NCBI GenBank assembly: GCA_004298385.1
Contig: SCTX01000040.1
Location: 32,571 to 96,570, forward strand
Length of the DNA: 64,000 nucleotides
Direction: 5' to 3'
DNA from: Betaproteobacteria bacterium
Lineage (GTDB): Bacteria; Pseudomonadota; Gammaproteobacteria; Burkholderiales; SG8-39
Positions 1 through 64,000 of the stretch are shown here, piece by piece. Made by a program: the position numbers and the translations under genes. A model generated the notes under the pieces. It had not been told where the DNA came from. It searched no databases and worked only from the letters and a program-made list of their open reading frames with translations. How positions within the stretch are numbered: position 1 is the first letter of the stretch; each line of letters begins with the position of its first letter.

Positions 1-530
1 TCGCGGCGCCGGAGGTGGAATCCGCCCTGGGCCTGCGCGATCGCGCCATGCTGGAAATGCTCTACGCCACGGGGCTGCGCGTGTCCGAACTGGTGGCGCT
101 AAAGCTCATCGAGATCAACCAGGACATGGGCGTGGTGCGCGTGTTCGGCAAAGGCGGCAAGGAGCGCATGGTACCGATGGGCGAGGAGGCATCGGACTGG
201 CTCACGCGCTACCTGAAACAAGGGCGGCCGCGGTTGCTCGGGCGCGCGCAGTCCGACGCGGCCTTCGTCACCGCGCGCGGCGCGGCGATGACGCGCCAGG
301 CCTTCTGGTATCTGATCAAGAAGCATGCGCGCGCGGCGGTCCCGGGCAAGCCGATGTCGCCGCACACGCTGCGCCACGCCTTTGCCACCCACCTGCTAAA
401 CCACGGCGCCGACCTGCGCGTGGTGCAGATGCTGCTCGGCCATGCCGATATTTCGACCACGCAAATTTATACGCATGTCGCGCGCGAGCGCCTGAAGCTG
501 CTGCACCAGAAGCACCATCCGCGCGGATAG
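1..530 (+). CDS. xerD: Tyrosine recombinase XerD, C-terminal part (5' end outside window)
   Basis: ORF 15..530 is open to the window edge; catalytic C-terminus 'HTLRHAFATHLL..LLGHADISTTQIYTHV'. Confidence 0.85.
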   Translation, partial: AAPEVESALGLRDRAMLEMLYATGLRVSELVALKLIEINQDMGVVRVFGKGGKERMVPMGEEASDWLTRYLKQGRPRLLGRAQSDAAFVTARGAAMTRQAFWYLIKKHARAAVPGKPMSPHTLRHAFATHLLNHGADLRVVQMLLGHADISTTQIYTHVARERLKLLHQKHHPRG

Positions 531-567
531 CCTTCGCCTGGAATCTGTCATTCCGAGGGCAAGGCCC

Positions 568-600
568 GAGGAATCTGCTGTTCGAAAAAGCAGATTCCTC
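568..600. terminator. Stem-loop between convergent xerD and folB
   Basis: Perfect 12-bp arms gaggaatctgct / agcagattcctc with a 9-nt loop; no clear U-tract. Confidence 0.35.
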
Positions 601-659
601 GCAGAGTTCATCCCCGGAAGGGGACTCCGAACGACGGGATCGGGAGCAGTCGAAACGAA

Positions 660-1016
660 CTACTTTTCCCTGCCTCTCTCGATCACCACGCCGACGCGCC
701 GCGCGCTCGGCTGGGCGCCGATCTTGGCGATGCCGACGCGCACCCAGGGTGCGTGAAATTCATCCAGAATGATCTGCGCCACGTGCTCGGCCAGGTTCTC
801 CACCAGGCCGTAGTGCCGCTCGACCAGGGCAGCGCGGATGCGTTCGACCACCACCGCGTAGTCGATAGTATCGGCGATCTTGCCGCTTTTGAACACGCGC
901 TCGTCGGGCAGCGCGATGTCCAGGTCCAATTCCACCGTCTGGGTAATGGACTTCTCGCGCCGGTAGATGCCGATGCGCGCGTCCAGCCTGACTTCGCGCA
1001 AAAATATTATATCCAT
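660..1016 (-). CDS. folB: Dihydroneopterin aldolase
   Basis: ORF 660..1079; start set at the internal ATG giving 'MDIIFLREVRLDARIGIYRREK..', a FolB-type N-terminus. Confidence 0.8.
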   Translation of the reverse strand: MDIIFLREVRLDARIGIYRREKSITQTVELDLDIALPDERVFKSGKIADTIDYAVVVERIRAALVERHYGLVENLAEHVAQIILDEFHAPWVRVGIAKIGAQPSARRVGVVIERGREK

Positions 1017-1086
1017 GTCGGGGAAGGCGGGATGGGTGCTAGGGCGGGATTCGGATCCCGCGTAAAATGTGCAACGCATTCTAACA

Positions 1087-1113
1087 GGCCGTTTCGGAAT
1101 TACCGAAACGGCC
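1087..1113. promoter_or_regulatory. Perfect inverted repeat in the folB/plsY divergent intergenic region
   Basis: ggccgtttcgg-aatta-ccgaaacggcc (11-bp arms); function unknown. Confidence 0.2.
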
Positions 1114-1182
1114 CCCTGAACTAAGGGAGCATGAGGCAGGTTCCCCTCATTTTGTAATGAGCTTCAAGGCAATTCAATTCAG

Positions 1183-1800
1183 ATGGCGACCATAGTTTTC
1201 GTAGCCGCAGCGTATCTCATCGGCTCGCTTTCGTTCGCCGTGATCGTGAGCCGGATGTTCGGCCTGCCCGACCCGCACAGCTACGGCTCGGGCAACCCCG
1301 GCGCGACCAACGTGCTGCGCACCGGCAAACGGCCGGCGGCGGCGCTGACGCTCGCGGGCGATACCGGGAAAGGCGTGCTGGCGGTGGTCCTCGCCAGGCA
1401 TTTCGCCGCGGACTATGGCGTGGACATCACCGGCATCGCGCTGGTCGCGCTGGCGGTGTTCCTCGGCCACCTCTACCCGGTGTTTTTCCGCTTCAAAGGC
1501 GGCAAGGGCGTTGCGACCGCGCTCGGCATCCTGTGCGCCATCGACCTCTGGCTCGGCCTGGCGACGCTCGCAAGCTGGCTCGTCATCATGTTGTGCTTTC
1601 GCATGGTTTCGCTCGCCTCCATCATTGCCGCCGTGTTCGCGCCGTTTTACACCGGCTGGCTGTTCGGCGCGGCGAGCCCGCTGCTGCCGGCCGTGCTGGC
1701 GATAGCGGCGCTGCTGATCTACAGGCACAGGGAAAATATCCGGCGACTGTTCGCGGGGCAGGAGGCCCGCATCGGCGCGAAGAAGCAGGATTCGGCGTGA
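1183..1800 (+). CDS. plsY: Glycerol-3-phosphate acyltransferase PlsY
   Basis: 205 aa; 'SGNPGATNVLRTGK' and 'FKGGKGVAT' PlsY motifs; multi-TM. Confidence 0.9.
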   Translation: MATIVFVAAAYLIGSLSFAVIVSRMFGLPDPHSYGSGNPGATNVLRTGKRPAAALTLAGDTGKGVLAVVLARHFAADYGVDITGIALVALAVFLGHLYPVFFRFKGGKGVATALGILCAIDLWLGLATLASWLVIMLCFRMVSLASIIAAVFAPFYTGWLFGAASPLLPAVLAIAALLIYRHRENIRRLFAGQEARIGAKKQDSA

Positions 1801-2873
1801 GTTCGTCCCCCATTATTGTTGCGCTTCTGGGCTTCGGCTTGACGCTGGGCCTGATCCGCTTCCTCGCCCCCAGGGCGGAACGCTATGGCCTGATCGATCA
1901 TCCCGGCGGCGGGCGCAAGGATCACACCGACAATACCCCCACCGTGGGCGGGCTCGCGATCGTGGCCGGACTGGCGTTGACGGCGCTGCTCGCGCAATTC
2001 GCGGGCCAGGTGCACCCGGCGTTCTGGGCGGGACTTTTGATAGTCGCGCTCACCGGCGCGGCGGACGACATGTTCGACCTGCAACCCGCCATCAAATTCG
2101 CGGCGCAAATCGCGGCCGCGCTGCTGATGAGCTATTGGGGTGGGCTGATTTTGCTTTCCCTCGGCGATCTGGTGAGCGACAAGCCCCTGATGCTGGGCCG
2201 CTTCGCCGTGCCGCTCACGGCGTTTGCCGTAATCGGGGTGGTCAACGCGATCAATCTTTGTGACGGCGCCGACGGCCTTGCGGGCGGTCTGGTCTTCATC
2301 GCGGTGTTCTGGATCGCCCTGATGAGCGTGGTATCGGCGAATTCGGGCACGCATGCGCTCGCGCTCGGATTATTGGGCTGCATTGCGGCTTTCCTGGCGT
2401 TCAATCTGCGTACGCGGTGGCGCAGTCGTGCCGCAATTTTTCTTGGCGACGCCGGCAGCCTGTCGCTCGGATTCGTGCTGGCGTGGCTCACCGTGGATGC
2501 AGCGCAGTCGCGCACACCATTGTTCGCGCCCGTCACCGCGATCTGGCTGGTGGCGATTCCCATCAGCGACACCATAGTCTGCATGAGCCGGCGGTTGGCC
2601 AAAGGGCAAAATCCGTTTCGTCCCGATCGCACCCATCTGCACCATATACTGATCGATCTCGGCATGCCGGCGGGAGGCGCCGTCGCGCTGATTCTGCTCA
2701 TCGCGTTTGCGCTCGCCGCGGCGGGGGCCGCGGGCTGGGCGCTGCATATTCCGGAATATGTCATGTTCTACACCGCCATGGCGGTGTTCGCGCTTTATGT
2801 CCTCCTGGTGCAATCCGGCTTGCGGCGCGTAGCGGCGGGCCGGACAACAACCGCCGGCGTACACAAAATTTGA
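1797..2873 (+). CDS. MraY/WecA-family (GT4) polyprenyl-phosphate HexNAc-1-phosphate transferase
   Basis: GTG at 1797 overlaps the plsY stop (GTGA); 'GAADDMFDL' and 'NAINLCDGADGLAGG' motifs; the N-terminal 88 codons of ORF 1533..2873 overlap plsY and are discarded. Confidence 0.8.
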   Translation: MSSSPIIVALLGFGLTLGLIRFLAPRAERYGLIDHPGGGRKDHTDNTPTVGGLAIVAGLALTALLAQFAGQVHPAFWAGLLIVALTGAADDMFDLQPAIKFAAQIAAALLMSYWGGLILLSLGDLVSDKPLMLGRFAVPLTAFAVIGVVNAINLCDGADGLAGGLVFIAVFWIALMSVVSANSGTHALALGLLGCIAAFLAFNLRTRWRSRAAIFLGDAGSLSLGFVLAWLTVDAAQSRTPLFAPVTAIWLVAIPISDTIVCMSRRLAKGQNPFRPDRTHLHHILIDLGMPAGGAVALILLIAFALAAAGAAGWALHIPEYVMFYTAMAVFALYVLLVQSGLRRVAAGRTTTAGVHKI

Positions 2874-2982
2874 CAGTTGCCTATCCCGCGAAACAAGCGC
2901 TCGGAATATCCCCTAGACTAAAATTGTTTGCTTCAGTATCGGCCCGCCGCCGCAACCAGCGAAACACGAGAATCAAGGCGCA

Positions 2983-4269
2983 ATGCGCAAACGTGAATAC
3001 ATAAGTCCCGCGCTGCTGTTTGCACTGACGGGCATGGCGCTGCTGAGCCCGGCGAGCTTCGCGCAACAGCCGGGGCAGGTCTTGCCCGCCGGATCGGCGG
3101 ATCAGGCGAGACCAAATCCATCGACCGGTACTGCGGCATCCCAAAGCGGCGCCGCGCCGGCGGGAGCGATCACTCTGAAGCTGATGGATGTACTCATCAC
3201 GGCCTATCCCTCGGTGACGGCGGAGATGCAACACAACGACAATATTTACAGTACCCCGAACAACAAGACGGGCGACCGGATCCTGGTGCTGACCCCGGCG
3301 CTGCGCCTCGAGACCAAGCAAGCCGGCAACACCTTCAGCTTGCGCATGAGCTCGGCCATAGGCGAGTATCAAAATAATAAGTCGGAGAACTATACCAATA
3401 CCAGCCTCGGCGGCCTGGCCGGTCTCAATCTGGGCACGCGTCTGCGCGCCCGTGTGGAGGCCGAGTATCTCGACGGCGTGGACCCGCGCGGCTCTACCAA
3501 CAACTCCCTCTCGACGGCTCCCGACCATTACCGCCAAACCCGTGGCCAGGGCATTTTTTCCTATGGCGCCCAAGGCGCCCGCGGGCACCTTGACCTCGAA
3601 CTGGGGCAGGTCCGGCGCGAGTACTTGAACAACCGCGCGACCACCGTCGCCAGCGACCGCGTGGTCGACAACCTCGGCGCCACCCTCTACTGGCGTATCG
3701 GACCGAAGACCACGCTGCTGTTCCAGGGCAAGCATAGCAAGATTGATTACGTTCTCTCCACTTCCACTTTGGGCAGCATTGAAAACGCGTTCCTGGCGGG
3801 GGCGACCTGGGAGGCGAGCGCGAAAACCAGCGGCACGTTCAGGTTCGGCGCGACCAGAAAGGATTTCGATGACTCCGCCCGAGGCAGTTCGACGGGAATC
3901 AGTTGGACGGGACAGGTGCGTTGGAGCCCCCGCACCTATTCGCATGTCGATTTGAGCCTTAACCGGGCCCCGGCCGAGACCAGCGGCGGGGTGGGCAATT
4001 TCATCGACAGAACCTCCACCGGGGCGCGCTGGACGCACGCTTGGTCCACCACGTTCACCACCGAGGCCATGGCTTCCTACCTCACCGACGCCTACCAGGG
4101 CGCGGCCCGCACCGACAATACCCAGGACTATGGACTCAAGGCGAACTACAAAATGCGCCGCTGGCTGAGTTTCGGCGGGAACTACGCGCACACCATCCGC
4201 AATTCCGACGACGGCAATTTCGACTACAAGCGCAATGTGCTCATGCTGTTCCTCAATGCCACCCTCTGA
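2983..4269 (+). CDS. Outer-membrane beta-barrel protein, EPS-export associated (left copy)
   Basis: Signal peptide 'LLFALTGMALLSPASFAQQ'; alternating beta-strand pattern. Shares blocks with the 51913..53151 product: 'YLD.VDPRG', 'WTHAW', 'NFDY.RN.LM.FL..TL'. Confidence 0.6.
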   Translation: MRKREYISPALLFALTGMALLSPASFAQQPGQVLPAGSADQARPNPSTGTAASQSGAAPAGAITLKLMDVLITAYPSVTAEMQHNDNIYSTPNNKTGDRILVLTPALRLETKQAGNTFSLRMSSAIGEYQNNKSENYTNTSLGGLAGLNLGTRLRARVEAEYLDGVDPRGSTNNSLSTAPDHYRQTRGQGIFSYGAQGARGHLDLELGQVRREYLNNRATTVASDRVVDNLGATLYWRIGPKTTLLFQGKHSKIDYVLSTSTLGSIENAFLAGATWEASAKTSGTFRFGATRKDFDDSARGSSTGISWTGQVRWSPRTYSHVDLSLNRAPAETSGGVGNFIDRTSTGARWTHAWSTTFTTEAMASYLTDAYQGAARTDNTQDYGLKANYKMRRWLSFGGNYAHTIRNSDDGNFDYKRNVLMLFLNATL

Positions 4270-4300
4270 TAGAATTTTCCATTGTGGAGTACGGCTACCA

Positions 4301-4867
4301 ATGACACTTCTACGCCGTTTCATCTTCTTCGCCGGCCTGTGTCTGGTCTGCGCCTGCTCCTGGGCGCAGTCGGATACCGACACGTCCACGAAGAGCGAGA
4401 TGTTTTCCAAATATAAGCTGTCGACCGGCGACGTGATCAGCATCACGGTCCTCGGCGAAGACGATCTGAAAAAAGAAAAAGCGCGCCTCACCGACGCGGG
4501 CACCATTTCCTACCCGGTACTGGGCGAAATCGAAGTCCGCGGCAAAACCGTCGGCGACCTGGAAAAAATGATCACCGAGGGCCTGCGCGGGCGCTACCTG
4601 GTAAATCCGCGCGTATCGGTCACCATAGATGAGTACCGGCCGTTTTTCATCAACGGCCAGATTGAAAAAGGCGGGAGCTACCCGTACCAGCCTGGGCTGA
4701 CCGTGCGCAAGGCCGTCACTATTGCCGGCGGCTTCAAGGAGCGCGCCTCCCTGAGCAAGATTTTCATCGTGCGCGAAGGCGATCCAACGAATACGCCGAA
4801 GAAAGTCGATCTCAATGCCCCGATTCAACCCGGGGACATGATCACGGTGGAAGAGAGTTTTTTCTGA
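4301..4867 (+). CDS. Short Wza-like polysaccharide export (OPX) periplasmic protein (left copy)
   Basis: ATG 4301 with GGAG 11 nt upstream; 'IDEYRPFFINGQ', 'PGDMITVEESFF' (Poly_export/SLBB-like). About 188 aa, with no long C-terminal OM helix region. Confidence 0.75.
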   Translation: MTLLRRFIFFAGLCLVCACSWAQSDTDTSTKSEMFSKYKLSTGDVISITVLGEDDLKKEKARLTDAGTISYPVLGEIEVRGKTVGDLEKMITEGLRGRYLVNPRVSVTIDEYRPFFINGQIEKGGSYPYQPGLTVRKAVTIAGGFKERASLSKIFIVREGDPTNTPKKVDLNAPIQPGDMITVEESFF

Positions 4868-4874
4868 CGTCCTG

Positions 4875-5954
4875 TTAGCGCGCCGCCATCCATTCCAACA
4901 ATTTCCCCGCCTCCGCGACACCCTGCTTCTGCGCCCGCTCCAGCCAGAATAGCGCGGCGGCCCGGTCCGGCGCGGTTCCCCGGCCTTCGATATACGATCG
5001 CGCCAGATTGACCTGGCCGCTGCCCAGGCCCGCCTCGGCGGCGCGCTTGTACCAGGCAAAGGCTTCGCCGGCGTTCGCCGGCACGCCCCGTCCGGTTTCA
5101 TACAATTGTCCCACGTTGTTTTGCGCGGCGGCGTCGCCGAGCCTGGCCGCGTCCATCAAATAGCCAAACGCGCGCTTGTCGTCGCGCGCGACGAACTCCC
5201 CGGTCGAATAGGTCCAGCCAAGCAGACTCAGGGCGCCCGCCCGCCCCTGCGCGGCCGCCCGTCCGAGCCAGACAAGGCCGCATTCCACGTTCGGATTCCT
5301 GCCCAGGCATTGGCGGCCCTTCATTTCCTGCGCCAGCGGATGGCCTCCTTCCGCGGCGAGATCGAGCATGCGCAGGGCCGCCTCCGATTTCGGATCGCCG
5401 CAGGCCGATGCGTGAAACAGCGCCGCGACGTGCCCTTTCTGCGCCGCGCGCCGGTAGTAATCGCAGGCCTTGGTTTCGCCGCGCTCGGCCGCGATGCCCA
5501 AGCGGTACAAGCCGCCGAGCGTTGCGCTTGCACGCGCATCGCCGGCATTCGCGCGCCGGTCCAGGCGCCACAGCGTGTCGGACAAACCGGTCCGGTACCG
5601 ATCGGCCAGCGCCCGGCCGTAATCGAGGCGCACCAGCGCCTCGGCCATTTCGATCTGGGCGACGTAGTCCACCGCCAGATCGGAGAGCGCATTTCTGGCC
5701 TCTTCCATCTTCCTGCGCAGTTCGACCAGCGCGGCTTTGTTGCGTTTTTTCGCCCTGGCCTGTGCCGCCTCGGCGCGGTGCAAATCGACGATCTGTTTTC
5801 GCAGCCGGGTGATTTCAACCGCCGCTTTCTTATCGAATTGCAGGTCGAGCGCCGCCATCGGCTCGGCGGCATCTTGTGCCGCGGCGAATACCGGGCAGAT
5901 TGCCAGCAACAGCGTAGTCAGAATGCCGCTTGCGGTACGCCTGTTAGCTGCCAT
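4875..5954 (-). CDS. Sel1-repeat (SLR/TPR-like) periplasmic protein (left copy)
   Basis: Signal peptide 'ILTTLLLAICPVFAAAQD', Lys/Glu/Arg-rich helical N-region, then repeated 'A..WY.RAA.QG...A...LG..Y..G.GV' units. Confidence 0.75.
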   Translation of the reverse strand: MAANRRTASGILTTLLLAICPVFAAAQDAAEPMAALDLQFDKKAAVEITRLRKQIVDLHRAEAAQARAKKRNKAALVELRRKMEEARNALSDLAVDYVAQIEMAEALVRLDYGRALADRYRTGLSDTLWRLDRRANAGDARASATLGGLYRLGIAAERGETKACDYYRRAAQKGHVAALFHASACGDPKSEAALRMLDLAAEGGHPLAQEMKGRQCLGRNPNVECGLVWLGRAAAQGRAGALSLLGWTYSTGEFVARDDKRAFGYLMDAARLGDAAAQNNVGQLYETGRGVPANAGEAFAWYKRAAEAGLGSGQVNLARSYIEGRGTAPDRAAALFWLERAQKQGVAEAGKLLEWMAAR

Positions 5955-6144
5955 ATGAGACCCCCTCCGACGCGCCCCTCACCCCAACCAGTCGACGACG
6001 GTCAGGTCAGGTCGACATCCTGCGTATATCGCGGCTCACCCCGGCGCTGGAGCGCCAAGCCACCGATGAAGCAGAAGCGGAATCCCCCACGCGACAACTT
6101 TTGTTGCGCCTCCCATGCGGCGCCAATGACGCCTGCCGGGATGC

Positions 6145-6363
6145 TCATTTCAATTGACGAAAGAGCCGTTGTTGCTCCAGGAGGCCCGACTCTCGCGCAA
6201 TCCGTGCGGGCATGGGGCCGCTGAAAATGCGCGCGATGATCTTCCTCGCTTCGTCGTCAGTCATGGAACGCAGACCGGCGGCGCGTTCGCTCGCCAAGTG
6301 TGCGCCGGCAATATTCCAGGCGCGGGCCCAGCGCTGCAAATTGTCGAGAATCCGTTGGCTCAT
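6145..6363 (-). CDS. Hypothetical small protein (72 aa)
   Basis: Inner part of ORF 6145..6543 starting 'MSQRILDNLQRWARAW'; the upstream part of the ORF runs through REP-like repeat sequence. Confidence 0.3.
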   Translation of the reverse strand: MSQRILDNLQRWARAWNIAGAHLASERAAGLRSMTDDEARKIIARIFSGPMPARIARESGLLEQQRLFRQLK

Positions 6364-6784
6364 GCAGCGATTATAGGCGTTCGATGGAAGCTTGAATATG
6401 CAGGCTCCGTAGCGCGAGTAGCCGTAGGAGCGAGCTTTCCCACGAATCACATTGTTCGCGAGCAAGCTCGCATAGCCGCCGGCCCGGCGCCGCGCTTGCG
6501 GGTTTTTCTCCCTCGCCCCGCTTGCGGCGATGAGGCTGGACACACGACCGTATCTGCGTACGGTCGTGTGCCTGCCGAATCGGAGCGACTACGGCGCGAG
6601 GTGGAGAGACGGCCGGGGTGAGGGGTGAGGTGGAGAGGGTCAAGGTGAGGAGCGGGGACCTCGCACCACTCCCCAATACGCCTTCTGCCTACCCCCGCGA
6701 CGCAGAGCTGTGGATGATGAGCCACTTCGGCACACAAAAGGTCACCATCCTCTTGCAGAGCCAGTTGCAAAACAGTGATATTGA

Positions 6785-6814
6785 TTGACGCCACATAATT
6801 AATGTGGATACAAT
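6785..6814 (+). promoter_or_regulatory. Putative sigma70-type promoter with embedded palindrome upstream of or overlapping the brnT start
   Basis: TTGACG (6785-6790), 18-nt spacer containing ccacat-aatta-atgtgg (6791-6807), then TACAAT (6809-6814). Confidence 0.3.
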
Positions 6815-7106
6815 AAACCTTGTGATCTATGACTGGGACGAAACCAAGCGCGCCGACAATCTCGCCAAGCACGGCATTGATTTTGCGGTTGTCGAAGGGT
6901 TCGAGTGGGATACGGCCATCATGGCTGCCGACGCCAGGCGCGATTACCGCGAGCCGCGGTATTCAGCCTTTGGTCTGATCGAAGATCGTCTTTTTAACCT
7001 GGTATTCACGCCACGGGCGGGCAAGATTCGTGTCATCAGCCTGCGCCGTGCGAATCGTCGAGAGGTGCGTCAATATGTCGAGCAAACGCAAGATCAAGAC
7101 ACCTAG
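6804..7106 (+). CDS. brnT: BrnT-family (DUF497) ribonuclease toxin
   Basis: 'YDWDETKRADNLAKHGIDF..KIRVISLRRANRREVRQY'; start is GTG 6804 or GTG 6822. Confidence 0.8.
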   Translation: MDTINLVIYDWDETKRADNLAKHGIDFAVVEGFEWDTAIMAADARRDYREPRYSAFGLIEDRLFNLVFTPRAGKIRVISLRRANRREVRQYVEQTQDQDT

Positions 7107-7413
7107 CGCTGCGGAGGATGCGGCCATCAATGTGGGCATCACGGCCGACCCTGACAATCCGGAGTGGGGGCAGGTGGATTTCGCTCGCGCCGAACCCGCC
7201 GCAAAGGTATTGCCCCGCCTCTTTGGAAAGGTGGGCGCCGCCGAAATGCTGAAGCCGAAGAGGGGTCGTCCGATATCCACGAGTCCCAAGGCTCACGTAA
7301 ACATTCGGCTGGATTCGGATGTCGTCGAGCAGTTCCGCGCCACAGGACGTGGCTGGCAGACGCGCTTGAACGCGGCGCTAAAGGAATGGCTGAAGGCTCA
7401 TTCCCGAGCTTAG
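7075..7413 (+). CDS. brnA: BrnA-family antitoxin
   Basis: ATG 7075 inside ORF 7030..7413; 'KRGRP..VNIRLDSDVVEQFRATGRGWQTRLNAALKEWL'. Confidence 0.8.
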   Translation: MSSKRKIKTPSAAEDAAINVGITADPDNPEWGQVDFARAEPAAKVLPRLFGKVGAAEMLKPKRGRPISTSPKAHVNIRLDSDVVEQFRATGRGWQTRLNAALKEWLKAHSRA

Positions 7414-7446
7414 CAATGAACCAACCCTATGTGGCATTGCCGGCTT

Positions 7447-7520
7447 TTCGGCTGCGCCCAACCGGTGATGCCCGGCTTCACCTTGTGGCGCGGCATCGTG
7501 CCGCGTACCGGCCTGCGCTA
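7447..7520 (-). pseudogene. Relic of a bacterial sugar-transferase (WcaJ-like) 3' region
   Basis: Minus-strand reading 'RRPVRGTMPRHKVKPGITGWAQP', preceded by a stop. The DNA aligns with 13470-13545 of the intact gene ('LRHKVKPGITGWAQV'). Confidence 0.5.
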
Positions 7521-7582
7521 CAACGCCTCGAAGCCCCGCCTCCTGCCTAAGGCCGCGCCGCAGCGCCGGCGTTGATGCGCGA

Positions 7583-7819
7583 CTAGCCGGCGTGTTCCAA
7601 CTCGAGAATTCGCTTTGTTACCGCTCGCGGAAAGTCGGCGAACAGGAAATGACTCCCGTGGTATAGGTAGTCCTCGCCACTTTCATCCATGATACGCACC
7701 AAGTCGTCCTTGGCGGCACGCGGATCAGCAATGATCGGGTAGACCTTGCCCGGGATCAGCGATGCCTTGTAATCGGTGTTGTCTACACACAAAGCAAATG
7801 GCTTAGTCGGTTGTTTCAT
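7583..7819 (-). CDS. Hypothetical small protein (78 aa)
   Basis: Clean ORF 'MKQPTKPFALCVDNTDYKASLIPGKVY..RIMDESGEDYLY'; no family assigned. Confidence 0.5.
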   Translation of the reverse strand: MKQPTKPFALCVDNTDYKASLIPGKVYPIIADPRAAKDDLVRIMDESGEDYLYHGSHFLFADFPRAVTKRILELEHAG

Positions 7820-7926
7820 TTTTCGTTCAGGTATCTCTTGATCTTCAATTCTCGTTTTCCGATCCCGTGAGCTTCATACCAATGCAGTTCTACCTCGCGC
7901 CGGGCACCGTTTGGCAATCGGCCCGG

Positions 7927-8124
7927 TCAAGCCGCCTTCCGATCACCGCCCTCAAAGGGAATGAACCCCGCCTTAACCGCGTCCAGAATCACCAGTTCCA
8001 CGACGGACCCGTCCTCAGCATAGATGACATTAACATTCCAGTCTTGCGACACCTCACGGGCAACCGGCTTGTCACTCAAGCGGATTTCCAGAATATCGTC
8101 TTGCGGATAATAAATCGTCTTCAT
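7927..8124 (-). CDS. DUF2283-like small protein
   Basis: ATG 8124 inside ORF 7927..8385; 'MKTIYYPQDDILEIRLSDKPVARE..VVELVILDA'. Confidence 0.6.
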   Translation of the reverse strand: MKTIYYPQDDILEIRLSDKPVAREVSQDWNVNVIYAEDGSVVELVILDAVKAGFIPFEGGDRKAA

Positions 8125-8152
8125 GATCCCGTCCCCCAAGAGAAGTGATGCA

Positions 8153-8632
8153 TCAGTGCTTCCACAGCGCCGGGATGCCAAGCTCGGGCGCGAGCCGCAG
8201 CAGCGCCTTTTGCCCCTGCAGCGCCCGGCGCCGCCACCCCGGGCCACGGCCAAGCGCGTCGCGCCATGCCTGGTTGAATGCCCGGGCCTGCCCGCTTTGC
8301 GCGAAGTATTCAGCCAGTACGGTGGCCTGCAGGATATCCTTCGCCGCCTTTGCGCGCTCCGCCACCGGGCGCTCACCGTAGACAATGAGCTTGTGCACGG
8401 CGTACCGTTCTGGTGCAGGCAGATTCACAACGCAGGCGCCCGCGCGCCCGATCACACAGCCCTGCGTGGTCCCTTGAAGTGAAAATTCCATGAACTTGAG
8501 CGGCTCCAAGCCCAGATTCAGATCGGGCAACACAACCCACAATGCCGCCCTGCGTAACCATCCTGCGGCTGTTGCGCGAACAAGGGAAAAGTTGATGGAG
8601 TCAGGTCTTGCATTGACGCAAACGGCAGTCAT
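8153..8632 (-). CDS. Nucleotidyltransferase-fold (GSU2403/AbiEii-like) protein, probably C-terminal portion only
   Basis: 'PAPERYAVHKLIVYGERP..AKAAKDILQATVL' resembles the C-terminal half of this family; only 159 aa. Confidence 0.35.
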   Translation of the reverse strand: MTAVCVNARPDSINFSLVRATAAGWLRRAALWVVLPDLNLGLEPLKFMEFSLQGTTQGCVIGRAGACVVNLPAPERYAVHKLIVYGERPVAERAKAAKDILQATVLAEYFAQSGQARAFNQAWRDALGRGPGWRRRALQGQKALLRLAPELGIPALWKH

Positions 8633-8697
8633 GTCGAGGCAAATGCGTCAAGGCAAGACTTGACCCCGCGGATCCAGTTGATACACTGCCCTGCCCC

Positions 8698-9072
8698 ATG
8701 AATGCGACCACCCTTGCCCGCGTCACCAAACTCGCCCGCGCCGCCGCCGTGCTGCTGACGCTGGGTCTCTTTACCGTCAGCAGCATTCCGGCCGCGGGCC
8801 ACGCCTTTCCCGGCATTCTGCACTGGATTGCGCACATCGCCGCCTTCGCCCTCATTGCCTTAGCTTTTGGTCTGGGTTGGCCGTTGCGGCCGGCGCTGCA
8901 CATGGCGGTCCTCGTCGCCGCCATCGGCGCGATTCATGAAGCCACGCAGATCGTCACCCACAACCACGCGTTTGAAACCGGCGACGTCAGCGTAAACGCC
9001 ATCGGCGCCCTGCTCGGCATCGTGATTCAACGGGTGGCCGAAGGCATGCGAAGACCAGCTCCTCAATCCTGA
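8698..9072 (+). CDS. Small integral membrane protein (VanZ-like?)
   Basis: 124 aa with 3-4 hydrophobic segments; family call is tentative. Confidence 0.4.
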   Translation: MNATTLARVTKLARAAAVLLTLGLFTVSSIPAAGHAFPGILHWIAHIAAFALIALAFGLGWPLRPALHMAVLVAAIGAIHEATQIVTHNHAFETGDVSVNAIGALLGIVIQRVAEGMRRPAPQS

Positions 9073-9227
9073 CAGCGGTCCGGCTTGCGGCGCAGGCCCC
9101 GCGTAGAGCGCCGGGATTACCGGCAAGCGCCGTGCACGCCAATATGCAGGTCCGCCGGCAATGCGACTGATCCGCGTCTGCCGGCGTGCGCGAAGTCCAC
9201 ATCCGGGTTGGACGCAGCCCGCGCCCG

Positions 9228-9296
9228 GCGGCGAACGGGCCTGGTTGAGCCTTACGCGGCGAGACGCATGAGCGAGGCATCCATGCGCACCACAAC
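9228..9296. repeat. Direct repeat copy A (~65-70 bp)
   Basis: gcggcgaacgggcct..gagccttacgc..gacgcatgagcgaggcatccatgcgcaccacaac; near-identical to 12557-12621. Minus-strand reading '..VVVRMDASLMRLAA*'. Confidence 0.7.
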
Positions 9297-9364
9297 TGGA
9301 GGATGGCCCCGCCCACCTTTCCGCTCGATTGCGGCGGGACGGGATGAAACAAGCGCGCCGACGC

Positions 9365-10498
9365 TCAGGCGGCCAGTTCCGCAAGCCATTCTGCCGCGCG
9401 GACGATGGAAACTTCGCCGCGCTTTTCCTCCTGCCTGAGTTCGCGCACCACCTGGAACGCCTGGGCCTTCGGAAAACGCGCCGCCAAGCCTGCCATGAAC
9501 CGCGAGACCGCAGTGTCCGAATGACTGCACTCGGCCAGAAGGACGGGCACGTTGTTGCGGCAAAGGACCAGGTCCACCTCATTGCCTTCCTTGTCGCGAA
9601 TGTATTGCAGCGTGACGGCGCGACCTTCGACATCCTGCAGGTAATGAGCGTGCTTCAGCAGCATCGCCGCGCACGCGTTTTCGAAGCGCGCGCCTTCGTC
9701 GCCCGCCACCAGGGCGGTATCGAAAAAGTACACCTTGGGCGCCTTGAGCACCGCGCGCGCAAGATTGCGATGGTACGGGCGCACGGTGAAGACGACATAG
9801 AGCGCCTCCAGGATATCGAGGTACTTGGCGAGGGTCGTGGGCGACAGCTGCAGGTCGCGCGCAATCGAGGCCAGCGACAGCGGCGAGCCGACCCGCTCGC
9901 GCAGCATCTCGACGAACAGGCGCATGGCCCGGACCTCGTGGATTCGGGAGAACTCGACCACGTCCTCCCGAATCAAATCCTCCAGGTATTGCCGGCGCCA
10001 ACGATCCGCATCCGCCGCATCCTGCGCGAGAAAGGGCTCGGGAAAACCACCACGCTCGAGCAACCGGTCCAGCGCGTCCTCGGGCTTCGCCGCCGAAGCC
10101 GTGCACCATTCCCGCACGGAAACCGGATGCAGGCGCAAGCTGAAATAGCGGCCGGCGAGCGATTCGCCGCTCTGGCGAAAGGTATCCATGCGCGCACTGC
10201 CGGTAACGAGTATGGCCTGCCCCTCGGCCCGGCCGTCCCAGACGCCCTTGATGGCGGCCTTCCAGCCGCGCATCTTGTGCACTTCGTCCAGAACGACCAG
10301 CTTCGCGCGCGGACTCCAAGTCTGGCCTAGAATAATGCGGCTGTCGGCGGGGACATCCCAATTGAGGTATTGTGCCCGCGGGTAATGCGCCATCAGCGCC
10401 TTGGCAAGCGTTGTCTTCCCCACTTGGCGCGGGCCGACCAGGAAAACCAGCTTCTTGGCGAGATCCGCCCTTGCGGTCTTGACGAGGTAGCGCTCCAT
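9365..10498 (-). CDS. AAA_14 ATPase with DUF4143-type C-terminal domain (copy 1)
   Basis: Walker A 'GPRQVGKTT', Walker B 'LVVLDEVH'; C-terminus 'NEVDLVL..LLAECSHSD' (nuclease-like D..E.K with Lys replaced). Confidence 0.8.
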   Translation of the reverse strand: MERYLVKTARADLAKKLVFLVGPRQVGKTTLAKALMAHYPRAQYLNWDVPADSRIILGQTWSPRAKLVVLDEVHKMRGWKAAIKGVWDGRAEGQAILVTGSARMDTFRQSGESLAGRYFSLRLHPVSVREWCTASAAKPEDALDRLLERGGFPEPFLAQDAADADRWRRQYLEDLIREDVVEFSRIHEVRAMRLFVEMLRERVGSPLSLASIARDLQLSPTTLAKYLDILEALYVVFTVRPYHRNLARAVLKAPKVYFFDTALVAGDEGARFENACAAMLLKHAHYLQDVEGRAVTLQYIRDKEGNEVDLVLCRNNVPVLLAECSHSDTAVSRFMAGLAARFPKAQAFQVVRELRQEEKRGEVSIVRAAEWLAELAA

Positions 10499-10722
10499 AT
10501 GGCTATTATGGAGCGTATTGGAAAATAGTCAAGACTCGCTTCCAATTTGCGGTGAACTCAATCCCTTCAGCCTTCATGATCAGGCGCCCCTCCCGTGCCC
10601 TTGCGCAGGAACAGGAAATCCGCCTGTACTGCCTGGCCGCGGCGGTCGTAGGACGCGTTGTAAAACCCCTTGAGCAGTCAGTGCAGCGAGCGACCACACG
10701 ATGAACGCCGAGTCCACGCGGA

Positions 10723-11874
10723 TTATTGGAGGGTGGCCAAAAACTTTCCTGGGTCCTCGGACAGGAGAGGAAAATTATCCGGGGTCAGGATAACCGGGCT
10801 TGCCTCGGGAAAGTGCTTCAAGAACGCCCCAATCCCTTTGGCGGATTTTTTTCTGCCGGATTTGACTTCGAGCGCGTAGAGCCGCCCCTGATAACGGTAC
10901 ACGAAATCGACCTCGGCGTTCTTCTCGCGCCAGTAAAAAAGTTCTCCCGGCAGTTGCAGCAACTGGGCTCCCACCGCCAGCTCAAACACGCGTCCCCGCT
11001 GCTCCGGGTCGGCCAGCGCTTTTGGCCCGGCGGTCATGGTGCATAGGGCAGGACAGGCGGTGAGGATTTTGGGGCTGGAGGTGCGTGTCAGCCGGCCCTT
11101 TGCGGAATATTTTTCCAGTGAATAAATCAGAAACGCGCCACCATAGAGCTCGAGGTAATACTTGATCAAATCGGTATTGCCCTTGTCCTGCAACTGGCCA
11201 AGCAGCTTGGTGTAGCTTATTTCCTGGGCCGGATAACGGCAGAGGATTTCAAAAGCCTGCCGGAACAGGGCCGGATTGGCCACCTTGCGGTTCAGGAGGA
11301 TATCCTTGCCGATGACCGCCTCCACGATCGCATCTTTCAAATAGGCGTACCAGCGGTCATATTCGTCCTCATACGCCACCGAACCCGGATAGCCCCCATA
11401 CAAAAGATAGCGCTCGAGATCATAGCCAAACGCTGCTTTCAGCTCGGCAAAAGTCCAATGGTAAATCCGGGTCAACTCGAAACGACCGGCGAGGCTCTCG
11501 GTCAGTCCGGTCTGGATCTGCAGTGAACTGGAACCGAGCACCACCACCCGCAATCGGCGCGGATGCATGTCCCACATAGACTTGAGGGCCTCGGACCAGT
11601 TGGGAATCTTCTGCACCTCATCGATGACCAACAGCGCACCATCCCCCAGCAACACAGCCTTCTGCCATTGCTCCAGCAGCCAAGCGCGGTCGGTCACCAG
11701 CAAGTCATCGGCATTGGCATAGTGGTAATTGCCTGAAGTGCGGGCGAGAAGCTGGCGCATGCCGGTGGTCTTGCCCACCTGACGGGGGCCAACCAAGACC
11801 TGGATCAGCGGTGGTTCGCCACGAAGACGCGCTTCAAGCTGCGCCACAAAGGCGCGTTCGTAGGGGAATGACAT
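10723..11874 (-). CDS. AAA_14 ATPase with DUF4143-type C-terminal domain (copy 2)
   Basis: 'GPRQVGKTT', 'LLVIDEVQ'; C-terminus 'AEVDFVYRYQGRLYALEVKSG' (canonical PD-(D/E)xK-like). AT-rich promoter region with palindrome tctagta-ataa-tactaga at 11906-11923. Confidence 0.8.
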   Translation of the reverse strand: MSFPYERAFVAQLEARLRGEPPLIQVLVGPRQVGKTTGMRQLLARTSGNYHYANADDLLVTDRAWLLEQWQKAVLLGDGALLVIDEVQKIPNWSEALKSMWDMHPRRLRVVVLGSSSLQIQTGLTESLAGRFELTRIYHWTFAELKAAFGYDLERYLLYGGYPGSVAYEDEYDRWYAYLKDAIVEAVIGKDILLNRKVANPALFRQAFEILCRYPAQEISYTKLLGQLQDKGNTDLIKYYLELYGGAFLIYSLEKYSAKGRLTRTSSPKILTACPALCTMTAGPKALADPEQRGRVFELAVGAQLLQLPGELFYWREKNAEVDFVYRYQGRLYALEVKSGRKKSAKGIGAFLKHFPEASPVILTPDNFPLLSEDPGKFLATLQ

Positions 11875-12099
11875 GGAACGAGTATAATTTTATTTAAAAT
11901 GCTTGTCTAGTAATAATACTAGATGCAATTAGTAAAAATATCATTGGCGCCCGCCCCCCGCGGCTCGGCGAGCAAACGCGCCGCCTGCGGCAGACGCTCC
12001 AGCACCTGATTCTTGCCCAGGTTGCTCAAGTAGAACGCCACACCGCGCGGCGGGCGCGGGCCGGCCACGCTCACGCCGGCACTAGCGGGTTTATTGAGG

Positions 12100-12315
12100 T
12101 CAGGACTTACTGTGCAGCCCAAGAGCCGTTGCTTCAGCTTCAATCGCTGCGACCGCGCGAAAAAGCATTTCCGCAGACTCACGAGCTGACAACAGGGCTT
12201 GCAAAAACAGCAGGGTATCTGCCATGTACTCATGAACCAGCAGGTTTCTCAGCTTTCGGGCACCGATGAAGACTTCGGCGCTTTCGGCGTGCTCCGGCAG
12301 GTAACGCAGGCTCAT
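12100..12315 (-). CDS. HepT-like HEPN (DUF86) toxin, unusually short (71 aa)
   Basis: R-x4-H motif 'RNLLVHEY'; its ATG overlaps the stop of the upstream nucleotidyltransferase (ATGA). Confidence 0.6.
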   Translation of the reverse strand: MSLRYLPEHAESAEVFIGARKLRNLLVHEYMADTLLFLQALLSARESAEMLFRAVAAIEAEATALGLHSKS

Positions 12316-12533
12316 AGCCGAATCCCTGTACGTTTGGCAATTTCGAAAACGGGAGCAGGCGGGGTACCGGCGTCCATGAGAAGAACATCGATCTTGCGCT
12401 CTCCCAGCGCCAGGGTCAGTGCACCGTGCAACTGGCAAAGCACTTGGGCACGGTTCTCGAGCACGGCATCCGTTTCGAAAAGCAAGTCGATATCGCCGCC
12501 CTTGCGGTTATCCAGCGCCCTCGAGCCGAACAC
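12312..12533 (-). CDS. MntA-like minimal nucleotidyltransferase antitoxin, N-terminally short (73 aa)
   Basis: 'FGSRALDNRKGGDIDLL' (GS-x9-DxD). GTG start; the in-frame upstream sequence runs into repeat copy B. Confidence 0.6.
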   Translation of the reverse strand: MFGSRALDNRKGGDIDLLFETDAVLENRAQVLCQLHGALTLALGERKIDVLLMDAGTPPAPVFEIAKRTGIRL

Positions 12534-12556
12534 GCTGACCCGTGCGCCTGCACCCA

Positions 12557-12621
12557 GCGGCGAACGGGCCTTGAGCCTTACGCAGCGCGACGCATGAGCG
12601 AGGCATCCATGCGCACCACAA
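12557..12621. repeat. Direct repeat copy B (~65 bp)
   Basis: Matches 9228-9296; here it encodes the authentic C-terminus ('VVVRMDASLMRRAA*') of the 12578..12949 gene plus about 20 bp downstream. Confidence 0.7.
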
Positions 12622-12949
12622 CATCATCCCACGGCACAAGAACATGATCGCCGGCGTCCTTCTCGATCAAGCCATGCTCAATCAGTCGCCGCACGTCGGC
12701 GTGAACGTTGCTGTAGTTCCTGCCCATCATCTTCGCCAGCGCTCGAATGGAGAGCGGACCGGCTTTTTTCAGTACCTGTAACAGCTCCATGCGCTTCGGC
12801 GACAGTTCCGCCACCAGTTGTGCGGGCGTGGAGAACGAAAGCTGGAAATCGCCCTCATGCATTTTCTCCCCGGCATCCAGACGGCGAGCGAAATCCTTGC
12901 CTTCCTGGAAAAACCCGTCGAGGGACTGAACGCCAATAATCGCCTTCAT
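12578..12949 (-). CDS. Winged-helix (MarR/HVO_A0114-like) DNA-binding protein, putative antitoxin/regulator
   Basis: 123 aa; 'PKRMELLQVLKKAGPLSIRALAKMMGRNYSNVHADVRRLIEHGLI'. Confidence 0.6.
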   Translation of the reverse strand: MKAIIGVQSLDGFFQEGKDFARRLDAGEKMHEGDFQLSFSTPAQLVAELSPKRMELLQVLKKAGPLSIRALAKMMGRNYSNVHADVRRLIEHGLIEKDAGDHVLVPWDDVVVRMDASLMRRAA

Positions 12950-13058
12950 GACTCTACCTCCTGCAATATTCGCTGCACTTCAGCCTGAAAATCATCCATC
13001 AGCCGCTCCAGGGATACGAAGGCATAAGTTGATTCCTGGTCTCTGCAATGACGATGAT

Positions 13059-13115
13059 CTACCAATCCGGAATGTACTCATGCACCGGCAGGTTTCGCAG
13101 CTTCCTTGCGCAAAG
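13059..13115 (-). pseudogene. HEPN (HepT-like) gene relic
   Basis: Minus-strand reading 'ARKLRNLPVHEYIPDW*' parallels 'ARKLRNLLVHEYMAD' of 12100..12315; flanked by stops. Confidence 0.45.
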
Positions 13116-13225
13116 ACACGCCGAAGAGCGTCACGCGCGGGTCCGCGCGCCGCGCTTAAGGGCAGCAATCGACCCTCGCGGATTTCCCCGGTACGAATTT
13201 CGACAAAGGCTTCTCTGCACCTCTG

Positions 13226-13316
13226 TCAAAGACTGCCACGCAGCGGCGCATCATCGACAAGCCGGCGCAATCCTTCGGCCATCGCTTCGGGAGACTCCGA
13301 CAGAACCACCAGACCC
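13226..13316 (-). pseudogene. WcaI-like GT4 glycosyltransferase fragment (relic 1)
   Basis: Minus-strand reading 'GLVVLSESPEAMAEGLRRLVDDAPLRGSL*' versus 'GLVVPPESPELVAEGLRRLADDAPLRERL' at 14759..15199; abuts the wcaJ-like stop. Confidence 0.5.
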
Positions 13317-14729
13317 CTAATACGCCCCCGGCCCCGAAAATCCCCGCACCACCGTCAGCGCCACGATCTTCATATCCAGCGCGAGCGACCAATTGCGGAT
13401 GTAGTGCATGTCGTGCTCCACGCGCATTTGCATTTTTTCCACCGTGTCGGTCTCCCCGCGCCAGCCGTTCACCTGCGCCCAGCCGGTGATGCCCGGCTTC
13501 ACCTTGTGGCGCAGCATGTAACCGGGCACCAGCTTGCGGTACTGCTCGTTGTGCGCGACCGCGTGCGGCCGCGGACCGACCACCGACATATGCCCCTGCA
13601 ACACGTTGAAGAACTGCGGCAGCTCGTCCAGCGACGTTCTGCGCAAAAAGGCGCCGAAGCGCGTCACGCGCGGATCCCCGCGCCGCGCCTGCGGGATCTC
13701 GTCGCCATCCTCCTGCACGCCCATGCTGCGGAACTTCCACACCTCCACCACCTTGCCGCTCAAGCCGTAGCGGCGCTGGCGGAACAGCACCGGCCCGGGC
13801 GAGGAGAGCTTCACCCCAAGCGCGATCGCCAGCATCAGCGGCGCCGTCACCGTCAGCGCGGCCGCCGCGATCAGCAGATCCTCCATGCGCTTCAACGCCC
13901 CATCCACCCCGAGGAACGGCGTGTCGAACACCCTCACCAAGGGCATGCCGTCGATCTCCGTCCAGCGCGCCTGCAACATCTCGAATACAAAGAAATCCGG
14001 GACGAAGAACACCGAAGCCGTGGTATCGGAAAGATCGTGGATCAGCGCCTTGACCTGTTCCTCACCAGCCAGCGGCAGCGCGATATACACGTAGTCCACG
14101 CCACCCTCTCGGGCGAGCCGGACCAGCGCCTCGAGATCGCCCTGCACCGCGAGGTCCGGCCCATGCGGTAGATTCGTTCCAACTGGAACATCGTCGTCGA
14201 AATAACCGATCGGCCGCAGCCCGAGCGAACCGGTCGAGAGCACGCGCTCCGCCACCCGCTGCGCCAGCTCGCCCGCGCCGGCGATCGCGAGCGAGCGCGT
14301 GTTGCGCCCGCGCGCGCGGCTCGCCCGCAGCAACACCCGGATCACAAAACGCTCCACCGCCAGACCGGAAAACGCGAGCGTCCACCACAGCACCATCACC
14401 ACGCGCGAGTACTGGTCCGAGGTCTTGCTGACGAATGCGCCGGTGACCAGCAAGGCTCCAACTACCAGGCACGCCAGGGCGAGTTCGGACACTTCCTGCC
14501 GCAGGGTATACACCCGCCAGGACGCGTAGATTTGGGTAATCTCCCCCGCGACCTGCAAGCCCAGCACCGCGAGCAGACCCGCAAGCCAGTACGCGTCTTT
14601 CATTGCGCCGTCGTAGGCGGTCGCCGCGAATACGAGCGCAGACAGCACGATCACCGCATCGAGCAGGCGGTGAAACATCGCAAACTTCGGGTGATGCGGC
14701 CGAATCAGACCGCTGGATCTCGATGGCAT
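13317..14729 (-). CDS. Undecaprenyl-phosphate hexose-1-phosphate transferase (WcaJ/EPS sugar transferase family)
   Basis: ATG 14729 preceded by gagagga; N-terminal TM bundle; C-terminus 'VVGPRPH..KPGITGWAQVNGWRGETD..RVEHDMHYIRNWSLALD'. Confidence 0.85.
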   Translation of the reverse strand: MPSRSSGLIRPHHPKFAMFHRLLDAVIVLSALVFAATAYDGAMKDAYWLAGLLAVLGLQVAGEITQIYASWRVYTLRQEVSELALACLVVGALLVTGAFVSKTSDQYSRVVMVLWWTLAFSGLAVERFVIRVLLRASRARGRNTRSLAIAGAGELAQRVAERVLSTGSLGLRPIGYFDDDVPVGTNLPHGPDLAVQGDLEALVRLAREGGVDYVYIALPLAGEEQVKALIHDLSDTTASVFFVPDFFVFEMLQARWTEIDGMPLVRVFDTPFLGVDGALKRMEDLLIAAAALTVTAPLMLAIALGVKLSSPGPVLFRQRRYGLSGKVVEVWKFRSMGVQEDGDEIPQARRGDPRVTRFGAFLRRTSLDELPQFFNVLQGHMSVVGPRPHAVAHNEQYRKLVPGYMLRHKVKPGITGWAQVNGWRGETDTVEKMQMRVEHDMHYIRNWSLALDMKIVALTVVRGFSGPGAY

Positions 14730-14758
14730 GCCGTTCCTCTCAATCAAGGAAGTGGATT

Positions 14759-15300
14759 CTACCTTTGATCCAGCTTAGAGGGAGCCTCTCCCATCTCGCA
14801 TGCAAGGCACAATCTCTCCAAGAACCGCGCCAGTACTTGCTCCTGGCCCAGATGCTCCTCCGCATAAACCCGCCCCGCCGTACCCAAGCGCTCGCGCAGT
14901 GGCGCATCATCCGCCAGCCGGCGCAATCCTTCGGCCACCAATTCGGGGGACTCCGGCGGGACCACCAGGCCGCAGCCTTCCAATACATACGCAAGCTGGG
15001 TTTCCGGATTCGCCGTGGCGAGAATGGCCCGTCCGCTAGCGAGCATGCCAGTCAGTTTGCTCGGCATCACCAAATCGGCGGCGCCAGCGCGCCGCGGCAG
15101 CAGATGAATATCCGCCAGACCCAGCAAATCGTTCAAACGATCGACGAGCTGCAAATCCAGAAACCGCATATTGGGCAAACCGGCACAGCTTTGCGCCAAG
15201 TCGGACTTGCCCTTGCCCTATACAATGGGATGACCGCGGTAATAGCTAGCCAGTTCGATCTACCCAGTTCGGGAACAGCACCGCCGTGCTAGCGGCCACG
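14759..15300 (-). pseudogene. WcaI-like GT4 glycosyltransferase, degraded (relic 2)
   Basis: ORF 14759..15199 holds only the C-terminal half ('ADIHLLPRRAGAADLVMPSKLTGMLASGRAILATA'). Upstream pieces 'VLFPNWVD' and 'YYRGHPIV*GKGKSDL' are interrupted by stops or deletion. Confidence 0.6.
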
Positions 15301-15347
15301 CTTTTTCCTCCCACCAGCGTCCCAGATACCCGTCATACCTTGCCGGC

Positions 15348-16319
15348 TTACGTGCGCCGCTGCGCGCGTATCTGCCCTTCAATCCACGTATAGGTTTTTG
15401 CCAAGCCATCCACCAATGGTTGCGATGGCGCCCAGCCGAGCTGTTGCCGGTACAATCGATTGTCAGAGTTGCGCCCGCGCACTCCCAAAGGGCCTGGGAT
15501 ATGTCTGATTGACAGCTTCTTGCCAGCGATTTTCATTGCCATTTCGGCAAGCTGGTTGATCGTGACCATTTCTTCTGATCCGATATTGACCGGCCCAGTC
15601 CAGTCAGAGTCTGTCAAAAGACGCACAGCCTCGAGACATTCCTCGATATAGAGAAACGAGCGGGTCTGTTGACCATCACCCCACATTTCGAGTTCTCCGC
15701 CTTCCGCGGTTTCGGCTACTTTTCGGCACATCGCTGCAGGCGCTTTTTCTTTGCCTCCCGTCCACGTGCCCTCTGGCCCGAAGATATTGTGGAATCTGGC
15801 AACGCGCACCTGCATGCCGTAGTTTCTGCCAAACGCCAAATATAGCCGTTCACTAAACAGTTTTTCCCAACCATACTCGCTATCAGGGCTCGCGGGATAA
15901 GCGGAATCCTCTGCACAATTCGGGTTCAACGGATCAAGCTGGTTGTGCTCGGGATACATGCACGCAGAAGAAGAATAGAAAATGCGACTGATGTTGCGTC
16001 GGTGGCAAGATTCAAGAACGTTCAGGTTTATGAGCGCCGAGTTGTGCATGATGTCGGCATCATTCAGGCCGGTAAAAACATAGCCCGCGCCCCCCATGTC
16101 TGCGGCAAGCTGATACACCTGGTCAAAAGGTTGGTCAAAGACCTCGCGGCAAATTATCGGGTCACGCAAGTCACCCTTTACGAAGTCGTTGGCCGTCGTA
16201 GGCGAAAACTCGGGAAATTTCAGATCAGCCCCGCGCACCCAGTAGCCCTCCCGTTGAAGCCGCTTGACCAGGTGGCTACCTATAAATCCGCCAGCACCGC
16301 AAACCACGGCCTTCTTCAT
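15348..16319 (-). CDS. GDP-mannose 3,5-epimerase-like NAD-dependent epimerase
   Basis: 'GAGGFIGSH', 'LAADMGGAGY', 'SSACMYPE', 'YGWEKL', 'RFHNIFGPEGTWTGGKEKAPAAMCRK' closely parallel plant/bacterial GME. Confidence 0.8.
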   Translation of the reverse strand: MKKAVVCGAGGFIGSHLVKRLQREGYWVRGADLKFPEFSPTTANDFVKGDLRDPIICREVFDQPFDQVYQLAADMGGAGYVFTGLNDADIMHNSALINLNVLESCHRRNISRIFYSSSACMYPEHNQLDPLNPNCAEDSAYPASPDSEYGWEKLFSERLYLAFGRNYGMQVRVARFHNIFGPEGTWTGGKEKAPAAMCRKVAETAEGGELEMWGDGQQTRSFLYIEECLEAVRLLTDSDWTGPVNIGSEEMVTINQLAEMAMKIAGKKLSIRHIPGPLGVRGRNSDNRLYRQQLGWAPSQPLVDGLAKTYTWIEGQIRAQRRT

Positions 16320-17071
16320 AAACGATTCTCCTTAAGCGTTTCATTCATAATCATCGGTATAAGTTTGAACCCGCGAAGATAACGCGGTACAAAGCGCCTG
16401 TAGTCCGTCAGACAGCGCACCAGCCACCCCAGATACAGTCGATCCATTATCGGCGATATGGCGGCCTGTCTTCCTGTAAGAAACGCGATCGCGGCGCCAG
16501 TACAGATTATCGAGGGCGCATAAGAATCCAACTGCTTGCTCAGATAGATGGCCAACCTTTCCTGGACCCCTCCCCCCAGGTTGAGAATAATGTATCGCGG
16601 GCGCAGTTCCCTTAGCACTCGCAGCAGACGCGGGTCGCTGATTTCGCCGGCAGAATACATCGGCGCCAAATACTGGTGTGTCGTCTCTAGCGTATAACCC
16701 CATTTGGTGATGAGCGTGCGGTTAGCGTCGCTGTCGTCTGGTGTAGGGTCGATAAGAAAGACGGTGCCCGACTGAAGCTGGACAATATCACGCAAAAAAA
16801 GACGGAGGAAATCCAGTCCTGAAATTCTCCTGACAGAAACCCCCTTGAAAACGAGCAACAACAGACATAAGAGCCCGCTGTCAAAAATGGCAAAGCGACT
16901 CTCTTTCAGCGACGCATGGTAATGCTCGTCCTCACAAATAGTCGCAAGCGCCGGAGCCGCAGGGACGACCATCACGCCACCGCGATCAAGCTCTTGACGA
17001 ATCTCCTGGAAAGTACCGTCGAGAAAGCGAATACCAAATATGTAGATTTCACGCATCCTGTCTTTTGCCAT
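16316..17071 (-). CDS. WecB/TagA/CpsF-family (GT26) glycosyltransferase
   Basis: 251 aa; 'YIILNLGGGVQERLAIYL..IICTGAAIAFLTG'; 4-nt overlap with the downstream epimerase. Confidence 0.75.
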   Translation of the reverse strand: MAKDRMREIYIFGIRFLDGTFQEIRQELDRGGVMVVPAAPALATICEDEHYHASLKESRFAIFDSGLLCLLLLVFKGVSVRRISGLDFLRLFLRDIVQLQSGTVFLIDPTPDDSDANRTLITKWGYTLETTHQYLAPMYSAGEISDPRLLRVLRELRPRYIILNLGGGVQERLAIYLSKQLDSYAPSIICTGAAIAFLTGRQAAISPIMDRLYLGWLVRCLTDYRRFVPRYLRGFKLIPMIMNETLKENRL

Positions 17072-17117
17072 TGTCAGTCGTGGTCGTCAAGACCCATACA
17101 TGCATATTTTACCGGTA

Positions 17118-17309
17118 CTATCGACTATAGACCGAACTAGCCATCATTTCGCGTGCCGCTGACGGCAAGACTAGACCGAAATCTTCTAACAAGTACGAAA
17201 GCTGGGGTCCCGCACTTGCCGTTGCGACAACCGCCCGTCCACTGGCCAGCATGTCCATCACATTGTTCGGCGTCGCCAAATCGGCGGCGCGCAAAAGAAC
17301 GACGGACAT
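17118..17309 (-). pseudogene. WcaI-like GT4 glycosyltransferase fragment (relic 3)
   Basis: 'AADLATPNNVMDMLASGRAVVATASAGPQLSYLLEDFGLVLP' parallels 'AADLVMPSKLTGMLASGRAILATANPETQLAYVLEGCGLVVP'. Confidence 0.5.
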
Positions 17310-17379
17310 GACGGTACCGCTTACGATAGCTCGGGTACAATTTGTCGGTTGAAGCTAATGCGTTCTCCTCCGGCTAATA

Positions 17380-18135
17380 ATGTCTTCGTCCTTTTTTCTC
17401 ACCCAACTCATCAGCGCGGTCCTGCTCCCTCCGCTCAACCTGCTACTTACCGCACTGGCGGGATTGTTCGTCGCACGCTCGCATCCGCGACTTGGCAGGG
17501 CACTGCTCTTAGGCTCCTTCGCGCTGCTGTGGCTCTGTTCCACTCCTTTTTTTGCCGGGAATGCGCTGCGCCTGCTGGAACATTCTGTCAAAGCGATTGA
17601 TATGCAAACACAACCCGCCGACGCGATCATCGTACTAGGGGGTGGCACCTATTTTCATGCACCGGAATATGGCTCGGACACGGTGAACGATGCCACGCTC
17701 GTTCGCATGCGCTATGCCGCGAAAATACAGCGCGACACAGGCAAACCGCTATTGGTCACTGGTGGCAAACCGCAAGGCAACGATCTATCCGAAGCACAGC
17801 AAATGAAATCCGTGCTGGAACAGGAATTCAAGGTTGCGGTGCGCTGGACGGAAGACGCGTCCGACAACACGCTTCAGAACGCACGCTACAGCTACCAGAT
17901 GCTGCAAGAAGCCGGGATCAAACGCGTCTACTTGGTCACCCATGCGTGGCACATGCCGCGCTCGGTAATGGTATTTGAGTCCGCCGGGTTCGAAGTGATA
18001 CCCGCCCCCACCGGCTTTACCACGTATTACAGAATCACCTTGCTGAATTTCCTACCTGGAGCAGATGCGCTTGGACGCAGCTGGGTTTTCATACACGAGC
18101 TTATTGGGCTACTGTGGTTTCGGCTAAGAGCCTGA
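17380..18135 (+). CDS. YdcF/ElyC-family (DUF218) envelope protein
   Basis: N-terminal TMs; 'ADAIIVLGGG', 'LLVTGGKP', 'VYLVTHAWHMPRS'. Confidence 0.7.
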   Translation: MSSSFFLTQLISAVLLPPLNLLLTALAGLFVARSHPRLGRALLLGSFALLWLCSTPFFAGNALRLLEHSVKAIDMQTQPADAIIVLGGGTYFHAPEYGSDTVNDATLVRMRYAAKIQRDTGKPLLVTGGKPQGNDLSEAQQMKSVLEQEFKVAVRWTEDASDNTLQNARYSYQMLQEAGIKRVYLVTHAWHMPRSVMVFESAGFEVIPAPTGFTTYYRITLLNFLPGADALGRSWVFIHELIGLLWFRLRA

Positions 18136-18166
18136 CCAGGTAGTTACCCGTTCATATCTGCGAAAC

Positions 18167-19831
18167 TTACGATTTACGTTCAGCACTAATTTCCCAGAGC
18201 GTTACTGATGACGGCGCCAAGTCAACGCGCGGCAAGGTGACAACACCAGCGATTACCGGAAGAGATATTTCTTCGACCGTTGTCAGCCCAACATTCGCCT
18301 GGTCGATCGGCATTCCCTGCTGGTAGAAGTGATAGGCATTGCTATGGGTTGCATCCACCAAATACCGCACCACGCGTACCCGCGCCGCGGGAAAAGGCAA
18401 TCCGCTTATTCGGATCTCCATTCGCTCTGTAATTGCACGTTCCTTCGAATTGGAATAGTCCCAGTCTTGGTTGAAAGCGAGCACTCCCAATTTCGACTTG
18501 TCCGCGCTGGCCAATACGCCAATGGACCCTTCAGCGTCCGAGGCTCTTACGCGCTGGCCGGGCAACTTTGAGAACATGAGAGCGACATTGTAGAGTCCCT
18601 TCGGAGTCACGCCATCGGACAGCAGAAAGCTTGGCCAAGCCCAACCGTTCTCTAGCCGACGCGGGTCGAAGTGGTCACGAAGCGTTAACGCCATTCCCTC
18701 ATCTATCTTGCTTGCCGCCATTTCCATGAAAAACCGAGCGGTCCATGCGGCGCCAACTTGGTTGCCATTAATTATCCCTTCTGGGATGGCAGTCGTTACA
18801 TAGCTCGGTCCCCATTCCGTCAAATAGATTGGAACATTCCCTAGACCCGCAGTACTCAGACTGTTGCGGATAGTGTCGATTTGCACGGCAAAACTCGGGG
18901 AGCGCCCGAATGTCGGTAGCCCCGTAAGGGCCGCATTGTTACCATAGAAGTGGTACGAGAAAAAATCAAGGCGTAGCTTCTGCGCAGCCACATCCTTGGC
19001 GAAATGCTCGGCCCAGTTGAATTTGCCAAAAGAAAAAGTGTGGGGAGTTATGCTCGGACCGCCGATCCTGAGCTTAAGTTCAGGGTGTTCCCGGATAAGT
19101 TGATCTGCAGCCGTAGCCCACGCCCGATACAATTGAAAATAGGCCTCGTACATTGCCTGGGCGCCCATCGGAAGCTTTTCCGGCGTCAGCCACGAAGCGC
19201 CGTTAATATCCGGTTCGTTTGCCACCTCGAAATCGGCCTGCGAAAAGCCTTGTTCTACCATCACAAACTTCAAGAATGCGTAAGCGTATTCTTCGTAACG
19301 CGACCAATCGGATACGCCGTAACTGCTGCCGTCTTCTTGGATCACCAAGGCAATTTGCGGTCCTTGCCCAACGATAATATGAGGTCTGAGGCCGTAGTTC
19401 CGACAGTCCTGTAGCCCGGGCAAGAGTGAGGAAAAATTGAATTGCGGCCCCTTCTTCCCCGCTTCGAATTGCACCGCGCTACCGGATTCAACATTGATTA
19501 ATCGGATCTTGGATATGCCCAGCGGTCTAAGTTGCTGCCAAGTTTCCGACGAAATCGGTAACTCCCACGACGCTCCCTGGAAATATCGCCGAATCAACCT
19601 CAGATCATCTTGACCCGAAACGCTATGGTAAATTCCGGGCTCCACAGTAATAAGATGAATCGCGGTCTCACTACCAGCCTGTTGCGGCGCGGCGGACGAA
19701 ACGCTGAACAACACCGCAGTCGCCGCTGCAACGGCAATAAATGAACCCAAAGCCGGAATTGCCCGGTTGAGCTCGCAATTCACCATTGCAGTCTTTGCAA
19801 CGTTTGTTGAATCGCGTCGCTGACAAAACAT
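18167..19831 (-). CDS. Secreted clan GH-A glycoside hydrolase (PslG/GH39-like)
   Basis: Signal/TM 'IPALGSFIAVAAATAVLF'; candidate acid/base 'EVANEPD' and nucleophile 'IYLTEWGPS'; alternative start at 19786. Confidence 0.6.
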   Translation of the reverse strand: MFCQRRDSTNVAKTAMVNCELNRAIPALGSFIAVAAATAVLFSVSSAAPQQAGSETAIHLITVEPGIYHSVSGQDDLRLIRRYFQGASWELPISSETWQQLRPLGISKIRLINVESGSAVQFEAGKKGPQFNFSSLLPGLQDCRNYGLRPHIIVGQGPQIALVIQEDGSSYGVSDWSRYEEYAYAFLKFVMVEQGFSQADFEVANEPDINGASWLTPEKLPMGAQAMYEAYFQLYRAWATAADQLIREHPELKLRIGGPSITPHTFSFGKFNWAEHFAKDVAAQKLRLDFFSYHFYGNNAALTGLPTFGRSPSFAVQIDTIRNSLSTAGLGNVPIYLTEWGPSYVTTAIPEGIINGNQVGAAWTARFFMEMAASKIDEGMALTLRDHFDPRRLENGWAWPSFLLSDGVTPKGLYNVALMFSKLPGQRVRASDAEGSIGVLASADKSKLGVLAFNQDWDYSNSKERAITERMEIRISGLPFPAARVRVVRYLVDATHSNAYHFYQQGMPIDQANVGLTTVEEISLPVIAGVVTLPRVDLAPSSVTLWEISAERKS

Positions 19832-19834
19832 AAA

Positions 19835-20614
19835 TCAGTCTTCGTTTTCACTTTTCCCCTTGCGGCGGCGACAGTACAACGCGTCCATTTCCATGACTTC
19901 CCCAGTCAACGGTGAGATGTGAAAGTTCATGGGCCGCAGGAACTTGAAGCCCAGTTCATCCAACAAGTTGGATATGCTGCTGAAATCTTGCTCCCCGTCG
20001 TATAGATCCGCAAATGAAACCTCAACTAATACCCAATCCACCCCGCACAGGAAATTGCTTCCCCCACGAATCACTTTGTCTTCGAACCCTTGCACATCGA
20101 TCTTGACCAGTATCGGCCCCTCTACCCGCCGTTCATGAAAGAGAACGTCCAGGGTCGTGACTTTCACCGTGATTTCCTCGACCACCGTTGATCTCGGAAA
20201 CGCACGTATCCGGTCTCGCCCCAGTTCCAGAAGAGAACTCACCTGGGTATCTTTGTTGACGTGAAATCTTGCATCTCCGACGTAGTCGCCGATTGCCGAC
20301 ACCAAGACTTCAGTTTGTTTTTCTGCTCTGAGATTATGTCGCAAGACATCAGCCGTCCTCGAGTCAGGTTCAATGGACAGGACACGCACTCCGTTGAACA
20401 ATCGCGTCGCTGCAACCGCAAATTGGCCCACATTTGCGCCAATATCAACCACTAACTTTGGAGAGATTCCTGCGCGCTTCAGACGCGAAACGATGAGAAA
20501 TGACGCTAACGAAAATTTTGGCCAAGTCAGGATGGCCTGAATGGCGCCATCGAATTCCATCACTGTTAGCAGTCCCCGCAACCTAGCCAGAAACATTCCT
20601 TCCCCCACCATCAA
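19835..20614 (-). CDS. FkbM-family SAM-dependent methyltransferase
   Basis: 'VVDIGANVGQFAV..VLSIEPDSRTADVLRHNL'. Confidence 0.7.
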   Translation of the reverse strand: MMVGEGMFLARLRGLLTVMEFDGAIQAILTWPKFSLASFLIVSRLKRAGISPKLVVDIGANVGQFAVAATRLFNGVRVLSIEPDSRTADVLRHNLRAEKQTEVLVSAIGDYVGDARFHVNKDTQVSSLLELGRDRIRAFPRSTVVEEITVKVTTLDVLFHERRVEGPILVKIDVQGFEDKVIRGGSNFLCGVDWVLVEVSFADLYDGEQDFSSISNLLDELGFKFLRPMNFHISPLTGEVMEMDALYCRRRKGKSENED

Positions 20615-20644
20615 TCGAATCTCACGCGGACATCCAAGAAGTGC

Positions 20645-21628
20645 TCAATGAACCTCCCCTTGCTCCTTCAGCCAATCGACAGTAATGTCTACGCCCTGGG
20701 ACATTGAATAGGGCAATTCCCCGACAACCGACTTCAACGGCTCCATGTCATGTGTCATGGGCGTCAAAAGGTTGTCCAGTCGAAAGGATGTCAGCGGCGG
20801 GTTGCGCCAACCCAGGCTCTTCAAACTGTCGCCTACCCTGGATGCCGCCCGCAGTAAGCGGATATCCACCGATCTTATTGGTGACGCCTTCAATTTCCGC
20901 TGAATCGTATCAGCCATTTCACCCACTTCGATCGGCGGATAGTCCGCCAAATACAATGTGCGGCCGCCGACAGCAGAAGGCGAAGCATCAAGCAAGCGCT
21001 GCAACTGGTACACCGTATTCCCGATGAACCCAAACGATTTCTGGATACGCGCTTTTCCTGGGTGGAAATACCTTCCGCGGGCAATGGCCAGGAAAAACGT
21101 CTTGTAGGGCACGTCAAACCAGGGACCCCAAATCGAAGTGGGCCGAACGATTGTCCAAGTGTACCCAACGCACCCGGCAGTCTCGCGAACAAGTTCCTCG
21201 CCCACGACTTTGCTCTCTCCATAAGGCGTCGTCGGGCAATAATCACAATCATTCGCCGGCTGATATCCAATCCGGCATACCAAGCGGGAGGATGCAAACA
21301 CAACTCGCCGTATTGAGCTCACACCGTCAATCGCCGCAATAAGGTTCTGGACGCCAACTGTGTTGGCAGAATAATCCCCTACGGCACGACCATCGAGATC
21401 AGTCCTGGCCGCCATATGGAGAATTACGTCAGGCAGAAATCCGCGGATAGCGTTCCCTAGCCCATCGGCATCTAGAAGGTCGACCTTTTTCCAGTGCGCA
21501 TTGTGCGCATTGTTGCGGGGGGGGCGGATGTCCAGGTTAAGTACCTGATCACCATCGGTGACAAACTTTTCGACCAGATTCGTGCCGATAAATCCCGATC
21601 CCCCGGTAACGAGCACCCGAGAACTCAC
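20645..21628 (-). CDS. NAD-dependent epimerase/dehydratase (extended SDR)
   Basis: 'VTGGSGFIGTN', 'YGESKVVGE'. Confidence 0.7.
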   Translation of the reverse strand: MSSRVLVTGGSGFIGTNLVEKFVTDGDQVLNLDIRPPRNNAHNAHWKKVDLLDADGLGNAIRGFLPDVILHMAARTDLDGRAVGDYSANTVGVQNLIAAIDGVSSIRRVVFASSRLVCRIGYQPANDCDYCPTTPYGESKVVGEELVRETAGCVGYTWTIVRPTSIWGPWFDVPYKTFFLAIARGRYFHPGKARIQKSFGFIGNTVYQLQRLLDASPSAVGGRTLYLADYPPIEVGEMADTIQRKLKASPIRSVDIRLLRAASRVGDSLKSLGWRNPPLTSFRLDNLLTPMTHDMEPLKSVVGELPYSMSQGVDITVDWLKEQGEVH

Positions 21629-21691
21629 CTGTTGCTCCGGCTAGCAGCGACGATCGCTTCCGCCCGAATCGAATATATGAACGGAACCGGG

Positions 21692-22909
21692 TTACTGCTG
21701 CCCATGTCCGGCTCGCCTTTCCACAAGATTCTCATATATGTTTCGCATCAGCACTGCGATCGACGGCCACGTAAATTTATCATTGACCAACTGCTTTCCA
21801 CGCACTCCCATCTCGGCGGCAGCCGTCCGATCATCCAGTATCCTTCGTATCGCATTCGACGTCTGTAGTGCGTCACAGGGCACGACAAGCCCCGCCTGCG
21901 CCTCATCTACTTCTCGCCAGATATTCACTCTGTCGGAAACAACAACTGGCAAGCCAACGCTCATCGCCTCGACCACAGTGAGCCCAAAGTTCTCCGTATA
22001 GGACGACAACACGAATACATCAGCCGAAGCATAGGCAGCCGCTTTAGCTTCCCCCGTCAACATATCGATCACGGTAGTGCGATCGCGCACATTTTCCTGT
22101 TCGATCCAATCCTTGACCTTCTTTCCGTACCCTTCGTTGTCAGGCCCCACGATGAGCAAATGCACGGCAGGATCAATTCGCGCAAGCAATCCAAATGCCT
22201 TCACCAGAATATCCAGGCCTTTTTTGAAATTGATTCTGCCCAAAAACAATATGACCTTCTTTCCTTCGAGTTGAGGGTAATCCTGCTGCAACCTGTAAGA
22301 TGGCTTCCCAATCGGCGTAATCCCTTCAGCAACCACGACGCCACTAGGCACGATAACCTTTGCCGTGCCGCCGGCGCCACGAAATATCCCGGTACTTATC
22401 GCAAGCACCTTTTCCTCTTCGGAGGTGAAGTGCAATGCCGCTGCATTCCTGAACGCAGGACGTTCAAAAAACCACTCGTGAGCAACTTTCCGCCATCTGC
22501 GTCGAACAAATAGAAAGGGGTCTAGACTGCCATGCGGCTTGACGACCATCGGGATGCCATATTTGGATGCGAAATGCATACAAATGGGCAGATGACTTCG
22601 ATACAGGGAGTGAACATGGAGCACATCAAACTCGGGTAGCCGATCCCGAAGGGCGGTATATAAGCCCCAACTGAACCAATAATAGTCAAACCCGACCTTA
22701 GGGAAGAAGCTCACTTCCACACCGTGGTAATTAACAATGCCCCCACGCGGATTTCCCCAGTGCGGGACCTCGATTGTTGTTGTGTAAATGCTGGTGTTTA
22801 CGCCGATCGCCGCGATCGCCTCGCAAAGCTCCAGGCACGCGACCGTAGATCCGCCGAAACGCGGCCCCAACGTAGGGATCACATGAAGGACCTTCAGAAG
22901 AATCTCCAC
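21692..22909 (-). CDS. Glycosyltransferase family 4 (GT-B)
   Basis: 405 aa; 'LFLGRINFKKGLDIL', 'SYTENFGLTVVEAMSVGLPVVVSD' (E-x7-E region). Confidence 0.75.
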   Translation of the reverse strand: MEILLKVLHVIPTLGPRFGGSTVACLELCEAIAAIGVNTSIYTTTIEVPHWGNPRGGIVNYHGVEVSFFPKVGFDYYWFSWGLYTALRDRLPEFDVLHVHSLYRSHLPICMHFASKYGIPMVVKPHGSLDPFLFVRRRWRKVAHEWFFERPAFRNAAALHFTSEEEKVLAISTGIFRGAGGTAKVIVPSGVVVAEGITPIGKPSYRLQQDYPQLEGKKVILFLGRINFKKGLDILVKAFGLLARIDPAVHLLIVGPDNEGYGKKVKDWIEQENVRDRTTVIDMLTGEAKAAAYASADVFVLSSYTENFGLTVVEAMSVGLPVVVSDRVNIWREVDEAQAGLVVPCDALQTSNAIRRILDDRTAAAEMGVRGKQLVNDKFTWPSIAVLMRNIYENLVERRAGHGQQ

Positions 22910-22969
22910 TGCGACGGTATCGATGCAAAACGAATAGCCTCACTCGAACGCCACATTCCTGGTCGTCCG

Positions 22970-24154
22970 CTAAACTGGACCAAGCTGTCCACGTCGCCAC
23001 AGCGAGGTACACGGAATCTTAGTGCGATCGCACCGCGATGCATACCGTACCGCTACATCCGTGACCTCCTCGAGCAGGCCGTCTCTTAGAGTGGTTGGTT
23101 GGAGCCCCAAATCAATCAACGCGGCATTCTCCACGATGAGTTCGTTCTCATCGGCTTCGACACGCGGATTGGGCAGGTTCTCTATTAGCGCCCCCGTAAG
23201 ACGCGATACCAACGCCGCCAAATCTCGAATTCGATGCGTCTCCGTCATTTGATTCATGATCTTGACCCGGTCGCCCAATCCTGGCGGATTGCGCAGCGCC
23301 AACTCAATACAACGCACCGTGTCCCGAATATGAATGAATGCCCTAGTCTGCCCGCCACTGCCGTGAACGGTAAGAGGGTATTCAATCGCAGCCTGCATCA
23401 GAAATCGGTTCAACACGGTTCCATAGTCGCCGTCGTAATCGAAGCGATTGATTAACCTTTCGTCCATCGAAGTCTCTCGCGTTTGCGTGCCCCAGACTAT
23501 GCCCTGGTGCAAGTCGGTGACGCGGATTCCGTCGTTCCTGTTGTAGAACTCGAAAAGCAGCTGATCCTGCGCCTTCGACATGTGATAAACGCTCCCGGGG
23601 CGGGTCGGATACAGGATCTCCCGCTCGATGCTCTCGCCCTGTTCTCCCTGCAAGCGAACTTTCAGATAACCTTCCGGAATCGGCGCTCCGCTTGTGCCAT
23701 ACCCATATACTCCCATCGTGCCCAAATGAACCACATGCACGTCAAGCCGTGCTTCCACGATAGCTGCAAGCAACGAGTTTGTTGCGTTCAGGTTGTTGGA
23801 AACCGTATACCGCTTGTGGAATGCGCTCTTCATTGAATAGGGCGCAGAGCGCTGCTCTGCAAAATGAACGATCCCATGCGGTTTGAACTCGGCTATCGTT
23901 TCCAGCAGCCCGCGATAATCCAGCCCGACGTCGAAATTCGCAAAGCCGATCACCTTCCCGCTGATTTCCTTCCACGCTTTAGCACGCGCCGTAATCGGTT
24001 GTATGGGTGTAAGCGAAGAGCATTCCAGTTCATTGTCGATATTGCGGCGGGACAAATTATCTATGATCAATACCTCACAGCCGGCGGCCGACAGGTGAAG
24101 CGCGGTTGGCCATCCGCAAAATCCGTCACCGCCTAAGATAAGCACTCTCACCAT
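22970..24154 (-). CDS. sqdB: UDP-sulfoquinovose synthase homologue (SQD1/SqdB/Agl3 family)
   Basis: 'GGDGFCGWPTALHLS', 'HFAEQRSAPYSM', 'HLGTMGVYG', 'YHMSKAQD', 'TDLHQGIVWGTQTRET', 'LNRFLMQAAIEYPLTVHGSGGQTRAFIHIRDTVRCIELAL' track SQD1 blocks along the whole length. Confidence 0.85.
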   Translation of the reverse strand: MVRVLILGGDGFCGWPTALHLSAAGCEVLIIDNLSRRNIDNELECSSLTPIQPITARAKAWKEISGKVIGFANFDVGLDYRGLLETIAEFKPHGIVHFAEQRSAPYSMKSAFHKRYTVSNNLNATNSLLAAIVEARLDVHVVHLGTMGVYGYGTSGAPIPEGYLKVRLQGEQGESIEREILYPTRPGSVYHMSKAQDQLLFEFYNRNDGIRVTDLHQGIVWGTQTRETSMDERLINRFDYDGDYGTVLNRFLMQAAIEYPLTVHGSGGQTRAFIHIRDTVRCIELALRNPPGLGDRVKIMNQMTETHRIRDLAALVSRLTGALIENLPNPRVEADENELIVENAALIDLGLQPTTLRDGLLEEVTDVAVRYASRCDRTKIPCTSLWRRGQLGPV

Positions 24155-24246
24155 ACCGTCCTATATCCACAACAATCTAAGCCACCTGTGATTCCCTCAT
24201 TCCCGCGGGTATTTCCGATCGTGAGGCCCTATCAAATCATCCGTAC

Positions 24247-25062
24247 TCATTCGGCTCTCCCGTATATTGGCCCCTTGCGAATACGCTCCACCAAAGCTAT
24301 GGGATTTGACAGATGCTTATACAACCGCATTGACCAAAATATAGGAATATCCAATGCACACCAGTCTCTTCCCATAATCTTGCGAAATATCCGGAGACGA
24401 TATTCACGCGCCGCCTGGTCGAGCCGTCGTGATGACGTAATGCTATTGACATGCAGCCGGTAACAACTCCAGAAGTCGTCTACTAAAGCGAACTCCGCTC
24501 CATTAAGTGCCATATCGACAAACAGCTCGCCATCCCATGCCACCCCGTTATCGACATTAAACCCTCCGACCGCTCTGAACGCCTTCGCCCTAAAAAACGT
24601 TGAAGGCTGCATCAAGATGGATGCTTGATATGCATTTCGAAACGCCGAGAACGGCTCACTAAAGCACCGTCGGATTTGGTGGTCATACCGATCAATAATC
24701 ATCGAGTGTGCCGATACCACGGAAATCTCCGGTGCATTGGCGAGAAAGCGAGCCGCTTTGCTTACCGCTTGGGGAAGCAAGAGGTCGTCTGCGTTCAAGA
24801 AACCAAATACGTTGCCCGAAGCGAGGGCGAAACCCTTGTTCAATCCGTTCGCCGGCCCCTGATCAGGTTCAAGCACTACTTGGTCGATCTTGTCGCGGTA
24901 ACGCTCGATAATTTCCCGGCTGCCGTCAGTGGAGCCAGGATCGACAACTATGTACTCGATATCCTCGTGATTCTGCTCGAGGACGGAAAGTATTGCACGC
25001 TCCAAGAATTCGGCCTGGTTATAAGAAATCGTAACTATCGAGACGCTCAAGTGCAAGCTCAT
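24247..25062 (-). CDS. Glycosyltransferase family 2
   Basis: 'VSIVTISYNQAEFLERAILSVLEQ..IEYIVVDPGSTDGS..FLNADD'. Confidence 0.8.
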   Translation of the reverse strand: MSLHLSVSIVTISYNQAEFLERAILSVLEQNHEDIEYIVVDPGSTDGSREIIERYRDKIDQVVLEPDQGPANGLNKGFALASGNVFGFLNADDLLLPQAVSKAARFLANAPEISVVSAHSMIIDRYDHQIRRCFSEPFSAFRNAYQASILMQPSTFFRAKAFRAVGGFNVDNGVAWDGELFVDMALNGAEFALVDDFWSCYRLHVNSITSSRRLDQAAREYRLRIFRKIMGRDWCALDIPIFWSMRLYKHLSNPIALVERIRKGPIYGRAE

Positions 25063-25228
25063 CTAGAACTGCCGTAGCCTACGTCGTCCTCTGGCTCAAC
25101 TAACTTTTCTCAGATTATGTCGAATTGTTATGAGCTGAGACCAATCATCGTCACGCCGGAAACTCACATCAGGCCGGGTACTAACTTGGGAATCCATCAA
25201 GCCCGGTCACTGTCACCTCAACCTTCAA

Positions 25229-26623
25229 TTACGTCCGAGATACTCCCGACGCCGTTCGCAATCCAGAGTAACCGAGCATCAAACCAAATGATACCCAAAG
25301 TATGGGATCAACGTAACTACCGTACCTTCCCAGTGCCCCTAGCAGCACACCAGAGAACGATGCAGTGAGAAGACATAGCCTGGTCTGCTCTTTGGAAGAT
25401 GTGAGCCTGCCATTGCCAGATCTTACGAACTTGAAGACATGGAGGATTGGTACCACCAGCGCCCCTATAAATAGAGCCGTACCAGCCAGACCGGTCTCCG
25501 AGAGCAGTCTTATTAGGAGTCCAGACCCATCCATCGCGTTGAGCTCCAACGAGCCCCCAGAATCACCTAGGAAAAGAGGTGCCTGCGTCATATATGAAAT
25601 TGGATGGCACCCGATTCCGACCCCTAACAAAATGTTCTCCTTAAGGCTTTCCAGCATGACCTCTCTGTTCGTGGCGATTGCTAAAGAGCTTACCGAATCG
25701 GTAGAGATATACTCCCATCGATTTCCTCCAGAAAATACGATATCGATCGTACCTAACCGTTCAGATGCGTCCTCACCGAAGTACAAGAAGAATATCGCAA
25801 TCAGCACGCAACCAAAAAGCAATTGCCACAATAGTAATTTAATTGTTCCGATCCCACCGCGTCCAATTAGCGTCCAGGCAACGACCATGACCACGAAAAG
25901 CTCAAAGATTCCTATCAAAGAGCCAGCGACAAAATATGCAAGAACAGTAACGATCGCTACCGGTAGTGATACTAGCTCAGCTACCGAAAGGCGAACGCGC
26001 CTCCCGAATGCTCCGACCCGCGCCAGCACGATTCCCAACACGGGCCCTAATACTCGAATCAGGTGTGCGGGCTCGCTCAGAACACTACTCACCCTGGCGA
26101 GACCTCCAGTTGAGCCGGGGAACCGCCAGATTTCCCCACCTGCTATTTCATTAAGGAATCCAAAGGTAAGCAGGTCCTCCCTCCCTGCAAGATTCCATGC
26201 TACAGACTGTGCCACCGCTATAGATGCCGTCAGCGCCATAACCCAACTGAGCCGCCTAATTAGCAGCTTGGAATCGACTAGCCATCGGCGCAGACAAGAA
26301 GCAAGCACGATCGCGAACGTAGCAGCTACAGCGATTCCAAACAATTGGTACCAGGGTCTCGCACCCATCTCTTCAAACGAGTATGGCCCAGCCAGAATGC
26401 CGATCAACGAAAACGCTGCAAATGTTGCCATCAATTTCGTCGACAAAACTGGGCTGCGCCAGCCCCAGCTTTCCGGCAAAATCCGCTGGTTCCCAAACAA
26501 GCAGGTTATGTCAGCGGTAAACATCGCCACATATGCCGCTGCCATGTACGGACCGAAGGCAAACGTTCCAATGGTTTGAATTGGAGCTAGGAAACACGCC
26601 AGCGAAATAAAAAATGTTACCAA
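25229..26623 (-). CDS. Polytopic membrane protein, candidate Wzy-type repeat-unit polymerase
   Basis: 464 aa, strongly hydrophobic throughout, located inside the glycan cassette. ORF begins with TTG, so the true start is uncertain. Confidence 0.5.
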   Translation of the reverse strand: MVTFFISLACFLAPIQTIGTFAFGPYMAAAYVAMFTADITCLFGNQRILPESWGWRSPVLSTKLMATFAAFSLIGILAGPYSFEEMGARPWYQLFGIAVAATFAIVLASCLRRWLVDSKLLIRRLSWVMALTASIAVAQSVAWNLAGREDLLTFGFLNEIAGGEIWRFPGSTGGLARVSSVLSEPAHLIRVLGPVLGIVLARVGAFGRRVRLSVAELVSLPVAIVTVLAYFVAGSLIGIFELFVVMVVAWTLIGRGGIGTIKLLLWQLLFGCVLIAIFFLYFGEDASERLGTIDIVFSGGNRWEYISTDSVSSLAIATNREVMLESLKENILLGVGIGCHPISYMTQAPLFLGDSGGSLELNAMDGSGLLIRLLSETGLAGTALFIGALVVPILHVFKFVRSGNGRLTSSKEQTRLCLLTASFSGVLLGALGRYGSYVDPILWVSFGLMLGYSGLRTASGVSRT

Positions 26624-26741
26624 GCTCTTCTCAGAATAAATTTAGCAACGAAAGTCAACGACGGTAACAACGGCTCTTGTCGCCGTCAATTAATGCACAG
26701 AAAGGTAGTCCCAGTTGTTAGGACAGGTCTATCCGATGACG

Positions 26742-27728
26742 TTAAGCGACCAAACTTTCAAAGATCTGTTTCAATTCGAGAGAAATGAGATCTGGATGAC
26801 ATTCCGCCATTAACGTCTTGGATGGAGTATAGCTTTCGGGACGTAATCGAATCTCGGTCAGACCATTAGCGATCGAAGAAACCGATGTCGCTGTCGCTAG
26901 ATAGGCGCCACGAAAGTACTTCTGGTAAGCATAGGGCCGATCCCCTAGTAACAGTGGCTTCCCCATCGCCGAGCCTTCAAATGCGCATCCGGGCTGTGTT
27001 TCGGTGAAACTGGGCAAGGCCACTCCGATCGCGTTAAAGTAGACTCGCCGAATATCCTCAAAGGAAACCCACTTGTACCATCGAAAAAATGGAGTTGTAC
27101 GCACTAATTCCTCAAATTCCGCGGTATAGCTTTCCTCGCCGCCCATAGTGTTACCAATGAACATCATTGGACATTTTACTTGTCTTGCAGCTTTAGCCAA
27201 ACGGACCTGATTCTTGCGTGGCCAGATATTGCCAACACAGGCGACATAGTCGCGCAGGTCATCGAATGGTCGTTCTGGTTGAGGAGAAAAGAAGAACGGA
27301 TCGAGAATGCTGGGAATGATCGCGACCTTCTCCCGCGGCACCCAGAACATCCTAACGGCCGTTTCAACTTGAAGGTCGTTGTGGACTAGGAGCTTGTCGG
27401 TGTGCCGCAAGATGTCGAGGAGGGATCTTCGCACACCGATAGCTAAAGATGCGAAGTGACGCAGCCAAGTTTCAACATTCATATATGGCAGTAACGCCGA
27501 CAGAACAACTTTCTTGCCATGCGCTTTGGCGATTCGGACCACCTCTTGGTGCCCCTTGCCCAGGCCCCACAGATGGAGTACATCCCAATCGTTGTCTTTG
27601 CTCCAAAAGTCGAGGGGTTGCGCGTCAATCCCGTGACGACGAAGCAACTCGTGAGTGCGATGCATTTGTATATCGAATCCACCAAAGTGGAAGCAATGTG
27701 GTTGGACAGGTATGGTCCGAACTTTCAT
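26742..27728 (-). CDS. Glycosyltransferase (GT-B, GT4-like)
   Basis: 328 aa; 'VACVGNIWPRKNQVRL', 'SFTETQPGCAFEGSAMGKPLL'. Confidence 0.55.
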   Translation of the reverse strand: MKVRTIPVQPHCFHFGGFDIQMHRTHELLRRHGIDAQPLDFWSKDNDWDVLHLWGLGKGHQEVVRIAKAHGKKVVLSALLPYMNVETWLRHFASLAIGVRRSLLDILRHTDKLLVHNDLQVETAVRMFWVPREKVAIIPSILDPFFFSPQPERPFDDLRDYVACVGNIWPRKNQVRLAKAARQVKCPMMFIGNTMGGEESYTAEFEELVRTTPFFRWYKWVSFEDIRRVYFNAIGVALPSFTETQPGCAFEGSAMGKPLLLGDRPYAYQKYFRGAYLATATSVSSIANGLTEIRLRPESYTPSKTLMAECHPDLISLELKQIFESLVA

Positions 27729-27770
27729 TCAACCTCTACAATATAGGAATAGGTCAACAGCAAATGGTCG

Positions 27771-28523
27771 CTAGCGGCAGCGATCACGTTGTCCTTCTAG
27801 ATCCGATTGCGGGTGGCTGAGATAAGCTTCCAAATCCGCCAATCCGTCATGGGACCCGACCTCATAAAAACGTTTGCTAATTTCGAACCCTAACAAACGA
27901 CCATCAATGCTTAATCTGTAAAAGACTGCCGCAAGGTCCATTACTTTTCCAGGAGAAACAAACTCATCAATTACGCTGCGCGTCAATACGGACATTCCAT
28001 AGTCAATATGTCGCATTCCAACCTGACCTGCGTCAATACGCCCCTTCTCGTACAATTCAACGATCCCATCGACATATCGGACGTTGCTCTTATCCCACTC
28101 GTCATCATTTCGAAATACAGTCATCAACGGCTTCTGCCCTTCATCAGATGCTATCCAAACGGGCAAAATGTCAATCGGCAAGAATGAGTCGCCATAAAGC
28201 ACTAGGAATCCAGAATCTAGCAGTCCTTTATCCAATGCAAGGCGAATCGCTCCAGCAGTTCCTTTTAGCTCCATGCCCTCGTCGGCATAAGATACCGACA
28301 GACCCCATCGGCTGCCATCACCAACAAAATCTCGTACCATTTCGCCCAAATAGCCGAGCGAGTAAACAACATTCCTTACGCCTTGACGCGCCAACCAGGA
28401 AAGCTGGTGGTGTGCGAATGGCATTCCAGCCACTTCAACTAGCGTCTTTGGAATTGTTTGCGTAATAGGACGCAGTCGCTTACCAAGTCCTCCAGCCAAA
28501 ATAAGGCACTGCACGTATATCAC
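27771..28523 (-). CDS. hddC: Sugar-1-phosphate nucleotidyltransferase, HddC-like (D-glycero-alpha-D-manno-heptose-1-P guanylyltransferase)
   Basis: 'ILAGGLGKRLRPIT..PKTLVEV'; clustered with the hddA/gmhB/gmhA homologues. Confidence 0.7.
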   Translation of the reverse strand: MIYVQCLILAGGLGKRLRPITQTIPKTLVEVAGMPFAHHQLSWLARQGVRNVVYSLGYLGEMVRDFVGDGSRWGLSVSYADEGMELKGTAGAIRLALDKGLLDSGFLVLYGDSFLPIDILPVWIASDEGQKPLMTVFRNDDEWDKSNVRYVDGIVELYEKGRIDAGQVGMRHIDYGMSVLTRSVIDEFVSPGKVMDLAAVFYRLSIDGRLLGFEISKRFYEVGSHDGLADLEAYLSHPQSDLEGQRDRCR

Positions 28524-29500
28524 CCTCTAAGCAGAACAGTGGAACCGTCAAAGTCGAAACCGACCTCCATTTCATGTAGTCCAATTTCGTTCATTGCTCT
28601 GCGAAGTCGACGGCGATCACGCGTATAGAACAACAGAAAGCCGCCGCCACCCGCTCCCACAAGCTTTCCACCGATAGCACCGTGCGCGCGGCCATGCTCG
28701 TAGGCGTCGTCTATTTGTTGGCTGGACATGCTTGCCGAACGCCGTTTCTTATGAAGCCAGTGCTCGTGCATTAGTTCGCCGAATGCATCAGGATTATTGT
28801 TTTCTAGCGCATCCTTGATCCTAAGACCTAAGCTCTTCACGAAATGAAGGTTATCTAGCATCTGAGAGTCATTATTCAGCGATTTCGATTTCTGGTCCCG
28901 CAACAACTCCGAGGCGTTACGGCTATAACCAGTAAAGAACAGCATCAAACCTTCCCGTAACTCGCGGACGGCCACGTCGCTCATCCCTAGCGATGAAATT
29001 TTGACCGAACCGTCTGCAAAATATTCTTGGCAGGTAAGACCCCCGTAGGCGGCGATGTACTGGTCCTGCTTACCCACTGGTTCGCTCAGACGGTTCATCT
29101 CTATTTCAACTGCCTCTTTCGCCAGAGTCTCCGCGTCCACCGGACGCTGCTTAAGTGCATGAAGCGCGTGAACAAGACCTACAGTGAAGCTTCCAGACGA
29201 CCCTAGTCCTGTGCCGGCCGGCACGTCGGCAACAGATACCATCTCAATACCGGGTTGAATCTCATGCATGCGGAATGCTTCGCGGATGATTCGATGTTCG
29301 ATGCCATCTATCGTGTCAGTCAATTCCAGCTTGGAATACTTAAGCCGATAATCTGGCGTAAAGCTGCGGCTTAGCGCAATGTAGACGTAGCGATTGATTG
29401 CCGCCGATATTACAAAGCCGCCATGCTTTTGGTAATAGCTAGGAAGATCCGTTCCGCCACCAGCGATCGAGATCCTTAGAGGAGTCCGCGTTATTAACAT
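28520..29500 (-). CDS. hddA: GHMP sugar kinase, HddA-like (D-glycero-alpha-D-manno-heptose-7-P kinase)
   Basis: ATG 29500 gives 'MLITRTPLRISIAGGGTDLPSYY'; GHMP motif 'PAGTGLGSSGS'. Confidence 0.75.
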   Translation of the reverse strand: MLITRTPLRISIAGGGTDLPSYYQKHGGFVISAAINRYVYIALSRSFTPDYRLKYSKLELTDTIDGIEHRIIREAFRMHEIQPGIEMVSVADVPAGTGLGSSGSFTVGLVHALHALKQRPVDAETLAKEAVEIEMNRLSEPVGKQDQYIAAYGGLTCQEYFADGSVKISSLGMSDVAVRELREGLMLFFTGYSRNASELLRDQKSKSLNNDSQMLDNLHFVKSLGLRIKDALENNNPDAFGELMHEHWLHKKRRSASMSSQQIDDAYEHGRAHGAIGGKLVGAGGGGFLLFYTRDRRRLRRAMNEIGLHEMEVGFDFDGSTVLLRG

Positions 29501-29558
29501 ATTCTTGAAGATATTTTGTTTTCGGCAACCCCCGGGAAACTTAGTGGCCACACACCAC

Positions 29559-30275
29559 TTATAATTTGAACCCAGCAGCGACGGCATCATCGTAGAACAT
29601 CTTCACCGTTTCCAGGGAGAACTGACTGAGATCCTTACCTAGGCCACGAAGCTTGGCGATTAGGTCGTTGGTAACGGTAATTATGTGGCAGCCAAGTTCA
29701 TCGGCCTGTACAACATTCAACACCTCACGGGGGCTGGCCCAAATCATTTCCTGCTGCGGGCGACTCGCCATCAGCGCGAGCGCGTCGCGCACTAAGGGAG
29801 TGGGATCGCGACCCGTATCGGCGATGCGGCCGGCAAACACTGAGATGTAGCACGGCGGCGCGTCAGCCAGAACTTCGGAAACCTCTCGAACCTGTTCCAA
29901 CGTCATGATAGCCGTAACGTTGAGCTTTACGCCCTTGGCAGAGAGTTTGGCAAGCAGCGCAGCGGCGCTTTCGCCCCGAGTGTTGGTCACCGGGATTTTG
30001 ACATAGACATTCTCACCCCACCCGTTGATCTTCAGCGCTTGGCGTTCCATGTCATCGAATTCGTCGGAGAAGACCTCAAGTGAAATTGGGCGGTCAGTGA
30101 TCTCGCTAAGAATGTCGCGAGCAAATCCTTCGTAGTCGGAAATGCCAGACTTCCGCATCAAGGTTGGGTTCGTGGTGAACCCCTTGATTAGGGGGTTGCG
30201 GTAGTTTGCGAGCAGTCCTGCCTTGTCCGCGCCGTCCGCAAAAATCTTTATCTTCAACTTGCCCAGTGCTTTCAT
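29559..30275 (-). CDS. Transaldolase-family protein (short TalC/Fsa-like)
   Basis: ATG 30275; 'KIKIFADGAD', 'GFTTNPTLM', 'VYVKIPVT'. Confidence 0.75.
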   Translation of the reverse strand: MKALGKLKIKIFADGADKAGLLANYRNPLIKGFTTNPTLMRKSGISDYEGFARDILSEITDRPISLEVFSDEFDDMERQALKINGWGENVYVKIPVTNTRGESAAALLAKLSAKGVKLNVTAIMTLEQVREVSEVLADAPPCYISVFAGRIADTGRDPTPLVRDALALMASRPQQEMIWASPREVLNVVQADELGCHIITVTNDLIAKLRGLGKDLSQFSLETVKMFYDDAVAAGFKL

Positions 30276-30279
30276 TTCT

Positions 30280-30852
30280 CTACTCCGTCGTAAGTTCGCT
30301 CTTCCAACATCCCATGTTTTTTGCTCCCGCAAAAGACAAAACCCAGGGAACGGCAGCGGCCAGATTCGAAACAATCAGGTCCGGCGCGGGCGGCCGACGT
30401 TCCTGATAGCCGCGATCGACGAAAACAGTACGGCAGCCTGCGGCCTGACCAGCGGCGATATCGCGCCAGCGATCACCGATCATAATGCTGCCGCGGAGTT
30501 CAATACCCATACTCTCGGCCGCCTGAGTCAAAAGACCTGGCTTGGGCTTCCGGCAAGCACAGCTGTCATTGTCATCGTGGTAGCAAACAAGAACCGCGTC
30601 GAGGCGTAAACGCGCTACCAGAACCTCGTTGATCGCCTCGACCCGCTCGCGCGATTGGCTTCCCCGTGCGACGTCCGGCTGGTTGGTGACACAGACAAGG
30701 GTCAAGCCTGCATTGCGCAAGCGTTCGCAGGCGTCCTCGACACCCGGCAAAATAGCTAATTCCTCGACTCCGCGCGGAGGATAGGTACGACCATCCCGCA
30801 AGATGGTCTCATTTAGCACGCCATCGCGATCCAAAAATACTGCTGCGCGCAT
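30280..30852 (-). CDS. gmhB: D,D-heptose 1,7-bisphosphate phosphatase (HAD)
   Basis: ATG 30852 gives 'MRAAVFLDRDGVLN'; 'VCVTNQPDVARG', 'CRKPKPG', 'IGDRWRDIAAG'. Confidence 0.8.
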   Translation of the reverse strand: MRAAVFLDRDGVLNETILRDGRTYPPRGVEELAILPGVEDACERLRNAGLTLVCVTNQPDVARGSQSRERVEAINEVLVARLRLDAVLVCYHDDNDSCACRKPKPGLLTQAAESMGIELRGSIMIGDRWRDIAAGQAAGCRTVFVDRGYQERRPPAPDLIVSNLAAAVPWVLSFAGAKNMGCWKSELTTE

Positions 30853-30856
30853 GCTC

Positions 30857-31843
30857 TTAGAGCCTCCCTGCTCGGGCATCTTCGATCAGCGCCATCAAGG
30901 ACGAGCGCAATGCAGCACGGCAATTATTCCTGCAGGTCCAGCCGAGGCTCTCGATGCGATCGGTATTGAGTCGCACCATCGGCACGTCGCCCTTCCAACC
31001 GCGACTACCGCCGCTGTATTCGAAGCGGACATGCTCCAATTGCAGGCAATCAACCGCTAGTTCGGCGATTTCGGTGACGGTGATGTAGTCGCCGGTGGCG
31101 ACGTTAAAGACATCGAAACGCTTGGGACTTGTGCGATGGGCGTGCAGCACGGCCGAAACCACGTCTTCGATGTGAATGTAAGACTTGCTCTGAGAACCAT
31201 CACCCAGGATCGACAGTCGTTCGGGCTCGCGCAGCAAACGCCGCACGAAGTCGAACCCGACGCCGTGTGTCTGCCTCGGTCCGACCACATTACCGAAGCG
31301 GAAGGCGCAGCCGGACAAATCGAACATCGCGCAATAGGACATGATCAAAGCTTCACCGGATAGCTTGCTGGCCCCATAAGTGGACACCGGGAGCAACGGC
31401 CCCCAGTCCTCGTGGGCTGCGATCTCGCCCAAATCACCGTAGACACCACTACCTGAGGCGTAAAGGATGCGGTGGCAGTCACTTCTGCGCATCGCCTCAA
31501 CGACGTTGTTGGTCAGCAAAGTGCCCTCGTAGAAATCCACCTGTGGGTCGATGGCAGCACGGGCGATGTCGGGGTTGGAGGCAAGGTGAATGCAGATGTC
31601 ATGCCCGGCCATGGTCGCTTCCAGCAGCGAAAGATCCTTCACATCACCGCGGACCGCGTTGAATCTAGAATCCTTCAGATGATGTTCGTAGTGCCATTCA
31701 CGGCCGGATGAGAAGTTGTCGTAAATCGTCACTTTTCTCGTTTCCGAATCGCCCAACAGCCGATCGCAGAAATGACTGCCGATGAACCCTGCCCCGCCAA
31801 CAATGATGTAGCGCTTGCCGTCAACGGCCCAGGCAAAGCTCAC
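30857..31843 (-). CDS. NAD-dependent epimerase/dehydratase (heptose-tailoring candidate)
   Basis: GTG 31843 overlaps the gmhA stop (GTGA); 'GGAGFIGSH', 'YGASKLSGE'. Confidence 0.7.
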   Translation of the reverse strand: MSFAWAVDGKRYIIVGGAGFIGSHFCDRLLGDSETRKVTIYDNFSSGREWHYEHHLKDSRFNAVRGDVKDLSLLEATMAGHDICIHLASNPDIARAAIDPQVDFYEGTLLTNNVVEAMRRSDCHRILYASGSGVYGDLGEIAAHEDWGPLLPVSTYGASKLSGEALIMSYCAMFDLSGCAFRFGNVVGPRQTHGVGFDFVRRLLREPERLSILGDGSQSKSYIHIEDVVSAVLHAHRTSPKRFDVFNVATGDYITVTEIAELAVDCLQLEHVRFEYSGGSRGWKGDVPMVRLNTDRIESLGWTCRNNCRAALRSSLMALIEDARAGRL

Positions 31844-32439
31844 TGTTGCGATTCCCACATAGTCTGCGACGCCTTTAGCGCCGGATGTGTGACCAGTAGG
31901 TGCCAGATTACGGCGGCTAAGCCTTCTGTGTGGGGTGTAACTCGCTCCTCGTTGACCACCGGGACGACAACGCAAGTATTCGCCACCTTGGCGGTGTAAC
32001 CGCCGTCGCGGCCGACAATACCGAAGATCTCGGCACCCACCGCCTGGGCCAATTCGATAGCCAGAACCAAGTTGACCGAGATATTCTTCTCTCGATTACC
32101 ACCGCCGACGGAGAAGATCAGCAAAGCATCGCTAGCCTTCAGGCGCGATCCTCTTAGCCAATTGTTAAAGGTGGTATCCCAACCTTCATCGTTAGTGCGA
32201 GCGGTCAACTCCGATACATTGTCCGTCGGACTGTAGGCTTCGAATCCGCAAATTTTGCGGAAGTCATTGACTGCATGGCTGGCATGCCCGGCCGAGCCAC
32301 CGACGCCAAGAATGAACAGCCGGCCGCCGTTGTCACGCACTCGGCGCAAATCTTCCGCCAATTTCTCAATTGCTGACCGATCCAACCGGGCGATAATCTC
32401 CACAGTTTCGCTTAAGAAATCATCCGTGAATCCTGTCAT
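31840..32439 (-). CDS. gmhA: SIS-domain sedoheptulose-7-phosphate isomerase (GmhA-like)
   Basis: 'LFILGVGGSAGHASHAVNDF', 'LLIFSVGGG'; context with hddA/gmhB/hddC. Confidence 0.65.
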   Translation of the reverse strand: MTGFTDDFLSETVEIIARLDRSAIEKLAEDLRRVRDNGGRLFILGVGGSAGHASHAVNDFRKICGFEAYSPTDNVSELTARTNDEGWDTTFNNWLRGSRLKASDALLIFSVGGGNREKNISVNLVLAIELAQAVGAEIFGIVGRDGGYTAKVANTCVVVPVVNEERVTPHTEGLAAVIWHLLVTHPALKASQTMWESQQ

Positions 32440-32521
32440 GACATCCCTCCTTCAACATGGGACGACGTATTCCATCCGTTTCTCCCGAAACGCCGGCCCC
32501 AGACTCGCACCTGGTGCACGA

Positions 32522-33523
32522 TCATGAAGCCGGTCGGGTTACGGCTGCAGCATATGCAGCTTCCACGATCCTAAGGGCTTCGCAACCATCTTCAGCGGTG
32601 GACAAGACGCTGTCAGGTGTGCCATCCAGCACCTTGCGCAGAAAAGCCCGAGTTTCCAGTTCGAAGGACATATCAGGCGTGCCGAAATCTTGCAGACTCC
32701 GCCGGTCCTTGCCGTTCCAAAACCACCGATTGACATATTCGACCGTCTGAACGCCGTAATTTCCGCCTCGGCCGTTCAACAAGATCAGGCCGTCACGTCC
32801 GAAAGCTTCTATGGAAAATAGGTTCTTCCACGACGTGAGACTGACGTCGATAGTCACTTCCGCTGAACCGATGCGTAGCCGCAGCGAACAATTGTCTTCG
32901 ACGTCGACGTTCCAGAACCGACGTCGGAGGTCGCAATCGACTACCTCGGGCTCGCCGAACAAGTGGCGAACCAGATCAACCAGATGAATACCCGGATCGA
33001 TAAGGGCGCCGCCGCCAGCGCGCTTCCTCTGCAGCTTCCATTCTGCCTCCATGCCTGGCCGACCGCCGTGGGCCATGCAGATACGAACCCGGTGGAGATC
33101 ACCCAGCCCGCCCTCACGTAGCAAATCACGCATGGCTGCCACGCCGGAAAGGAAGCGATAATTAAAGCCGGCACATAGATGCAATCCCGCAGCTTTGGAC
33201 TGCGAGCGAATGGCCCCAGCCTCGGCGAGAGTTATGCCCAGCGGCTTTTCACATAGGACATGCGCCTTTCGTTCTAGGGCCCACCGGCAGGCGGAATGGG
33301 CCAGATCGTGGGGAATTGCAATGAAGATGGCGTCGACCGGACCTTGCTCCACCGTGTTTAACTCGGCGATGCTGGAGGCATAGTGGCAGCCCTCGACTTG
33401 CAGCGAAGCCCACCGCGCCGGGTCAGGATCAATGGCGAATGCGATGCGGCACCCCATCTTCTGAGCGATGTGGAATCGCCTCGCGCCGATCAACCCAAGT
33501 CCGACGAATCCGACGCTTATCAC
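32522..33523 (-). CDS. Gfo/Idh/MocA-family oxidoreductase
   Basis: 'VGFVGLGLIG', 'VLCEKPLG'. Confidence 0.7.
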   Translation of the reverse strand: MISVGFVGLGLIGARRFHIAQKMGCRIAFAIDPDPARWASLQVEGCHYASSIAELNTVEQGPVDAIFIAIPHDLAHSACRWALERKAHVLCEKPLGITLAEAGAIRSQSKAAGLHLCAGFNYRFLSGVAAMRDLLREGGLGDLHRVRICMAHGGRPGMEAEWKLQRKRAGGGALIDPGIHLVDLVRHLFGEPEVVDCDLRRRFWNVDVEDNCSLRLRIGSAEVTIDVSLTSWKNLFSIEAFGRDGLILLNGRGGNYGVQTVEYVNRWFWNGKDRRSLQDFGTPDMSFELETRAFLRKVLDGTPDSVLSTAEDGCEALRIVEAAYAAAVTRPAS

Positions 33524-34329
33524 CGCTTTTCAGTCCTTCTCAGTTTTAGAAGGTCGGGGGTGTCAAACAGCCCGATATCGCGCCAATCATCACGCGAGTG
33601 GATAAATCGCCCGTTGATGTGCGCGGAGTCAGGTCCCGCCAGGAATGTCACCAAACGAACCGGTTCGGAAATATCAACCAATGTACGCACCTCGCCTCCG
33701 TAACGACGGATTTCCGCAAGCATATCGGTATCGACCGCCCCCGGGGCGATGATGTTGATGGTAACGTTTGGAGCCTGGATCTCGTCACCGATAATTTCAG
33801 TCATCCGCACCAGCGCGGCTTTGGAAGCGCCATATGGCGAGAACATCGGATAGGAATAGGCAGCACCGCCACCGGCGAAGTTGATGATTCGGCCGAACCC
33901 GGCGCGCTCCATGCCTCCCAACGTCCAACGAATGAAATTACAAGCGCCAACAAGGTTCACGTTGAGAACGTCAATAAAAGCCGACATTGAGCCTTCGCTG
34001 AATCGCCCCCAAGGGCCGATAATAGCAGCGGCATTTACCAGAATATCCACCTGCCCATCCCTAGACACTATCTCCTCGATAACGGACCGCGCAAAGGATT
34101 CGTTTGCCACTGAGCCGACATGGCCATGCGCCCGTCCGCCGGTCGCTACGATGTCTTGCGCTACCTGGATTGCGTTGTCGGAGCGAGAAACAATATGAAC
34201 GCAGACTCCAAGTCGGGCGAATTCAAGCGCGACCGCCCGGCCAATGCCACGCCCGCCGCCCGTAACGATCGCACACTTGCCGTGTAAAGACTTCACTAAA
34301 TCAGGGGCGGAGCTATTTTCTGCAGCCAT
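33520..34329 (-). CDS. Short-chain dehydrogenase/reductase
   Basis: 'VTGGGRGIGRA', 'YGASKAAL'. Confidence 0.8.
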   Translation of the reverse strand: MAAENSSAPDLVKSLHGKCAIVTGGGRGIGRAVALEFARLGVCVHIVSRSDNAIQVAQDIVATGGRAHGHVGSVANESFARSVIEEIVSRDGQVDILVNAAAIIGPWGRFSEGSMSAFIDVLNVNLVGACNFIRWTLGGMERAGFGRIINFAGGGAAYSYPMFSPYGASKAALVRMTEIIGDEIQAPNVTINIIAPGAVDTDMLAEIRRYGGEVRTLVDISEPVRLVTFLAGPDSAHINGRFIHSRDDWRDIGLFDTPDLLKLRRTEKR

Positions 34330-34388
34330 TCTAATTGTACTGTGCTATGGAATCTCTGATTAAGTCCACCGAAGTGAACGGGTAAACG

Positions 34389-35270
34389 TCAACTCTGCGC
34401 TTGCCATTGCCGGGGCGCTTCCCACGCCGACCGCCGGACGATCACATCATGCCTTTTGGCCTGCTCTCGAAAGCGGGCGGGTTCGAGCCGGCGCCGCTCG
34501 TCATTCCAGCTCCAGAATCGATATCCCAATTCCGCCAGGAAGCTCTCGACCGCGTCCTGATGCTTGGTGCATTCCAGAAGTAGTGTCAATTCTTTCTGCG
34601 CCAATATGGCTCGCGCCCCCTGGAGCACCGCCAACTCGGCGCCTTCGACGTCGACGATCATAAGTTCGACTGTCGACAGTTCCCGAGGCCGGAGAGATCC
34701 GAAGTAATCGTCAAGGGTAAGCGCTTCAACTAACTCGTCGGAATCGAGCGGATGGTCCACCGCTTCGATTCGCTCGACGAAGCGATGGCCGTCGTAGGAT
34801 GGGTGCATTGGATCGGCGCGCAGAAAGAGCTTTCCCGATGCACTCGAAAGTGCTGCTCGATTGGCACTGACGTTGCGGCACCGATTGAGTTCGAGGTTCC
34901 TGATGAGGCGAGCGTACGTGGTTGCGGAGGGTTCGAAGGCATGCACCTCCCCTTCATGTCCCACAAGCGTCGAAGCCATCACGACATAAAGCCCGACATT
35001 TGCCCCAACGTTTACCACCCGCATCCCGGGCTTGAGGTATGCCTCGACGAAATTACGCTCGAGCGACTCAAAATTGCCTTTCCACAATTGTTCGGCAATC
35101 TGACCTTCCGGATGCAGCCGGACGGTCACGTTTCCGGCACGATACAGCACCGGGCGCCGACTTGCGCAAATGAGGCGCCATCGAAGATCTAGATACCCAA
35201 GCCACCAGGGAAGGAGGCACTCGCGTATCCGCGGATGGCGACGTATCTTATGCTGCAACCAACTTGGCAT
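34389..35270 (-). CDS. FkbM-family methyltransferase
   Basis: 'VVNVGANVGLYVVMAS..VHAFEPSATTYARLIRNL'. Confidence 0.7.
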   Translation of the reverse strand: MPSWLQHKIRRHPRIRECLLPWWLGYLDLRWRLICASRRPVLYRAGNVTVRLHPEGQIAEQLWKGNFESLERNFVEAYLKPGMRVVNVGANVGLYVVMASTLVGHEGEVHAFEPSATTYARLIRNLELNRCRNVSANRAALSSASGKLFLRADPMHPSYDGHRFVERIEAVDHPLDSDELVEALTLDDYFGSLRPRELSTVELMIVDVEGAELAVLQGARAILAQKELTLLLECTKHQDAVESFLAELGYRFWSWNDERRRLEPARFREQAKRHDVIVRRSAWEAPRQWQAQS

Positions 35271-35356
35271 AGTTGTCTATCCTGCAAGAAGATGCGGCGG
35301 GCACACAAAGCGCCAATGCCTCGACTGGTATGAGCGAATACCAAATGCCGCTGCCC

Positions 35357-36226
35357 TCATACGCGCTTTAGCACGGAAAGGAATACCTCGTACCGATTGA
35401 TCGGCGACGTGACGACAACTTGCCGATAGACGGCCCAGAATGCTTGGAACAACACCCCTAAGAAACGCAAATATAGCAAGCGGGGCATGCGCTCATGGTC
35501 GTATTTTGCGAATACGCGGCGGGATAGCGACCGCGGCGCAAACACTTGAAAGACCCCCCTTAGCACGGGCGCGATCACGCGCTCGGCGGCCGATGGTGTG
35601 CCTTCGAAGTTCCATTTGCCCGTAAGAACATCGAAGGAGCGCGAGGGGCTGTTTAGGATTACCTGATGCAGCTTCCATTTTTCTTCGATCCAATGAACTT
35701 CCGTTGTAGCAAGACCGAACTGCCGAGCAAGCTGATCGAGAGTGACGGGGTCGACCCAGCACGTATGCTCAGGATTTACGATGATATCGTTCTTGAAGGC
35801 CGAATAAAAATATTGCTCTGTATAGAACGGGTTCGGCGTGGATATGAGCGCGCATCCACCGGGCTTAAGCAGCCGCCCGATGTTCAGCATCAAACCCTCG
35901 AAGGACGACAGATGCTCGATAAGGTGTCCAACGACGATAACGTCGAAGCGCTCTTCGATCTCGATAGGCTTGTTGACGTCGGCGGCTATTACGCGATACC
36001 CGCGCTTGGCGAGTTCCTGGACCTCATCCTCGAGGTAATCGAGGCCCAAAACGCTTTCGGCCACCTCGGTGATCGCGCGGTGAATCCAGCCGCGATCCTC
36101 GACGTGCTCCAGATTGTGGTTCACGCAACCGATGTCGAGGACTGCCATTCCTCGACAGTAGTGCTTTGTTATCTCGATCCGTGAGACCGGGCGGCGCAAA
36201 TTCGCCCGGAGCATTTCCCTATGCAT
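35357..36226 (-). CDS. Class I SAM-dependent methyltransferase
   Basis: ATG 36226 ('MHREMLRANL'); 'VLDIGCVNH', 'DVIVVGHLIEHL', 'LLKPGG'. Confidence 0.65.
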   Translation of the reverse strand: MHREMLRANLRRPVSRIEITKHYCRGMAVLDIGCVNHNLEHVEDRGWIHRAITEVAESVLGLDYLEDEVQELAKRGYRVIAADVNKPIEIEERFDVIVVGHLIEHLSSFEGLMLNIGRLLKPGGCALISTPNPFYTEQYFYSAFKNDIIVNPEHTCWVDPVTLDQLARQFGLATTEVHWIEEKWKLHQVILNSPSRSFDVLTGKWNFEGTPSAAERVIAPVLRGVFQVFAPRSLSRRVFAKYDHERMPRLLYLRFLGVLFQAFWAVYRQVVVTSPINRYEVFLSVLKRV

Positions 36227-36385
36227 TACACCGTGCTCCGCCAAAACCGCGACCGCTCCAACCGAGCGCCCGCACGACCACCCGTTACGCGACGTTTTGC
36301 AGGAGCGCTCCCCGCGAACTTTCGCCAACAAGCCGCATTCGGAAGGCGTTCATCGCGAACTCTCGGCACAAATCGATCGAAAATA

Positions 36386-37357
36386 TTAATATCCAAACAC
36401 AGTCCTTATGAAATATCTAATCCTGCCGGCGATCCTCCGCTTCCAACCGTAGCTGGCGACTAAGTCGGAGTAGCTCGACTCCCAAGCCGCCAATGCTTCC
36501 TTTCTCTCACTATCGCTCGTCAATTGCACGACTTCGAAAACCTCAGTTGTCTCTCCGTTCGCGGCGAAGGCGGCAAGCTCCTTCGCATGCCACTCACGTA
36601 CTCTCGCCATGTTCCGCTCGATCATCGGACTGACAGGGGCATGCTCCTTTGCTCGAGTGCCGCCCCAATCGAGGTCCGAACGGAAGCGTATTGCGAACAC
36701 GCCGTTTCGATAACCTGCACTGAGACAGCGAAGGGCATATTCCGTATCATCATGTGCATAGGGAGCGAGCTTCTCTTCGAGTAAGCCGATTTCCCGAACC
36801 AACTTGAATGGTAGGCAAACGGGGCTCTTGATCGGCACATGACGGTAGGTGAAGTGGCCAGGCATCACTATCTGGGAATTATCACTGAAGTGCGCGTACG
36901 CGTTTTCCGCGAATTCGACGAGCGGAACCGGGACTTTAGAGGTCGCGGCGTCCTTCGCGAAATTCGCGCCAAAGCGGAGCGATATATAGCCGAGTCGGCT
37001 CCCCGCCCATTCATACAATGCGGCGATCTTTTGTTCGAGCAGAAAATCCTCCAGCAGCACGTCGTCCTGGAGGATAATGTTGAACCCGTCTCCCTCTTGG
37101 CTGGCGGCGCGGAGTCCGGCGTTGATCGACAGTAGCTCGTGGACATCTGGCGCATAAACTTTCGTGATTGGAATGCCCGAAAAACTTTCGATCACACGAT
37201 CGATGACCTTTTCCGTCCCATCCGTACACCCGTCAAGTACCGGATAGACATGGCTGGCGTCGCGAGCGCAAATAAGAACGCACATCAGCACCTGCTCTAT
37301 TAGGTCTTCCTTGTTATGGATAGTAATAATGTAATTAAATCTTCGTCTCATACACAT
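36386..37357 (-). CDS. Glycosyltransferase family 2-like
   Basis: 'YIITIHNKEDLIEQVL..VLDGCTDGT', 'ILQDDV'. Confidence 0.7.
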   Translation of the reverse strand: MCMRRRFNYIITIHNKEDLIEQVLMCVLICARDASHVYPVLDGCTDGTEKVIDRVIESFSGIPITKVYAPDVHELLSINAGLRAASQEGDGFNIILQDDVLLEDFLLEQKIAALYEWAGSRLGYISLRFGANFAKDAATSKVPVPLVEFAENAYAHFSDNSQIVMPGHFTYRHVPIKSPVCLPFKLVREIGLLEEKLAPYAHDDTEYALRCLSAGYRNGVFAIRFRSDLDWGGTRAKEHAPVSPMIERNMARVREWHAKELAAFAANGETTEVFEVVQLTSDSERKEALAAWESSYSDLVASYGWKRRIAGRIRYFIRTVFGY

Positions 37358-38382
37358 CTCTTTACGATAGTTTTGCGGCGTCTAACGCTGGCTGAAAGCA
37401 AGAACTGTTCATATAAGTGGATGTTTTCGGAGGATATAGAGCCATCAGAACAGAGCGTTGCCAAGGCCATGCGGAAGCACTCGGCGGCGTTAGTCCCACC
37501 TAGTCCTTTTAGGCGACGAGACCAAGCGTCAGCGTTCTGATAAATTGGGATTTCTTGCTGGAAATCCCTAAGAAGGTCATGCTTGTTACGCTTCTGATAT
37601 ACGATCGGACTGGAATAGGCGACGGTTCTTTCATGTTTCCAAAGGCATGCCAAGGCTAAGTATCCGCGCAATATATCGGTTACCCGGTCTGATACCCCGA
37701 GCGGAAAGAACATCAACGGAAAAGCCTCGGAAAGCCAAAGGGTAGCCTGCGAATTAAACGGGCAAAAGGTCCCTTCCTCTAGAAAAAACATCTTCTGCCT
37801 TGAAAAATAGACAGGCTCCCCACTAACTATCCGATAGATTGCGTCCACGTCCGGGTCCGCATCTGCTAGAAATTGCATTACTCCCCACGGCTTGCGATCA
37901 AAGCCCTCCTGACCAGACGGCTTATCCTGGTTAATATACTCAATAGGGAAGCCACGCGGCCAACAACGCGGTGCTCCGAAATTAGCATAAATGTTTACCC
38001 ATCCCGCATCGCTCTTGATCCGTTCGCCAGATGCTCTATCTGCTGCTGAGAGAAGCGTGCCTATCGTGGCAGCAGCATCTCGATAGGGGATATTGTCGTC
38101 GTCAGTTTCAAAGATTGTCGTCGCCCCTCTCTGCATCGCATATAGGTATCCCAACATTTTGCGCGTATACGTATTTTCTGGAATCGCGCTTGCTAGTTCT
38201 GGAAACTCGTCATATTGTTGATCTATTCCAAGATAGGTCACGCCATCGCATTGCCACCCTTCAGGGGTTTTTCTGTCACCCACCACAATAACGTGCCAAC
38301 CTGACCAGCGTGCAAACTCGTAGATAGCCTCGCTCGGCCTGTTAATACTCGTAATAACCACGAATCGCTCTTGCTCGACCAT
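37348..38382 (-). CDS. DUF288/STELLO-like putative glycosyltransferase
   Basis: 'FVVITSINRPSEAIYEFARWSGWHVIVVGDRKTPEGW', 'RKMLGYLYAMQRGATTIFETDDDNIPY' resemble the STELLO/DUF288 pattern (recalled from memory). Confidence 0.5.
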   Translation of the reverse strand: MVEQERFVVITSINRPSEAIYEFARWSGWHVIVVGDRKTPEGWQCDGVTYLGIDQQYDEFPELASAIPENTYTRKMLGYLYAMQRGATTIFETDDDNIPYRDAAATIGTLLSAADRASGERIKSDAGWVNIYANFGAPRCWPRGFPIEYINQDKPSGQEGFDRKPWGVMQFLADADPDVDAIYRIVSGEPVYFSRQKMFFLEEGTFCPFNSQATLWLSEAFPLMFFPLGVSDRVTDILRGYLALACLWKHERTVAYSSPIVYQKRNKHDLLRDFQQEIPIYQNADAWSRRLKGLGGTNAAECFRMALATLCSDGSISSENIHLYEQFLLSASVRRRKTIVKRCV

Positions 38383-38418
38383 GCATCCACCTTTCTGAAA
38401 TATTAATGTGCAAACTAA

Positions 38419-39882
38419 TCAAGCCCGCGAGACCAGCTCGTCGTGGCGTCTCATCGACCCTTCCTTCAACATACTTCGGGCAAGCAATGCCGCCGGAATA
38501 ATGTAAATTATCCCGTACCCGATCACCGTGGCCCATACCACGCCCGGAATGCCTATCGTCCACGCCAAAACAATCTTCAGAACCAGCGCTGTGAGCGATG
38601 CTGCCCCGTAGAACACCGCCTGCTTACGCAGCAGTTTCCCGTTATTTAGAAGCACTGACATGACTCCGCCATAGCTCGCTAGCAGCATCCATCCGGCTAA
38701 AGCCGCGAGTAGACCTGAAGAAGGAACCAATTCCGGCCCCACCCACACCGCAACGATCCATTTTCCAAACACCAGCAGAGGTAGCACCGCAAGGATGCCA
38801 ATTCCCAAGCTCAGTACCAGCGCTCTCCTGAGTGCGTGCCTTACCCACGTATAGTCGCTACGCTCTAGCGCATCGCCGAAGGCGGGCCAAAGCGGGGCTA
38901 TAAAAAACTGGGCGACAAGCGCGATCGAAAAAAGCTTCTGTGCAATTGTATACTGGGCCACCGCACGGGGGCCCATAATCTGAGCGAGCACAAGGCCGTC
39001 GCTCGCGTTTCCGATCAGTGTGAACACCTGGAGGAGCAGGAACACTGAGCCTGCAGCAATAATCTTCTGACTCGCATTCCACTCAAAACTCTTCCACCTT
39101 GGAAGCAGCCACGGACGCGACCAGCAGAACTGAACAATCCAGTTGAAGCACGTGACGATCACAGGGGCGCCAGCCATCGCAAGTACCAGCCAGGGCAGAC
39201 CGGCTTCCAGATATATTCCGAGAATTACACCGCCCAGTCCGAGAATGCTTCCCGCGCACTGCCACAGGTTGCTCTGAAGGCCTTCCTGATAACCCATTTG
39301 CACGCGCTGCACGACACCCAGCGGGAGGCTGCACGCAAAACAGGCGACGAACACCGCTACCGCCGGACCAGATTCCTTTGTGGCGAGCTCCGATGTCACG
39401 TTGAATACCTTTGACCAGGGGACTATAGCGTAGACCGTACTAAATAGGGCGATTACCGCGACGCCTATGCCGAAAAGCATGAAAAACGCGCTGGACGTAT
39501 GCCTATGTGCAGCCTCACGATCATCCTTGCCGTTAGCCTCGATGATGGCGTTCATCAAGCCATTTCCCATACCCAGGTCGGCGAACGCGATAATCGCAAT
39601 TACCGAAGCAATCGTCATCCACAGCCCGTACCGTTCCGCTCCGAGGTAACCCACCGCAAGGGGCACTGAGACGAGCCCAGCCAGCAGCGCAACGACTTTC
39701 GCCAAGGCTGACGCAAGGGTGGCAAGCATAACCCGCCGATATCGTTCCCTTGAACGGCCTTCCGGTGTTGCCACGTCGAACGGCGTCAGACTCATCAACG
39801 ACCGAAGCTTTTGGCTATGGATATTGAATGAGCGCAACACCGCCACGAAGGAATTCATGGAACTAGGCCTGGAATGTGTCAA
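38419..39882 (-). CDS. Wzx-type oligosaccharide flippase (MOP superfamily)
   Basis: 487 aa, about 12-14 hydrophobic segments; 'LATLASALAKVVALLAGLVSVPLAVGYLGAERYGLW'. Confidence 0.7.
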   Translation of the reverse strand: MTHSRPSSMNSFVAVLRSFNIHSQKLRSLMSLTPFDVATPEGRSRERYRRVMLATLASALAKVVALLAGLVSVPLAVGYLGAERYGLWMTIASVIAIIAFADLGMGNGLMNAIIEANGKDDREAAHRHTSSAFFMLFGIGVAVIALFSTVYAIVPWSKVFNVTSELATKESGPAVAVFVACFACSLPLGVVQRVQMGYQEGLQSNLWQCAGSILGLGGVILGIYLEAGLPWLVLAMAGAPVIVTCFNWIVQFCWSRPWLLPRWKSFEWNASQKIIAAGSVFLLLQVFTLIGNASDGLVLAQIMGPRAVAQYTIAQKLFSIALVAQFFIAPLWPAFGDALERSDYTWVRHALRRALVLSLGIGILAVLPLLVFGKWIVAVWVGPELVPSSGLLAALAGWMLLASYGGVMSVLLNNGKLLRKQAVFYGAASLTALVLKIVLAWTIGIPGVVWATVIGYGIIYIIPAALLARSMLKEGSMRRHDELVSRA

Positions 39883-40032
39883 TGACGTCTTCGAGACACC
39901 TGGTTCGGCGATGTCCCATCCGCGGTTGCGCGTCTAGTGTTGTGCACAATGATTGGAAATGGCCTAAAGAGGCCATCAACAATCTTGGCGGCGATATTAC
40001 AGGTATATTGGAAAGTGGAAGAAAAGAGATAC

Positions 40033-40299
40033 ATGGACACCTTAAGTTTCGATACGGACATGCTCAGCTATCACGACGGATTCGCCCAAGGCGATAACGT
40101 GCATTCGTCTATCATTAAACAGGGTGAAACGGCGACACATCCTCTAGTGTCCATAATGATACCAACGTGCCGACGCCCATCTCAATTAAGAGAAGCTATT
40201 GTGTCAGCGCTTGCACAAGACACGGATATTCCATATGAGGTGGTGGTTGTTGATAACGATTCGGAAGGGATGTGTAACGTTGAGCTGAGCTCCATTTAA
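40033..40299 (+). pseudogene. Truncated GT2 glycosyltransferase (5' fragment only)
   Basis: 'VSIMIPTCRRPSQLREAIVSALAQ..YEVVVVDNDSEG' then a stop about 35 residues into the GT2 domain. Lies at the AT-rich/GC-rich boundary. Confidence 0.6.
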
Positions 40300-40324
40300 A
40301 GGGGTGGGGCTTAAGCTCGAACAC

Positions 40325-41658
40325 TTAGAAATTCACGCCAAAGAAGGCTTCAATTCTTCCGGCTACAAAATCTAACATCTCTTCACTCAAGCCTGGGTAT
40401 ACGCCGATCCAGAGAGTGTCGTTCATCACCTTGTCGGAATTATTGAGTTCGCCGTTGATGCGATAGTGCGGCCTTCGAAGTACGGCTGGCGAGTGAGGTT
40501 GCCAGCGAACAGCAGGCGCGTGCCGATCTTGTATTGATCCAGGTATTTGATCAATTCAACCCGCGCTATTCCTGCCGATTCGCGCAACGTTATCGGAAAG
40601 CCGAACCAGGATGGCTCGCTGCCTGCGGTGGCTTCCGGCAGAATCAAGGATTCCTCACACGATTGCAAACGTTCTTTGAGTAACGCGAAGTTGTGCCTCC
40701 GCGCTTTGACGAATCCTGGCAGTCGATCCATCTGTGCCAGACCGCATGCCGCCTGCATGTCGGAGATCTTGAGGTTGTAGCCGAGGTGGGAGTAGGTGTA
40801 CTTGTGGTCGTAGCCTTGCGGCAAGTTGCCGAGTTGCCAACCGAAGCGCTTGCCGCAGGTATTGTCTTTGCCGGGCGCGCAATAGCAGTCGCGCCCCCAG
40901 TCGCGGTAGGACTCGGCAATCCGCTTGAGTTCCGGATTGTTGGTGAACACCGCGCCACCCTCGCCCATGGTGATGTGGTGGGCCGGGTAAAAACTCAAGG
41001 TGCCGATGTCGCCGAAGGTGCCGACCAGTTGGCCGTTGTAGGTCGAGCCGAGGGCGTCGCAGCAATCCTCGATCAGCCAGAGATTGTATTTCCGGCACAG
41101 CGCGGTAATCACATCCAGGTTGTAGGGATTGCCCAGGGTATGGGCCAGCATGACTGCACGGGTCTTCGGACCGATCGCGGCTTCGACCTTGGCGGCGTCG
41201 ATGTTGTAGGTGCCGAGTTCGATATCGACGAAAACGGGAACTGCGCCGAATTGCAGGATGGGGTTGACCGTGGTCGGGAAACCGGCGGCTACGGCGATGA
41301 CTTCATCTCCGGGCTTGATCGCGCGCTCGCCGAGGCTGGGTGAGGTCAGGGTGGAGAACGCGACCAGGTTGGCCGAGGAGCCGGAATTGACGGTGATCAG
41401 ATAGTTCACGCCGAGAAATTTCGCCAGCCGCTGCTCGAACTCGTCATTGAAACGGCCGGTGGTGAGCCAGCCGTCTAGCGAGGCTTCGACCATGTTCTTG
41501 AGCTCGGCCGCGCCGATCAGCTTGCCGGAGGGGGGGATAGGCGTCACGCCGGCCTCGAAGGGCCGCGGCGCGTGCGCCAGCTCCGCATACTCGGTGACGA
41601 GTCCTGCGATTTGTTGTCTCAGCGCGGCAGCGCGGGGGGAATCAGACACCGGTTTCAC
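40325..41658 (-). pseudogene. rfbH: RfbH/DdhC-like CDP-6-deoxy-4-hexulose 3-dehydrase (DegT/DnrJ fold), frameshifted near the 3' end
   Basis: ORF 40426..41658 ends '..[18 protein letters not shown]'. The adjacent frame continues '[47 protein letters not shown]' (stop 40325-40327). The 1-nt shift is at about 40468-40473. Confidence 0.8.
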
Positions 41659-41708
41659 TCCCTTGCTTTACCTATTGCTCGATCTGGTCGCACGCAGCGG
41701 CGCAAACA

Positions 41709-41972
41709 TCATCGGGGGAATAGCCCGGCCTGCCCACTACGAAATAGCGTGAGGAGCGGCGAGGCATTGACTACGACCTTGTCAATCCGCATCGCGCAGT
41801 TCGTCGTCCAACTCGCCTTCGGAATATTGGAAGGGGGTAACGCAATAGCGCGATAGCGCCGTACCTGGCCGAATTCGTCTGGCGCCTGATGCAGGCTCGC
41901 GAACACGGATTCGGGAACCTGCAATACCAATTGCGTCATGCGTTTCTCCTGCCTCAACCAGGGACCGACCAC
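41709..41972 (-). pseudogene. Decayed UPF0175-like antitoxin and DUF3368 (PIN-like) toxin remnant
   Basis: 'MTQLVLQVPESVFASLHQAPDEFGQ' (antitoxin N-terminus). Another frame gives '..TPFQYSEGELDDELRDAD*' (antitoxin C-terminus). Then 'IDKVVVNASPLLTLFRSGQAGLF..*' is a toxin N-terminus of only about 25 codons. Confidence 0.45.
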
Positions 41973-42024
41973 GGTCTTTCCGGTGGAACTTGGCGCTCTT
42001 CAGTTCGACGACAAGTACCTTTGT

Positions 42025-42240
42025 TCATGGCTTATTGGCGCGATTCAGAGAGTCGGCAAGCTTGTTTGCCGCCGTGGATATTTCCTCGACAGTCATTTCA
42101 GGCAGGCCGGTTCGGCGCCACTCGGTGTAGTCAAACTTGTCCCGAGACACAGCGACAAGAAAACGCTCGGCCTCTACCAGCCCGAGTGCGCTAATCAATG
42201 CTTGCATTCCTTTCATTCGAATTTCGGCTTCAGTTTTCAT
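42025..42240 (-). CDS. Small protein downstream of the PIN gene (putative partner/antitoxin)
   Basis: ATG 42240 gives 'MKTEAEIRMKGMQALISALGLVEAERFL'; overlaps the PIN gene end by 11 nt. Confidence 0.4.
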   Translation of the reverse strand: MKTEAEIRMKGMQALISALGLVEAERFLVAVSRDKFDYTEWRRTGLPEMTVEEISTAANKLADSLNRANKP

Positions 42241-42679
42241 ACCAGTTCTCCAGAAACGCCAATGCTTCGCCCGGCAGCATGACGGGCAATCCACCGACTT
42301 CGCGCATTTTCTTGATCAGACGGTCATCCGTTGTGACTAACAGATCTGCTTTTCCTGCCATTGCAGAAGCGACATGCAACGCGTCGTAGTGGCCGATCCC
42401 GTGTTCAGACAGTTTGAGCGCCACGGAAACCACAGAACGATCTGCCATGACTACCAACACAGCAAGGGTTCGCCATTGCTGTATGGCATGGCGGTGCTCT
42501 TCGTAAGGATTGTTGCTGCATTCGAAATCAAGCGCGGCTGACCAAACGAGGTCGCATTCAGCGTCTTTTATTTTTTGCTGCAACAGTACTTTCGCCTCGG
42601 TTTCCAAACGGATTCTGGCTGGACCTTGATCGTCGTAGGGACGATTGAAACAGCACATATCAAGATAAATGCGCATCAC
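42230..42679 (-). CDS. PIN-domain protein
   Basis: 'RIYLDMCCFNRPYDDQ', 'DALHVASAMAGKADLLVTTDDRL'. Confidence 0.65.
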   Translation of the reverse strand: MMRIYLDMCCFNRPYDDQGPARIRLETEAKVLLQQKIKDAECDLVWSAALDFECSNNPYEEHRHAIQQWRTLAVLVVMADRSVVSVALKLSEHGIGHYDALHVASAMAGKADLLVTTDDRLIKKMREVGGLPVMLPGEALAFLENWYEN

Positions 42680-42818
42680 ACTCCCATGCTTTCATGTGCT
42701 GGCCGACATTGGCGATTGCGGGATACGACCCGAGCGTCAATGCATATTGTAAGGCCTGTAAGGCCGCAACGAACTACGCGCTATTTCCTGCGCGCCAACC
42801 AGATTCGACGGTAGGCCG

Positions 42819-43175
42819 TCAATGCGAATGGCTTTCCTGGTAACCGGCGATTTGTCGCAGCGACACCGTTTGCATATTGTCGCCCGAAAGCATCTGCTTA
42901 TGCCAGCGGACAATACCCGCGAGCGCGGTCGGCAGGTCCCAGCGCGGATGCCAGCCCATCCTGGCGCGGGCTTTGGCGCAGTCGAGTTTGAGGGTGTGCG
43001 CTTCGTGCGGATGCGCATTGGCATCGAGTTGCCAGGACACGCCTTCGCCCCATTGGGCGGTGAGCTGCTCGACGATCCATTGCACCGGCCGCGCGTCGGT
43101 GTCGGGCGGGCCGAAATTCCAGCCTTCGGCATAGGCCGGGCCTTCGGTGCAGAGCTTCTCGGCGAGGGTACCTGA
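42819..43175 (-). pseudogene. rfbG: CDP-glucose 4,6-dehydratase (RfbG/DdhB) C-terminal fragment
   Basis: 'LAEKLCTEGPAYAEGWNFGPPDTDARPVQWIVEQLTAQWGEGVSWQLD..HPHEAHTLKLDCAKARARMGWHPRWDL'; about two thirds of the gene (5' part) is absent. Confidence 0.7.
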
Positions 43176-43330
43176 AGAACCGCGTCCTTATTGGCTTTCC
43201 GGCAGACCGATGAATATTCCGATGGCGACAAGAGCACGCTGGATGCTGATGTTCTGGAGTTGCGGGACCGCTATACTGTCGCTGGCCCAGGCGGGCGCTA
43301 GAAGGTCTCAGACTCAGGCCGCCTGGCGCT

Positions 43331-43537
43331 TCATGCCACATCATCGGAAATGGCGGCCTTTACCTGGTTTTTCTCGGAGCGATGTTGTTCCGCGAATTTG
43401 AAACCCAATGCGCGACAATGCGCCTCGGCTGCCAAGGAATAAGCAAGCAAGTCGTTTTGAAACTGGCTAGCGAGCCGCTCGCGAATAACATGGATTTCGG
43501 CGACGATAGGGTCGTGCCGGACCGCTGATTCTTTCAT
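43331..43537 (-). CDS. Small protein (68 aa), putative partner of the adjacent PIN-like fragment
   Basis: 'HDPIVAEIHVIRERLASQFQNDLLAY'; ATGA overlap with the upstream ORF. Confidence 0.45.
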   Translation of the reverse strand: MKESAVRHDPIVAEIHVIRERLASQFQNDLLAYSLAAEAHCRALGFKFAEQHRSEKNQVKAAISDDVA

Positions 43538-43818
43538 GGTGAAACCTCCATCAATTCAAATGGCGTAACCAATTCGGGCAAAGTGTAGCCCCTCGCGGCG
43601 CACAGGCCGCGCATCACCGGCAATCGTTCCGGATTGGCGATATGGGTACAGTTCCACGTTCGCAGCACATCGATGTCGTGATAGGTGGCACATGCAACAT
43701 GCAGCGCGTCAATGCGCGCACTCGCGGGTATCGTCTCGCTGCGCGGCGGCCCTGCACGGTGATGAAAGATTGTACGACGCTTGCTTCGCATTTGGTCAGG
43801 TCCGATCGGGCAACACAC
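43534..43818 (-). pseudogene. PIN-like toxin, C-terminal fragment
   Basis: 'DALHVACATYHDIDVLRTWNCTHIANPERL..GYTLPELVTPFELM' is the C-terminal third of a family that is normally much longer. The N-terminal part of the ORF reads through repeat sequence. Confidence 0.5.
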
Positions 43819-43856
43819 AGCTCGCGCTGGCGATCTAAAGCGCAGAAACGGCCAGG

Positions 43857-44149
43857 CTAGAACCCGGCTTCACGCTGGTGACGCACGGCAAGGATTGATA
43901 TCTGACGGCCGTCAAAGCGGTACAGAACGACATACCCGCTATCGCCGGATTCAATCGGCCAGAGGTGCGGTATTCGGGGTCGGTGTCTGCCAAAGCGCGT
44001 CCAACCTCGGGCTGGTCTTGCAGAATGCGGACTTGGCTGCGTATCGCGCCGACCGCCCGACGCGCGGCGTCCTGGCTCTTCAATGCCGGGAATTGATACA
44101 GGCGATGTATGTCGGCTAGGGTCGGGCCCGTCCAGATTAACCGTGGCAT
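43857..44149 (-). pseudogene. ParE/RelE-family toxin, frameshifted
   Basis: N-terminus 'MPRLIWTGPTLADIHRLYQF..DPEYR' in one frame, C-terminus 'LWPIESGDSGYVVLYRFDGRQISILAVRHQREAGF*' in another; shift at about 43960-43972. Confidence 0.65.
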
Positions 44150-44415
44150 TCAGGCGGATTGACGTTGTTGCCAGCTTCCAACTGTGCGAGCCACGCATCG
44201 GCCTCTTCGCCGGTAACGTGCTGGCCGGTCGCCTGATAGTGTTCCCAGGCTTCTCTTCCCGCCTGCAGAAATGCCTGGCGCTTCTCCTCACGATCGACAT
44301 ATTGCTCGATTGCCTCGCGCATCAGCCAATGTGCCGACCGTTGGCGCTGGCCCGCCAACGCAGTGATCCGCTCCTTGATGGTTTCGTCCAATCGAACGCT
44401 GACGGGTGTGGTCAT
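44137..44415 (-). CDS. CopG/RHH antitoxin (ParD-like)
   Basis: 'VSVRLDETIKERITALAGQRQRSAHWLMREAIEQYV'; overlaps the toxin start. Confidence 0.7.
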   Translation of the reverse strand: MTTPVSVRLDETIKERITALAGQRQRSAHWLMREAIEQYVDREEKRQAFLQAGREAWEHYQATGQHVTGEEADAWLAQLEAGNNVNPPECHG

Positions 44416-44651
44416 TGCGTACCTCAGTGGTGTAGTGCAGGTGACTACAGCGTGTTACTTTGGCGCCGATTATGCAAATGCTATCGTCTCGCCGTTCGGC
44501 GGGCCTGCACGGTGATGAACCGTGGTACGACGCTTCCGGCACGACGTCCGCGCCAGCTATGGTTAGCGGCCAATTCTCGACTGCCAGTAGCCTGGGCGGC
44601 GACGTTGGTGTGCAACAACTTCGATGCGCAGGACATCAGACGCGACTGGAA

Positions 44652-45021
44652 TCATCCCTCAAGGGGTAGGATCCTGGCGCGGGCTCTCGCCGGATCAACC
44701 GAGATCAGTGCGCCTCGCTCCAATCCATCTTGGAAGCGACGGATCGCTGCTATTACGGCATCGCCCGCGCCTTCCGGCAGCACATTTTCGGCCCGAATTT
44801 GGATCACGCTTGGCCCGCTTGCTTGCGTCGCTGCAAGAATGGCCCCGAAATCCAGATCGTGGGTAAAGACAATGCAACCATTGCTTCGGGCTCCATTCGA
44901 GAATGGAGCGGTCGGTTGCGCGAGGATCACCAATCGCGGACCAGTGAGTCGCATCCAACCCCGCCCCCATGAAGACCTCCACCCACTTGGGTGAAAGATT
45001 CATGTCGATGAGAAATTTCAT
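44652..45021 (-). pseudogene. DUF5615 (PIN-like) toxin, frameshifted
   Basis: 'MKFLIDMNLSPKWVEVF..DRSILEW' then, in another frame, 'ARSNGCIVFTHDLDFGAILAATQASGPSVIQIR..'; shift at about 44888-44895. Confidence 0.65.
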
Positions 45022-45284
45022 CAGGAAGCGAGAGGCAGTTCTTTCTCTTCAGCACGCCAGGCCGCATAGGTCAGCGCTTCCAGCACGTCTTGCCTCTCGA
45101 TATAAGGATACGCAGCCAGCACTTCGTCAATGGTCTTGCCCGATGCCATCAATCCTACCAATGTGCCCACGGTCACCCGCATATTCCTGATGCAGGGCTT
45201 GCCGCCCATCACTTGGGGATCCATCGTAATCCGACTCAATTTCTGCACGAGGCCCTCCGTTTCGGTTTGGGTTGATATTAGCAT
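45021..45284 (-). CDS. DUF433 antitoxin-like protein
   Basis: 'ITMDPQVMGGKPCIRNMRVTVGTLVGLMASGKTIDEVLAAYPYIERQDVLEAL'. Confidence 0.7.
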   Translation of the reverse strand: MLISTQTETEGLVQKLSRITMDPQVMGGKPCIRNMRVTVGTLVGLMASGKTIDEVLAAYPYIERQDVLEALTYAAWRAEEKELPLAS

Positions 45285-45381
45285 GGGCGCCGGCGGCGCT
45301 CTTACCGGAAACCTCCGATGTGGAGGGTCTCGGGCACGCTACCGCCCTGCAACATTGTGATCACCGAGTTCGCGCCGACGC

Positions 45382-45687
45382 TTACGCCATTTTGACTGGA
45401 TGTATTTCGTCAAAGCTGATCGATATCTTTTTACCTATGGCCTTTGCCGCTTTGGCGATCGTGGACAGCGTGACCGACGAATTCGCGGGATCGAGAAGAC
45501 GATCGAGTTGGGTGCGGCTCGTGCCCATCCGGCGCGCCATTTCGCTCTTGGTGATGTGCGTTTCCGCCATCGCTTGTTCGATCATGCAGGCCAACACTTT
45601 CTTGATCGCGGCCGCCTCCACTTCCTCGAAAATCCCCTCTTCCCGGAGGAACTCGTCAAAGTCCGATCCTATGTATGGGTTGCTCAT
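45382..45687 (-). CDS. XRE-family HTH antitoxin (HigA-like)
   Basis: 'ITKSEMARRMGTSRTQLDRLLDP'; 4-nt overlap with the upstream toxin. Confidence 0.7.
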   Translation of the reverse strand: MSNPYIGSDFDEFLREEGIFEEVEAAAIKKVLACMIEQAMAETHITKSEMARRMGTSRTQLDRLLDPANSSVTLSTIAKAAKAIGKKISISFDEIHPVKMA

Positions 45688-46094
45688 TTCGTACCTCTCA
45701 TTCGTTTCAAACGATCCTTCGCAAGATCCAGATCCGGTTTCGGCGTCTTCCTGTCCTTCTTGATGAACCCATGCAGAAGCACCATCGTAGTTCCTGCCCC
45801 CAAGGGGGGACGCGCCTCCATGGCGTCGACAACGAACAGCACTCGCGCAATTCGATTGGCCAGCCGAGTGCGCACTTCCCAGATATCGCCATCGATGTGA
45901 TCAACCAGCGGTAACCCAAGAGGCCAGCCAAATTGCACGGCCTTGATATCCTCACCGATCGCCTTTTTCTCGTCCAAAGGCAACGCTTTTAACCAATTCC
46001 TGACGGGTTCAGAGCCTGACGCACCTTGCTGGAAGAACTTGACCGCCAGCTTGGGCTCGTTCTTGACTGCCTTGACCGTATTGGATTGTACCAT
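45684..46094 (-). CDS. RelE/HigB (Gp49-like) toxin
   Basis: ATG 46094; 'IWEVRTRLANRIARVLFVV..MVLLHGFIKKDRKTPKPDLDLAKDRLKRM'; contains an atypical insert 'DAMEARPPLGAGTT'. Confidence 0.65.
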   Translation of the reverse strand: MVQSNTVKAVKNEPKLAVKFFQQGASGSEPVRNWLKALPLDEKKAIGEDIKAVQFGWPLGLPLVDHIDGDIWEVRTRLANRIARVLFVVDAMEARPPLGAGTTMVLLHGFIKKDRKTPKPDLDLAKDRLKRMRGTK

Positions 46095-46320
46095 TTTAGG
46101 TGCATCTCGCCACAATTAGTTCGAATTGCGCGCGCGGAGCGTAAGGGCAGGAGCATTGCCGGCGATGAGTTCGTCGATGCGGATTTGCATTGCATTTATC
46201 AGATCCGATCCGGCACGCTACCGCCCTGCAACACACTTGCGTGTTTCGCATAGATTTTGTTCTGCCGCGGTTGCTACATCGCGTCGTTCCTGCCTTCGGC
46301 GACGACTCGCTACGCCGCTA

Positions 46321-46475
46321 TTGCCCCTCCCTCGCAGGGCGCGCGTCCCGCTGCATCCCCCAAGGGGACTTCCTTCGGGGCGTCGGGACGCCGCTCGGCG
46401 AGCGGGCAGCCATGCTGCCCGAAACCCTCGCCTCGCCCCCGGCCCTCTCCCCGCAAGCGGGGCGAGGGAGAAATT
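46321..46475. repeat. Composite REP-like palindromic element, copy A (modules a-b-c)
   Basis: a: cccgctgcatcccccaaggggacttccttcggggcgtcgggacgcc; b: gctcggcgagcgggcagccatgctgcccgaaaccc; c: tcgcctcgcccccggccctctccccgcaagcggggcgaggg. Each module contains a hairpin. Confidence 0.7.
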
Positions 46476-46864
46476 CAACTGCGCTTGCCGAGTCGGCTGA
46501 CCTCGCGCTGCAATTGCTCGATCTCCGCCTTGAGCGATTCGTATTCGGCCATTTTGCGCTTGAGAAACTGTACCGTGATGGTGGCTTTGCTCTCGATGCC
46601 CCGCGGCGTGAGCAGGTAAGCGTAGGCCAGTTTGTTGTTGCTGTTGCGAAAGTTGCGCACCTTGACCAGGCCCTTGTCGATGAGGGCATTCAGGCAGTAG
46701 TTGACCTTGCCCAGGCTGGTGCCGAGTTCGCGGGCGAGATCGCGCTGGCTCAACTCGGGCCGGGCTTCGATCAGCCGCAGCAGGCGCAGATGGGTGTCTT
46801 CCATGGACCGCTCAATCATGGCGGGCTGATTGGAGTCGGCGGCGTCTTGGAGCGTGGAGGCCAT
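46475..46864 (-). CDS. MarR-family EPS-associated transcriptional regulator
   Basis: 129 aa; '[63 protein letters not shown]'. Confidence 0.75.
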
Positions 46865-46876
46865 GGTCAGGTGTGT

Positions 46877-46895
46877 GCGTTCAAGGCGTGAACGC
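46877..46895. promoter_or_regulatory. Palindrome directly upstream of the MarR gene (candidate auto-operator)
   Basis: gcgttca-aggcg-tgaacgc, 13 nt from the start codon; conserved in the duplicated copy at 48036-48054. A second IR cggatt-N8-aatccg lies at 46895-46914. Confidence 0.3.
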
Positions 46896-47161
46896 GGATT
46901 AGAGAACGAATCCGGGGGGATGTCAATTGGCAGGGGGTTGCTTGCGGCGTGCCTTAAAACGTACCCTCATTGCGATCGACGTGATATGCACGCGGGGTGA
47001 ACTCCTTTGCACCATGAAATACTCCCTAACCCGCGCCCAGTAAGGCTAAGGCTTATCAGGACCCCAATTCAACTGCCGTTTAGTGGTTGATAGATTGGCT
47101 ATTTGGTGCTATGGTGTTTTGGTGCAACTGTCCTACTTTGCACGCTTAATGGAGAAAACGA

Positions 47162-47410
47162 ATGAGCAGGCTGACTATCACGCTGGACGATTCACTGCAT
47201 CAGGCGCTGAAAGAAGCATCGGCAAGGCAGGGGCGCTCGATTGCGAAGATTATTGAGGAGGGACTGTTGCTTCGCGGAATCAAACCGGTGGAAAGCGCAA
47301 GGCATCTGGTGGCGCGTGCGCGTTTGCAATCGCGTCTCAGCGAAGAGGATGCGGTGAACCTGGCGGTCGAGGAAACGCGGGCCGAGAGGAAGTCTGAAAG
47401 GGCTGCTTGA
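47162..47410 (+). CDS. RHH (CopG/VapB-like) antitoxin
   Basis: 'MSRLTITLDDSLHQALKEASARQGRSIAKIIEEGL'. Confidence 0.7.
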   Translation: MSRLTITLDDSLHQALKEASARQGRSIAKIIEEGLLLRGIKPVESARHLVARARLQSRLSEEDAVNLAVEETRAERKSERAA

Positions 47411-47838
47411 TGCCGCCGGTGTTCATTGTCGATACCAATGTGGTGGTTGCGGCGCTGATCACGTCGCAGGTCGAGAGCCCCACCGCCAGGCTATTGGATG
47501 CGATGGTGAATGGCCGCCTGATTTATCTGTTGTCGCCGGCATTGCTTGGCGAGTATCGGGCCGTCTTGTTGCGGCCGCGTCTTATCCGCGCGCATGGGCT
47601 GGCGGAAGCCGAGATTGATACATTGCTGACGGAACTTACCGCCAATGCCATCTGGCGGGAGCCGCCCGCGGACGCCGAGCATCAGGCGCCTGACCCGAAT
47701 GACGCGCATTTGTGGGCGCTTCTGGCGTGCGAACCCGCTGCCGTGCTGGTGACGGGCGACCTATTGCTTCTGGATAATCCGCGCCCGGGCAGGTCGCTGA
47801 TTTCTCCGGCCACATGGGCTGGCGATCTGGTGGATTGA
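47407..47838 (+). CDS. PIN-domain toxin (VapC-like)
   Basis: 'VFIVDTNVVVAAL', 'DPNDAHLWALL', 'LVTGDLLLL'; ATGA overlap with the antitoxin. Confidence 0.75.
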   Translation: MMPPVFIVDTNVVVAALITSQVESPTARLLDAMVNGRLIYLLSPALLGEYRAVLLRPRLIRAHGLAEAEIDTLLTELTANAIWREPPADAEHQAPDPNDAHLWALLACEPAAVLVTGDLLLLDNPRPGRSLISPATWAGDLVD

Positions 47839-47840
47839 AG

Positions 47841-48023
47841 TCACAGTACGATGAAAAATTTCATCAGGAAGCGAGAGGCAGTTCTTTCGCGCGCGAGATC
47901 GCGCTGGCTCAGCTCGGGCCTGGCTTCGATCAGCCGCAGCAGGCGCAGATGGGTGTCTTCCATGGGCCGCTCAATCATGGCGGGCTGATTGGGGTCGGCG
48001 GCGTTTTGGAGTATGGAAACCAT
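47841..48023 (-). pseudogene. Duplicated 5' fragment of the MarR-EPS gene fused to a DUF433-tail/DUF5615-head junction
   Basis: '[46 protein letters not shown]' then 'RTASRFLMKFFIVL*'. 47848-47888 matches 45005-45045. Confidence 0.7.
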
Positions 48024-48190
48024 GGTCAGTTGTGTGCGTTCAAGTCGTGAACGCGGATTAGAGAACGAATCCGGGGGGATGTCAATTGGCAAGCGGTTAT
48101 CGTTGGGGGGCGAAGTAAGGGCCTTCATGACCCGCTCCCCACCAGCCACACCCATTTAAGGCAAAGACACCCGTAATTCGACAGAACTGT

Positions 48191-48424
48191 TCACGGATGT
48201 GGCGTGATCGCGATGATCGTTATCTCGCTCTTCCTTGGACCGTAGCACCGGAAGACGCGGTAGGCACCGGGTGTGTGGTTCTGAACGTATGCCTCGAAGA
48301 CCTTCGTGTCAGGATCGTAGGGATTCTCGATCGAGTTGTATTATTCGTGGGTCTTGAGGCCCGGGTGGCGAGGGTTGCCGGCCCGCTTTCCCGGTTCCAT
48401 CGTGATGATGTTGCGGTAGTCCAT
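48191..48424 (-). pseudogene. Decayed remnants: DUF433-like 5' piece and RelE/ParE-like 3' piece
   Basis: 'MDYRNIITMEPGKRAGNPRHPGLKTHE*' followed in the same frame by 'YNSIENPYDPDTKVFEAYVQNHTPGAYRVFRCYGPRKSEITIIAITPHP*'. Confidence 0.3.
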
Positions 48425-48566
48425 GACTGCGCCTTCGAGAACCTGTTGCCGCTCATCTTACCCGAGAAGCGAATTGCGCGAAATCGGTTCCAATAGCGGT
48501 TAGTGCTCAAGGGCGCGTCCTACGCGGGCCGCTTCGCCGGTGGGTGTGGCTGTTCTATGACTCCGG

Positions 48567-49709
48567 CTACATCTTTTGACTGCCTCGCCGGCCGGGCTTT
48601 GCTGACTGACGCTTTTGGCGGGCTTGCTCTTTTTGCATGAATTCGTCGAGCCGTTGTTCAAAACCCTGTGCCCGGTCCACCGGGACGAGCAGCGGCATGG
48701 TGGCGGAGGCGTTGATCAACGCATAGTTATAGGCGGGGTTCAATGCCTTGAACTCCTCGAACCGCATTTGGGCGAACCGCGCCGCCTGGGCCAGGTCGAC
48801 CTTGGCCGATCTCGCCACCACGGTGAAGTATCTCAGGTTCGGCACTGCGGGCAGTGCGACTTGGAACGATGATGGACTCATCACGATCTGTTTCACCGCC
48901 ATCAGCCGCGGGACGTAGTTGCGCGTTTCGGCGGGCAGTTGCAGGCTCGCAAAATCCGCGGGAAGCCCTTTGGCGCGGTTGCGCTCGATCGCACGCGCGA
49001 TCTGGTCCTCACCCCAGTTGTAGGCGGCAAGCGCCAGATGCCAGTCGCCGAACTGCAAGTGCAGGTCTTGCAGGTAGTCGAGCGCGGCGGTGGTCGAAGC
49101 GACGATGTCGCGGCGGGCATCGTAGTCGTTGTTCTGCGGCAGCTTGTAGCGGCTCGCGGTGCCGGGAATAAACTGCCACAGCCCGGAGGCCTGCGCCGGG
49201 GACAGCGCGAACGGGTCGAAGCCGCTTTCGACGAAAGGCAGCAGCGCAAGTTCCGTCGGCATGCCGCGCTTCTCGATTTCTTCGATGATATGGAACAGGT
49301 AATAGCGGCTGCGCTCGAGGATTTTCGTCACCCGCTCGGGGTGCGATGCGTACCAGGCTTCGGACTGCGCTGCTTCCTTGCTCTCGATTCGTGGCAGCGC
49401 GAAGCCGGCGCGGATGCGGTCCCAGACGTCGGCGAAATGGAGTTTGGCGTTGCGCGGGTCGTTGGGGTCCGGGAGGAAATTTAGGACCAAGGCGGGAAGT
49501 TGCGCTTCGTTTGTGTTTGCCTTAGCGTCTTGCGGCTGCGCTTCGGGAGAAGCGACCGGACGCAGCGCGGCTAGTTCGGGGTCAGGAGTTACGTTGAGGA
49601 AGGGGGACGCGAAAGAGAGCGACGACGCGCATATTAGAAGTACGATTGAAAATCGTGAGAATAGGTGACAAGCTCTCCCCTCCCTTGCAGGGCGCGCGTC
49701 CCGCTGCAT
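48567..49709 (-). CDS. Lytic transglycosylase (MltD-like SLT domain)
   Basis: 'LALLPFVESGFDPFALSPAQASGLWQFIPGTA', 'AAYNWGEDQIARAI'. The only in-frame ATG (49709) lies inside REP copy B, so the start is uncertain; hydrophobic 'FSIVLLICASSLSFASP' follows. Confidence 0.7.
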   Translation of the reverse strand: MQRDARPAREGRACHLFSRFSIVLLICASSLSFASPFLNVTPDPELAALRPVASPEAQPQDAKANTNEAQLPALVLNFLPDPNDPRNAKLHFADVWDRIRAGFALPRIESKEAAQSEAWYASHPERVTKILERSRYYLFHIIEEIEKRGMPTELALLPFVESGFDPFALSPAQASGLWQFIPGTASRYKLPQNNDYDARRDIVASTTAALDYLQDLHLQFGDWHLALAAYNWGEDQIARAIERNRAKGLPADFASLQLPAETRNYVPRLMAVKQIVMSPSSFQVALPAVPNLRYFTVVARSAKVDLAQAARFAQMRFEEFKALNPAYNYALINASATMPLLVPVDRAQGFEQRLDEFMQKEQARQKRQSAKPGRRGSQKM

Positions 49710-49923
49710 CCTCCAAGGGGACTTCCTTCGGGGCGTCGGGACGCCGCTCGGCGAGCGGGCAGCATGTTGCCCGAAACCCTCGCCTCGCCCCCGGCCCTCT
49801 CCCCGCAAGCGGGGCGATGGAGAAGAACACCGTCGTTCCGGAGAGCGCTGTGAGGAAATATCTTTCTGCGACCAGCGGCGCGCGAGGAGGGTCTCCTCCT
49901 CTCCCCGCAAGCGGGGCAAGGAG
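49672..49923. repeat. Composite REP-like element, copy B (a-b-c plus an extra c hairpin)
   Basis: 49700-49819 is collinear with copy A; a second 'ctccccgcaagcggggc' hairpin lies at 49893-49923. Confidence 0.7.
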
Positions 49924-49985
49924 ACGCACTTAGGCGAGCTGGGCGAGGGAGTTTGTATGGCACTCGTGCGGTCTTGGCGCATCGC

Positions 49986-51383
49986 TCAGAACTTTCCGAA
50001 TTTCAACTTGCCGAAGGGGTCGCCGTCGCGCTCGAGGATTTTCATCAATCGCTGGATCACTTGATTGGCTTCGGCGTGGCCGCGTTCGGCGGCTTTTGCG
50101 TACCATTCCAGCGCGAGGCGGCTGTCTCGTTTCACGCCCAGCCCTTCGTCGTGGAGAACGGCAATCCGGTACAGCGCCTCGGGGTATCCGGCGTCGGCGG
50201 CGCGCTCGTAGCGGCGCAGCGCTTGTGCGTAGTCTCGCTCGACGCCCTTGCCCGCTTCGTAGAGCAGCCCAAGGCGCAAGTCGGCGTTGCGCCAACCCGC
50301 GGCGGACGCTTTTTCGTACCATGCGGACGCCTCCCTGGGCGAGCGCAACACGGGCGGACCTTCGTCGAGCAATATCGCCAGGCGCAGCCCGGCTTCTGCA
50401 TCGCCGCGTATCGCCGCTTCGCGGTACCAGCGAACCGCTGCATGCGGATCTTTGGCGGCGCCGACGCCATATTCCAGGAACGATCCAACCACTCGCTCGG
50501 CCGCAGGCAATCCCGCGTATGCGGCGGCCATGGCTAACCGCATCGCGCGGGGCTCGTCGGCGGCTTTGAATCCGTCTCCGGCAAGCTGCAATGCAAGCAG
50601 GTGCTGCGCCAGAGGATTGCCTTGCGCGGCCGACTTTTCGATCCAAGCTATTCCTTGAACCGGGTCGCGCGCGACGCCCTTGCCTTCGTAGAGCGCCTTG
50701 CCCAGCTTGTATTGGGCCATGTCGTGCCCACCCTGCGCGGCTTTTTCATACCACTCAAGCGCAGCCGCCGGTTTGGGCACATTCTGTTCCGGCGCATTGG
50801 CCGCGCGCTCGCGCAATGCCACATTCGGCACACCCTGTTCCGGCGCAATGGTCCCGCTCTCGTATAGAAGACCGACGTGATAGGCCGCGATTCCACTTCC
50901 CGCTGCCGCCGCCTTGGTGTACCAGCTTAGGGCCTGTTCGATGCTGCGCTGCACCCCCCGGCCTTCCTGGTAGAGCCGGCCGAGGTTGTACTGCGCTTCG
51001 CCATCGCCCGCGGCGGCGGCACGTTCGTACCAGAACGCCGCTTCCTGCTCGTTCTTCGCCACGCCGAGCCCGTTCTCCAGCATGAAGCCGAAAGCGTTTT
51101 GCGCGCCCGCATGGCTTTTGGTGGCCGCGCGCTTGAAGAGACCGGCCGCTTGCTCATGGTCCCTGCGCACGAGCTTTCCCTCGAAGGCCAGCGTTGCAAG
51201 ACGATAAAGGGATTCGGGGTCGTGGCGTTCGGCGGCTTGCTTGAGGCGCTCGAGCGTGACGGCGCCGCCTTCAGCAGTTGGGCTGACAATGGCTTCCGTC
51301 ATATCTGGCGTTGCCGCGGCCGCGAGGAATGGCTGCCCGAGAAATAGGACTGCGACTACTGCAATGTTGCGAAAATACAACAT
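49986..51383 (-). CDS. Sel1-repeat periplasmic protein (right copy)
   Basis: Start set at 'MLYFRNIAVVAVLFLGQPFLAAAATP' (the ORF extends to 51449). It has about 10 Sel1-type units, e.g. 'A..WY.KAA..G...AQY.LG..Y..G.GV..D'. Confidence 0.75.
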   Translation of the reverse strand: MLYFRNIAVVAVLFLGQPFLAAAATPDMTEAIVSPTAEGGAVTLERLKQAAERHDPESLYRLATLAFEGKLVRRDHEQAAGLFKRAATKSHAGAQNAFGFMLENGLGVAKNEQEAAFWYERAAAAGDGEAQYNLGRLYQEGRGVQRSIEQALSWYTKAAAAGSGIAAYHVGLLYESGTIAPEQGVPNVALRERAANAPEQNVPKPAAALEWYEKAAQGGHDMAQYKLGKALYEGKGVARDPVQGIAWIEKSAAQGNPLAQHLLALQLAGDGFKAADEPRAMRLAMAAAYAGLPAAERVVGSFLEYGVGAAKDPHAAVRWYREAAIRGDAEAGLRLAILLDEGPPVLRSPREASAWYEKASAAGWRNADLRLGLLYEAGKGVERDYAQALRRYERAADAGYPEALYRIAVLHDEGLGVKRDSRLALEWYAKAAERGHAEANQVIQRLMKILERDGDPFGKLKFGKF

Positions 51384-51648
51384 AGGAGATTTCCGCCGGC
51401 AATCGTCTCTGTACCGTTTTGCCATAGTCTGAAATCGTGACCGCTCCATCTATGGCCGCTCATTCTTGTCAGCTTACCACAGGCATTATTATGGTTGCCG
51501 TGGGAAACGTTAAATTAGGCGAAGTTCTGGATACTTTACTTTTTACGCGAAATGTGTCTAATATGTTATTGAGATCGTTGTCATTTTATTGAGACGTGCG
51601 GAGGTGGGTGAAAGGCTTCCCCCTCATCCTAGCCCTCTCCCCGCAAGC

Positions 51649-51747
51649 GGGGCGAAGGAACATGGCGTCTCTGCCGACAAACGGGGTAAGGGAACATGAC
51701 GTCACTGCCGACAAAAGTGGGGCGAGGAAACATGACGTTATTTCCGG
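51649..51747. repeat. ~35-bp tandem repeat, 2.8 copies, in the divergent promoter region
   Basis: Units start at 51649, 51683 and 51719: ggggcgaaggaacatggcgtctctgccgacaaac / ggggtaagggaacatgacgtcactgccgacaaaagt / ggggcgaggaaacatgacgttatttcc. Unit 2 contains the palindrome tgacgtca. Confidence 0.6.
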
Positions 51748-51912
51748 TATGCAAAGGGAGGAACAGTTTAGCTTCCCACAAAGCTTTTAATTGCATAGAA
51801 TATCTGTCCTCCTGAAGAATAAGAAGAAACTGAGTACTGAATTTTTATTGCGCATGTCGCATGTATATTAAGGCTTGCAATAGCAAGAGGTCGACGAGAT
51901 CGCGTACGGAGA

Positions 51913-53151
51913 ATGAAAATGCTGACAACAAATTCGCTTGTGACACGCCGGATGTTTTCGAAGTTCGGATTCTTGCTGAGTGCATTGGCCGCGAACGCGA
52001 TCGCGCAGAGTCCTCCGGGCTCGATCCCTGTCGGGCCGATGTTCGCTTACCCGGAACTGGAAGTTGCCGCCAAGAGGGACAGCAATATCGCGCTCGTGCC
52101 GGACGCGCTGCGCAAAGCGGACACGATCTGGTACCTGCGCCCCACGGTGCGCCTAGAAGCCAAACAAGGGGTCAACATTTACGACGTGGGTTATCGCGGC
52201 GAATACGGCCGCTTTGACAGCCAGAAGACCGACGATTTCGAGAACCACGATTTCTTTGCGAACGCGAACGTGACGCTCGATGCGCGAAACAACGTCAAGC
52301 TCGGGGTCCAATATCTGGACAAAGTGGATCCGCGCGGTACCCTGAATCTGGCCGCTACGCCGACGCCGAACCAGTACCGCCAGCCCATCGTCACGGGGCT
52401 GTACACCTACGGCGCCGAAGATGCCAAAGGGAAACTGGAATTGAAAGGCGGCTACTATGACAAGCGTTACGTCAACAATCGCGATTTGGGGACCTCTGCG
52501 CTCGACCACACCAATACCGACTATGGCGGCACCTTCCTTTGGAGGGTGATGCCGAAAACCTACGCCACCTTCAATCTCCGCCAGGAAATCTACGACTACA
52601 AGCAATCGACGGTTACCCTGGACAGCACGAACACCTACGCACTCGTCGGTCTACGCTGGGAGGCTACTGCGGCCACATCGGGCAGGTTCTCGCTAGGCAA
52701 TCTGAGGAAGAAATTCGACGCGGCCGGACAAAACGCCGGGCGCCGCGACTTCTCTGGGTTTGCGTGGACGGGCGGGATCAACTGGAAACCGCTGCGCTAT
52801 TCCAGCGTCGATTTCAATACGCAGCGCAATGCTAACGACTCCACCGGTTTGGGAAATTTCACCATCAACCAGACCTATCAACTCGGTTGGACGCATGCCT
52901 GGACTAGCCGCGTCAGCTCGAATGTGACGGGAAGCTATTCGAACGACAAGTTCAACGCAGCGCCCGTCGCGGCCGCCGGTGGCGCCGACCGGGAAGACAG
53001 CACCAAATCCATAGGGCTGGGCCTCACTTATAGCGTACAGCGCTGGCTGAAAGTCGGCGCCGACTATACCCATGGCTTGCGCGACTCCAATGACAACAAC
53101 TTCGATTACAGGCGCAACCAGTTGATGTTCTTCCTTCGGGGCACGCTGTAG
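51913..53151 (+). CDS. Outer-membrane beta-barrel protein, EPS-export associated (right copy)
   Basis: Signal peptide 'FGFLLSALAANAIAQS'; paralogue of 2983..4269; start at 51913 or 51919. Confidence 0.6.
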   Translation: MKMLTTNSLVTRRMFSKFGFLLSALAANAIAQSPPGSIPVGPMFAYPELEVAAKRDSNIALVPDALRKADTIWYLRPTVRLEAKQGVNIYDVGYRGEYGRFDSQKTDDFENHDFFANANVTLDARNNVKLGVQYLDKVDPRGTLNLAATPTPNQYRQPIVTGLYTYGAEDAKGKLELKGGYYDKRYVNNRDLGTSALDHTNTDYGGTFLWRVMPKTYATFNLRQEIYDYKQSTVTLDSTNTYALVGLRWEATAATSGRFSLGNLRKKFDAAGQNAGRRDFSGFAWTGGINWKPLRYSSVDFNTQRNANDSTGLGNFTINQTYQLGWTHAWTSRVSSNVTGSYSNDKFNAAPVAAAGGADREDSTKSIGLGLTYSVQRWLKVGADYTHGLRDSNDNNFDYRRNQLMFFLRGTL

Positions 53152-53287
53152 CAAAAGCCCGGAAAATTGCTCTAAAATAACTGTTGTTGGTTATTGGCGC
53201 ACCTTGGGCGGGTGGGGCGGCGGGGTTTGTTTGGGCCGACCCGACCGCTCGTCAATGCGGTCTAATTAGGACATTCGAAGTAACACC

Positions 53288-53842
53288 ATGGGGCGACGCG
53301 TTTGGTACGTACTTGCCATAGGCTTGTTGGTCTTTTTGCCGAGGCTGGTGCATGCGCAGGCGGGCGATGATCTGCTGTCGCGCTATCGCCTGGCGTCGGG
53401 GGACGTCATTTCCATCTATGTGCTCGGCGAAGAAGAGCTCAAACGCGAAAAAGTGCGCCTCACCGACGCCGGCACCATCCAGTATGCCGTGCTCGGCGAA
53501 ATCCGCATCAAGGGGCTGACCGCGGGGGAACTGGAGCAGAAGATCACTTCCGGCCTCATCGAAAAACGCTATCTCCTGACTCCCAAGGTCAGCGTCAGCA
53601 TCGACGAATACCGCCCGTTTTTCATCAACGGCGAAGTGTACAAGCCCGGCGGCTATCCTTATGTTCCCGGGCTCACAGTGCTCAAGGCGGTATCGATCGC
53701 CGGGGGATTCAAGGATCGCGCATCCAAGAGAAACATGTTCGTGGTGCGCGACGGCGCCGCGAACGAACAGCGCAAGAAAGTGGAACTGGACACCGCGATC
53801 TATCCGGGCGATATCCTGACGGTCGAAGAAAGCTTCTTTTAG
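53288..53842 (+). CDS. Short Wza-like polysaccharide export (OPX) periplasmic protein (right copy)
   Basis: 'VLAIGLLVFLPRLVHAQAG' signal with no Cys (no lipobox); 'IDEYRPFFINGE', 'PGDILTVEESFF'. Confidence 0.8.
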   Translation: MGRRVWYVLAIGLLVFLPRLVHAQAGDDLLSRYRLASGDVISIYVLGEEELKREKVRLTDAGTIQYAVLGEIRIKGLTAGELEQKITSGLIEKRYLLTPKVSVSIDEYRPFFINGEVYKPGGYPYVPGLTVLKAVSIAGGFKDRASKRNMFVVRDGAANEQRKKVELDTAIYPGDILTVEESFF

Positions 53843-53853
53843 CAAAGCCAAAC

Positions 53854-56097
53854 ATGAAGATCGAGCAGCTTCCCGACGAAGTTTCCACCACCGATGCGCA
53901 CCCGGCGGATGCGCTATCCAGCCAACTGCGCTTCTGGCGCCGCAGCTTGGAGAAGCGCAAATGGGCGATCGCGCTGCTCACTTTGCTGATCGGCGCGGTC
54001 ACGACCTTCGTCGTCTACTCGCTCACGCCCGTCTATCGCGCGACCGCCACGCTTTACATCGAACCGGCGAAAAACAAGGTCGTCTCCATCGAGGAGGTAT
54101 ATGGCGGCGTCAGCGGCAACCGCGAGCATATCCAGACCCAGGTGGAGATACTCAAATCGCGGGAACTGGTGGACAAACTCGTCAAACGTCTGAAGCTCGC
54201 CACCGATCCGGCTATCGACCCGAGGCAAAAACCTCCTGCTCTGAATCTATCGATTCCCTGGCGCGAATGGGTTCCGGCCGGCTGGCTGCCCGAGCAGCCC
54301 GTTCCGTCCGAGGAAGCGTTGACGGATAGCGTAATCCGCTCGGTCCGTTCCAACCTCGACGTGCAACTGGTGCGTCTGAGCTTTTTGATCCGGGTGAGCT
54401 TCGAATCCACCGACAAGGTCCTCGCGGCCAAGGTGGCCAACACGCTGGGCGAGCTCTATATCGAGAACGACCTGGAGGCGCGGCTGCAGATGACGCAGAA
54501 GGCCGCTTCCTGGCTGACCGGCCGGGTCAAGGGCCTGAGAGAAACGGTCGAGAATTCCGAGCGCGCATTGCAGCAGTTCCGCGACCGGGAGAAGATCGTC
54601 GATGCAAAGGGAGTGGCGCTCGGCGCCAGCAGCCAGCTCAATACCCTGACCACCGCCATGGTCGCGGCGCGGCAGAAAGTCGCGGAGTTTGAAAACGCCT
54701 ATCGCCAGGTCCAGGCCGTGCTGAAAGGCGAATCGCGGGCGACGCTGGAGTCGATCCCGGCGGTGCTGCGCAGCCCCAGCGTCCTGCCGCTGAAGTCGGC
54801 CGAAGCCGAAGCCGAGCGCAAGCTCGCGGAACTCAGCAACCGCTACGGCGCCAATCACCCGCGCATCATCGCCGCGGAGTCCGATTTGCGCGCGGCCAAG
54901 GAAAACACGCAGAAGGCGGTCGATTCCGTGGTGTCGAGCATCACCCGCGAGTACGAGGTCGCCAAGGCGACCGAAAAAAGCATGCAATCGTCGCTGGACC
55001 GGTCGAAAACGGAAATCCAGGACATCAGCCGCAAGGAATTCCAGTTGGCGGCGCTGGAGCGCGATGTGCAAACCAACCGGCAGCTCTACGATCTGTTCGT
55101 CAACCGGGCGAAGGAGACGGGCCTCACGGGCGACCTGCAATCGACGATAGCGCGCGTGGTCGATCCGGCGATCGTGTCCGGGGTTCCGGTGAAGCCGCAG
55201 AAGTCCCTGATCATCGCGATTTCCCTGTTGATCGGATTGATGCTGGGAATCTTCCTCGCGCTGCTGCTGGAGTATCTCGACAACACCGTGCGTTCCACCG
55301 AAGATGTCGCGCTCAAGCTCGAGGTTCCGTTATTGGGGATGTTGCCCTGGGTGCCGGGCAAGCACCGCAATTTCGAGTTGCAGCGCGGATTTCTGCAGAA
55401 TTTCAGCCCGGCGTTCAGCGAAGCAGTGCGCACGCTGCGCACCGGGATTCTGATGTCGGCGCTCGACAATCCACACAAGGTCGTGTTGATCACGTCTTCG
55501 GTGCCCGAGGAAGGCAAGACCTCGGTGTCGATGAATCTTGCCTTCGCTCTGGCACAGGTCAAACGCACCTGCCTGATCGACGCGGACATGCGCCGGCCCT
55601 CGGTGTACCGGGTCATGGGCGGCGACGTCAATATGGCGGGCCTGTCCAATCTGGTGGCGAACACCGAGCCCGTGAACAAATGCGTATACGAACATGAATC
55701 GGGGCTGTTCTATATCCCCTCCGGCCCGATCCCGCCGAACCCGTCGGAACTGCTGTCGTCGAAGCGATTCAGCGACGTTCTGAAGACGCTCGAGGGGATG
55801 TTCGACGTCATCCTGATCGATTCGCCGCCGGTGCAACTGGTGAGCGATGCCACCATCCTGGCCGGCGTCGCGAACGCGCTGGTGTTCGTGGTGCGCGCCG
55901 ACGCGACGCCCTACCAGGTGGCAAAGGGCGCGATCGAGCAACTGAAGAAAGGCAAGGCGCAGTTGCTGGGCGTGGTGCTGAACCGGCTGGATGTGGAAAA
56001 GGCCGAGCGCTACTACGGTTACGGAAGATATTTCAGCTACGGCGGCAAGTACAAATATTACAAGGGTTCCGGCTATTACGGCAGCAAGAAGAGGTAA
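53854..56097 (+). CDS. Wzc-type polysaccharide co-polymerase fused to a BY-tyrosine kinase
   Basis: Two TMs flank a long, probably helical (charged-residue-rich) periplasmic domain. Walker A 'SSVPEEGKTS', A' 'LIDADMRRP', B 'VILIDSPP'; Tyr-rich tail 'RYYGYGRYFSYGGKYKYYKGSGYYGS'. Confidence 0.85.
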   Translation: MKIEQLPDEVSTTDAHPADALSSQLRFWRRSLEKRKWAIALLTLLIGAVTTFVVYSLTPVYRATATLYIEPAKNKVVSIEEVYGGVSGNREHIQTQVEILKSRELVDKLVKRLKLATDPAIDPRQKPPALNLSIPWREWVPAGWLPEQPVPSEEALTDSVIRSVRSNLDVQLVRLSFLIRVSFESTDKVLAAKVANTLGELYIENDLEARLQMTQKAASWLTGRVKGLRETVENSERALQQFRDREKIVDAKGVALGASSQLNTLTTAMVAARQKVAEFENAYRQVQAVLKGESRATLESIPAVLRSPSVLPLKSAEAEAERKLAELSNRYGANHPRIIAAESDLRAAKENTQKAVDSVVSSITREYEVAKATEKSMQSSLDRSKTEIQDISRKEFQLAALERDVQTNRQLYDLFVNRAKETGLTGDLQSTIARVVDPAIVSGVPVKPQKSLIIAISLLIGLMLGIFLALLLEYLDNTVRSTEDVALKLEVPLLGMLPWVPGKHRNFELQRGFLQNFSPAFSEAVRTLRTGILMSALDNPHKVVLITSSVPEEGKTSVSMNLAFALAQVKRTCLIDADMRRPSVYRVMGGDVNMAGLSNLVANTEPVNKCVYEHESGLFYIPSGPIPPNPSELLSSKRFSDVLKTLEGMFDVILIDSPPVQLVSDATILAGVANALVFVVRADATPYQVAKGAIEQLKKGKAQLLGVVLNRLDVEKAERYYGYGRYFSYGGKYKYYKGSGYYGSKKR

Positions 56098-56104
56098 CGC
56101 GCCA

Positions 56105-56327
56105 CCATGGACGCCGCTTCACTTGCAGAGCGCGGCGTCCCGACGCCCCGAAGGAAGTCCCCTTGGGGGATGCAGCGGGCTCGCCGCTCGGCGAGCGGGC
56201 AGCATGCTGCCCGAAACCCGCGCCTCGCCTCCAGCCCGCTGCCGCGTTGCCGGTGGATAGAGAGAAAACCCCCTCGCCCCGCTTGCGGGGACAGGGCTGG
56301 GGTGAGGGGACAACTGAAACGCAGTTG
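56105..56327. repeat. Composite REP-like element, copy C (modules a and c inverted, b direct)
   Basis: 56134-56179 is the reverse complement of module a; 56180-56219 is module b; 56270-56310 is the reverse complement of module c. An extra hairpin caactg-aaacg-cagttg follows. Confidence 0.7.
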
Positions 56328-56351
56328 TGTAATTTCCGATAGAACGCCTGC

Positions 56352-57092
56352 ATGATCGATGTCCACTGCCACCTCTTTCCAGGCATTGACGACGGGCCGG
56401 AGACGCTCGATGCCGCGATCGCGCTTGCCCGGCATGCCGTAGCCAGCGGCATCGGCACTGCGATCGTCACGCCGCACATCCTTCCGCGGCGCTATGACAA
56501 CACGCTTTCCGGCATCCACGAGGCGGCGAAGCGTTTCCGCGCAGAACTCGATGCCAGGAACATTCCACTTGCGATCGGCTACGCCGCCGAGGTGCGCATC
56601 GGCGCGGAAGTCATTGCGCTCGCCGAGGAGCAAACGCTGCCGCTGCTGGGATACGCCGACGGCTACGGCATCGTGCTGCTGGAGTTTCCCGACAGCCACA
56701 TTCTCCCGGGCAGCGACAAGCTCGCCGCGTGGCTTCTCGGCCGCAACATCCGGCCGATGATCGCCCATCCCGAGCGCAACAAGGAAGTCATGCGCAACGT
56801 CGATGCCATCGCGCCGTTCGTGCAGATGGGCTGCTGGCTGCAGCTCACCGCGGGCTCGGTGACCGGCGTGTTCGGCCCGCGCTGCCGCGAGCGTTCGCGC
56901 CAGTTGCTCGAGCGCGGCTGGGTGTACATGCTCGCCTCCGACGCGCACGACACGCCGGCGAGAATGCCGGAGCTGGAACCGGGGCGCGCCGCCGCCGCGG
57001 AGATCGTCGGCGAAGTGGAGTCCTGGCGCCTGGTGCGCGACCGCCCCGCCGCCCTCGCCGCCACCAATTGCGCGTTTGCCGAAGCGGCGTAG
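56352..57092 (+). CDS. PHP-family protein-tyrosine phosphatase (CpsB/YwqE-like)
   Basis: 'MIDVHCHLFPGIDDGP', 'IVTPH', 'IAHPERN', 'LASDAHD'. Confidence 0.8.
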   Translation: MIDVHCHLFPGIDDGPETLDAAIALARHAVASGIGTAIVTPHILPRRYDNTLSGIHEAAKRFRAELDARNIPLAIGYAAEVRIGAEVIALAEEQTLPLLGYADGYGIVLLEFPDSHILPGSDKLAAWLLGRNIRPMIAHPERNKEVMRNVDAIAPFVQMGCWLQLTAGSVTGVFGPRCRERSRQLLERGWVYMLASDAHDTPARMPELEPGRAAAAEIVGEVESWRLVRDRPAALAATNCAFAEAA

Positions 57093-57211
57093 ACGTGACA
57101 CGACGACCGCATTCGCGAGTCCCCCAAGGGGATTTCCTCCGGGGCACAAGCTCGCTCCCGCAAAAGCAGCGTTGCAGAAGCGCGCTTGCTCGCGAATGCG
57201 CAATCGCACTC

Positions 57212-57886
57212 ATGCTGCTGCTCGGATTGTTCGCTTACAAAGCAAGCACGGAAGGGCTGTCGAATTTCTACGCGCAGTCGGCGCAGCTCGAAATCGAGCG
57301 CTGGTCGAAACCCGGGCAAACACTGCGTGGGGACGAGGGGACGCGCGTGATGCAATACCTCGGAAGCAGCCTGGACCACTCGCCGAACAATCCCTGGCCT
57401 CTGGAAGTCATGGGAACGCTGCAATTGCGCAGCATGAGCGCCGCCAAGGATCCGCAGCTCGCCATGGCGGCCGCTCGCGGCGCCAACGTGAACTTCCGCA
57501 TGGCGCTGGCGCAGAGGCCGACTTCGCCTTTTGCGTGGGCAAGCCTCGCGCTGACCAAGCTTTATCTTGGCGAGCAGGACGAGGAACTGTTCCGGGCGCT
57601 CGAGCGCGCGGAGGAACTGGGCCCCTGGGAGCCCGAGGTCCAGCAAGCGGTGGTCTTCGTCGGCCTCACGCTGTGGAATCGGCTGAACCCGGCCCAACAG
57701 GCCACGGTGGTCCGGGCGATGGACCGAGGCGCGCGACGCAATCCCGGTAAAATTGCCGAAATTGCCAAAACTTTCGATCGTATTGACCTGTTTTGTGGTT
57801 TAAGCTACAGTGATTCTCAGGGTAGGGAAGTCTGTAGTTCAATCAGCAAGTCCGGGTTCGCAAAAAAGCGCGACCGACAACAATGA
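57212..57886 (+). CDS. Hypothetical membrane-anchored protein with helical-repeat-like domain
   Basis: ATG 57212 ('MLLLGLFAYKAS..'). An alternative GTG at 57095, 3 nt after the phosphatase stop, would add a basic N-terminus encoded partly by REP-like sequence. Confidence 0.45.
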   Translation: MLLLGLFAYKASTEGLSNFYAQSAQLEIERWSKPGQTLRGDEGTRVMQYLGSSLDHSPNNPWPLEVMGTLQLRSMSAAKDPQLAMAAARGANVNFRMALAQRPTSPFAWASLALTKLYLGEQDEELFRALERAEELGPWEPEVQQAVVFVGLTLWNRLNPAQQATVVRAMDRGARRNPGKIAEIAKTFDRIDLFCGLSYSDSQGREVCSSISKSGFAKKRDRQQ

Positions 57887-57899
57887 AGGGGCAAATGCC

Positions 57900-60062
57900 A
57901 TGACATTTTCCAAATCGAGCCGCTCGGTGCAGCAATCAGCCGTCTGGTGGTTGTTCGCGATGCTTGCGCTCATGTCGAACCTTGCATGGGGCGCGGTCGG
58001 TTACGTGCATGAGGCCTCGGGTGACGTGCGCGTGCAAAACGGCAGCGCCACCCCCAGGACGGTCAAGCCCGGCGATACTTTCGATCCCGGGGTAACGTTT
58101 CAGACCTCCGGAAACGGCAACGCCGTGATCAAGTTCGAGGACGGCCAGCTCGCGAAGCTGCAGCCCAATACCCTTTTCAAAGTCGATCAATACAGCTTCA
58201 ATGCGAACAATCCCAAGGCGGGCAATTCGGCGGTAAGACTTCTTCAGGGCGCGATGCGTTTCGTGACGGGCCTGATCGGTTCGACCAACCGTAATAATGT
58301 ACGCTTGGCCGCGGGCACTGCGACCATCGGCATACGCGGCTCGGACATGACGCTGGTCGTCAGTGCGGCGGGCGCGGTCGAGGCCGCGACGGTTGTTCAC
58401 GGCGGGATTGTCTTGCAGACGCCGGCAGGCGCAACCAACGTAAACGCCGGACAGTTTTCCGCGGCCCCTGTCGGACAGGCTCCGACACCGGTGGCGCCCA
58501 TTGCAGCCGCGCCGGCGGCGGTTCAGGCCGTGGTGAATACGACGGCCGCAGCGGTGCTCCCGGTGAATACGCCTGTCGCGGTCCAGGCGGCGGCGAATGC
58601 GGCGAACGCTGTCGCCGCGGCCCAGGCGGCGATAGCCGCTTCAGCTAACGCAACGGCGGCAGCGGCAGCGGCCAAGGGTGCCCCGCCGGCAGTCGCGGCA
58701 GCGGCGGCAGCCCAGGCAGCCCAGGCTTCAGCCGTAGCGGCCGCGGCGCAAGCCACGGCGGCCACGGCGCAAGTGCAGGCGAATACCCAGGCGCAGGCTG
58801 TCGTGGCTACCGCCTTCCAGGCAGGTGCGGCGCCGGCGGCGCCGCCTGCGCCGCCGGCAGCTTCGGCTGTGGCGCAGGTGGTCGCGGCAGCGGCGGCCCC
58901 GGTGGCGACGGTCGCCACGGTGCAGGCCGCGGCAGCCGCGGCGACGCAGGTGGCGGCGACTGCGGCGACGGTGGCGCAGACGGCATCGGCCCAGGCGACC
59001 AGCGCGGCGACCGCGGCGACAACGGCGGCAACGCAGGCCTCGACGGCGGCGACGCCCGCGGCGGCGCAAGCGGCAGCGGCAGCGGCGCAGACGGCGGCCA
59101 GTGCGGCCGGCGCGCAGGCGACAGCGGCAACAGCACAGGTTACGGTCGCCGCGGCGGCGACCTCGACGACGCAAGCCTCGGTGCAGGCGACGGCGCAGGC
59201 GGCGGCGACTCAGGCCACCAGCCAAGCGCAAGCAGCGACGGCGCAGGTGCAGGTGGCGGCTACCGCGGCAACGCAGGCGGCAACGGCGACGACGCCAGCA
59301 GCGGCGCAGGCGGCGGCCAGTGCGGCCAATGCGGCGGCCAGTGCGGCCAGCGCGCAAGCGGCGGCGACGACGGCGCAGGCGGCGGTAGCGTCGGTAGCGA
59401 CGACACAGGTGACGCAACAGACCGGGGCGGTGATCCAGGCGGCGCAGGCGGCGGCGACCCAGGCGAGTACGCAGGCGCAAGCGGCGACGGTGCAGTCGCA
59501 AGCGGCGACGACCGCGGCAACGCAGGCAGCAACGGCGACAACCGCGGCGGGGGCGCAGGCGGCGGCTAGCGCGGCGCAGGCGGCGGCCAGTGCGGCCGGC
59601 GCGCAAGCGTCGGCGGCGACGGCGCAGGCGACGGTGGTGGTGGCGCAGGTGACAGGACAGACTGCCCAGGCGGTGGTGGCGCAGGCGGCGGCGGCGCAGG
59701 CGACGACCGCGGCGGCCACGGCAACCCAGTCGGCAACGCAAGCGACTACGGCCGCCACCCAGGCGGTGACGGCGCCGAATGCAACAGCAGCGGCAGCAGC
59801 GGCGGCGACGGCGGGGCAAGCGGCGGTGGGCGCCGCGGCTTCGGCAGCACAGGCGGCGGCGGCGGCGCCTACAGCGGCGCCTACGGTGCCTCTGCCATTC
59901 GTCGCTCCGGCACCAGCTCCGGCGCCGGTTGTGGCACCGCCGGTTGTGGCACCGCCGGTTGTGGCACCGCCGGTTGTGGCACCGCCGGTTGTGGCACCGC
60001 CGGTGATCATCCCGCCGCCGGTCACGCCTCCGCCGATTCTGTGCGGCGGTAGTCCCTGCTGA
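57900..60062 (+). CDS. Secreted FecR-domain protein with giant Ala/Gln/Thr/Ser periodic repeat, PVVAP repeats and Cys-containing C-terminus
   Basis: ATG 57900 with gaagggg upstream; signal 'WWLFAMLALMSNLAWGAVG'; FecR-like 'GDVRVQNG..VKPGDTF..GAMRFVTG..IGIRGSDM'. Low-complexity region about 58500-59880, then (PVVAP)x5 and '..ILCGGSPC*'. Confidence 0.7.
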   Translation: MTFSKSSRSVQQSAVWWLFAMLALMSNLAWGAVGYVHEASGDVRVQNGSATPRTVKPGDTFDPGVTFQTSGNGNAVIKFEDGQLAKLQPNTLFKVDQYSFNANNPKAGNSAVRLLQGAMRFVTGLIGSTNRNNVRLAAGTATIGIRGSDMTLVVSAAGAVEAATVVHGGIVLQTPAGATNVNAGQFSAAPVGQAPTPVAPIAAAPAAVQAVVNTTAAAVLPVNTPVAVQAAANAANAVAAAQAAIAASANATAAAAAAKGAPPAVAAAAAAQAAQASAVAAAAQATAATAQVQANTQAQAVVATAFQAGAAPAAPPAPPAASAVAQVVAAAAAPVATVATVQAAAAAATQVAATAATVAQTASAQATSAATAATTAATQASTAATPAAAQAAAAAAQTAASAAGAQATAATAQVTVAAAATSTTQASVQATAQAAATQATSQAQAATAQVQVAATAATQAATATTPAAAQAAASAANAAASAASAQAAATTAQAAVASVATTQVTQQTGAVIQAAQAAATQASTQAQAATVQSQAATTAATQAATATTAAGAQAAASAAQAAASAAGAQASAATAQATVVVAQVTGQTAQAVVAQAAAAQATTAAATATQSATQATTAATQAVTAPNATAAAAAAATAGQAAVGAAASAAQAAAAAPTAAPTVPLPFVAPAPAPAPVVAPPVVAPPVVAPPVVAPPVVAPPVIIPPPVTPPPILCGGSPC
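59925..59999 (+). repeat. Perfect 15-bp tandem repeat x5 (plus a partial sixth) encoding PVVAP
   Basis: ccggttgtggcaccg repeated head-to-tail at 59925, 59940, 59955, 59970 and 59985; ccggtg continues at 60000. Confidence 0.9.
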
Positions 60063-60081
60063 TCCGGCAGAGCGCAATCCG

Positions 60082-60120
60082 CAGGCCAGGTAGCGAAAGC
60101 TACCCGGCCTGTTTCTTTTC
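60082..60120 (+). terminator. Rho-independent-type terminator directly abutting the next start codon
   Basis: caggccaggtagc-gaaa-gctacccggcctg (13-bp arms, 1 mismatch) followed by tttcttttc; ATG of the next gene at 60121. Confidence 0.5.
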
Positions 60121-61614
60121 ATGAACGCCGATTACGAGCGGCCTTGGGCAAATCGGTGGCTCTTTGTCTTCTATCTGGCGTTGCTCGTGTGGGTCCCGAT
60201 TCCGCTGGGGAGCAACCGGCCCTGGGCCTGGGCGATTCTCGAGCTTTGGGTGTTTGCGCTCGCCATCTGGTGGCTGCTCGATTTTGCGCGAGGCAAGACC
60301 CAGCCTAGTCAGGCTCTCAAGGGCGCCCGGCCGGCGTTGCTCTGCGCTTCGCTATGGCTCGGATACGTCTGGCTGCAACTGTTGCCGCTGCCGCCCGGAC
60401 TGCTGCAAGCGCTTTCGCCTGAAGCCGCGCGCGCACACGCCGCTGCGGCGTGGCCGGTCGCGACGAGCGCCGCGCCGCTGACACTGGACCAATCGGGAAC
60501 GCTCGGCGGCGCGCTGAAAAGCGCCGCGTACGTCGCGTTTTTCGCGCTGAGCCTCGCCCTGCTCGACCGGCCCGCGCGCATCGCAGTCGCCGCATACACC
60601 CTGGTCATTTCAGGCTTCGCGCAGGCGATGTACGCGGGACTTTCCGCCCTCTCTGAAGGCGGCGCGTCGGCGCACGGATCGTTCGCCAACCGCGATCACT
60701 TGGCGGGCTACCTGGTGATGTGCCTGTCCCTCGGGCTGGGGTTGTTAATTTCGAATTTGACCGGCGAGGTGTCGCGCAGTTGGAAGCAATTTTTCAGGAA
60801 CATTATCGCCTGGATCCTGAGCCCGAGGATGCTGCTGCGCCTGGCGCTGGTGGTGATGGTGACTGCCTTGGTGCTCACGCACTCGCGCATGGGCAACACT
60901 TCGTTTTTCGTGAGCCTGCTGGTCGCCGGCGCGATCGGCCTGCTGCTGGCAAAACGCGCGACCAAGTCGATGGTGGTTCTGATCGCGAGCCTGATCGTGA
61001 TCGACATTTTCATCGTCGGCGCCTATTTCGGGGTGCAGCGCGTGCTGGACCGGATCGAGCAGACGACGATGCAAGCCGAAGATCGCGACGAAATAGCCAT
61101 CGATGCGCTTCGCATGTGGAAGGACTATCCGGTATTCGGCTCGGGACTGGGTTCGTTCCAGGTGGTATTTCCGCGCTATTCGCAACAGGACCTCGGCGTG
61201 CTCTACACCCACGCGCACAACGATTACCTGCAGCTCGCCGCTGAAACCGGCGTCGTCGGGATAACGCTGCTCGGCCTGCTGGTGTTCACGTCGCTTCTGG
61301 CGGCATTGCGCGCGCAGATCATGCGCCACGACCCGCTCATGCGCGCGATTTCCTTCGCCGCGATGATGGCGATCATCGCGCTGGGAATGCACAGCGCGGT
61401 GGATTTCAATCTCCAGATCCCGGCGAATGCATTGACCTTCATGCTGCTGCTCGCGTTCGCCTGGATCTCCCTGTATCACCGGTATGACGGCGAAGCGCAA
61501 GCGGAGCCCGGTTCCCGGCGGGCCGGCGTGTCCGACCGAGGTATCGGTTCGGGACCTAATCAGTCCTCGCGACGCGGAAGCCGATATAGAAGTCGCGGTC
61601 GTCCGAGCCGATAA
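60121..61614 (+). CDS. Wzy_C-domain membrane protein (O-antigen ligase / PglL-type O-oligosaccharyltransferase family)
   Basis: Polytopic; 'GSGLGSFQVVFPRY..YTHAHNDYLQLAAETGVVG'. Arg/Ser-rich tail overlaps the convergent 61556..62554 gene by 59 nt. Confidence 0.75.
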   Translation: MNADYERPWANRWLFVFYLALLVWVPIPLGSNRPWAWAILELWVFALAIWWLLDFARGKTQPSQALKGARPALLCASLWLGYVWLQLLPLPPGLLQALSPEAARAHAAAAWPVATSAAPLTLDQSGTLGGALKSAAYVAFFALSLALLDRPARIAVAAYTLVISGFAQAMYAGLSALSEGGASAHGSFANRDHLAGYLVMCLSLGLGLLISNLTGEVSRSWKQFFRNIIAWILSPRMLLRLALVVMVTALVLTHSRMGNTSFFVSLLVAGAIGLLLAKRATKSMVVLIASLIVIDIFIVGAYFGVQRVLDRIEQTTMQAEDRDEIAIDALRMWKDYPVFGSGLGSFQVVFPRYSQQDLGVLYTHAHNDYLQLAAETGVVGITLLGLLVFTSLLAALRAQIMRHDPLMRAISFAAMMAIIALGMHSAVDFNLQIPANALTFMLLLAFAWISLYHRYDGEAQAEPGSRRAGVSDRGIGSGPNQSSRRGSRYRSRGRPSR

Positions 61615-62554
61615 AGAAGCGGAAGTCATAGCGAACGAAAGCCGGACTATCGACCCACGCGCCCCCGCGCAGCACGCGCCGGCCACACTCCCCGCTCGAG
61701 CGGTCGCCATCATCGGCGGGCGCGCCTGTGGACTCTTCGTTCAAGCAATCTTCGGTCCATTCCCAGGCATTGCCCAACATGTCGTACAGACCGAACGCGT
61801 TGGGCCGGTAGCTGCCGACCGGTGCCGTGTAGGCGTGCTTATCGTTGCATTCGTGGAATGTCCAGCTAGCAGTACCGGGGACATCGCGCTTCGCGGCCGC
61901 ATCGGCCACGTTGGCGTAACGGCAGGCAGCGCCCGGATTGTCGTCCCAGGGCCGGGACGTCGGATTGCCCGCGCGCGCGGCGTATTCCCACTCCATCTCG
62001 GTAGGCAGGCGATAGCGTTTGCCCGTTTTCTTCGTCAGCCACTCGGTGTAAGCCTTGGCATCATTCCAGTTGACGCAGACCACCGGCTCCTTATCCGTTT
62101 GCGCAAAGCCCGGATTGCGCCAGTCCTTGGACGCATCCTGCTGGTACCCGCCGCCGTTCCAGGCAAAGCAGCCGCCGCTTGGCGTATGGCCGCTTTCCCG
62201 CGCGAAACGCGCGAACTGCGCCCTGGTCACTTCGTATTTGCCCACGCCGATCGCGCTCGGTATCGCCACCGACTGCTGCGACTCTCCGCGATCCATGCGT
62301 CCCGCCTCGTTTTCGGACGAGCCCACGCTCAAGTTCCCCGGCGGGATCACCACTACCTCCGGGCAAGCGGCGCAGTCGCGAAACACCGTCCCCGCCGCGA
62401 GGCGCTGCAAATTGTGCTGCCGCGTCTGCACCGTCGCCGGCGCGACCCCGGGATTGCGTTGCTGCGCGAGTAGATGCGAACTGCCCAGTGCCAGCAGTAG
62501 TGCGGCAAGTATCCAGTGGAGAATGCCGGAAAACAGGGTGGCCTCCCTGACCAC
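61556..62554 (-). CDS. Secreted formylglycine-generating-enzyme-family (SUMF1/FGE-sulfatase domain) protein
   Basis: Signal 'ILHWILAALLLALGSSHLLAQQ'; 'YRLPTEMEWEYAARAG', 'RVLRGGAWVDSP'. Confidence 0.8.
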   Translation of the reverse strand: MVREATLFSGILHWILAALLLALGSSHLLAQQRNPGVAPATVQTRQHNLQRLAAGTVFRDCAACPEVVVIPPGNLSVGSSENEAGRMDRGESQQSVAIPSAIGVGKYEVTRAQFARFARESGHTPSGGCFAWNGGGYQQDASKDWRNPGFAQTDKEPVVCVNWNDAKAYTEWLTKKTGKRYRLPTEMEWEYAARAGNPTSRPWDDNPGAACRYANVADAAAKRDVPGTASWTFHECNDKHAYTAPVGSYRPNAFGLYDMLGNAWEWTEDCLNEESTGAPADDGDRSSGECGRRVLRGGAWVDSPAFVRYDFRFFIGSDDRDFYIGFRVARTD

Positions 62555-62765
62555 GTTTGTTATGCCGTCATGTTGGCATTATTGGGGCGGCGGTTCAAGA
62601 AGTTTGGCGCGATGGTTTTCCGCGAAGCAAAAAGAATCCCCGGAAAAGCGGTGAAACAGCATGAATCGGGCCCCCGCCGCGGAGGTCGAAGATGGGGAGT
62701 AGCGCGGCATTCTCTTGCCGACGCCCGCTCGCGCGATGCCCCGTCCGCGCGCAATGGACGATCTT

Positions 62766-62797
62766 TAAAGAACCCGTTTTCCTCATTCTGAAACGGG
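62766..62797 (-). terminator. Weak stem-loop terminator after the hydrolase gene
   Basis: Minus strand: cccgttt-N11-aaacggg followed by ttcttt. Confidence 0.3.
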
Positions 62798-62800
62798 CTC

Positions 62801-63589
62801 TTATCTTGCAGCGCGGTCGAGGAATTCGCCCAGCGTCTGGTTGAACGCGTCCGGCTGCTCCAGGTTGGATAGATGCGCGGCGGAGGGAATGATCACCAAC
62901 TTCGAGCCCGGCAGCGCCTGGTGGATTTCCTCGGCCATTGCCACCGGCGTGCCGGGATCGTCCTTGCCGACGATGACCACGGCCGGACAGCGGATTTCCT
63001 TCAAGCGCGCGGTCAGATCGATTTTCGGGATGGCGTGGCTGCAGCCGATATAGCCCGCCGCGGGCGTGGTCCGGATCGTGGCCGCCACTTTCTCCATCAG
63101 TTCCGGGCGCGCTTTCCTGAACGGCTCGGTGAACCAGCGCTCAAGGGTAGGCGCGACCAGCGGCTCCATGCCCCGGATCTCGACGGTCTTGATGCGCTCG
63201 GCCCACAGGCCCGCGGCCTCGGCGGGATAGCGGCTGGTGGTGTCGCACAAAGCCAGGCTCTTGAACATGCCCGGGTACTTGAGCGCAAAAGTCTGGCCTA
63301 TCATCCCACCCATGGACAAGCCGACAAAATGGGTGGACTGCACGCCCAGCGCCCGTAGCAGGCAGTGCAGGTCGTCAGCCAGCAGATCCAGTGTATAGGC
63401 GCCGGCGGGCGCGCTGCTCTCGCCGTGGCCGCGGGTGTCGTAGCGCAGCACCTTGTAGCGCCTCGACAGGCGCTTCGCCTCCTCGTCCCACATGTGCAGA
63501 TCGCAGGCAAGGGAGTGGCTCAGAGTGAGCCATGGGCCTTTGCCCTCGAAGGCGTAATTGATACCGATGCCGTTGGCGCTGACTTTCAT
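62801..63589 (-). CDS. Alpha/beta hydrolase (3-oxoadipate enol-lactonase-like)
   Basis: 'HSLACDLHMWD', 'RYDTRGHGES', nucleophile elbow 'GLSMGG'. Confidence 0.75.
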   Translation of the reverse strand: MKVSANGIGINYAFEGKGPWLTLSHSLACDLHMWDEEAKRLSRRYKVLRYDTRGHGESSAPAGAYTLDLLADDLHCLLRALGVQSTHFVGLSMGGMIGQTFALKYPGMFKSLALCDTTSRYPAEAAGLWAERIKTVEIRGMEPLVAPTLERWFTEPFRKARPELMEKVAATIRTTPAAGYIGCSHAIPKIDLTARLKEIRCPAVVIVGKDDPGTPVAMAEEIHQALPGSKLVIIPSAAHLSNLEQPDAFNQTLGEFLDRAAR

Positions 63590-63624
63590 GTCGGTTCCCT
63601 GTGTCGTAGCCGGAGGTTAAGTTC

Positions 63625-64000
63625 TCAACCCCTCATCCGCGCGATGCGGATGACCTCGGCTATGTGGCGCAGACCGCGCATGATGCGCGCCAGGTGCAGG
63701 CGGTCGGTGACCTGTAGCGTGAACTGCATGCCGGTGTAGGCGCTGTGGTCCTCGTCCATGCTGACATTGTCGATGTTGGAGCCCTGTTCCGCAATCGCCG
63801 CCGCCACCTTCGCCAGCACGCCGCGCTGGTTTACCACCGTCACGCGGATGCTGGCCACGAACGTGCGCCCGGCCTCCGGCGCCCATTCCACGTCGAGCCA
63901 TTTGTCCGGATCGGGGCGCAACCTGGCCACGGTCGGGCAGTCGTGAGTGTGAACCACCATACCCTGGCCCTTTTTTATGAAGCCGATGATGGCGTCGCCG
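63625..64000 (-). CDS. spoT: Bifunctional (p)ppGpp synthase/hydrolase, C-terminal ACT region (5' part outside window)
   Basis: 'DVEWAPEAGRTFVASIRVTVVNQRGVLAKVAAAIAEQGSNI..DRLHLARIMRGLRHIAEVIRIARMRG' parallels the SpoT C-terminus better than RelA (from memory). Confidence 0.7.
   Translation of the reverse strand, partial: GDAIIGFIKKGQGMVVHTHDCPTVARLRPDPDKWLDVEWAPEAGRTFVASIRVTVVNQRGVLAKVAAAIAEQGSNIDNVSMDEDHSAYTGMQFTLQVTDRLHLARIMRGLRHIAEVIRIARMRG

Follow-up and report, generated by a model that had tools for sequence, protein, structure and literature searches.

Two OPX/porin pairs and a Sel1/transglycosylase operon beside a single Wzc in a probable exopolysaccharide locus of an uncultured betaproteobacterium

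Introduction

The locus described here raises the question of why one stretch of bacterial DNA should hold two barrel/OPX export pairs, set far apart, with a single Wzc in view. The window, that is, the whole 64-kb stretch of DNA that was analysed, comes from an uncultured betaproteobacterium. A first-pass annotation had described the genes at 2983–5954 as an orphan export module lying 47 kb from a complete copy, and had read them either as the exit of a separate polymer or as a diverging spare; it also proposed a Sel1-repeat protein as the third translocon component of each pair. On our analysis, the left and right modules are probably parts of one large, conserved exopolysaccharide locus, which extends from plsY/GT4 (~1.8 kb) to the Wzy_C gene (~61.6 kb), has 2983–5954 as its left arm and is divided by a swappable biosynthesis block. 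What is unusual about this locus is that two OPX/porin pairs accompany only one Wzc in view, and that the Sel1 and transglycosylase genes have a dedicated operon.

Results

Two paralogous Class-3 OPX/porin pairs

All of the open reading frames named in the first-pass annotation were found at the coordinates given, and the paralogy that it claimed for the two barrels and the two OPX proteins was confirmed. BarL (2983..4269, plus strand) and BarR (51913..53151, plus strand) share 36% identity over 392 aa (E 9e-79), and the motifs that had been quoted for them are present. OpxL (4301..4867, plus strand) and OpxR (53288..53842, plus strand) share 63% identity over 157 aa (E 4e-72), including RLTDAGTI, IDEYRPFFING and TVEESFF.

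Both barrels match PF10082 (BBP2_2), BarL at 109.8 bits and BarR at 101.8 bits against a Pfam cut-off of 23.7. AF2 models BarL with 18 long strands, at moderate confidence (pLDDT 73), and Foldseek matched this model to 18-strand barrels at a TM of about 0.5. Together with the adjoining OPX gene, which lies downstream of the barrel in all loci long enough to include it, these features place BarL among the 18-stranded outer-membrane porins of the VpsM/Wzp/EpsX (or EpsL) type, with BarR as a second porin of this kind. A neighbour-joining tree puts the two barrels in different old clades, and each of these includes single-module relatives; BarR has its own orthologue family, with 49–99% identity.

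Class-3 OPX proteins are defined by a Poly_export domain and one to n SLBB domains alone, Wza_C and GfcC domains being absent (Saidi et al. 2022; PMC9603273). This is the architecture of OpxL (188 aa, with a signal peptide) and OpxR (184 aa), in which PF02563 is followed by one SLBB alone. In M. xanthus, the terminal Phe-Phe of WzaB is needed for porin binding and secretion (PMC12819527). Following that paradigm (Mellouk et al. 2026), both window proteins end in ESFF, the SFF is invariant in 53/53 OPX proteins compared, and 9n9a_A is the best PDB match of both, with an alignment that reaches the terminal ESFF. By analogy, the Phe-Phe of OpxL and OpxR is a putative porin-docking end. Lipidation of the WzaB type was not found: OpxR has an SPI signal peptide without Cys (MGRRVWYVLAIGLLVFLPRLVHA/QAG), and OpxL contains Cys residues in no canonical lipobox, so that a lipobox is doubtful there. 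Because SPI secretion applies to about 30% of the Class-3 OPX family (PMC9603273), a missing lipobox is compatible with membership of the class.

The left pair is intact and under purifying selection

One reading of the left copy is a decaying or spare duplicate without current function. It has no PCP or phosphatase adjoining it, and the dN/dS values of the left module (0.23–0.31) are slightly above those of the right (0.16–0.20), as such a reading would have it. Both ranges, however, are well under 1. For all ten genes compared with the related locus L043, dN/dS is 0.16–0.31; against L006 it is 0.22–0.46. Over both comparisons, BarL has 0.31–0.46 and OpxL 0.22–0.25. The left reading frames are intact, no inactivating lesion was seen in the left copies, and BarL orthologues form dozens of orthologous clusters at 44–95% identity; the orthologue families of BarR and SelL are likewise large. 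The terminal SFF and the ancestral form of an OPX loop described below are invariant, and BarL and OpxL resemble the ancestral, single-copy type more closely than BarR and OpxR do. Since the left copies are free of lesions and under purifying selection (dN/dS 0.22–0.46), we reject the ‘diverging spare’, whose probability we consider very small. BarL/OpxL is probably a second pore, intact and conserved, through which a secreted polysaccharide crosses the outer membrane.

One locus divided by an exchanged biosynthesis block

Relatives with a compact arrangement show how the two modules belong together. In L043, L054, L058 and L069, two barrel/OPX pairs lie about 4–7 kb apart, and between them is a single reverse-strand operon of SelR, an MltD-like lytic transglycosylase and SelL. 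L043 reads GT4, BarL and OpxL forward, SelL, SLT and SelR in reverse, and BarR, OpxR, Wzc and CpsB forward; it has an orthologue for every gene, at 62–85% amino acid identity, and the other three loci are arranged similarly. In the window, about 42.6 kb separates MltD from SelL, a stretch in which toxin-antitoxin islands border a biosynthesis cassette of the Wzx/Wzy type. The 47-kb separation is therefore only apparent, being due to a swappable block placed between MltD and SelL; the position given in the first-pass annotation was correct, but ‘orphan’ was misleading, since relatives have these two modules some 4.3 kb from each other.

The inserted block begins with a left toxin-antitoxin/junk island (5955..13316; BrnT/BrnA, DUF2283, NTP_transf_8, two AAA_14/DUF4143 genes and MarR-like genes), the content of which differs in the close relatives L070 and L071, as the left part of a lineage-specific insert. 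Among its scars is a fragment of a phosphoglycosyl-transferase (PGT) gene at 7439–7521; repeat D10 is 81% identical to the 3' end of PGT. Such PGT remnants are accompanied by further scars. The cassette itself (13317..41658, minus strand; assigned with Pfam and NCBIfam) encodes WcaJ (13317–14747; TIGR03023 at 540.7 bits, cut-off 410.75), a putative Wzy recognised by its TM profile (25229–26623) and Wzx (38419–39882; Pfam/NCBIfam), along with glycosyltransferases, sugar-nucleotide enzymes and a DegT aminotransferase. Most cassette genes have a GC3 of 0.53–0.69, compared with 0.71–0.88 for the flanking locus genes. On the right, a second toxin-antitoxin island (41700..48566; PIN, ParE/RHH, DUF433, Gp49/HTH, MarR and ParD/PIN_3) contains the internal duplications D4, D13 and D14. 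A 99%-identical strain diverges completely to the left of window position 44481, the region at about 41.7–44.5 kb being replaced there. The cassette thus differs between strains, and its position differs among relatives.

The outer genes of the locus are conserved. A WecA-like polyprenyl-phosphate sugar-1-phosphate transferase (GT4; 1797..2873, plus strand) exceeds the threshold of PF00953 at 119 bits and falls short of the WecA model TIGR02380 (237.7 bits, cut-off 326). It overlaps the stop of plsY by 4 nt, the same 358-aa gene call comes from independent assemblies, and it occupies the same position in L004–L018, L031, L043 and L054. The left module does follow this gene, as the first-pass annotation noted, but GT4 belongs to the ancestral single-module locus, of which it is the conserved opening gene, and is not the left module's own primer. 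Towards the other end, U750 (57810..60062, plus strand) has a low-complexity stretch rich in Ala, Thr and Gln, repeats of PVVAP, and CGGSPC at its C-terminus; it gave no Pfam or NCBIfam match, the N-terminal region of its L005 orthologue is annotated FecR, and its gene is conserved beside CpsB or WzyC in many loci. The right border is an O-antigen ligase/polymerase-like Wzy_C membrane protein (60121..61614, plus strand; PF04932 at 83.7 bits) with about 11 TM segments, conserved in L019–L036, L050, L054 and L062.

Loci of the ancestral single-module type are seen in L031, L005, L016 and L018, from which a complete ancestral module of GT4, SelA, barrel, OPX, Wzc, CpsB, U750, MltD, SelB and WzyC may be reconstructed. 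The left pair would derive from such a once-complete module, having lost its own Wzc and phosphatase after joining a second, anciently diverged one.

A single Wzc in view beside two export pairs

As the first-pass annotation had it, Wzc and a CpsB-type phosphatase follow the right module alone. The Wzc-type protein (53854..56097, plus strand) has the features of a PCP-2a with a BY-kinase domain, namely Wzz and GNVR domains (PF02706, PF13807), a tyrosine autokinase match to TIGR01007 at 165 bits (cut-off 108), TM segments at ~36–60 and 448–477, and a Tyr-rich tail. It is followed by a CpsB-type PHP tyrosine phosphatase (56352..57092, plus strand; PF19567 at 136 bits). It is also the sole PCP within the 64-kb window, so the claim of two export pairs and a single Wzc in view holds. 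With its own Wzc lost, the left pair would have to use a PCP supplied in trans, and we infer that the single Wzc at 53854–56097 is the most likely candidate; because the view spans 64 kb of the genome, another PCP may lie outside it.

The putative PCP-contact loop of the OPX proteins differs between the copies. The Arg106-Arg107 PCP-binding motif of WzaB is absent from both, the aligned positions being V-N in OpxL and L-T in OpxR. OpxR has a one-residue insertion in the loop aligned with the WzaB PCP-binding loop, where OpxL keeps the ancestral form, and Wzc proteins of the BarR clade have a one-residue deletion in a loop near the middle of the periplasmic domain, a possible counterpart of the WzcB LGEG motif. 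To judge from these sequence changes, Wzc could be co-adapted to OpxR rather than OpxL.

The same loop difference bears on a tentative alternative, to which we give clearly less than even weight, in which there are two products and two exits. BarL/OpxL would export a GT4-primed polymer and BarR/OpxR the WcaJ-primed polymer of the cassette. As an equally tentative detail, the first polymer might be made via Wzy_C, with Wzc shared or a second PCP encoded outside the window. The window does hold two initiating transferases (GT4 and WcaJ), two Wzy-like membrane proteins and two OPX/porin pairs, and both pairs are retained across relatives of 62–85% identity. Against this, only one Wzx and one PCP lie within the window, and the present data assign neither pair a substrate. 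GT4 and Wzy_C, moreover, are not tied to a second exit, because both are also present in single-pair loci.

Sel1 genes are linked to a lytic transglycosylase gene

SelL (4875..5954, minus strand, convergent with OpxL) and SelR (49986..51386, minus strand, divergent from BarR) both contain Sel1 repeats (PF08238; 75.5 and 215.6 bits, with at least seven repeats in SelR) and signal peptides of SPI-type appearance. They had been presented as paralogues. Sel1-repeat-level similarity is indeed all that they share, in many alternative registers at 27–40% identity (best E 4e-16), but score separation places these two minus-strand genes in distinct orthologous families, A (SelL) and B (SelR). SelL orthologues share 54–99% identity and four invariant Cys; its AF2 model (pLDDT 91) is a helical hairpin and an SLR solenoid of paired helices, with the Sel1 proteins 6ok3, LpnE, LceB and HcpC as top fold matches. 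The SelR reading frame reaches 51449, with Met22 as the likely start; its L043 orthologue (62% identity) starts MLYFRN.

Between them in the compact loci lies the transglycosylase, which in the window is at 48567..49982 (minus strand; PF01464 at 88.5 bits). We label it an MltD-like SLT-domain transglycosylase because its score against the MltD equivalog NF008050 (233 bits) is below the cut-off of 508 and SLT is the only domain found in the window protein. The L005 orthologue carries LysM. Since the 5' end of the reading frame crosses a repeat element (49677–49823), the true start is probably near 49650–49710; the L043 orthologue has 360 aa and 73% identity.

Within a clade, Sel1 genes stay linked to the locus: of 25 barrels flanked by 4 kb or more on each side, 17 have a Sel1 gene no further than 8 kb away. 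Co-occurrence in many genomes is supported, but a Sel1 protein of its own for each pair is not. On the latter reading, Sel1 would be the third translocon component, one partner per barrel/OPX pair, analogous to AlgK with the AlgE porin. Besides the linkage and the two signal peptides, it may draw on the divergent SelR gene that precedes BarR in at least 11 loci, nearly all of those in the BarR clade, and on AlgK, which matches weakly as a sequence model and appears among the fold matches (E 1.6e-5). The AlgK model NF038194, however, scores 38.9 bits with SelL and 47 bits with SelR against a cut-off of 700, neither has a clear lipobox, and generic Sel1 proteins are the better fold matches. Sel1 genes adjoin the MltD-like transglycosylase (32/48) or GT4 (8/48) and not specifically barrels. 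In the compact loci a single operon unites the transglycosylase gene with both Sel1 genes, SelR first and SelL last; in L054 and L069, two pairs are accompanied by three Sel1 genes. A rule of one Sel1 protein for each translocon is unsupported because single-pair loci (L031, L005, L029, L032–34) carry both families beside one barrel/OPX and more distant barrel/OPX/Wzc loci carry neither. In the single-pair loci one family adjoins the WecA-like GT4, with a 4-nt GT4/SelA overlap in L005 and in L016 (the latter from ORF coordinates), and the other adjoins the transglycosylase; in L016 and L018 the GT4-linked Sel1 is seen before the contig end. The Class-3 OPX/porin papers whose text was searched for the term do not mention Sel1. 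We thus regard a per-pair translocon role as unlikely.

Weak ExoR-like and MotX-like matches were also seen, and Sel1 proteins can be regulators. That SelL and SelR are periplasmic EPS regulators, acting as ExoR does when it binds a sensor kinase, would agree with the generic use of Sel1 solenoids as protein-binding scaffolds and with the weak match of SelR to the ExoR model (E 4e-13, 49 bits). That score is far from the cut-off of 450, the conserved core contains no two-component system, and the tight adjacency to the transglycosylase (24/28 MltD-like genes adjoin a Sel1 gene) speaks against it; we consider regulation improbable.

Discussion

In the model that we favour, short periplasmic OpxL would dock via its C-terminal Phe-Phe onto 18-stranded BarL, as WzaB does in M. 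xanthus, and BarR with OpxR would form the other composite translocon. The two Sel1 proteins, which are distinct, would not be parts of either translocon, belonging instead with the MltD-like lytic transglycosylase. To judge from gene linkage and a single precedent, their most likely task is to direct or curb the local cutting of peptidoglycan, so that an export machine spanning the envelope can be assembled. Taken jointly, this account of one locus, a second translocon, a Wzc acting in trans and an accessory Sel1/transglycosylase role seems to us reasonably probable.

A bolder form of the model, which we put forward as possible but less than likely, is a branched machine in which a single co-polymerase of the Wzc type serves two Class-3 OPX/porin exits that differ from each other, supplemented by a Sel1-guided, dedicated lytic transglycosylase. 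Equally speculative is that two or three periplasmic Sel1-repeat proteins control or position this enzyme and so help passage through the cell wall. If true, this would be the export machine type of a clade of uncultured Betaproteobacteria. A Sel1/transglycosylase accessory module for Wzx/Wzy export is not described in the papers whose text was searched.

The precedent for such a pairing is found in Legionella, where EnhC is a Sel1-repeat protein. Periplasmic EnhC impairs the lytic transglycosylase Slt, according to the account in PMC7154730 of Liu et al. 2012. The parallel is mechanistic only, a periplasmic Sel1-repeat protein functionally paired with an SLT-domain transglycosylase; unlike the window genes, EnhC is not known to be encoded in a polysaccharide locus. 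AlgK/AlgE, like PelB, BcsC and PgaA, combines TPR or Sel1-like proteins with a porin in synthase-dependent export, and resembles the window in having a periplasmic repeat solenoid genetically linked to an 18-strand polysaccharide porin. The window, by contrast, has a Wzx/Wzy pathway that uses OPX and PCP, and the partner of Sel1 genes is a lytic transglycosylase or GT4 gene, not the porin gene.

For barrel and OPX, the best-scoring named NCBIfam models are those of XrtB/PEP-CTERM EpsL/EpsE/EpsF/EpsG and XrtA pepcterm_export (TIGR03014, TIGR03028, TIGR03027, TIGR03017), and the order of barrel, OPX and chain-length determinant/kinase is similar. The XrtB/PEP-CTERM equivalog EpsL (TIGR03014) scores 58.7 and 70.4 bits (cut-off 275) and pepcterm_export 65.6 and 66 (cut-off 180); because all the scores against these models are far under the curated cut-offs, the window proteins are relatives and not members of these systems, and the 64-kb window contains no exosortase.

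In K-locus-type capsule loci, conserved export genes flank a variable biosynthesis region. The window shares this plan, with flanks conserved at 99% between strains, an exchanged biosynthesis block and a lower GC3 in most cassette genes, but its cassette sits inside an accessory operon (MltD/SelL) and is bordered by toxin-antitoxin islands.

The closest likeness is to the composite translocons of a Class-3 (D1D2) OPX and an 18-stranded porin, exemplified by WzaB/WzpB, EpsY/EpsX and ExoA/ExoB of M. xanthus and VpsN/VpsM of V. cholerae (PMC9601211, PMC9603273, PMC12819527). As in these systems, a short OPX protein (Poly_export, SLBB) is encoded beside a PF10082-type barrel modelled with 18 strands, a PCP-2a/BY-kinase follows the right pair in a Wzx/Wzy pathway context, and the OPX proteins end in Ser-Phe-Phe as WzaB does. 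Whereas WzaB requires lipidation, OpxR is no lipoprotein and the lipobox of OpxL is doubtful. What sets the window apart from the Class-3 systems is a locus with two non-identical OPX/porin pairs, one PCP and a dedicated Sel1/transglycosylase operon.

Two paralogous OPX/porin pairs

The six open reading frames that the first-pass annotation assigned to two export modules were all confirmed at its coordinates, and that annotation proved largely right in what it observed. The paralogy it claimed for the barrels and the OPX proteins stands. The left barrel, BarL (2983-4269, +), and the right barrel, BarR (51913-53151, +), align with 36% identity across 392 residues (E 9e-79), the alignment holding the quoted motifs YLD.VDPRG, WTHAW and the C-terminal NFDY.RN.LM.FL..TL, while the OPX proteins OpxL (4301-4867, +) and OpxR (53288-53842, +) share 63% identity (E 4e-72), with RLTDAGTI, IDEYRPFFING and TVEESFF in common. 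The genes beside the pairs are also as it described: a Wzc-type PCP/BY-kinase and a CpsB-type phosphatase follow the right pair only, and the left pair is preceded by plsY and a WecA-like transferase (GT4).

Both pairs belong to the Class-3 OPX / VpsM-Wzp porin kind. BarL and BarR match PF10082 (BBP2_2) far over threshold; their matches to EpsL/TIGR03014 are weak, scoring 58.7 and 70.4 bits where the cut-off is 275. PEP-CTERM/exosortase (EpsL) membership was rejected, every score being under the cut-off; because all cut-offs were missed, the proteins of the locus lie outside the EpsL/PEP-CTERM, AlgK, MltD and WecA equivalog families. The AlphaFold2 model of BarL (pLDDT 73) comprises a signal helix and 18 long strands, and Foldseek aligned it with the 18-strand barrels Occ/OprD and AlgE and with the PelBC and PgaA exporters at a TM-score of ~0.5, with no close solved relative among the matches. 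BarR is deposited as a 410-aa protein (P0121), and the 412-aa form had no exact database match. A 541-aa ORF antisense to BarL (2881-4506, -) is without gene support; GC-rich coding sequence is expected to contain antisense frames of this kind.

OpxL and OpxR contain Poly_export and one SLBB domain and nothing else, the content that defines Class-3 OPX proteins (PMC9603273) and corresponds to the short D1D2 OPX found in composite OPX/beta-barrel translocons such as VpsN/VpsM (PMC9601211). Among solved structures both match best to 9n9a_A, a polysaccharide export protein of 186 residues, and the alignment reaches its extreme C-terminus, ESFF. In Myxococcus xanthus WzaB, secretion and binding to the porin WzpB both depend on the terminal Ser-Phe-Phe (PMC12819527), and SFF is unchanged in all 53 OPX proteins collected here. 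The PCP-binding motif of WzaB, Arg106-Arg107 (PMC12819527), is absent from both OpxL and OpxR, and is thus uninformative as a marker of which OPX binds Wzc. The signal peptide of OpxR is plain and without cysteine; OpxL has cysteines, and the canonical lipobox is absent from it.

One locus divided by a cassette

Homologous loci were annotated by phmmer with the window proteins (37 from GTDB genomes and 25 from metagenomes), using separate BarL and BarR alignments for genome scanning. Exact BarL was found in independent assemblies with identical neighbours, BarR and the left Sel1-repeat protein SelL each have orthologue families of their own, and the barrel gene is followed by the OPX gene wherever enough sequence is available. 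In the two-module relative L043, all genes are orthologous to those of the window (62-85% identity) and are arranged as plsY, GT4, BarL, OpxL (+), then SelL, SLT, SelR (-), then BarR, OpxR, Wzc, CpsB (+). The two-module relative L058 has the same reverse operon beside BarR. Two others, L054 (1-20000) and L069 (1-14101), read GT4, BarL, OpxL, MltD', SelB' (+), SelL, MltD, SelR (-) and BarR onward (+), giving two MltD-like transglycosylases and three Sel1 genes per two barrel/OPX pairs. The compact order in these four loci puts SelR, MltD and SelL in a single operon between the pairs; in the window, ~42.6 kb separates MltD from SelL. The left pair had been described as an orphan 47 kb from the complete copy. 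That distance is the product of a cassette insertion, the two pairs of L043 being only 4.3 kb apart, and the modules are therefore to be annotated as one locus divided by a swappable cassette, not as a complete system and a stray copy.

Single-module loci take two forms. In L031 the order is plsY, GT4, SelA, barrel, OPX, Wzc, CpsB, U750, MltD, SelB, WzyC (SelA and SelB being the GT4-linked and MltD-linked Sel1 families); L005 resembles it, and L016 and L018 start alike before their contigs end. In L029 and L032-34 (Sulfuritalea/Rhodocyclales) it is GT4, SelA, MltD, SelB, barrel, OPX, Wzc, CpsB; L029, L032 and L033 are Sulfuritalea MAGs. One locus, L060 (5164-7087), has a BarR-clade barrel/OPX pair with no Wzc after it, a CpsB-like gene 4 kb upstream, and U750 and WzyC downstream.

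The inserted cassette is a Wzx/Wzy-type block on the minus strand (13317-41658) that encodes WcaJ, which scores over the TIGR03023 cut-off, glycosyltransferases, sugar-nucleotide enzymes, methyltransferases, a Wzx flippase, a DegT aminotransferase and a polytopic 464-aa candidate Wzy. GC3 is 0.53-0.69 in most of its genes and higher, 0.71-0.88, in the locus genes that flank it. A near-identical assembly matches both flanks at 99.1-99.3% (L001 corresponding to window 1-14260 and L072 to 44481-58997), and to the left of window ~44481 L072 carries (1-2548) unrelated genes for DUF5615, an APS kinase, a nucleotidyltransferase and an epimerase. The cassette has therefore been swapped between near-identical strains, with a breakpoint within a toxin-antitoxin island. 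In other relatives the biosynthesis genes have a different position, following SelB' in L004 and CpsB in L043.

Toxin-antitoxin and small defence-like islands with gene fragments border the cassette on both sides (5955-13316 and 41700-48566). They hold BrnT/BrnA, PIN, ParE/RHH, Gp49/HTH, DUF433, ParD/PIN_3 and two AAA_14/DUF4143 genes, and their content varies among close relatives, with HipA, MazE/PIN or HicAB instead. Recombination scars comprise a WcaJ 3'-end fragment 6 kb off the gene (7439-7521 versus 13460-13542), a truncated 146-aa GT1 gene (14759-15199) and duplicated GT1 3' ends (13239-13315 versus 14895-14971); L006 and L070 have two or three extra WcaJ 3' fragments. MarR-like genes on either side of the cassette are not paralogous, and no tRNA gene or Rfam family marks an integration site within the window.

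CpsB is followed by the 750-aa low-complexity protein U750 (57810-60062, +), the Wzy_C membrane protein WzyC (60121-61614) and then unrelated genes. U750 is a conserved locus protein with ~500 residues of Ala/Thr/Gln low complexity from degenerate DNA repeats, at least five PVVAP repeats and a C-terminal CGGSPC; profile search gave no family match for it, and an orthologue has an N-terminal FecR domain. A GC-rich repeat of ~150 nt occurs in three copies (46322-46471, 49677-49823 and 56132-56263), the third with an internal sub-module inverted. Two copies lie in the SelR-MltD and Wzc-CpsB intergenic spacers, and the repeat inflates the 5' end of the MltD ORF. An Rfam search gave no match for it, and its folding does not exceed that of shuffled controls (z -1.18).

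Age and selection of the left pair

In the neighbour-joining tree, BarL and BarR form separate, old clades, each with single-module relatives, and dS between the paralogue pairs is saturated at ~1.5; a recent tandem duplication was rejected on both counts. Barrels of the single-module L031 type are basal in the BarL clade. Together with a comparison between L031 and the left half of L054, this placement argues that the left pair is a reduced complete module, probably a conservative descendant that has lost Wzc, CpsB and U750.

Nei-Gojobori dN/dS values against L043 are 0.23-0.31 for GT4, BarL, OpxL and SelL and 0.16-0.27 for MltD, SelR, BarR, OpxR, Wzc and CpsB; against L006, a 92% relative, the left genes give 0.22-0.46. 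The left module had been considered a possible diverging spare. Its intact ORFs, these dN/dS values and dozens of BarL orthologue clusters at 44-95% identity refute that reading. Across the left module (2983-5954), dS against L006 climbs stepwise, from 0.09 for GT4 and BarL to 0.23 for OpxL and 0.45 for SelL, a rise that indicates a probable mosaic origin through recombination inside the locus.

Sel1-repeat proteins and a lytic transglycosylase

The Sel1 genes, SelL (4875-5954) and SelR (49986-51449), are both on the minus strand and both encode secreted proteins. They had been taken for a third paralogue pair. Both are indeed Sel1-repeat proteins, but they match at the repeat level only, in many alternative registers (27-40% identity, best E 4e-16), and by phmmer score they fall in different families, SelL in the GT4-linked and SelR in the MltD-linked one. 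The SelL gene is convergent with OpxL, 7 nt separating their stop codons, and SelR is divergent from BarR and co-directional with the SLT-domain transglycosylase gene MltD (48567-49982, -). SelL has four invariant cysteines and is modelled (pLDDT 91) as a long helical hairpin followed by an SLR solenoid; on model scores and fold ranking, the Sel1 proteins were judged not to be AlgK-like. The C-terminus of SelR (49986-50015) reads ...FGKLKFGKF and that of its 62%-identical L043 orthologue ...FGAPKFGKF, a conserved aromatic/basic tail.

The proposed linkage of Sel1 genes to barrel/OPX pairs holds in part. A Sel1 gene lies within 8 kb of the barrel in 17 of the 25 barrels flanked on both sides by 4 kb or more; the other eight come from lineages outside the BarL/BarR orthologue groups (Lysobacterales, Xanthomonadales, other Burkholderiales) and keep barrel and OPX, and Wzc except in L060. 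The idea of one Sel1 protein per translocon is not supported, since single-module loci hold both Sel1 families, and 32 of 48 Sel1 genes adjoin MltD and 8 of 48 GT4. Conversely, 24 of the 28 MltD-like genes in the annotated loci adjoin a Sel1 gene.

Discussion

The locus thus comprises two intact, selected Class-3 OPX/porin pairs, one PCP-2a with its phosphatase and a biosynthesis region of cassette type, along with an accessory operon that encodes an SLT-domain enzyme together with two Sel1-repeat proteins, both secreted. No second PCP is encoded within the 64-kb window. We propose that each OPX would dock onto its adjoining porin via the terminal Phe-Phe, and that BarL/OpxL, its own PCP lost, would use the remaining Wzc or a PCP from outside the window. 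OpxL retains the ancestral loop GL-RGRYLVNP, aligned to the PCP-binding loop of WzaB, where OpxR, with GLIEKRYLLTP, has a one-residue insertion (53500-53560); Wzc proteins of the BarR clade, L063 excepted, lack one residue in a loop about midway through the periplasmic domain (54580-54640). Insertion and deletion in the same clade hint that Wzc may have co-adapted with OpxR, the correspondence of its loop to the OPX-contacting apex of WzcB being putative, which makes Wzc no more than a candidate PCP partner for OpxL.

Two initiating transferases and two Wzy-like proteins in the window are consistent with two products; however, there is one flippase only, and GT4 and Wzy_C are present in single-pair loci too.

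Composite OPX/porin translocons have been recognised only since 2022, their first biochemical dissection came in 2026, and the described examples known to us have one OPX, one porin and one PCP acting together. A new feature is the presence of two conserved OPX/porin pairs next to one PCP. That a clade of uncultured bacteria keeps two pairs per PCP raises the question of whether one PCP octamer can serve two exits and sort polymers between them.

The Sel1/transglycosylase operon linked to the locus is likewise new: our searches found no report joining Sel1 proteins, lytic transglycosylases and exopolysaccharide, and a cyanobacterial survey alone joining Sel1 with Wzc. Its tie to the locus over many lineages points to a peptidoglycan-remodelling step in machine assembly, which, to our knowledge, current models of these machines do not include. 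The Sel1 proteins and the transglycosylase may act on the cell wall while the export machine assembles. A parallel for such joint working is found in Legionella, where periplasmic EnhC is reported to impair the transglycosylase Slt (PMC7154730).

What the first reader, a model, noticed from the sequence alone, without database searches (positions are those of the whole stretch)
22970..24154. UDP-sulfoquinovose synthase homologue embedded in a Wzx/Wzy EPS cassette
Seen: the 394-aa product follows SQD1/SqdB blocks along its whole length ('GGDGFCGW', 'FAEQRSAPYSM', 'YHMSKAQD', 'GGQTRAFIHIRDTVRCIELA'). It sits between a GT4 (21692..22909) and a GT2 (24247..25062), close to Wzy and Wzx. No recognisable sulfolipid-type context is visible.

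Known: SqdB makes UDP-sulfoquinovose from UDP-glucose and sulfite. Its products are best known in SQDG lipids and in archaeal N-glycans.

Inference: the repeat unit of this EPS may contain sulfoquinovose, a C-sulfonated sugar. That would be an unusual source of polymer charge. An SQDG-lipid role for the flanking GT4 cannot be excluded.
Basis: partly seen in the sequence, partly recalled or inferred. Interest (0 to 1): 0.7.

Follow-up and report, generated by a model that had tools for sequence, protein, structure and literature searches.

The report
Sulfoquinovose synthase inside a polysaccharide gene cluster
A betaproteobacterial gene cluster for a surface or secreted polysaccharide contains a genuine-looking synthase for UDP-sulfoquinovose, a sugar normally linked to photosynthetic membrane lipids; the same arrangement recurs in many other bacteria, which suggests an undescribed class of C-sulfonated bacterial polysaccharides.

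Summary
Window 22970..24154 (minus strand) encodes a 394-aa protein that matches Arabidopsis SQD1 over its full length (E 6e-97, 46% identity). It keeps the [ST]MG...Yx3K fingerprint and every residue found essential in archaeal Agl3. It is 66-72% identical to relatives in 80 bacterial genomes, including cyanobacteria.

The gene lies in a 26-gene, almost entirely co-directional, low-GC3 block. That block holds an above-cutoff WcaJ-type initiating transferase, a Wzx flippase, a Wzy candidate, about seven glycosyltransferases and a GDP-heptose module. EpsE-, Wzc- and EpsL-like export genes lie nearby.

The downstream GT4 is not SqdX. It scores 41-66 bits against the two GT4 families that sit next to sqdB elsewhere. 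It scores 409 bits against a GT4 from a cluster that has no SqdB.

SqdB recurs in glycan clusters in Methylococcus, Mariprofundus, Rhodanobacter and many metagenome contigs. In one form it is fused to an APS reductase, the enzyme that makes sulfite. All five such fusions with readable context lie in glycan clusters.

Six text searches of the open-access library, and the papers I opened from them, gave no report of sulfoquinovose in a bacterial polysaccharide. Best reading (about 0.65): UDP-sulfoquinovose is built into the repeat unit. This is not proven, and the transferase is not identified.

The parts
22970..24154 (-). SqdB-type UDP-sulfoquinovose synthase, 394 aa
   Evidence: PDB SQD1 1QRR: 328 bits, E 6e-97, full length. 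NCBIfam NF041015: 329 bits, below its 575 cutoff. H97, R102, T146-M147-G148, Y190, H191 and K194 are conserved. It is 66-72% identical to relatives in 80 species genomes, cyanobacteria included.
21692..22909 (-). GT4 glycosyltransferase, 60 bp downstream of SqdB; not SqdX-like
   Evidence: Pfam GT4 domains. Best NCBIfam match is HpsP, 245 bits. It scores 409 bits to the L001 GT4 (cluster without SqdB) but only 41-66 bits to sqdB-adjacent GT4 families.
24247..25062 (-). GT2 glycosyltransferase, 92 bp upstream of SqdB
   Evidence: Glycos_transf_2 E 7.7e-27. It is 51% identical to the GT2 of the SqdB-less cluster L001-3.
25229..26623 (-). Polytopic membrane protein, Wzy polymerase candidate
   Evidence: No Pfam or NCBIfam hit. 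About 8 hydrophobic segments. An independent gene call gives 438 aa.
26742..27728 (-). GT1/GT4-like glycosyltransferase
   Evidence: Glyco_trans_1_4 E 2e-7.
27771..32439 (-). Nucleotide-heptose module: HddC-like nucleotidyltransferase, HddA-like GHMP kinase, transaldolase-like protein, GmhB-like HAD phosphatase, epimerase, GmhA-like SIS isomerase
32522..36331 (-). Sugar-tailoring genes: GFO/IDH/MocA oxidoreductase, classical SDR, FkbM methyltransferase, SAM methyltransferase
36386..38382 (-). Two weak glycosyltransferase-like ORFs
   Evidence: Glyco_tranf_2_3 E 1e-4 and STELLO E 8e-4.
38419..39882 (-). Wzx flippase
   Evidence: Polysacc_synt, 46 bits against gathering score 28.2. 14 hydrophobic segments.
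40426..41658 (-). DegT-type sugar aminotransferase
   Evidence: PF01041 E 5e-95.
18167..21628 (-). 3beta-HSD-like SDR, FkbM methyltransferase and GH39-like hydrolase; the SDR and FkbM travel with the GT4 in other clusters
15348..17071 (-). NAD-dependent epimerase and WecG/TagA-family glycosyltransferase
13317..14747 (-). Initiating undecaprenyl-phosphate glucose phosphotransferase (WcaJ type)
   Evidence: TIGR03023: 540.7 bits, above its 410.75 cutoff. Bac_transf plus CoA_binding_3.
51913..56097 (+). Export and chain-length genes: EpsL-like outer-membrane protein, EpsE-like Poly_export protein, Wzc-like co-polymerase/tyrosine kinase
   Evidence: TIGR01007: 165 bits, above its 108 cutoff.

Best explanation
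The 394-aa protein is a functional SqdB-type UDP-sulfoquinovose synthase. It is an NAD+-bound extended SDR. It oxidises UDP-glucose at C4, eliminates water to give the 4-keto-5,6-ene, adds sulfite at C6 and reduces C4 again, yielding UDP-6-deoxy-6-sulfo-glucose. This mechanism is taken from SQD1 and Agl3, not tested here. The gene is part of the strain-specific variable block of a Wzx/Wzy-type polysaccharide locus. One of the cluster's glycosyltransferases, not yet identifiable, would transfer sulfoquinovose onto an undecaprenyl-diphosphate-linked repeat unit that the WcaJ-type transferase starts with glucose-1-phosphate. The unit would then be flipped by Wzx, polymerised by the Wzy candidate and exported through the Wzc/EpsE/EpsL-like proteins. 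The result would be a polymer with a permanent, acid-stable sulfonate charge, alongside heptose-derived, amino and O-methylated sugars. Sulfite would come from assimilatory sulfate reduction encoded elsewhere in the genome. Shown: enzyme family, conserved catalytic residues, operon embedding, recurrence of the arrangement. Inferred: activity, the acceptor, and the identity of the transferase.
For: Enzyme identity:
- Full-length match to the SQD1 crystal structure.
- Fingerprint T146-M147-G148 ... Y190-x3-K194 (PMC8987622).
- All five residues whose alanine mutants inactivate Agl3 are conserved (H95, R101, M145, Y182, K186 correspond to H97, R102, M147, Y190, K194; PMC4388408).
- 68-72% identity to relatives in cyanobacterial genomes (L047, L026, L023).

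Embedding in the cluster:
- Same strand as 25 of its 26 cluster neighbours, with gaps of 60 and 92 bp to the flanking genes.
- GC3 is 0.625, typical of the variable block (0.46-0.70) and unlike the conserved flanks (PGT 0.85, Wzc 0.82).
- No promoter-like or terminator-like site lies in the intergenic gaps beside SqdB.

No lipid partner:
- The GT4 is unrelated to the sqdB-linked GT4 families.
- Nothing in the window resembles the conserved Caulobacterales sqdB partner.

Recurrence in glycan clusters:
- Methylococcus: SqdB-Wzx-Wzy_C.
- Mariprofundus: Wzx-GT2-FkbM-SqdB-GT2-membrane protein-GT4-sulfotransferase-DegT-PglF-like-PGT.
- Rhodanobacter ginsengisoli: GT2/acyltransferase-3/methyltransferase context. 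Rhodanobacter sp. DHG33: ABC transporter, GT2 and Glf.
- At least 8 of 83 genome-derived loci and 7 of the 38 metagenome loci of 8 kb or more carry Wzx, PGT or Wza hallmarks.

Sulfite link:
- APS reductase::SqdB fusions carry CC-X~80-CXXC and a C-terminal ECGLH cysteine (motif definition from PMC1175818).
- All five fusions with readable context lie in glycan clusters. One sits next to CysD, CysN/C and an anion transporter.
Against: - No chemistry, expression or activity data exist; the organism is an uncultured MAG.
- The transferase is unknown. Both flanking glycosyltransferases have 49-51% homologues in a related cluster without SqdB, and no window GT recurs next to SqdB elsewhere.
- SqdB sequences from lipid-type and glycan-type contexts do not separate. 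The family is star-like, with median pairwise identity 74%, and the window protein is 72-74% identical to everything. The sequence therefore says nothing about the acceptor.
- The protein scores below the NCBIfam equivalog cutoff (329 against 575).
- SQD1 Glu148 (Agl3 Glu147; the E147A mutant keeps 12% activity) is Val here. However, Val is invariant in all 202 bacterial relatives examined.
- The rest of the genome could not be checked for sqdX, sqdD or sqdA.
- No sulfate-activation or sulfite-forming gene is in the window.
Confidence: 0.65

Rival explanations
1. Housekeeping sulfolipid role. The enzyme supplies UDP-sulfoquinovose for membrane SQDG (for example as a phosphate-sparing lipid). 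The lipid glycosyltransferase is encoded elsewhere, and the location inside the polysaccharide cluster is incidental.
For: SQDG is the canonical fate of SqdB products. The protein is 66-72% identical to relatives in cyanobacteria and in Brevundimonas and Maricaulis, groups known to contain SQDG (my own knowledge). The order sqdB followed by a GT4 superficially mimics sqdB-sqdX (PMC13436972). In 10 of 66 loci the downstream neighbour is a GT4.
Against: The window GT4 scores 41-66 bits against the two sqdB-linked GT4 families, whose members score 300-670 bits against each other. It scores 409 bits against a GT4 from a cluster lacking SqdB. Its conserved partners are an SDR and an FkbM methyltransferase, not SqdB. 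No SqdD-, SqdC- or SqdX-like ORF is in the window. The gene has the GC3 of the variable polysaccharide block, not of the conserved flanking genes.
Confidence: 0.17
2. Sulfoquinovose goes onto a glycoconjugate other than the secreted polymer made by this locus. Candidates are an LPS O-antigen or core, a protein glycan, or a small glycoside such as sulfoquinovosyl-glycerol made by one of the cluster's glycosyltransferases.
For: A Wzy_C/O-antigen-ligase-like gene lies at 60121..61614. Rhodanobacter sp. DHG33 pairs SqdB with an ABC transporter and Glf, an O-antigen-like context. The archaeal precedent is a protein N-glycan (PMC4388408).
Against: The same locus has a Wzc-like co-polymerase/kinase, an EpsE-like exporter and an EpsL-like outer-membrane protein, which are typical of EPS or capsule export. 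No oligosaccharyltransferase was seen.
Confidence: 0.12
3. The enzyme does not sulfonate. It acts as a UDP-glucose 5,6-dehydratase or another nucleotide-sugar SDR and feeds a deoxy-sugar branch.
For: Agl3 releases UDP-glucose-5,6-ene when sulfite is absent (PMC4388408, PMC8987622). Glu148 of SQD1 is Val here. The equivalog cutoff is not reached.
Against: Val149 is invariant in 202/202 relatives, including cyanobacterial ones. All residues essential in Agl3 are kept. Members of the same tight clade are physically fused to a sulfite-producing APS reductase.
Confidence: 0.04

Closest known systems
Arabidopsis SQD1 / cyanobacterial SqdB (UDP-sulfoquinovose synthase of the SQDG sulfolipid pathway)
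   Same: Same enzyme family over the full length: 46% identity to SQD1 and 68-72% to cyanobacterial relatives. Same NAD site, TMG...Yx3K fingerprint, His-Arg substrate residues and presumed chemistry.
   Different: Genomic partner and presumed acceptor. There is no SqdX/SQD2-type or SqdD-type lipid glycosyltransferase here. The gene sits in a Wzx/Wzy polysaccharide operon. Val replaces SQD1 Glu148, as in all the bacterial relatives examined.
Sulfolobus acidocaldarius Agl3 (sulfoquinovose for the S-layer and archaellin N-glycan)
   Same: This is the only characterised case in which UDP-sulfoquinovose is built into a polyprenol-linked glycan rather than a glycerolipid. It is the functional analogue of what is proposed here (PMC4388408).
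   Different: Agl3 is archaeal, its glycan is dolichol-linked and transferred to protein. The window protein reaches only 329 bits on the UDPsulfquin_syn model NF041015, whose cutoff is 575. Here the machinery is bacterial: undecaprenyl-phosphate transferase, Wzx, Wzy and Wzc.
O-sulfated bacterial polysaccharides made with PAPS-dependent sulfotransferases (for example the sulfated capsule of Vibrio sp. KMM 8419; PMC11641403, title and abstract only)
   Same: An anionic sulfur-bearing surface polysaccharide encoded by a Wzx/Wzy-type cluster. Sulfotransferases also sit beside SqdB in some related loci (L010, L016).
   Different: Those carry sulfate esters (C-O-S) added after or during assembly. 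Here the sulfur would be a C-S sulfonate installed at the nucleotide-sugar stage. The window cluster has no sulfotransferase.

Membership tests
UDP-sulfoquinovose synthase (SqdB/SQD1/Agl3) | Extended-SDR fold with an N-terminal GxxGxxG NAD site and full-length similarity to a solved SQD1 structure | tested here: met
   GGDGFCG at aa 8-14. Pfam Epimerase E 1.8e-20. 1QRR: 328 bits, E 6e-97, residues 1-388 against 1-384.
UDP-sulfoquinovose synthase (SqdB/SQD1/Agl3) | Active-site fingerprint [ST]MG ... Yx3K (PMC8987622) | tested here: met
   T146-M147-G148 and Y190-H191-M-S-K194.
UDP-sulfoquinovose synthase (SqdB/SQD1/Agl3) | Residues whose alanine mutants inactivate Agl3: H95, R101, M145, Y182, K186 | tested here: met
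   H97, R102, M147, Y190 and K194 are all conserved, and invariant in 202 relatives.
UDP-sulfoquinovose synthase (SqdB/SQD1/Agl3) | Glu-Tyr pair after TMG (Agl3 E147/Y148; alanine mutants keep 12-15% activity) | tested here: inconclusive
   Tyr150 is kept. Glu is Val149, but Val is present in 202/202 bacterial relatives, cyanobacterial ones included, so this is a clade trait and not a loss specific to this gene.
UDP-sulfoquinovose synthase (SqdB/SQD1/Agl3) | Score above the NCBIfam equivalog cutoff (NF041015, 575 bits) | tested here: not met
   329 bits. NCBI names the exact protein only 'NAD-dependent epimerase/dehydratase family protein'. I did not score other bacterial relatives on this model, so I cannot say whether the cutoff excludes the whole bacterial clade.
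UDP-sulfoquinovose synthase (SqdB/SQD1/Agl3) | Catalysis: UDP-glucose + sulfite -> UDP-sulfoquinovose | not testable with these tools
   Indirect support only: clade members are fused to APS reductase.
SQDG sulfolipid operon (sqdB-sqdX or sqdBDC/sqdA) | An SqdX/SQD2-type GT4 linked to sqdB | tested here: not met
   The window GT4 scores 41-66 bits against sqdB-adjacent GT4s from cyanobacteria, Verrucomicrobia, Trueperaceae and Actinomycetota. Members within each of those families score 300-670 bits against each other. I assigned the 'SqdX family' by synteny, not with a characterised SqdX sequence.
SQDG sulfolipid operon (sqdB-sqdX or sqdBDC/sqdA) | SqdD (GT8), SqdC or SqdA partners | tested here: not met
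   No GT8 or matching ORF appears among the annotated window genes. The conserved 297-aa partner of Caulobacterales sqdB has only generic SDR similarity in the window. This covers the 64-kb window only; the rest of the genome was not testable.
Wzx/Wzy-dependent heteropolysaccharide locus | Initiating polyprenyl-phosphate sugar-phosphate transferase | tested here: met
   TIGR03023 WcaJ_sugtrans: 540.7 bits, above the 410.75 cutoff.
Wzx/Wzy-dependent heteropolysaccharide locus | Wzx flippase | tested here: met
   PF01943: 46 bits, above the gathering score of 28.2. 14 hydrophobic segments.
Wzx/Wzy-dependent heteropolysaccharide locus | Wzy polymerase | tested here: inconclusive
   25229..26623 matches no family and is only a polytopic membrane protein. 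A separate Wzy_C-domain protein lies at 60121..61614.
Wzx/Wzy-dependent heteropolysaccharide locus | Co-polymerase/tyrosine kinase and an outer-membrane export component | tested here: met
   53854..56097: TIGR01007 165 bits, above the 108 cutoff, plus Wzz and GNVR domains. EpsE-like and EpsL-like proteins score below their equivalog cutoffs.

The most novel reading that the evidence does not exclude
Sulfoquinovose is a building block of a widespread, so far undescribed class of bacterial surface or secreted polysaccharides made by non-phototrophs (Beta-, Gamma-, Zeta- and Alphaproteobacteria and others). Some lineages have a dedicated bifunctional APS reductase::UDP-sulfoquinovose synthase that channels sulfite directly into the sugar nucleotide. 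These polymers would be a non-lipid, non-phototrophic source of sulfoquinovose in the environmental sulfur cycle.
Probability: 0.5. Interest if true: 0.75.

Novelty: new variant of a known kind. Interest (0 to 1): 0.62.

Why it matters
Sulfoquinovose is treated as a product of phototroph membranes, plus a few archaeal N-glycans. A July 2026 review of bacterial sulfoquinovose cycling does not contain the word polysaccharide at all. If heterotrophic and chemolithotrophic bacteria build it into EPS, capsules or O-antigens, three things follow.
- There is a new, permanently charged and acid- and sulfatase-resistant type of anionic bacterial polymer, relevant to biofilm chemistry, metal binding and phage or immune recognition.
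- Environmental budgets and the ecology of sulfoquinovose degraders need a second source term.
- The APS reductase::SqdB fusions are a ready-made one-protein route from APS and UDP-glucose to UDP-sulfoquinovose for glycoengineering.

NCBI annotation hides these genes as generic 'epimerase/dehydratase'.

Tried and rejected
- Homology clustering of crude ORFs around 83 SqdB loci gave mostly singletons, because contexts are diverse and ORF calling in high-GC DNA is noisy. I replaced it with pooled Pfam scans of the nearest neighbours and ad hoc HMMs for Wzx, PGT, Wza and Wzc. Those HMMs are insensitive, so the counts are lower bounds. Their Wzc hits may include unrelated ParA/MinD ATPases and were not counted.
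- A neighbour-joining tree timed out. The identity matrix that replaced it showed a star-like family with no glycan-specific subclade, so phylogeny cannot assign the acceptor.
- I looked for a window glycosyltransferase that co-occurs with SqdB elsewhere, to nominate the sulfoquinovosyl transferase. None was found in the genome loci or the metagenome loci.
- I looked for a conserved small partner downstream of the fusion genes. None is shared with the window.
- The exact-sequence look-up of P0001 (393 aa) found nothing. The locus was recovered through the GT4 instead.
- No Rfam family or tRNA is in the window.
- Six literature searches for sulfoquinovose in bacterial EPS, CPS or O-antigen, or for the fusion, surfaced no such report among the listed titles, abstracts and the papers I opened. 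The library holds open-access papers only, so this is absence of evidence.
- Structure prediction was not run. A 46%-identical crystal structure already covers the whole protein.
Full report
OBSERVATION. The ORF is real and sits at exactly the stated coordinates, but on the minus strand: 24154 down to 22970, ATG start, 394 aa. All four quoted sequence blocks are present, at aa 8-15, 98-108, 190-197 and 267-286. A phmmer search of solved structures returns Arabidopsis SQD1 (1QRR, 1I24, 1I2B) as by far the best match: 328 bits, E 6e-97, aligned end to end (query 1-388 against 1-384). The next hits are generic sugar-nucleotide SDRs at E of about 1e-10. Identity to SQD1 is 174/377, or 46%. The described neighbours are also correct: a GT4 at 21692..22909 and a GT2 at 24247..25062, and Wzx at 38419..39882. 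The 'Wzy' at 25229..26623 is only a candidate. It matches no family but has about 8 hydrophobic segments. An independent assembly (Logan, run SRR8426588) has the same gene order.

WHAT THE PROTEIN IS. It carries the fingerprint that a 2022 review of nucleotide-sugar SDRs gives for UDP-sulfoquinovose synthases, [ST]MG...Yx3K (PMC8987622). Here this is T146-M147-G148 and Y190-x3-K194. Every residue whose alanine substitution inactivated Sulfolobus Agl3 (H95, R101, M145, Y182, K186; PMC4388408) is conserved, as H97, R102, M147, Y190 and K194. So are His191 (SQD1 His183), the EQR(S/A)APY block and GGQTR.

There is one difference from SQD1 and Agl3: the Glu after TMG is Val149. That Val is present in 202 of 202 bacterial relatives aligned, including cyanobacterial ones. 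The peptide GTMGVYGY was one of six patterns that together retrieved more than 590 relatives from each of two collections. It is therefore a trait of the bacterial clade and not a defect of this gene.

The protein does not reach the NCBIfam equivalog cutoff (329 against 575 bits), and NCBI names it only 'NAD-dependent epimerase/dehydratase family protein'. JGI names many of its 70-74% relatives UDP-sulfoquinovose synthase. In species genomes the 80 best relatives are 66-72% identical. They include Limnospira, Tildeniella and other cyanobacteria, Brevundimonas, Maricaulis and other Caulobacterales, Actinomycetota, Rhodanobacter and Sulfobacillus.

The family is remarkably star-like. Median pairwise identity is 74%, and the window protein is 72-74% identical to everything. 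Sequence therefore establishes the enzyme but says nothing about where the sugar goes.

An independent argument that this clade really uses sulfite comes from gene fusions. At least seven relatives of about 680 aa (P0013, P0014, P0025, P0053, P0061, P0099, P0103) have an N-terminal PF01507 domain. That domain carries the bacterial APS reductase Fe-S motif CC-X~80-CXXC and a C-terminal catalytic cysteine in ECGLH (motif definition from PMC1175818). APS reductase makes sulfite, the co-substrate of SqdB.

THE SURROUNDINGS. From 41658 down to 13317 there is a 26-gene array, co-directional apart from one DUF218 gene. In transcription order it holds:
- a DegT aminotransferase and Wzx;
- two weak GT-like ORFs;
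- two methyltransferases, an SDR and a GFO-type oxidoreductase;
- a nucleotide-heptose module (GmhA-like SIS, epimerase, GmhB-like HAD, a transaldolase-like protein, HddA-like kinase, HddC-like nucleotidyltransferase);
- a GT1-like protein, the Wzy candidate, GT2, SqdB and GT4;
- a 3beta-HSD-like SDR, an FkbM methyltransferase and a GH39-like hydrolase;
- a WecG-family GT and an epimerase;
- a WcaJ-type undecaprenyl-phosphate glucose phosphotransferase, which scores above its equivalog cutoff (540.7 against 410.75 bits).

On the other strand, at 51.9-56.1 kb, lie EpsL-like, EpsE-like and Wzc-like export and chain-length genes.

SqdB is separated from its neighbours by 92 and 60 bp. No promoter-like or terminator-like site was found in those gaps. 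Its GC3 of 0.625 matches the variable block from 15.3 to 39.9 kb (0.46-0.70) and contrasts with the conserved genes on either side (PGT 0.85, Wzc 0.82, others 0.72-0.84). This is the classic layout of a serotype-specific, horizontally exchanged polysaccharide region, and sqdB belongs to it compositionally. No sulfate-activation or sulfite-forming gene is in the window.

IS THE DOWNSTREAM GT4 AN SQDG SYNTHASE? No. Its closest homologues (47-55% identity) carry no sulfoquinovosyl annotation. Two were located on contigs: L001-3, from a Betaproteobacteria MAG, and L004. In both, the homologue lies in a polysaccharide cluster without SqdB, next to the same SDR and FkbM partners that follow it in the window. 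L001-3 also has the window's GT2 (51%) and PGT (68%). SqdB therefore looks like an addition to a pre-existing GT2/GT4/SDR/FkbM module.

Conversely, the GT4s that sit directly downstream of sqdB in other genomes fall into two families. One is shared by cyanobacteria, Verrucomicrobia and Trueperaceae, with 300-540 bits between members. This is the SqdX position described for Synechococcus (PMC13436972). The other is actinobacterial, with 420-670 bits between members. The window GT4 scores 41-66 bits against either and 409 bits against the L001 GT4. Nothing in the window resembles the conserved 297-aa partner of Caulobacterales sqdB. The caveat is that I defined 'SqdX family' by synteny, not with a characterised SqdX sequence.

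IS THE ARRANGEMENT UNIQUE? No, and that is the most informative result. SqdB relatives lie inside glycan clusters in many unrelated bacteria:
- Methylococcus: SqdB-Wzx-Wzy_C.
- A Mariprofundus MAG: Wzx-GT2-FkbM-SqdB-GT2-membrane protein-GT4-sulfotransferase-DegT-PglF-like-PGT, all on one strand.
- Rhodanobacter ginsengisoli KACC 11762, the best species-genome hit at 71%: GT2, acyltransferase-3, SqdB, methyltransferase, dehydratase, GT2.
- Rhodanobacter sp. DHG33: ABC transporter, SqdB, GT2, UDP-galactopyranose mutase.
- Oceanicaulis and Parvularculaceae, with a PGT next to SqdB, and a Rhodobacterales MAG with Wza and Wzc.
- Metagenome contigs L089, L097, L099, L111, L122, L132 and L165. L166 additionally shares DegT (38%), GHMP kinase (40%) and nucleotidyltransferase (29%) homologues with the window.

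Counting only Wzx, PGT or Wza hits from insensitive ad hoc HMMs, at least 8 of 83 genome-derived loci and 7 of the 38 metagenome loci of 8 kb or more qualify.

All five APS reductase::SqdB fusions with readable context are in glycan clusters:
- after Wzi-Wzb-Wza-Wzc and before Wzx (L007);
- next to PGT, Wzx, sulfotransferase and GT4 (L009, L010);
- PGT-Wzx-fusion-x-Wzy-acyltransferase (the P0099 locus);
- among GT2, GT4, methyltransferase and acyltransferase genes, together with CysD, CysN/C and an anion transporter (L169).

Clusters that go to the length of fusing a sulfite generator to SqdB clearly want the sulfonated sugar, not a side product.

MECHANISM PROPOSED. [quoted passage not shown] This chemistry is inferred from SQD1 and Agl3. 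A cluster glycosyltransferase adds sulfoquinovose to the undecaprenyl-diphosphate-linked repeat unit, which the WcaJ-type enzyme starts with glucose-1-phosphate. Wzx flips the unit, the Wzy candidate polymerises it, and the Wzc/EpsE/EpsL-like proteins export it. Shown: family membership, residue conservation, operon embedding and recurrence. Inferred: activity, the acceptor and the transferase. I put this at about 0.65.

The rivals are:
- a housekeeping SQDG role with the lipid transferase elsewhere (about 0.17);
- another glycoconjugate, such as O-antigen, as the destination (about 0.12);
- a non-sulfonating dehydratase role (about 0.04).

COMPARISON WITH WHAT IS KNOWN. As an enzyme, this is an ordinary member of the SqdB/SQD1 family. 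As a system, the nearest functional precedent is archaeal: Agl3 supplies sulfoquinovose for the dolichol-linked N-glycan of Sulfolobus (PMC4388408). Bacterial sulfur-bearing polysaccharides described so far are O-sulfated by PAPS-dependent sulfotransferases (for example PMC11641403, seen only as title and abstract). That is different chemistry. Six full-text searches surfaced no report of sulfoquinovose in a bacterial EPS, capsule or O-antigen, and none of the fusion enzyme, among the listed titles, abstracts and the papers I opened. A July 2026 review of bacterial sulfoquinovose cycling never uses the word polysaccharide. The library holds open-access papers only, so this is suggestive and not conclusive.

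VERDICT. The finding is a new variant of known kinds: a known enzyme in a known type of locus, in a combination that appears uncharacterised yet widespread. Interest is 0.62. It is purely genomic at present, but directly testable in cultured Rhodanobacter and Methylococcus strains.

Noticed in passing
L007 8001-10073; L009 8237-11212; L010 7859-10009; L169 9001-11070; proteins P0013, P0014, P0025, P0053, P0061, P0099, P0103: Bifunctional proteins of about 680 aa that fuse a bacterial-type APS reductase (CC-X~80-CXXC, ECGLH) to SqdB. All five with readable context lie in glycan clusters. No paper found by my searches describes them.
   Followed up: partly
L169 13842-18488: Next to one fusion gene sits a private sulfate-activation set: CysN/CysC (GTP_EFTU plus APS_kinase), a CysD-like PAPS_reduct protein, and a CitMHS/TrkA_C anion transporter. 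They lie among GT2, GT4, methyltransferase and acyltransferase genes.
   Followed up: no
L005 6178-9206 (GCA_023439185.1): SqdB (72% identical) forms a tight two-gene unit with a 606-aa GT2/GT21-type, synthase-like glycosyltransferase and has no other glycan genes nearby. This may be a different sulfoquinovose product, either a lipid or a homopolymer.
   Followed up: no
window 27771..32439: A complete-looking nucleotide-heptose module (GmhA-, HddA-, GmhB- and HddC-like) includes its own transaldolase-like gene (29559..30374), presumably to supply sedoheptulose 7-phosphate. An epimerase, a GFO oxidoreductase, an SDR and two methyltransferases follow it, which suggests a modified, methylated heptose in the same polymer.
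   Followed up: partly
window 57810..60062 (+): A 750-aa ORF in a 73.5% GC stretch matches no family. It has a signal-peptide-like N-terminus, then about 500 aa of Ala/Thr/Gln-rich low-complexity sequence, then (VVAPP)n repeats ending in ...ILCGGSPC. It lies between a VpsP-like gene and a Wzy_C-domain gene.
   Followed up: partly
window 41700..48500: A gene-poor spacer separates the biosynthetic block from the export genes. It holds small toxin-antitoxin-like ORFs: PIN-domain-like proteins at 42230..42679 and 47407..47838, and a RelE/HigB-like protein at 45684..46115. These assignments were made by eye only. No tRNA or Rfam hit is present.
   Followed up: no
window 9365..11874 (-): Two tandem paralogous AAA_14/DUF4143 ATPase genes lie just outside the polysaccharide locus.
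   Followed up: no
L010 11773-12690; L016 14674-15531; L004 6951-7889 and 16609-17242: PAPS-type sulfotransferases occur in several of the SqdB-containing glycan clusters, and also in the SqdB-less cluster that holds the GT4 homologue. Some polymers may therefore carry both sulfonate and sulfate groups.
   Followed up: no
L066, L078, L054, L073, L046, L080, L086, L064 (about 11240-12140): Brevundimonas and other Caulobacterales have a conserved protein of about 297 aa, distantly SDR-like, immediately downstream of sqdB (56-91% identity among the eight loci). Its role was not determined.
   Followed up: no

Follow-up and report, generated by a model that had tools for sequence, protein, structure and literature searches.

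A probable toxin-antitoxin islet with broken toxins and undamaged antitoxins at the junction of a betaproteobacterial polysaccharide gene cluster

In enterobacterial O-antigen and capsule clusters, remnant genes lie at the junctions of exchanged clusters. Small chromosomal islets of toxin-antitoxin (TA) modules have been described by a model of toxin-first, two-step decay, and in one of them the copies of a duplicated recombination site enclose a ParE/RelE module; the decay counts reported for Photorhabdus are 185 toxin-only, 186 both genes and 8 antitoxin-only (PMC13617665). TA cassettes are also well known from chromosomal integrons (PMC13108822). Here we examine a TA-rich segment in a 64,000-nt stretch of DNA (the window). 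We regard the segment as probably a high-turnover TA islet that erodes toxin-first, placed at the recombination-prone junction of a polysaccharide (EPS/O-antigen-type) cluster. As a new instance of a phenomenon already known it is clear but ordinary, and the published TA-islet model fits it.

The island lies in a polysaccharide operon leader. Upstream of it are a MarR family EPS-associated transcriptional regulator (46475-46864, minus strand; TIGR04176, E=3.4e-48, above the cut-off) and an ops/JUMPstart-like element. This element consists of an exact ops and a conserved upstream hairpin (46214-46252, minus strand) and lies within one copy of repeat D8 (46209-46233). A second ops, GGCGGTAGCGTG, again an exact match to the consensus (45335-45346, minus strand), lies within the other D8 copy (45330-45354), and these are the only two exact copies in the window. 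The ops context next to the regulator is conserved in many relatives, and the hairpin of the first ops covaries, with compensatory changes at four pairs. The D8 repeats (25 nt, spacing 879) bracket the HigBA cassette, while the D4 repeats (54 nt, spacing 753) bracket the CopG-ParE cassette. The geometry suggests that both repeat families may have mediated insertion. No recombinase gene was found near the island; XerD, 41 kb away, is the only tyrosine recombinase in the window.

Profile HMMs and homologues identify three intact TA pairs in the island and one pair decayed in both partners; apart from the family names of two terminal stubs, the TA features listed in the initial annotation are real. 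The first intact pair is a 149-aa PIN-domain toxin, PIN149 (42230-42679, minus strand; PF01850, 25.8 bits against a cut-off of 23.6), with a presumed antitoxin of 71 aa, p71 (42025-42240, minus strand), which belongs to no Pfam family but is full length, with more than 100 homologues 71 aa long at 90-99% identity. The p71 start overlaps the PIN stop codon (ATGAAAACTGA). In the second, a HigA-like HTH antitoxin (45382-45687, minus strand; HTH_26 and HTH_37 matches, with a weak match to antidote_HigA) accompanies a HigB-like Gp49 toxin (45684-46094, minus strand; PF05973, E=1.3e-20). The odd insert noticed earlier in this toxin is real: ten residues, AMEARPPLGA, are lineage-specific and missing from the 10 closest homologues, every invariant residue is retained, and an AlphaFold model places them in a low-confidence loop of a beta-hairpin (strands 82-91 and 102-112). 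The third pair, an 82-aa RHH antitoxin and a 143-aa PIN_3 VapC toxin (47162-47838, plus strand; Pfam ParD/RHH_1 and PIN_3, TIGR00305), is oriented opposite to the remaining modules of the island.

Three further antitoxins are intact beside broken toxins. A VapC (PIN) toxin retains only its last 64 of 159 residues (43534-43728, minus strand), with 80-95% identity to the C-termini of a conserved family of 159-aa VapC proteins, so that about 40% remains rather than the C-terminal third reported before. Its 68-aa partner p68 (43331-43537, minus strand), a candidate orphan antitoxin, is full length by comparison with 42 homologues, nearly all of 68 aa, and in operons found elsewhere the p68 gene follows full-length 159-aa VapC genes. 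DNA homology to these full operons starts at 43730, the edge of repeat D4b. The VapC truncation is a rearrangement and not a mutation aimed at the toxin: its breakpoint coincides with the edge of a repeated leader element, and compared with a sister strain the same rearranged interval is without cysC, rfbF and two thirds of rfbG. A ParE toxin (43835-44149, minus strand) carries a 1-nt frameshift at about 43962-43972, seen in three-frame translation; it matches PF05016 over positions 1-58 unrepaired and over 1-88 of 89 once repaired (E=3.6e-13). The adjoining 92-aa CopG/RHH antitoxin (44137-44415, minus strand; PF01402, positions 2-39 of 39, E=5e-11) is intact, as is a homologous CopG-ParE pair in contig L044. 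Likewise, a PIN-like DUF5615 toxin (44652-45021, minus strand) is split by a 1-nt frameshift near 44893 into two frames matching profile positions 1-46 and 44-108. Repair in silico restores positions 1-108 of 110 (E=1.1e-23), and the neighboring 87-aa DUF433 antitoxin (45021-45284, minus strand) matches PF04255 completely (positions 1-56 of 56, E=9.5e-24).

At the left end of the island lies the doubly decayed pair (41709-41939, minus strand). A two-frame profile match identifies a UPF0175 antitoxin remnant with an internal deletion and a frameshift, profile positions 1-27 and 53-74 being present and 28-52 missing; its N-terminus is 80% identical to a UPF0175 protein of contig L006 (itself E=5e-18). 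The 27-aa toxin stub that follows adjoins the upstream region of a DegT gene. The decay of the antitoxin proposed for this pair is thereby confirmed, while the DUF3368 name of the stub found no HMM support. At the right end, two fused stubs (48191-48424, minus strand) are evident from translation and form a single 76-aa ORF in contig L001. They had been named DUF433-like and RelE-like; no Pfam, NCBIfam or PDB match confirmed either name. The first may be the N-terminus of a DUF433, to which there is one weak BLASTP match (E=0.037), and the second may be a RelE-like C-terminus.

Decay in this zone is not specific to TA genes, four non-TA genes being broken as well. The 3' fragment of a CDP-glucose 4,6-dehydratase gene, rfbG (42819-43169, minus strand; TIGR02622 positions 269-351 of 352), lies inside the island and shares 95% identity with the corresponding 3' end of rfbG in contigs L001 and L091, where the gene is intact. 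A DegT/RfbH-like aminotransferase (40325-41658, minus strand; Pfam profile positions 6-321 of 360) is frameshifted by -1 near 40463, where 1 nt present in an intact 441-aa orthologue of L001 is deleted, so that its last ~40 residues are read in another frame (ORF 40325-40429). This site falls in a 96-nt gap (40448-40543) between two Logan contigs of the same run, and because independent assemblies leave it uncovered the frameshift could be an assembly error. The N-terminal stub of a family 2 glycosyltransferase (39937-40299, plus strand; PF00535 positions 1-37 of 168 only) marks the edge of the junction zone. Finally, a recombination scar (47849-48098, minus strand; repeat families D1 and D6, partial Pfam HTH_24 match) fuses a 40-nt copy of the junction between the DUF433 end and the DUF5615 start (47849-47888) to a 213-nt copy of the MarR 5' region (47886-48098; 93% identity to 46727-46939). 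In the adjacent 25-40 kb polysaccharide cluster, all 10 sampled ORFs are long and uninterrupted; seven match Pfam profiles over practically their whole length, and for three there is no Pfam match.

Comparison among relatives reveals high turnover, since strains that are 99% identical differ in the modules found at a given site. Over window positions 44481-55270 L001 is 99.2% identical; past repeat D4 it has cysC-rfbF-rfbG followed by an Unstab_antitox/ParE pair, in place of the window's own TA modules. In L091 another module again lies between rfbG and DegT. Between SLT and MarR, L006 carries two MazEF modules, a UPF0175 stub and an RHH/PIN_3 pair. A HigBA-like pair directly follows ops in L012, and L015 reads MarR-ops-rfbF-rfbG-rfbH without TA genes.

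We propose that TA modules would accumulate at the junction of a horizontally exchanged polysaccharide gene cluster, with three likely insertion hot spots: one from the lytic transglycosylase gene to the MarR-EPS regulator, one in the ops/JUMPstart-like leader that separates this regulator from the first sugar genes, and one in the rfbG/rfbH (DegT) interval. Recombination would add and swap modules, direct repeats of local leader sequence bracketing two of the cassettes. Once placed, modules would decay together with the rest of the zone; a 1-nt frameshift or 5' truncation would disable the toxin first, this being the only viable order, and the harmless antitoxin, a presumably neutral leftover, would then persist until it too was deleted.

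The initial annotation held that toxins were preferentially broken. Among discordant pairs we count three toxin-only and no antitoxin-only lesions, a difference that is not significant (sign test, p=0.125; length-proportional null, 0.21; Fisher test on all 16 genes, p=0.31). The sample is tiny, and the asymmetry alone proves nothing either way. Because loss of an antitoxin is lethal while its toxin is still active, toxin-first decay is the sole observable order, and therefore the lesion pattern requires no selection for orphan antitoxins. Thus the earlier interpretation stands in that the toxins are the broken partners, the antitoxins look undamaged and the frameshifts are not errors, while the selection it invoked is not needed.

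The alternative that positive or purifying selection maintains p68, CopG and DUF433, which as anti-addiction or cross-neutralising modules would protect from related toxins on mobile elements or elsewhere in the genome, is in our view unlikely, though it accounts for several observations. None of the three is shortened or damaged in comparison with its family, p68 retaining 19 of 19 invariant columns with A17V as its sole change at a column at least 90% conserved (42 homologues). The broken DUF5615 gene accompanies an intact DUF433 gene in at least six independent assemblies (L001, L002, L005, L091, L093 and the window), and the four nucleotide differences in DUF433 relative to L091 and L093 are three synonymous and one non-synonymous (one amino acid change). 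A similar pattern, also in keeping with toxin-first decay, recurs in other metagenomes, where PIN149 homologues are truncated or internally deleted beside intact p71 (contigs L095-L098). Since all cassettes lie downstream of ops and no terminator-like site is predicted on the minus strand at 40-50 kb, they could be transcribed by readthrough from the ops leader. On the other hand, the neutral two-step model predicts the same picture, the counts of toxin-only and antitoxin-only lesions do not differ significantly and non-TA genes decay in the same zone. What is more, the toxin lesions look young (a single indel each, halves otherwise open, 0-1 substitution between strains), so that the antitoxins would simply not yet have had time to decay. 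The orphans have no detectable similarity to the antitoxins of the island's intact toxins, and for this reason the cross-neutralisation suggested earlier is unsupported within the island. Nothing supports anti-addiction retention. Given the invariant residues of p68 and the substitution pattern of DUF433, some purifying selection on the orphans is conceivable.

Still less probable is a decayed integron cassette array (CALIN), with the TA modules as gene cassettes and the D4 repeats as attC sites. The idea draws on D4a (44474-44566, minus strand; core 44482-44535), which is a full-length degenerate homologue of attC: it is homologous over ~88 nt to the 88-nt attC that precedes three different cassettes in three metagenomic arrays (L090, L092 and L094), with 64 identical positions in a 96-column alignment. 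The 54-nt copy D4b (43729-43782, minus strand), placed in family D4 by the repeat search and alignment, follows ParE and is joined directly to mid-VapC, and the VapC truncation joint lies at most 2 nt from the cassette-switch position of the same arrays. The island's cassettes are co-oriented and 750-880 nt long. However, an attC covariance model found no attC in the island, D4a itself scoring below its threshold, although at E<1e-9 the model detects more than 20 attCs in the three arrays, including sites outside its building set; the D4 copies of L001 and L091 reach 13.9 bits at most (E=0.26). The R' of D4a is GAT and not GTT, a D4 hairpin is not predicted (z = -0.8 to +2.0), a heuristic R''/R' scan of the island gave no match, the other cassette boundaries hold no attC-like sequence, and the window encodes no integron integrase. 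That errors of sequencing or assembly produced the frameshifts, and that the toxins are actually intact, is scarcely credible: although the window apparently derives from uncultured or metagenomic material and the DegT site falls in an assembly gap, the ParE and DUF5615 frameshift regions are 100% identical in the Logan assemblies of two separate SRA runs (L004, L005), two MAGs and two JGI metagenome contigs, which substitutions elsewhere set apart from the window, share the DUF5615 frameshift, and neither site is a homopolymer run, as had been noted before.

Having preferred the reading of a toxin-first eroding islet, we can place it among known systems. Like anti-addiction modules and orphan antitoxins (Saavedra De Bast et al. 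2008; PMC2654758, PMC7354431), the island contains chromosomal antitoxins that lack a functional cognate toxin; in contrast to them, no homologous active toxin for these antitoxins to neutralise was found in the window. With the TA cassettes of sedentary chromosomal integrons and CALINs (Cury et al. 2016, PMC4889954; Richard et al. 2024, PMC13108822) it shares co-oriented, cassette-sized TA units and one repeated inter-cassette element homologous to genuine attC. It differs in having no model-recognised attC, a mutated R' core, no predicted hairpin and no integrase, and in its place within the leader of a polysaccharide operon instead of beside attI. As in the leaders of RfaH-dependent polysaccharide operons (Rfam RF01707; PMC6391919), an exact 12-nt ops follows a hairpin upstream of a long co-oriented polysaccharide cluster, in a position conserved across relatives. 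Here, however, the first and second ops score 21.1 and 17.1 bits against a JUMPstart gathering threshold of 35, ops occurs twice with the HigBA module between the copies, and the host is a betaproteobacterium. Resembling O-antigen and capsule junctions, truncated or frameshifted sugar genes (the rfbG fragment, DegT, the GT2 stub) border a low-GC polysaccharide cluster whose content varies between near-identical strains, but TA modules also crowd this junction.

The closest counterpart is provided by the TA islets of Belot, Payelleville, Jurenas, Rocha & Van Melderen (2026, Mol Biol Evol; PMC13617665), which are small, high-turnover spots without nearby mobile-element genes. In both, toxin truncation or frameshift comes first and loss of both genes follows, antitoxin-only lesions are rare and close genomes differ at the same spot. 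The island differs from those islets in its host, an uncultured betaproteobacterium (Burkholderiales/Nitrosomonadales-like), and in its location, a polysaccharide operon leader with its internal junctions. One module of the published islets lies between the copies of a duplicated recombination site, a Tn3 res site; here an ops box and an attC-like relic make up the flanking repeats.

Read along the minus strand from 46864 to 40325, the island opens with a gene for a MarR-family EPS-associated regulator (MarR-EPS; TIGR04176, E=3.4e-48), followed by a 149-nt intergenic repeat element and an exact ops box, GGCGGTAGCGTG. A HigB-like toxin gene (Gp49, PF05973) and its HTH antitoxin gene lie between this box and a second exact copy. 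DUF433 and DUF5615 come next, the latter in two frames (profile positions 1-46 and 44-108), then the first copy (D4a) of a 54-nt repeat, D4, and the CopG and ParE genes, the in-frame part of ParE covering profile positions 1-58 only. Past the second copy, D4b, are the 3'-terminal 64 codons of a VapC gene together with a 68-aa partner (p68), a CDP-glucose 4,6-dehydratase gene cut down to its last ~117 codons (TIGR02622 positions 269-351 of 352), a 149-aa PIN gene (PIN149) with a 71-aa partner (p71), a UPF0175 remnant with a 27-aa stub, and a gene for a DegT/RfbH-type aminotransferase that ends at 40325 with its last ~40 codons out of frame. Upstream of MarR, on the opposite strand, is an RHH/PIN_3 pair; beyond it, 40 nt duplicated from the DUF433/DUF5615 junction run straight into a second, 93%-identical MarR 5' end, and two short stubs and a lytic transglycosylase gene follow.

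All eight items that the initial annotation had listed for this island were found where it had placed them. The native ParE frame is interrupted, its halves lying in different frames with a switch at about 43962-43972; when repaired in silico by one indel, the gene scores 50.3 bits on PF05016, where the cut-off is 23 (profile 1-88 of 89, E=3.6e-13). DUF5615 is split near 44893, so that in the DUF433/DUF5615 pair the frame of DUF433 alone is intact, and is likewise restored by one indel (profile 1-108 of 110, E=1.1e-23). The VapC fragment resembles the C-termini of 159-aa proteins from a well-conserved VapC family (80-95% identity), where the 68-aa gene always comes next, with a 4-nt overlap. 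The truncation reported earlier stands, but not its size: a C-terminal third had been described, and the last 64 of 159 residues (40%) remain. The UPF0175 remnant matches its profile at 1-27 in one frame and at 53-74 in another, and its N-terminus is 80% identical to the UPF0175 protein of a related species.

The antitoxins beside the broken toxins, which we refer to as orphans (p68, CopG and DUF433), had been called intact, and alignment to their families bears this out. p68, at full length, retains 19 of the 19 invariant columns in a 27-sequence alignment (it was searched separately; a chimeric query of the VapC fragment and p68 matched VapC alone), the RHH domain of CopG covers profile positions 2-39 of 39, and DUF433 is complete (1-56 of 56). 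The length of p71 equals that of more than 100 close homologues. The "odd insert" noted in HigB is real, a lineage-specific stretch of 10 residues (AMEARPPLGA), but every invariant residue is retained, and a confident AlphaFold model (pLDDT 84.7) places the insert in a floppy loop that links two beta-strands, so it is not an obvious lesion. Stubs at 48191-48424 do exist, but the names DUF433-like and RelE-like found no confirmation, their one support being a match to DUF433 with a BLASTP E of 0.037; neither these nor the DUF3368-like stub had any match in searches of Pfam, NCBIfam and PDB. NCBIfam profiles gave no name for p68, p71, PIN149 or Gp49, and exact-product look-ups for PIN149 and the 410-aa DegT ORF returned no record.

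Homologues of PIN149 in four other metagenome contigs (L095-L098) have been reduced to their last 45 residues or carry an internal deletion, next to an intact 71-aa partner, and these loci likewise adjoin sugar epimerase or dehydratase genes. The pattern fits either a generic path of decay or weak retention of p71.

The ops consensus, GGCGGTAGNNTG, is found upstream of the polysaccharide operon in two exact coding-strand copies, at 46214-46252 and 45335-45346 (minus strand), and these are the only exact matches in the 64-kb window. They are held in the two copies of a 25-nt repeat, D8 (46209-46233 and 45330-45354), which bracket the HigBA module. The first copy has a context common to at least eight relatives; this includes an upstream hairpin, four pairs of which show compensatory changes, and the position of the copy beside MarR-EPS is kept in many Burkholderiales/Nitrosomonadales MAGs. 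JUMPstart (RF01707) scores 21.1 and 17.1 bits, both below the 35-bit Rfam gathering threshold, and an Rfam scan of the whole window gave no family at its gathering score. The first ops and its hairpin look like a leader of JUMPstart type from outside the enterobacteria, scoring too low for the Rfam threshold. The flank of the second ops copy resembles that of a relative's contig, L016, which suggests that two leader alleles have been joined by recombination.

The intergenic repeat of ~149 nt is GC-rich, has an internal palindrome, CCTCTCCCCGCAAGCGGGGCGAGG, and occurs at 46324-46472, 49677-49824 and 56119-56270; one copy makes the lytic transglycosylase ORF look longer at its N-terminus. Its CCCCCAAGGGG motif is also present within the 30-nt higB insertion. 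The treatment of D4 and D8 as one repeat family was dropped: TGCAGGGC alone is common to them and is not enriched in the window.

D4 brackets CopG-ParE (D4a at 44482-44535, D4b at 43729-43782; extended copy at 44474-44566). A metagenome scan with the D4 core retrieved the orthologous locus twice and three genuine integron cassette arrays (L090, L092 and L094), where a homologous attC precedes three different cassettes. D4a aligns over its full length with that attC, a8506 (64 identical positions over the 88-nt site, blastn E=6.6e-8), but the R' of D4a reads GAT, not GTT. The D4 copies have no predicted hairpin, and their DNA folds no better than shuffled sequence. We built an attC covariance model, R1, from 12 sites; it recovers sites outside the training set and detects at least 20 attCs in the three arrays at E<1e-9. 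On the island it found no attC, the best related match being the copy of D4 in the MAG contig L001 (13.9 bits, E=0.26), and a heuristic R''/R' scan of the island was also negative. No integron integrase is encoded in the window, where the only tyrosine recombinase is XerD (3-530; TIGR02225 E=4e-79 vs E=3e-31 for integron integrase). A functional integron or CALIN is ruled out by the negative covariance model, the negative R''/R' scan and folding like that of shuffled sequence. Because it combines full-length attC homology with a mutated R', no hairpin, a negative model and no integrase, D4 is an attC relic, and the island is not a working cassette array. That the island is a decayed CALIN, as the homology of D4 to attC would favor, retains a small probability. 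The VapC fragment becomes homologous to full-length operons at 43730, the exact edge of D4b, and by this alignment the "truncation" is therefore a rearrangement junction.

A more elaborate proposal makes the ops leader a landing pad for TA cassettes, which would arrive by integron-type recombination between attC and a secondary site or by ops-homology recombination. The cassettes, orphans included, would be co-transcribed under RfaH-type antitermination, and the leader would serve as a constitutively expressed "antitoxin library". We regard this proposal as very improbable. If true, the leader would give immunity to incoming addiction modules and would mark and stabilize the exchangeable polysaccharide cluster.

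The initial annotation had further proposed that toxins were preferentially broken, with selection or drift toward their loss and the orphans possibly acting as anti-addiction or cross-neutralizing modules. The excess of broken toxins is not distinguishable from chance. Three pairs have a lesion in the toxin only and none in the antitoxin only (sign test, p=0.125), a length-proportional null for single lesions places all three in the toxin with a probability of 0.21, and among the 16 genes 5 of 8 toxins vs 2 of 8 antitoxins are broken (Fisher's exact test, p=0.31). The count of 3 vs 0 is in the direction predicted by toxin-first erosion, at p=0.125-0.21. The same 8.5 kb also contain decayed genes unrelated to TA systems: the rfbG fragment, the frameshifted DegT gene, a GT2 stub (profile 1-37 of 168) and the partial MarR copy. 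All of the ten ORFs sampled from the adjoining polysaccharide cluster are long and uninterrupted; seven have Pfam matches over practically the whole profile, and the other three had no match in the Pfam search. Decay is a property of the junction zone and is neither genome-wide nor toxin-specific.

An anti-addiction or cross-neutralizing role for the orphans has a low probability and no positive support. Within the window they have no detectable similarity to the antitoxins of the island's intact toxins: p68 and p71 do not align, and CopG matches the RHH VapB with E=1.3 in a window-only comparison. Each toxin lesion is a single indel without a secondary stop codon, with few or no substitutions between strains. 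The lesions look young, and the intact antitoxins therefore need no selective explanation. What stands of the earlier interpretation is that toxins fail first and that the frameshifts are real; selection was over-read.

That the ParE and DUF5615 frameshifts are sequencing artefacts is essentially excluded, since identical frameshifts occur in assemblies from independent runs and samples. A Logan contig from SRR8426588 is 100% identical to the window over 40544-44681, which includes the ParE site, and one from SRR16110274 over 43692-45042, which includes both sites. Two MAG contigs (L001 and L002) and two JGI metagenome contigs (L091 and L093), which differ from the window by substitutions at other positions, share the DUF5615 frameshift. 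Neither site is a homopolymer, as had been noted at the outset, and the view that these frameshifts are not sequencing errors is upheld for both toxins. Programmed frameshifting or a split-toxin function was also considered; it has no positive evidence, and both sites are without a slippery motif or homopolymer. The DegT frameshift, at ~40463, falls inside a 96-nt gap (40448-40543) between two Logan contigs of SRR8426588, and a polymorphism or an assembly ambiguity is possible there.

The content of the locus differs among relatives. The MAG contig L001 is 99.2% identical to the window over 44481-55270, and the similarity ends at D4. Past D4 it carries cysC, rfbF, an intact rfbG, an Unstab_antitox/ParE pair and an intact 441-aa DegT gene. 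Compared with L001, cysC, rfbF and two thirds of rfbG are gone from the window, and other TA modules occupy the same positions. The JGI contig L091 has yet another module, of DUF433 type, between rfbG and DegT. In a related species (L006) the interval from the transglycosylase gene to MarR holds two MazEF pairs, a UPF0175 stub and an RHH/PIN_3 pair, and in L012 a HigBA-like pair lies immediately 3' of ops. The arrangement MarR-ops-rfbF-rfbG-rfbH of L015 looks like the uncluttered layout. The GC content is 0.49-0.57 over the polysaccharide cluster (15-40 kb) vs 0.60-0.65 in the flanks. From the layouts of the relatives and the drop in GC we conclude that the polysaccharide locus is exchangeable and that TA modules have three hot spots in it, at its leader and its internal junctions.

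The cluster itself (15000-40000) encodes a Wzx flippase, methyltransferases, an SDR, an epimerase and a GHMP kinase, and strain L001, at 99% identity, does not share it, a difference consistent with its wholesale horizontal replacement. The segment 44591-46238, from DUF5615 through HigB and ops, has zero differences from L001 over 1.65 kb, the flanks having ~1 per 100 nt, and the two JGI contigs differ from the window inside it; a recent transfer or sweep is suggested. At 47849-48098 a 213-nt copy of the MarR 5' end (93% identical) is joined to the 40-nt copy of the DUF433 end and DUF5615 start. The MarR 5' copies diverge more (93%) than the strains do (99%), and the segment resembles a scar left when recombination replaced an older allele.

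Two other regions of the window deserve mention. A second accessory patch at 6400-13000 contains an NTP_transf_8 nucleotidyltransferase gene of which the C-terminal half remains, together with a DUF2283 gene and genes for two AAA_14/DUF4143 ATPases and a winged-helix protein of HVO_A0114 type; this too may be a defence or TA spot in decay. At 57810-60062 on the plus strand, a 750-aa ORF without a Pfam match has a signal-like N-terminus and an Ala/Thr/Gln-rich low-complexity region of ~450 residues that ends in proline-rich VVAPP repeats (local GC 0.77, AT skew 0.42).

The best-supported account of the island is a published stepwise model for chromosomal TA systems (PMC13617665). In this model TA modules are acquired at permissive, high-turnover spots, linked genes are next streamlined away, and the modules then erode, the toxin being inactivated ahead of antitoxin loss. 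The toxin-first order follows from viability, because the antitoxin cannot be lost while the toxin is active. Some 7 kb here capture all stages of TA erosion, from intact pairs through frameshifts, a truncation and a pair with both partners decayed to bare stubs, and sister strains record the speed at which the content turns over. The island also shows that an exchangeable polysaccharide operon can accumulate TA modules in its leader and at its internal junctions. A caution also follows: broken toxins beside intact antitoxins do not amount to selection for orphans without population data or functional tests.

In Photorhabdus, pseudogenised TA copies have been counted as 185 with the toxin only, 186 with both partners and 8 with the antitoxin only affected, and one module is flanked by a duplicated recombination site (PMC13617665). 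The island described here is a new, well-resolved case of this known phenomenon and adds an uncultured betaproteobacterium to the pattern that was quantified in Photorhabdus. What is mildly novel is its site, in the leader of an ops-led polysaccharide operon, where it is flanked by a duplicated ops and a relic of attC.
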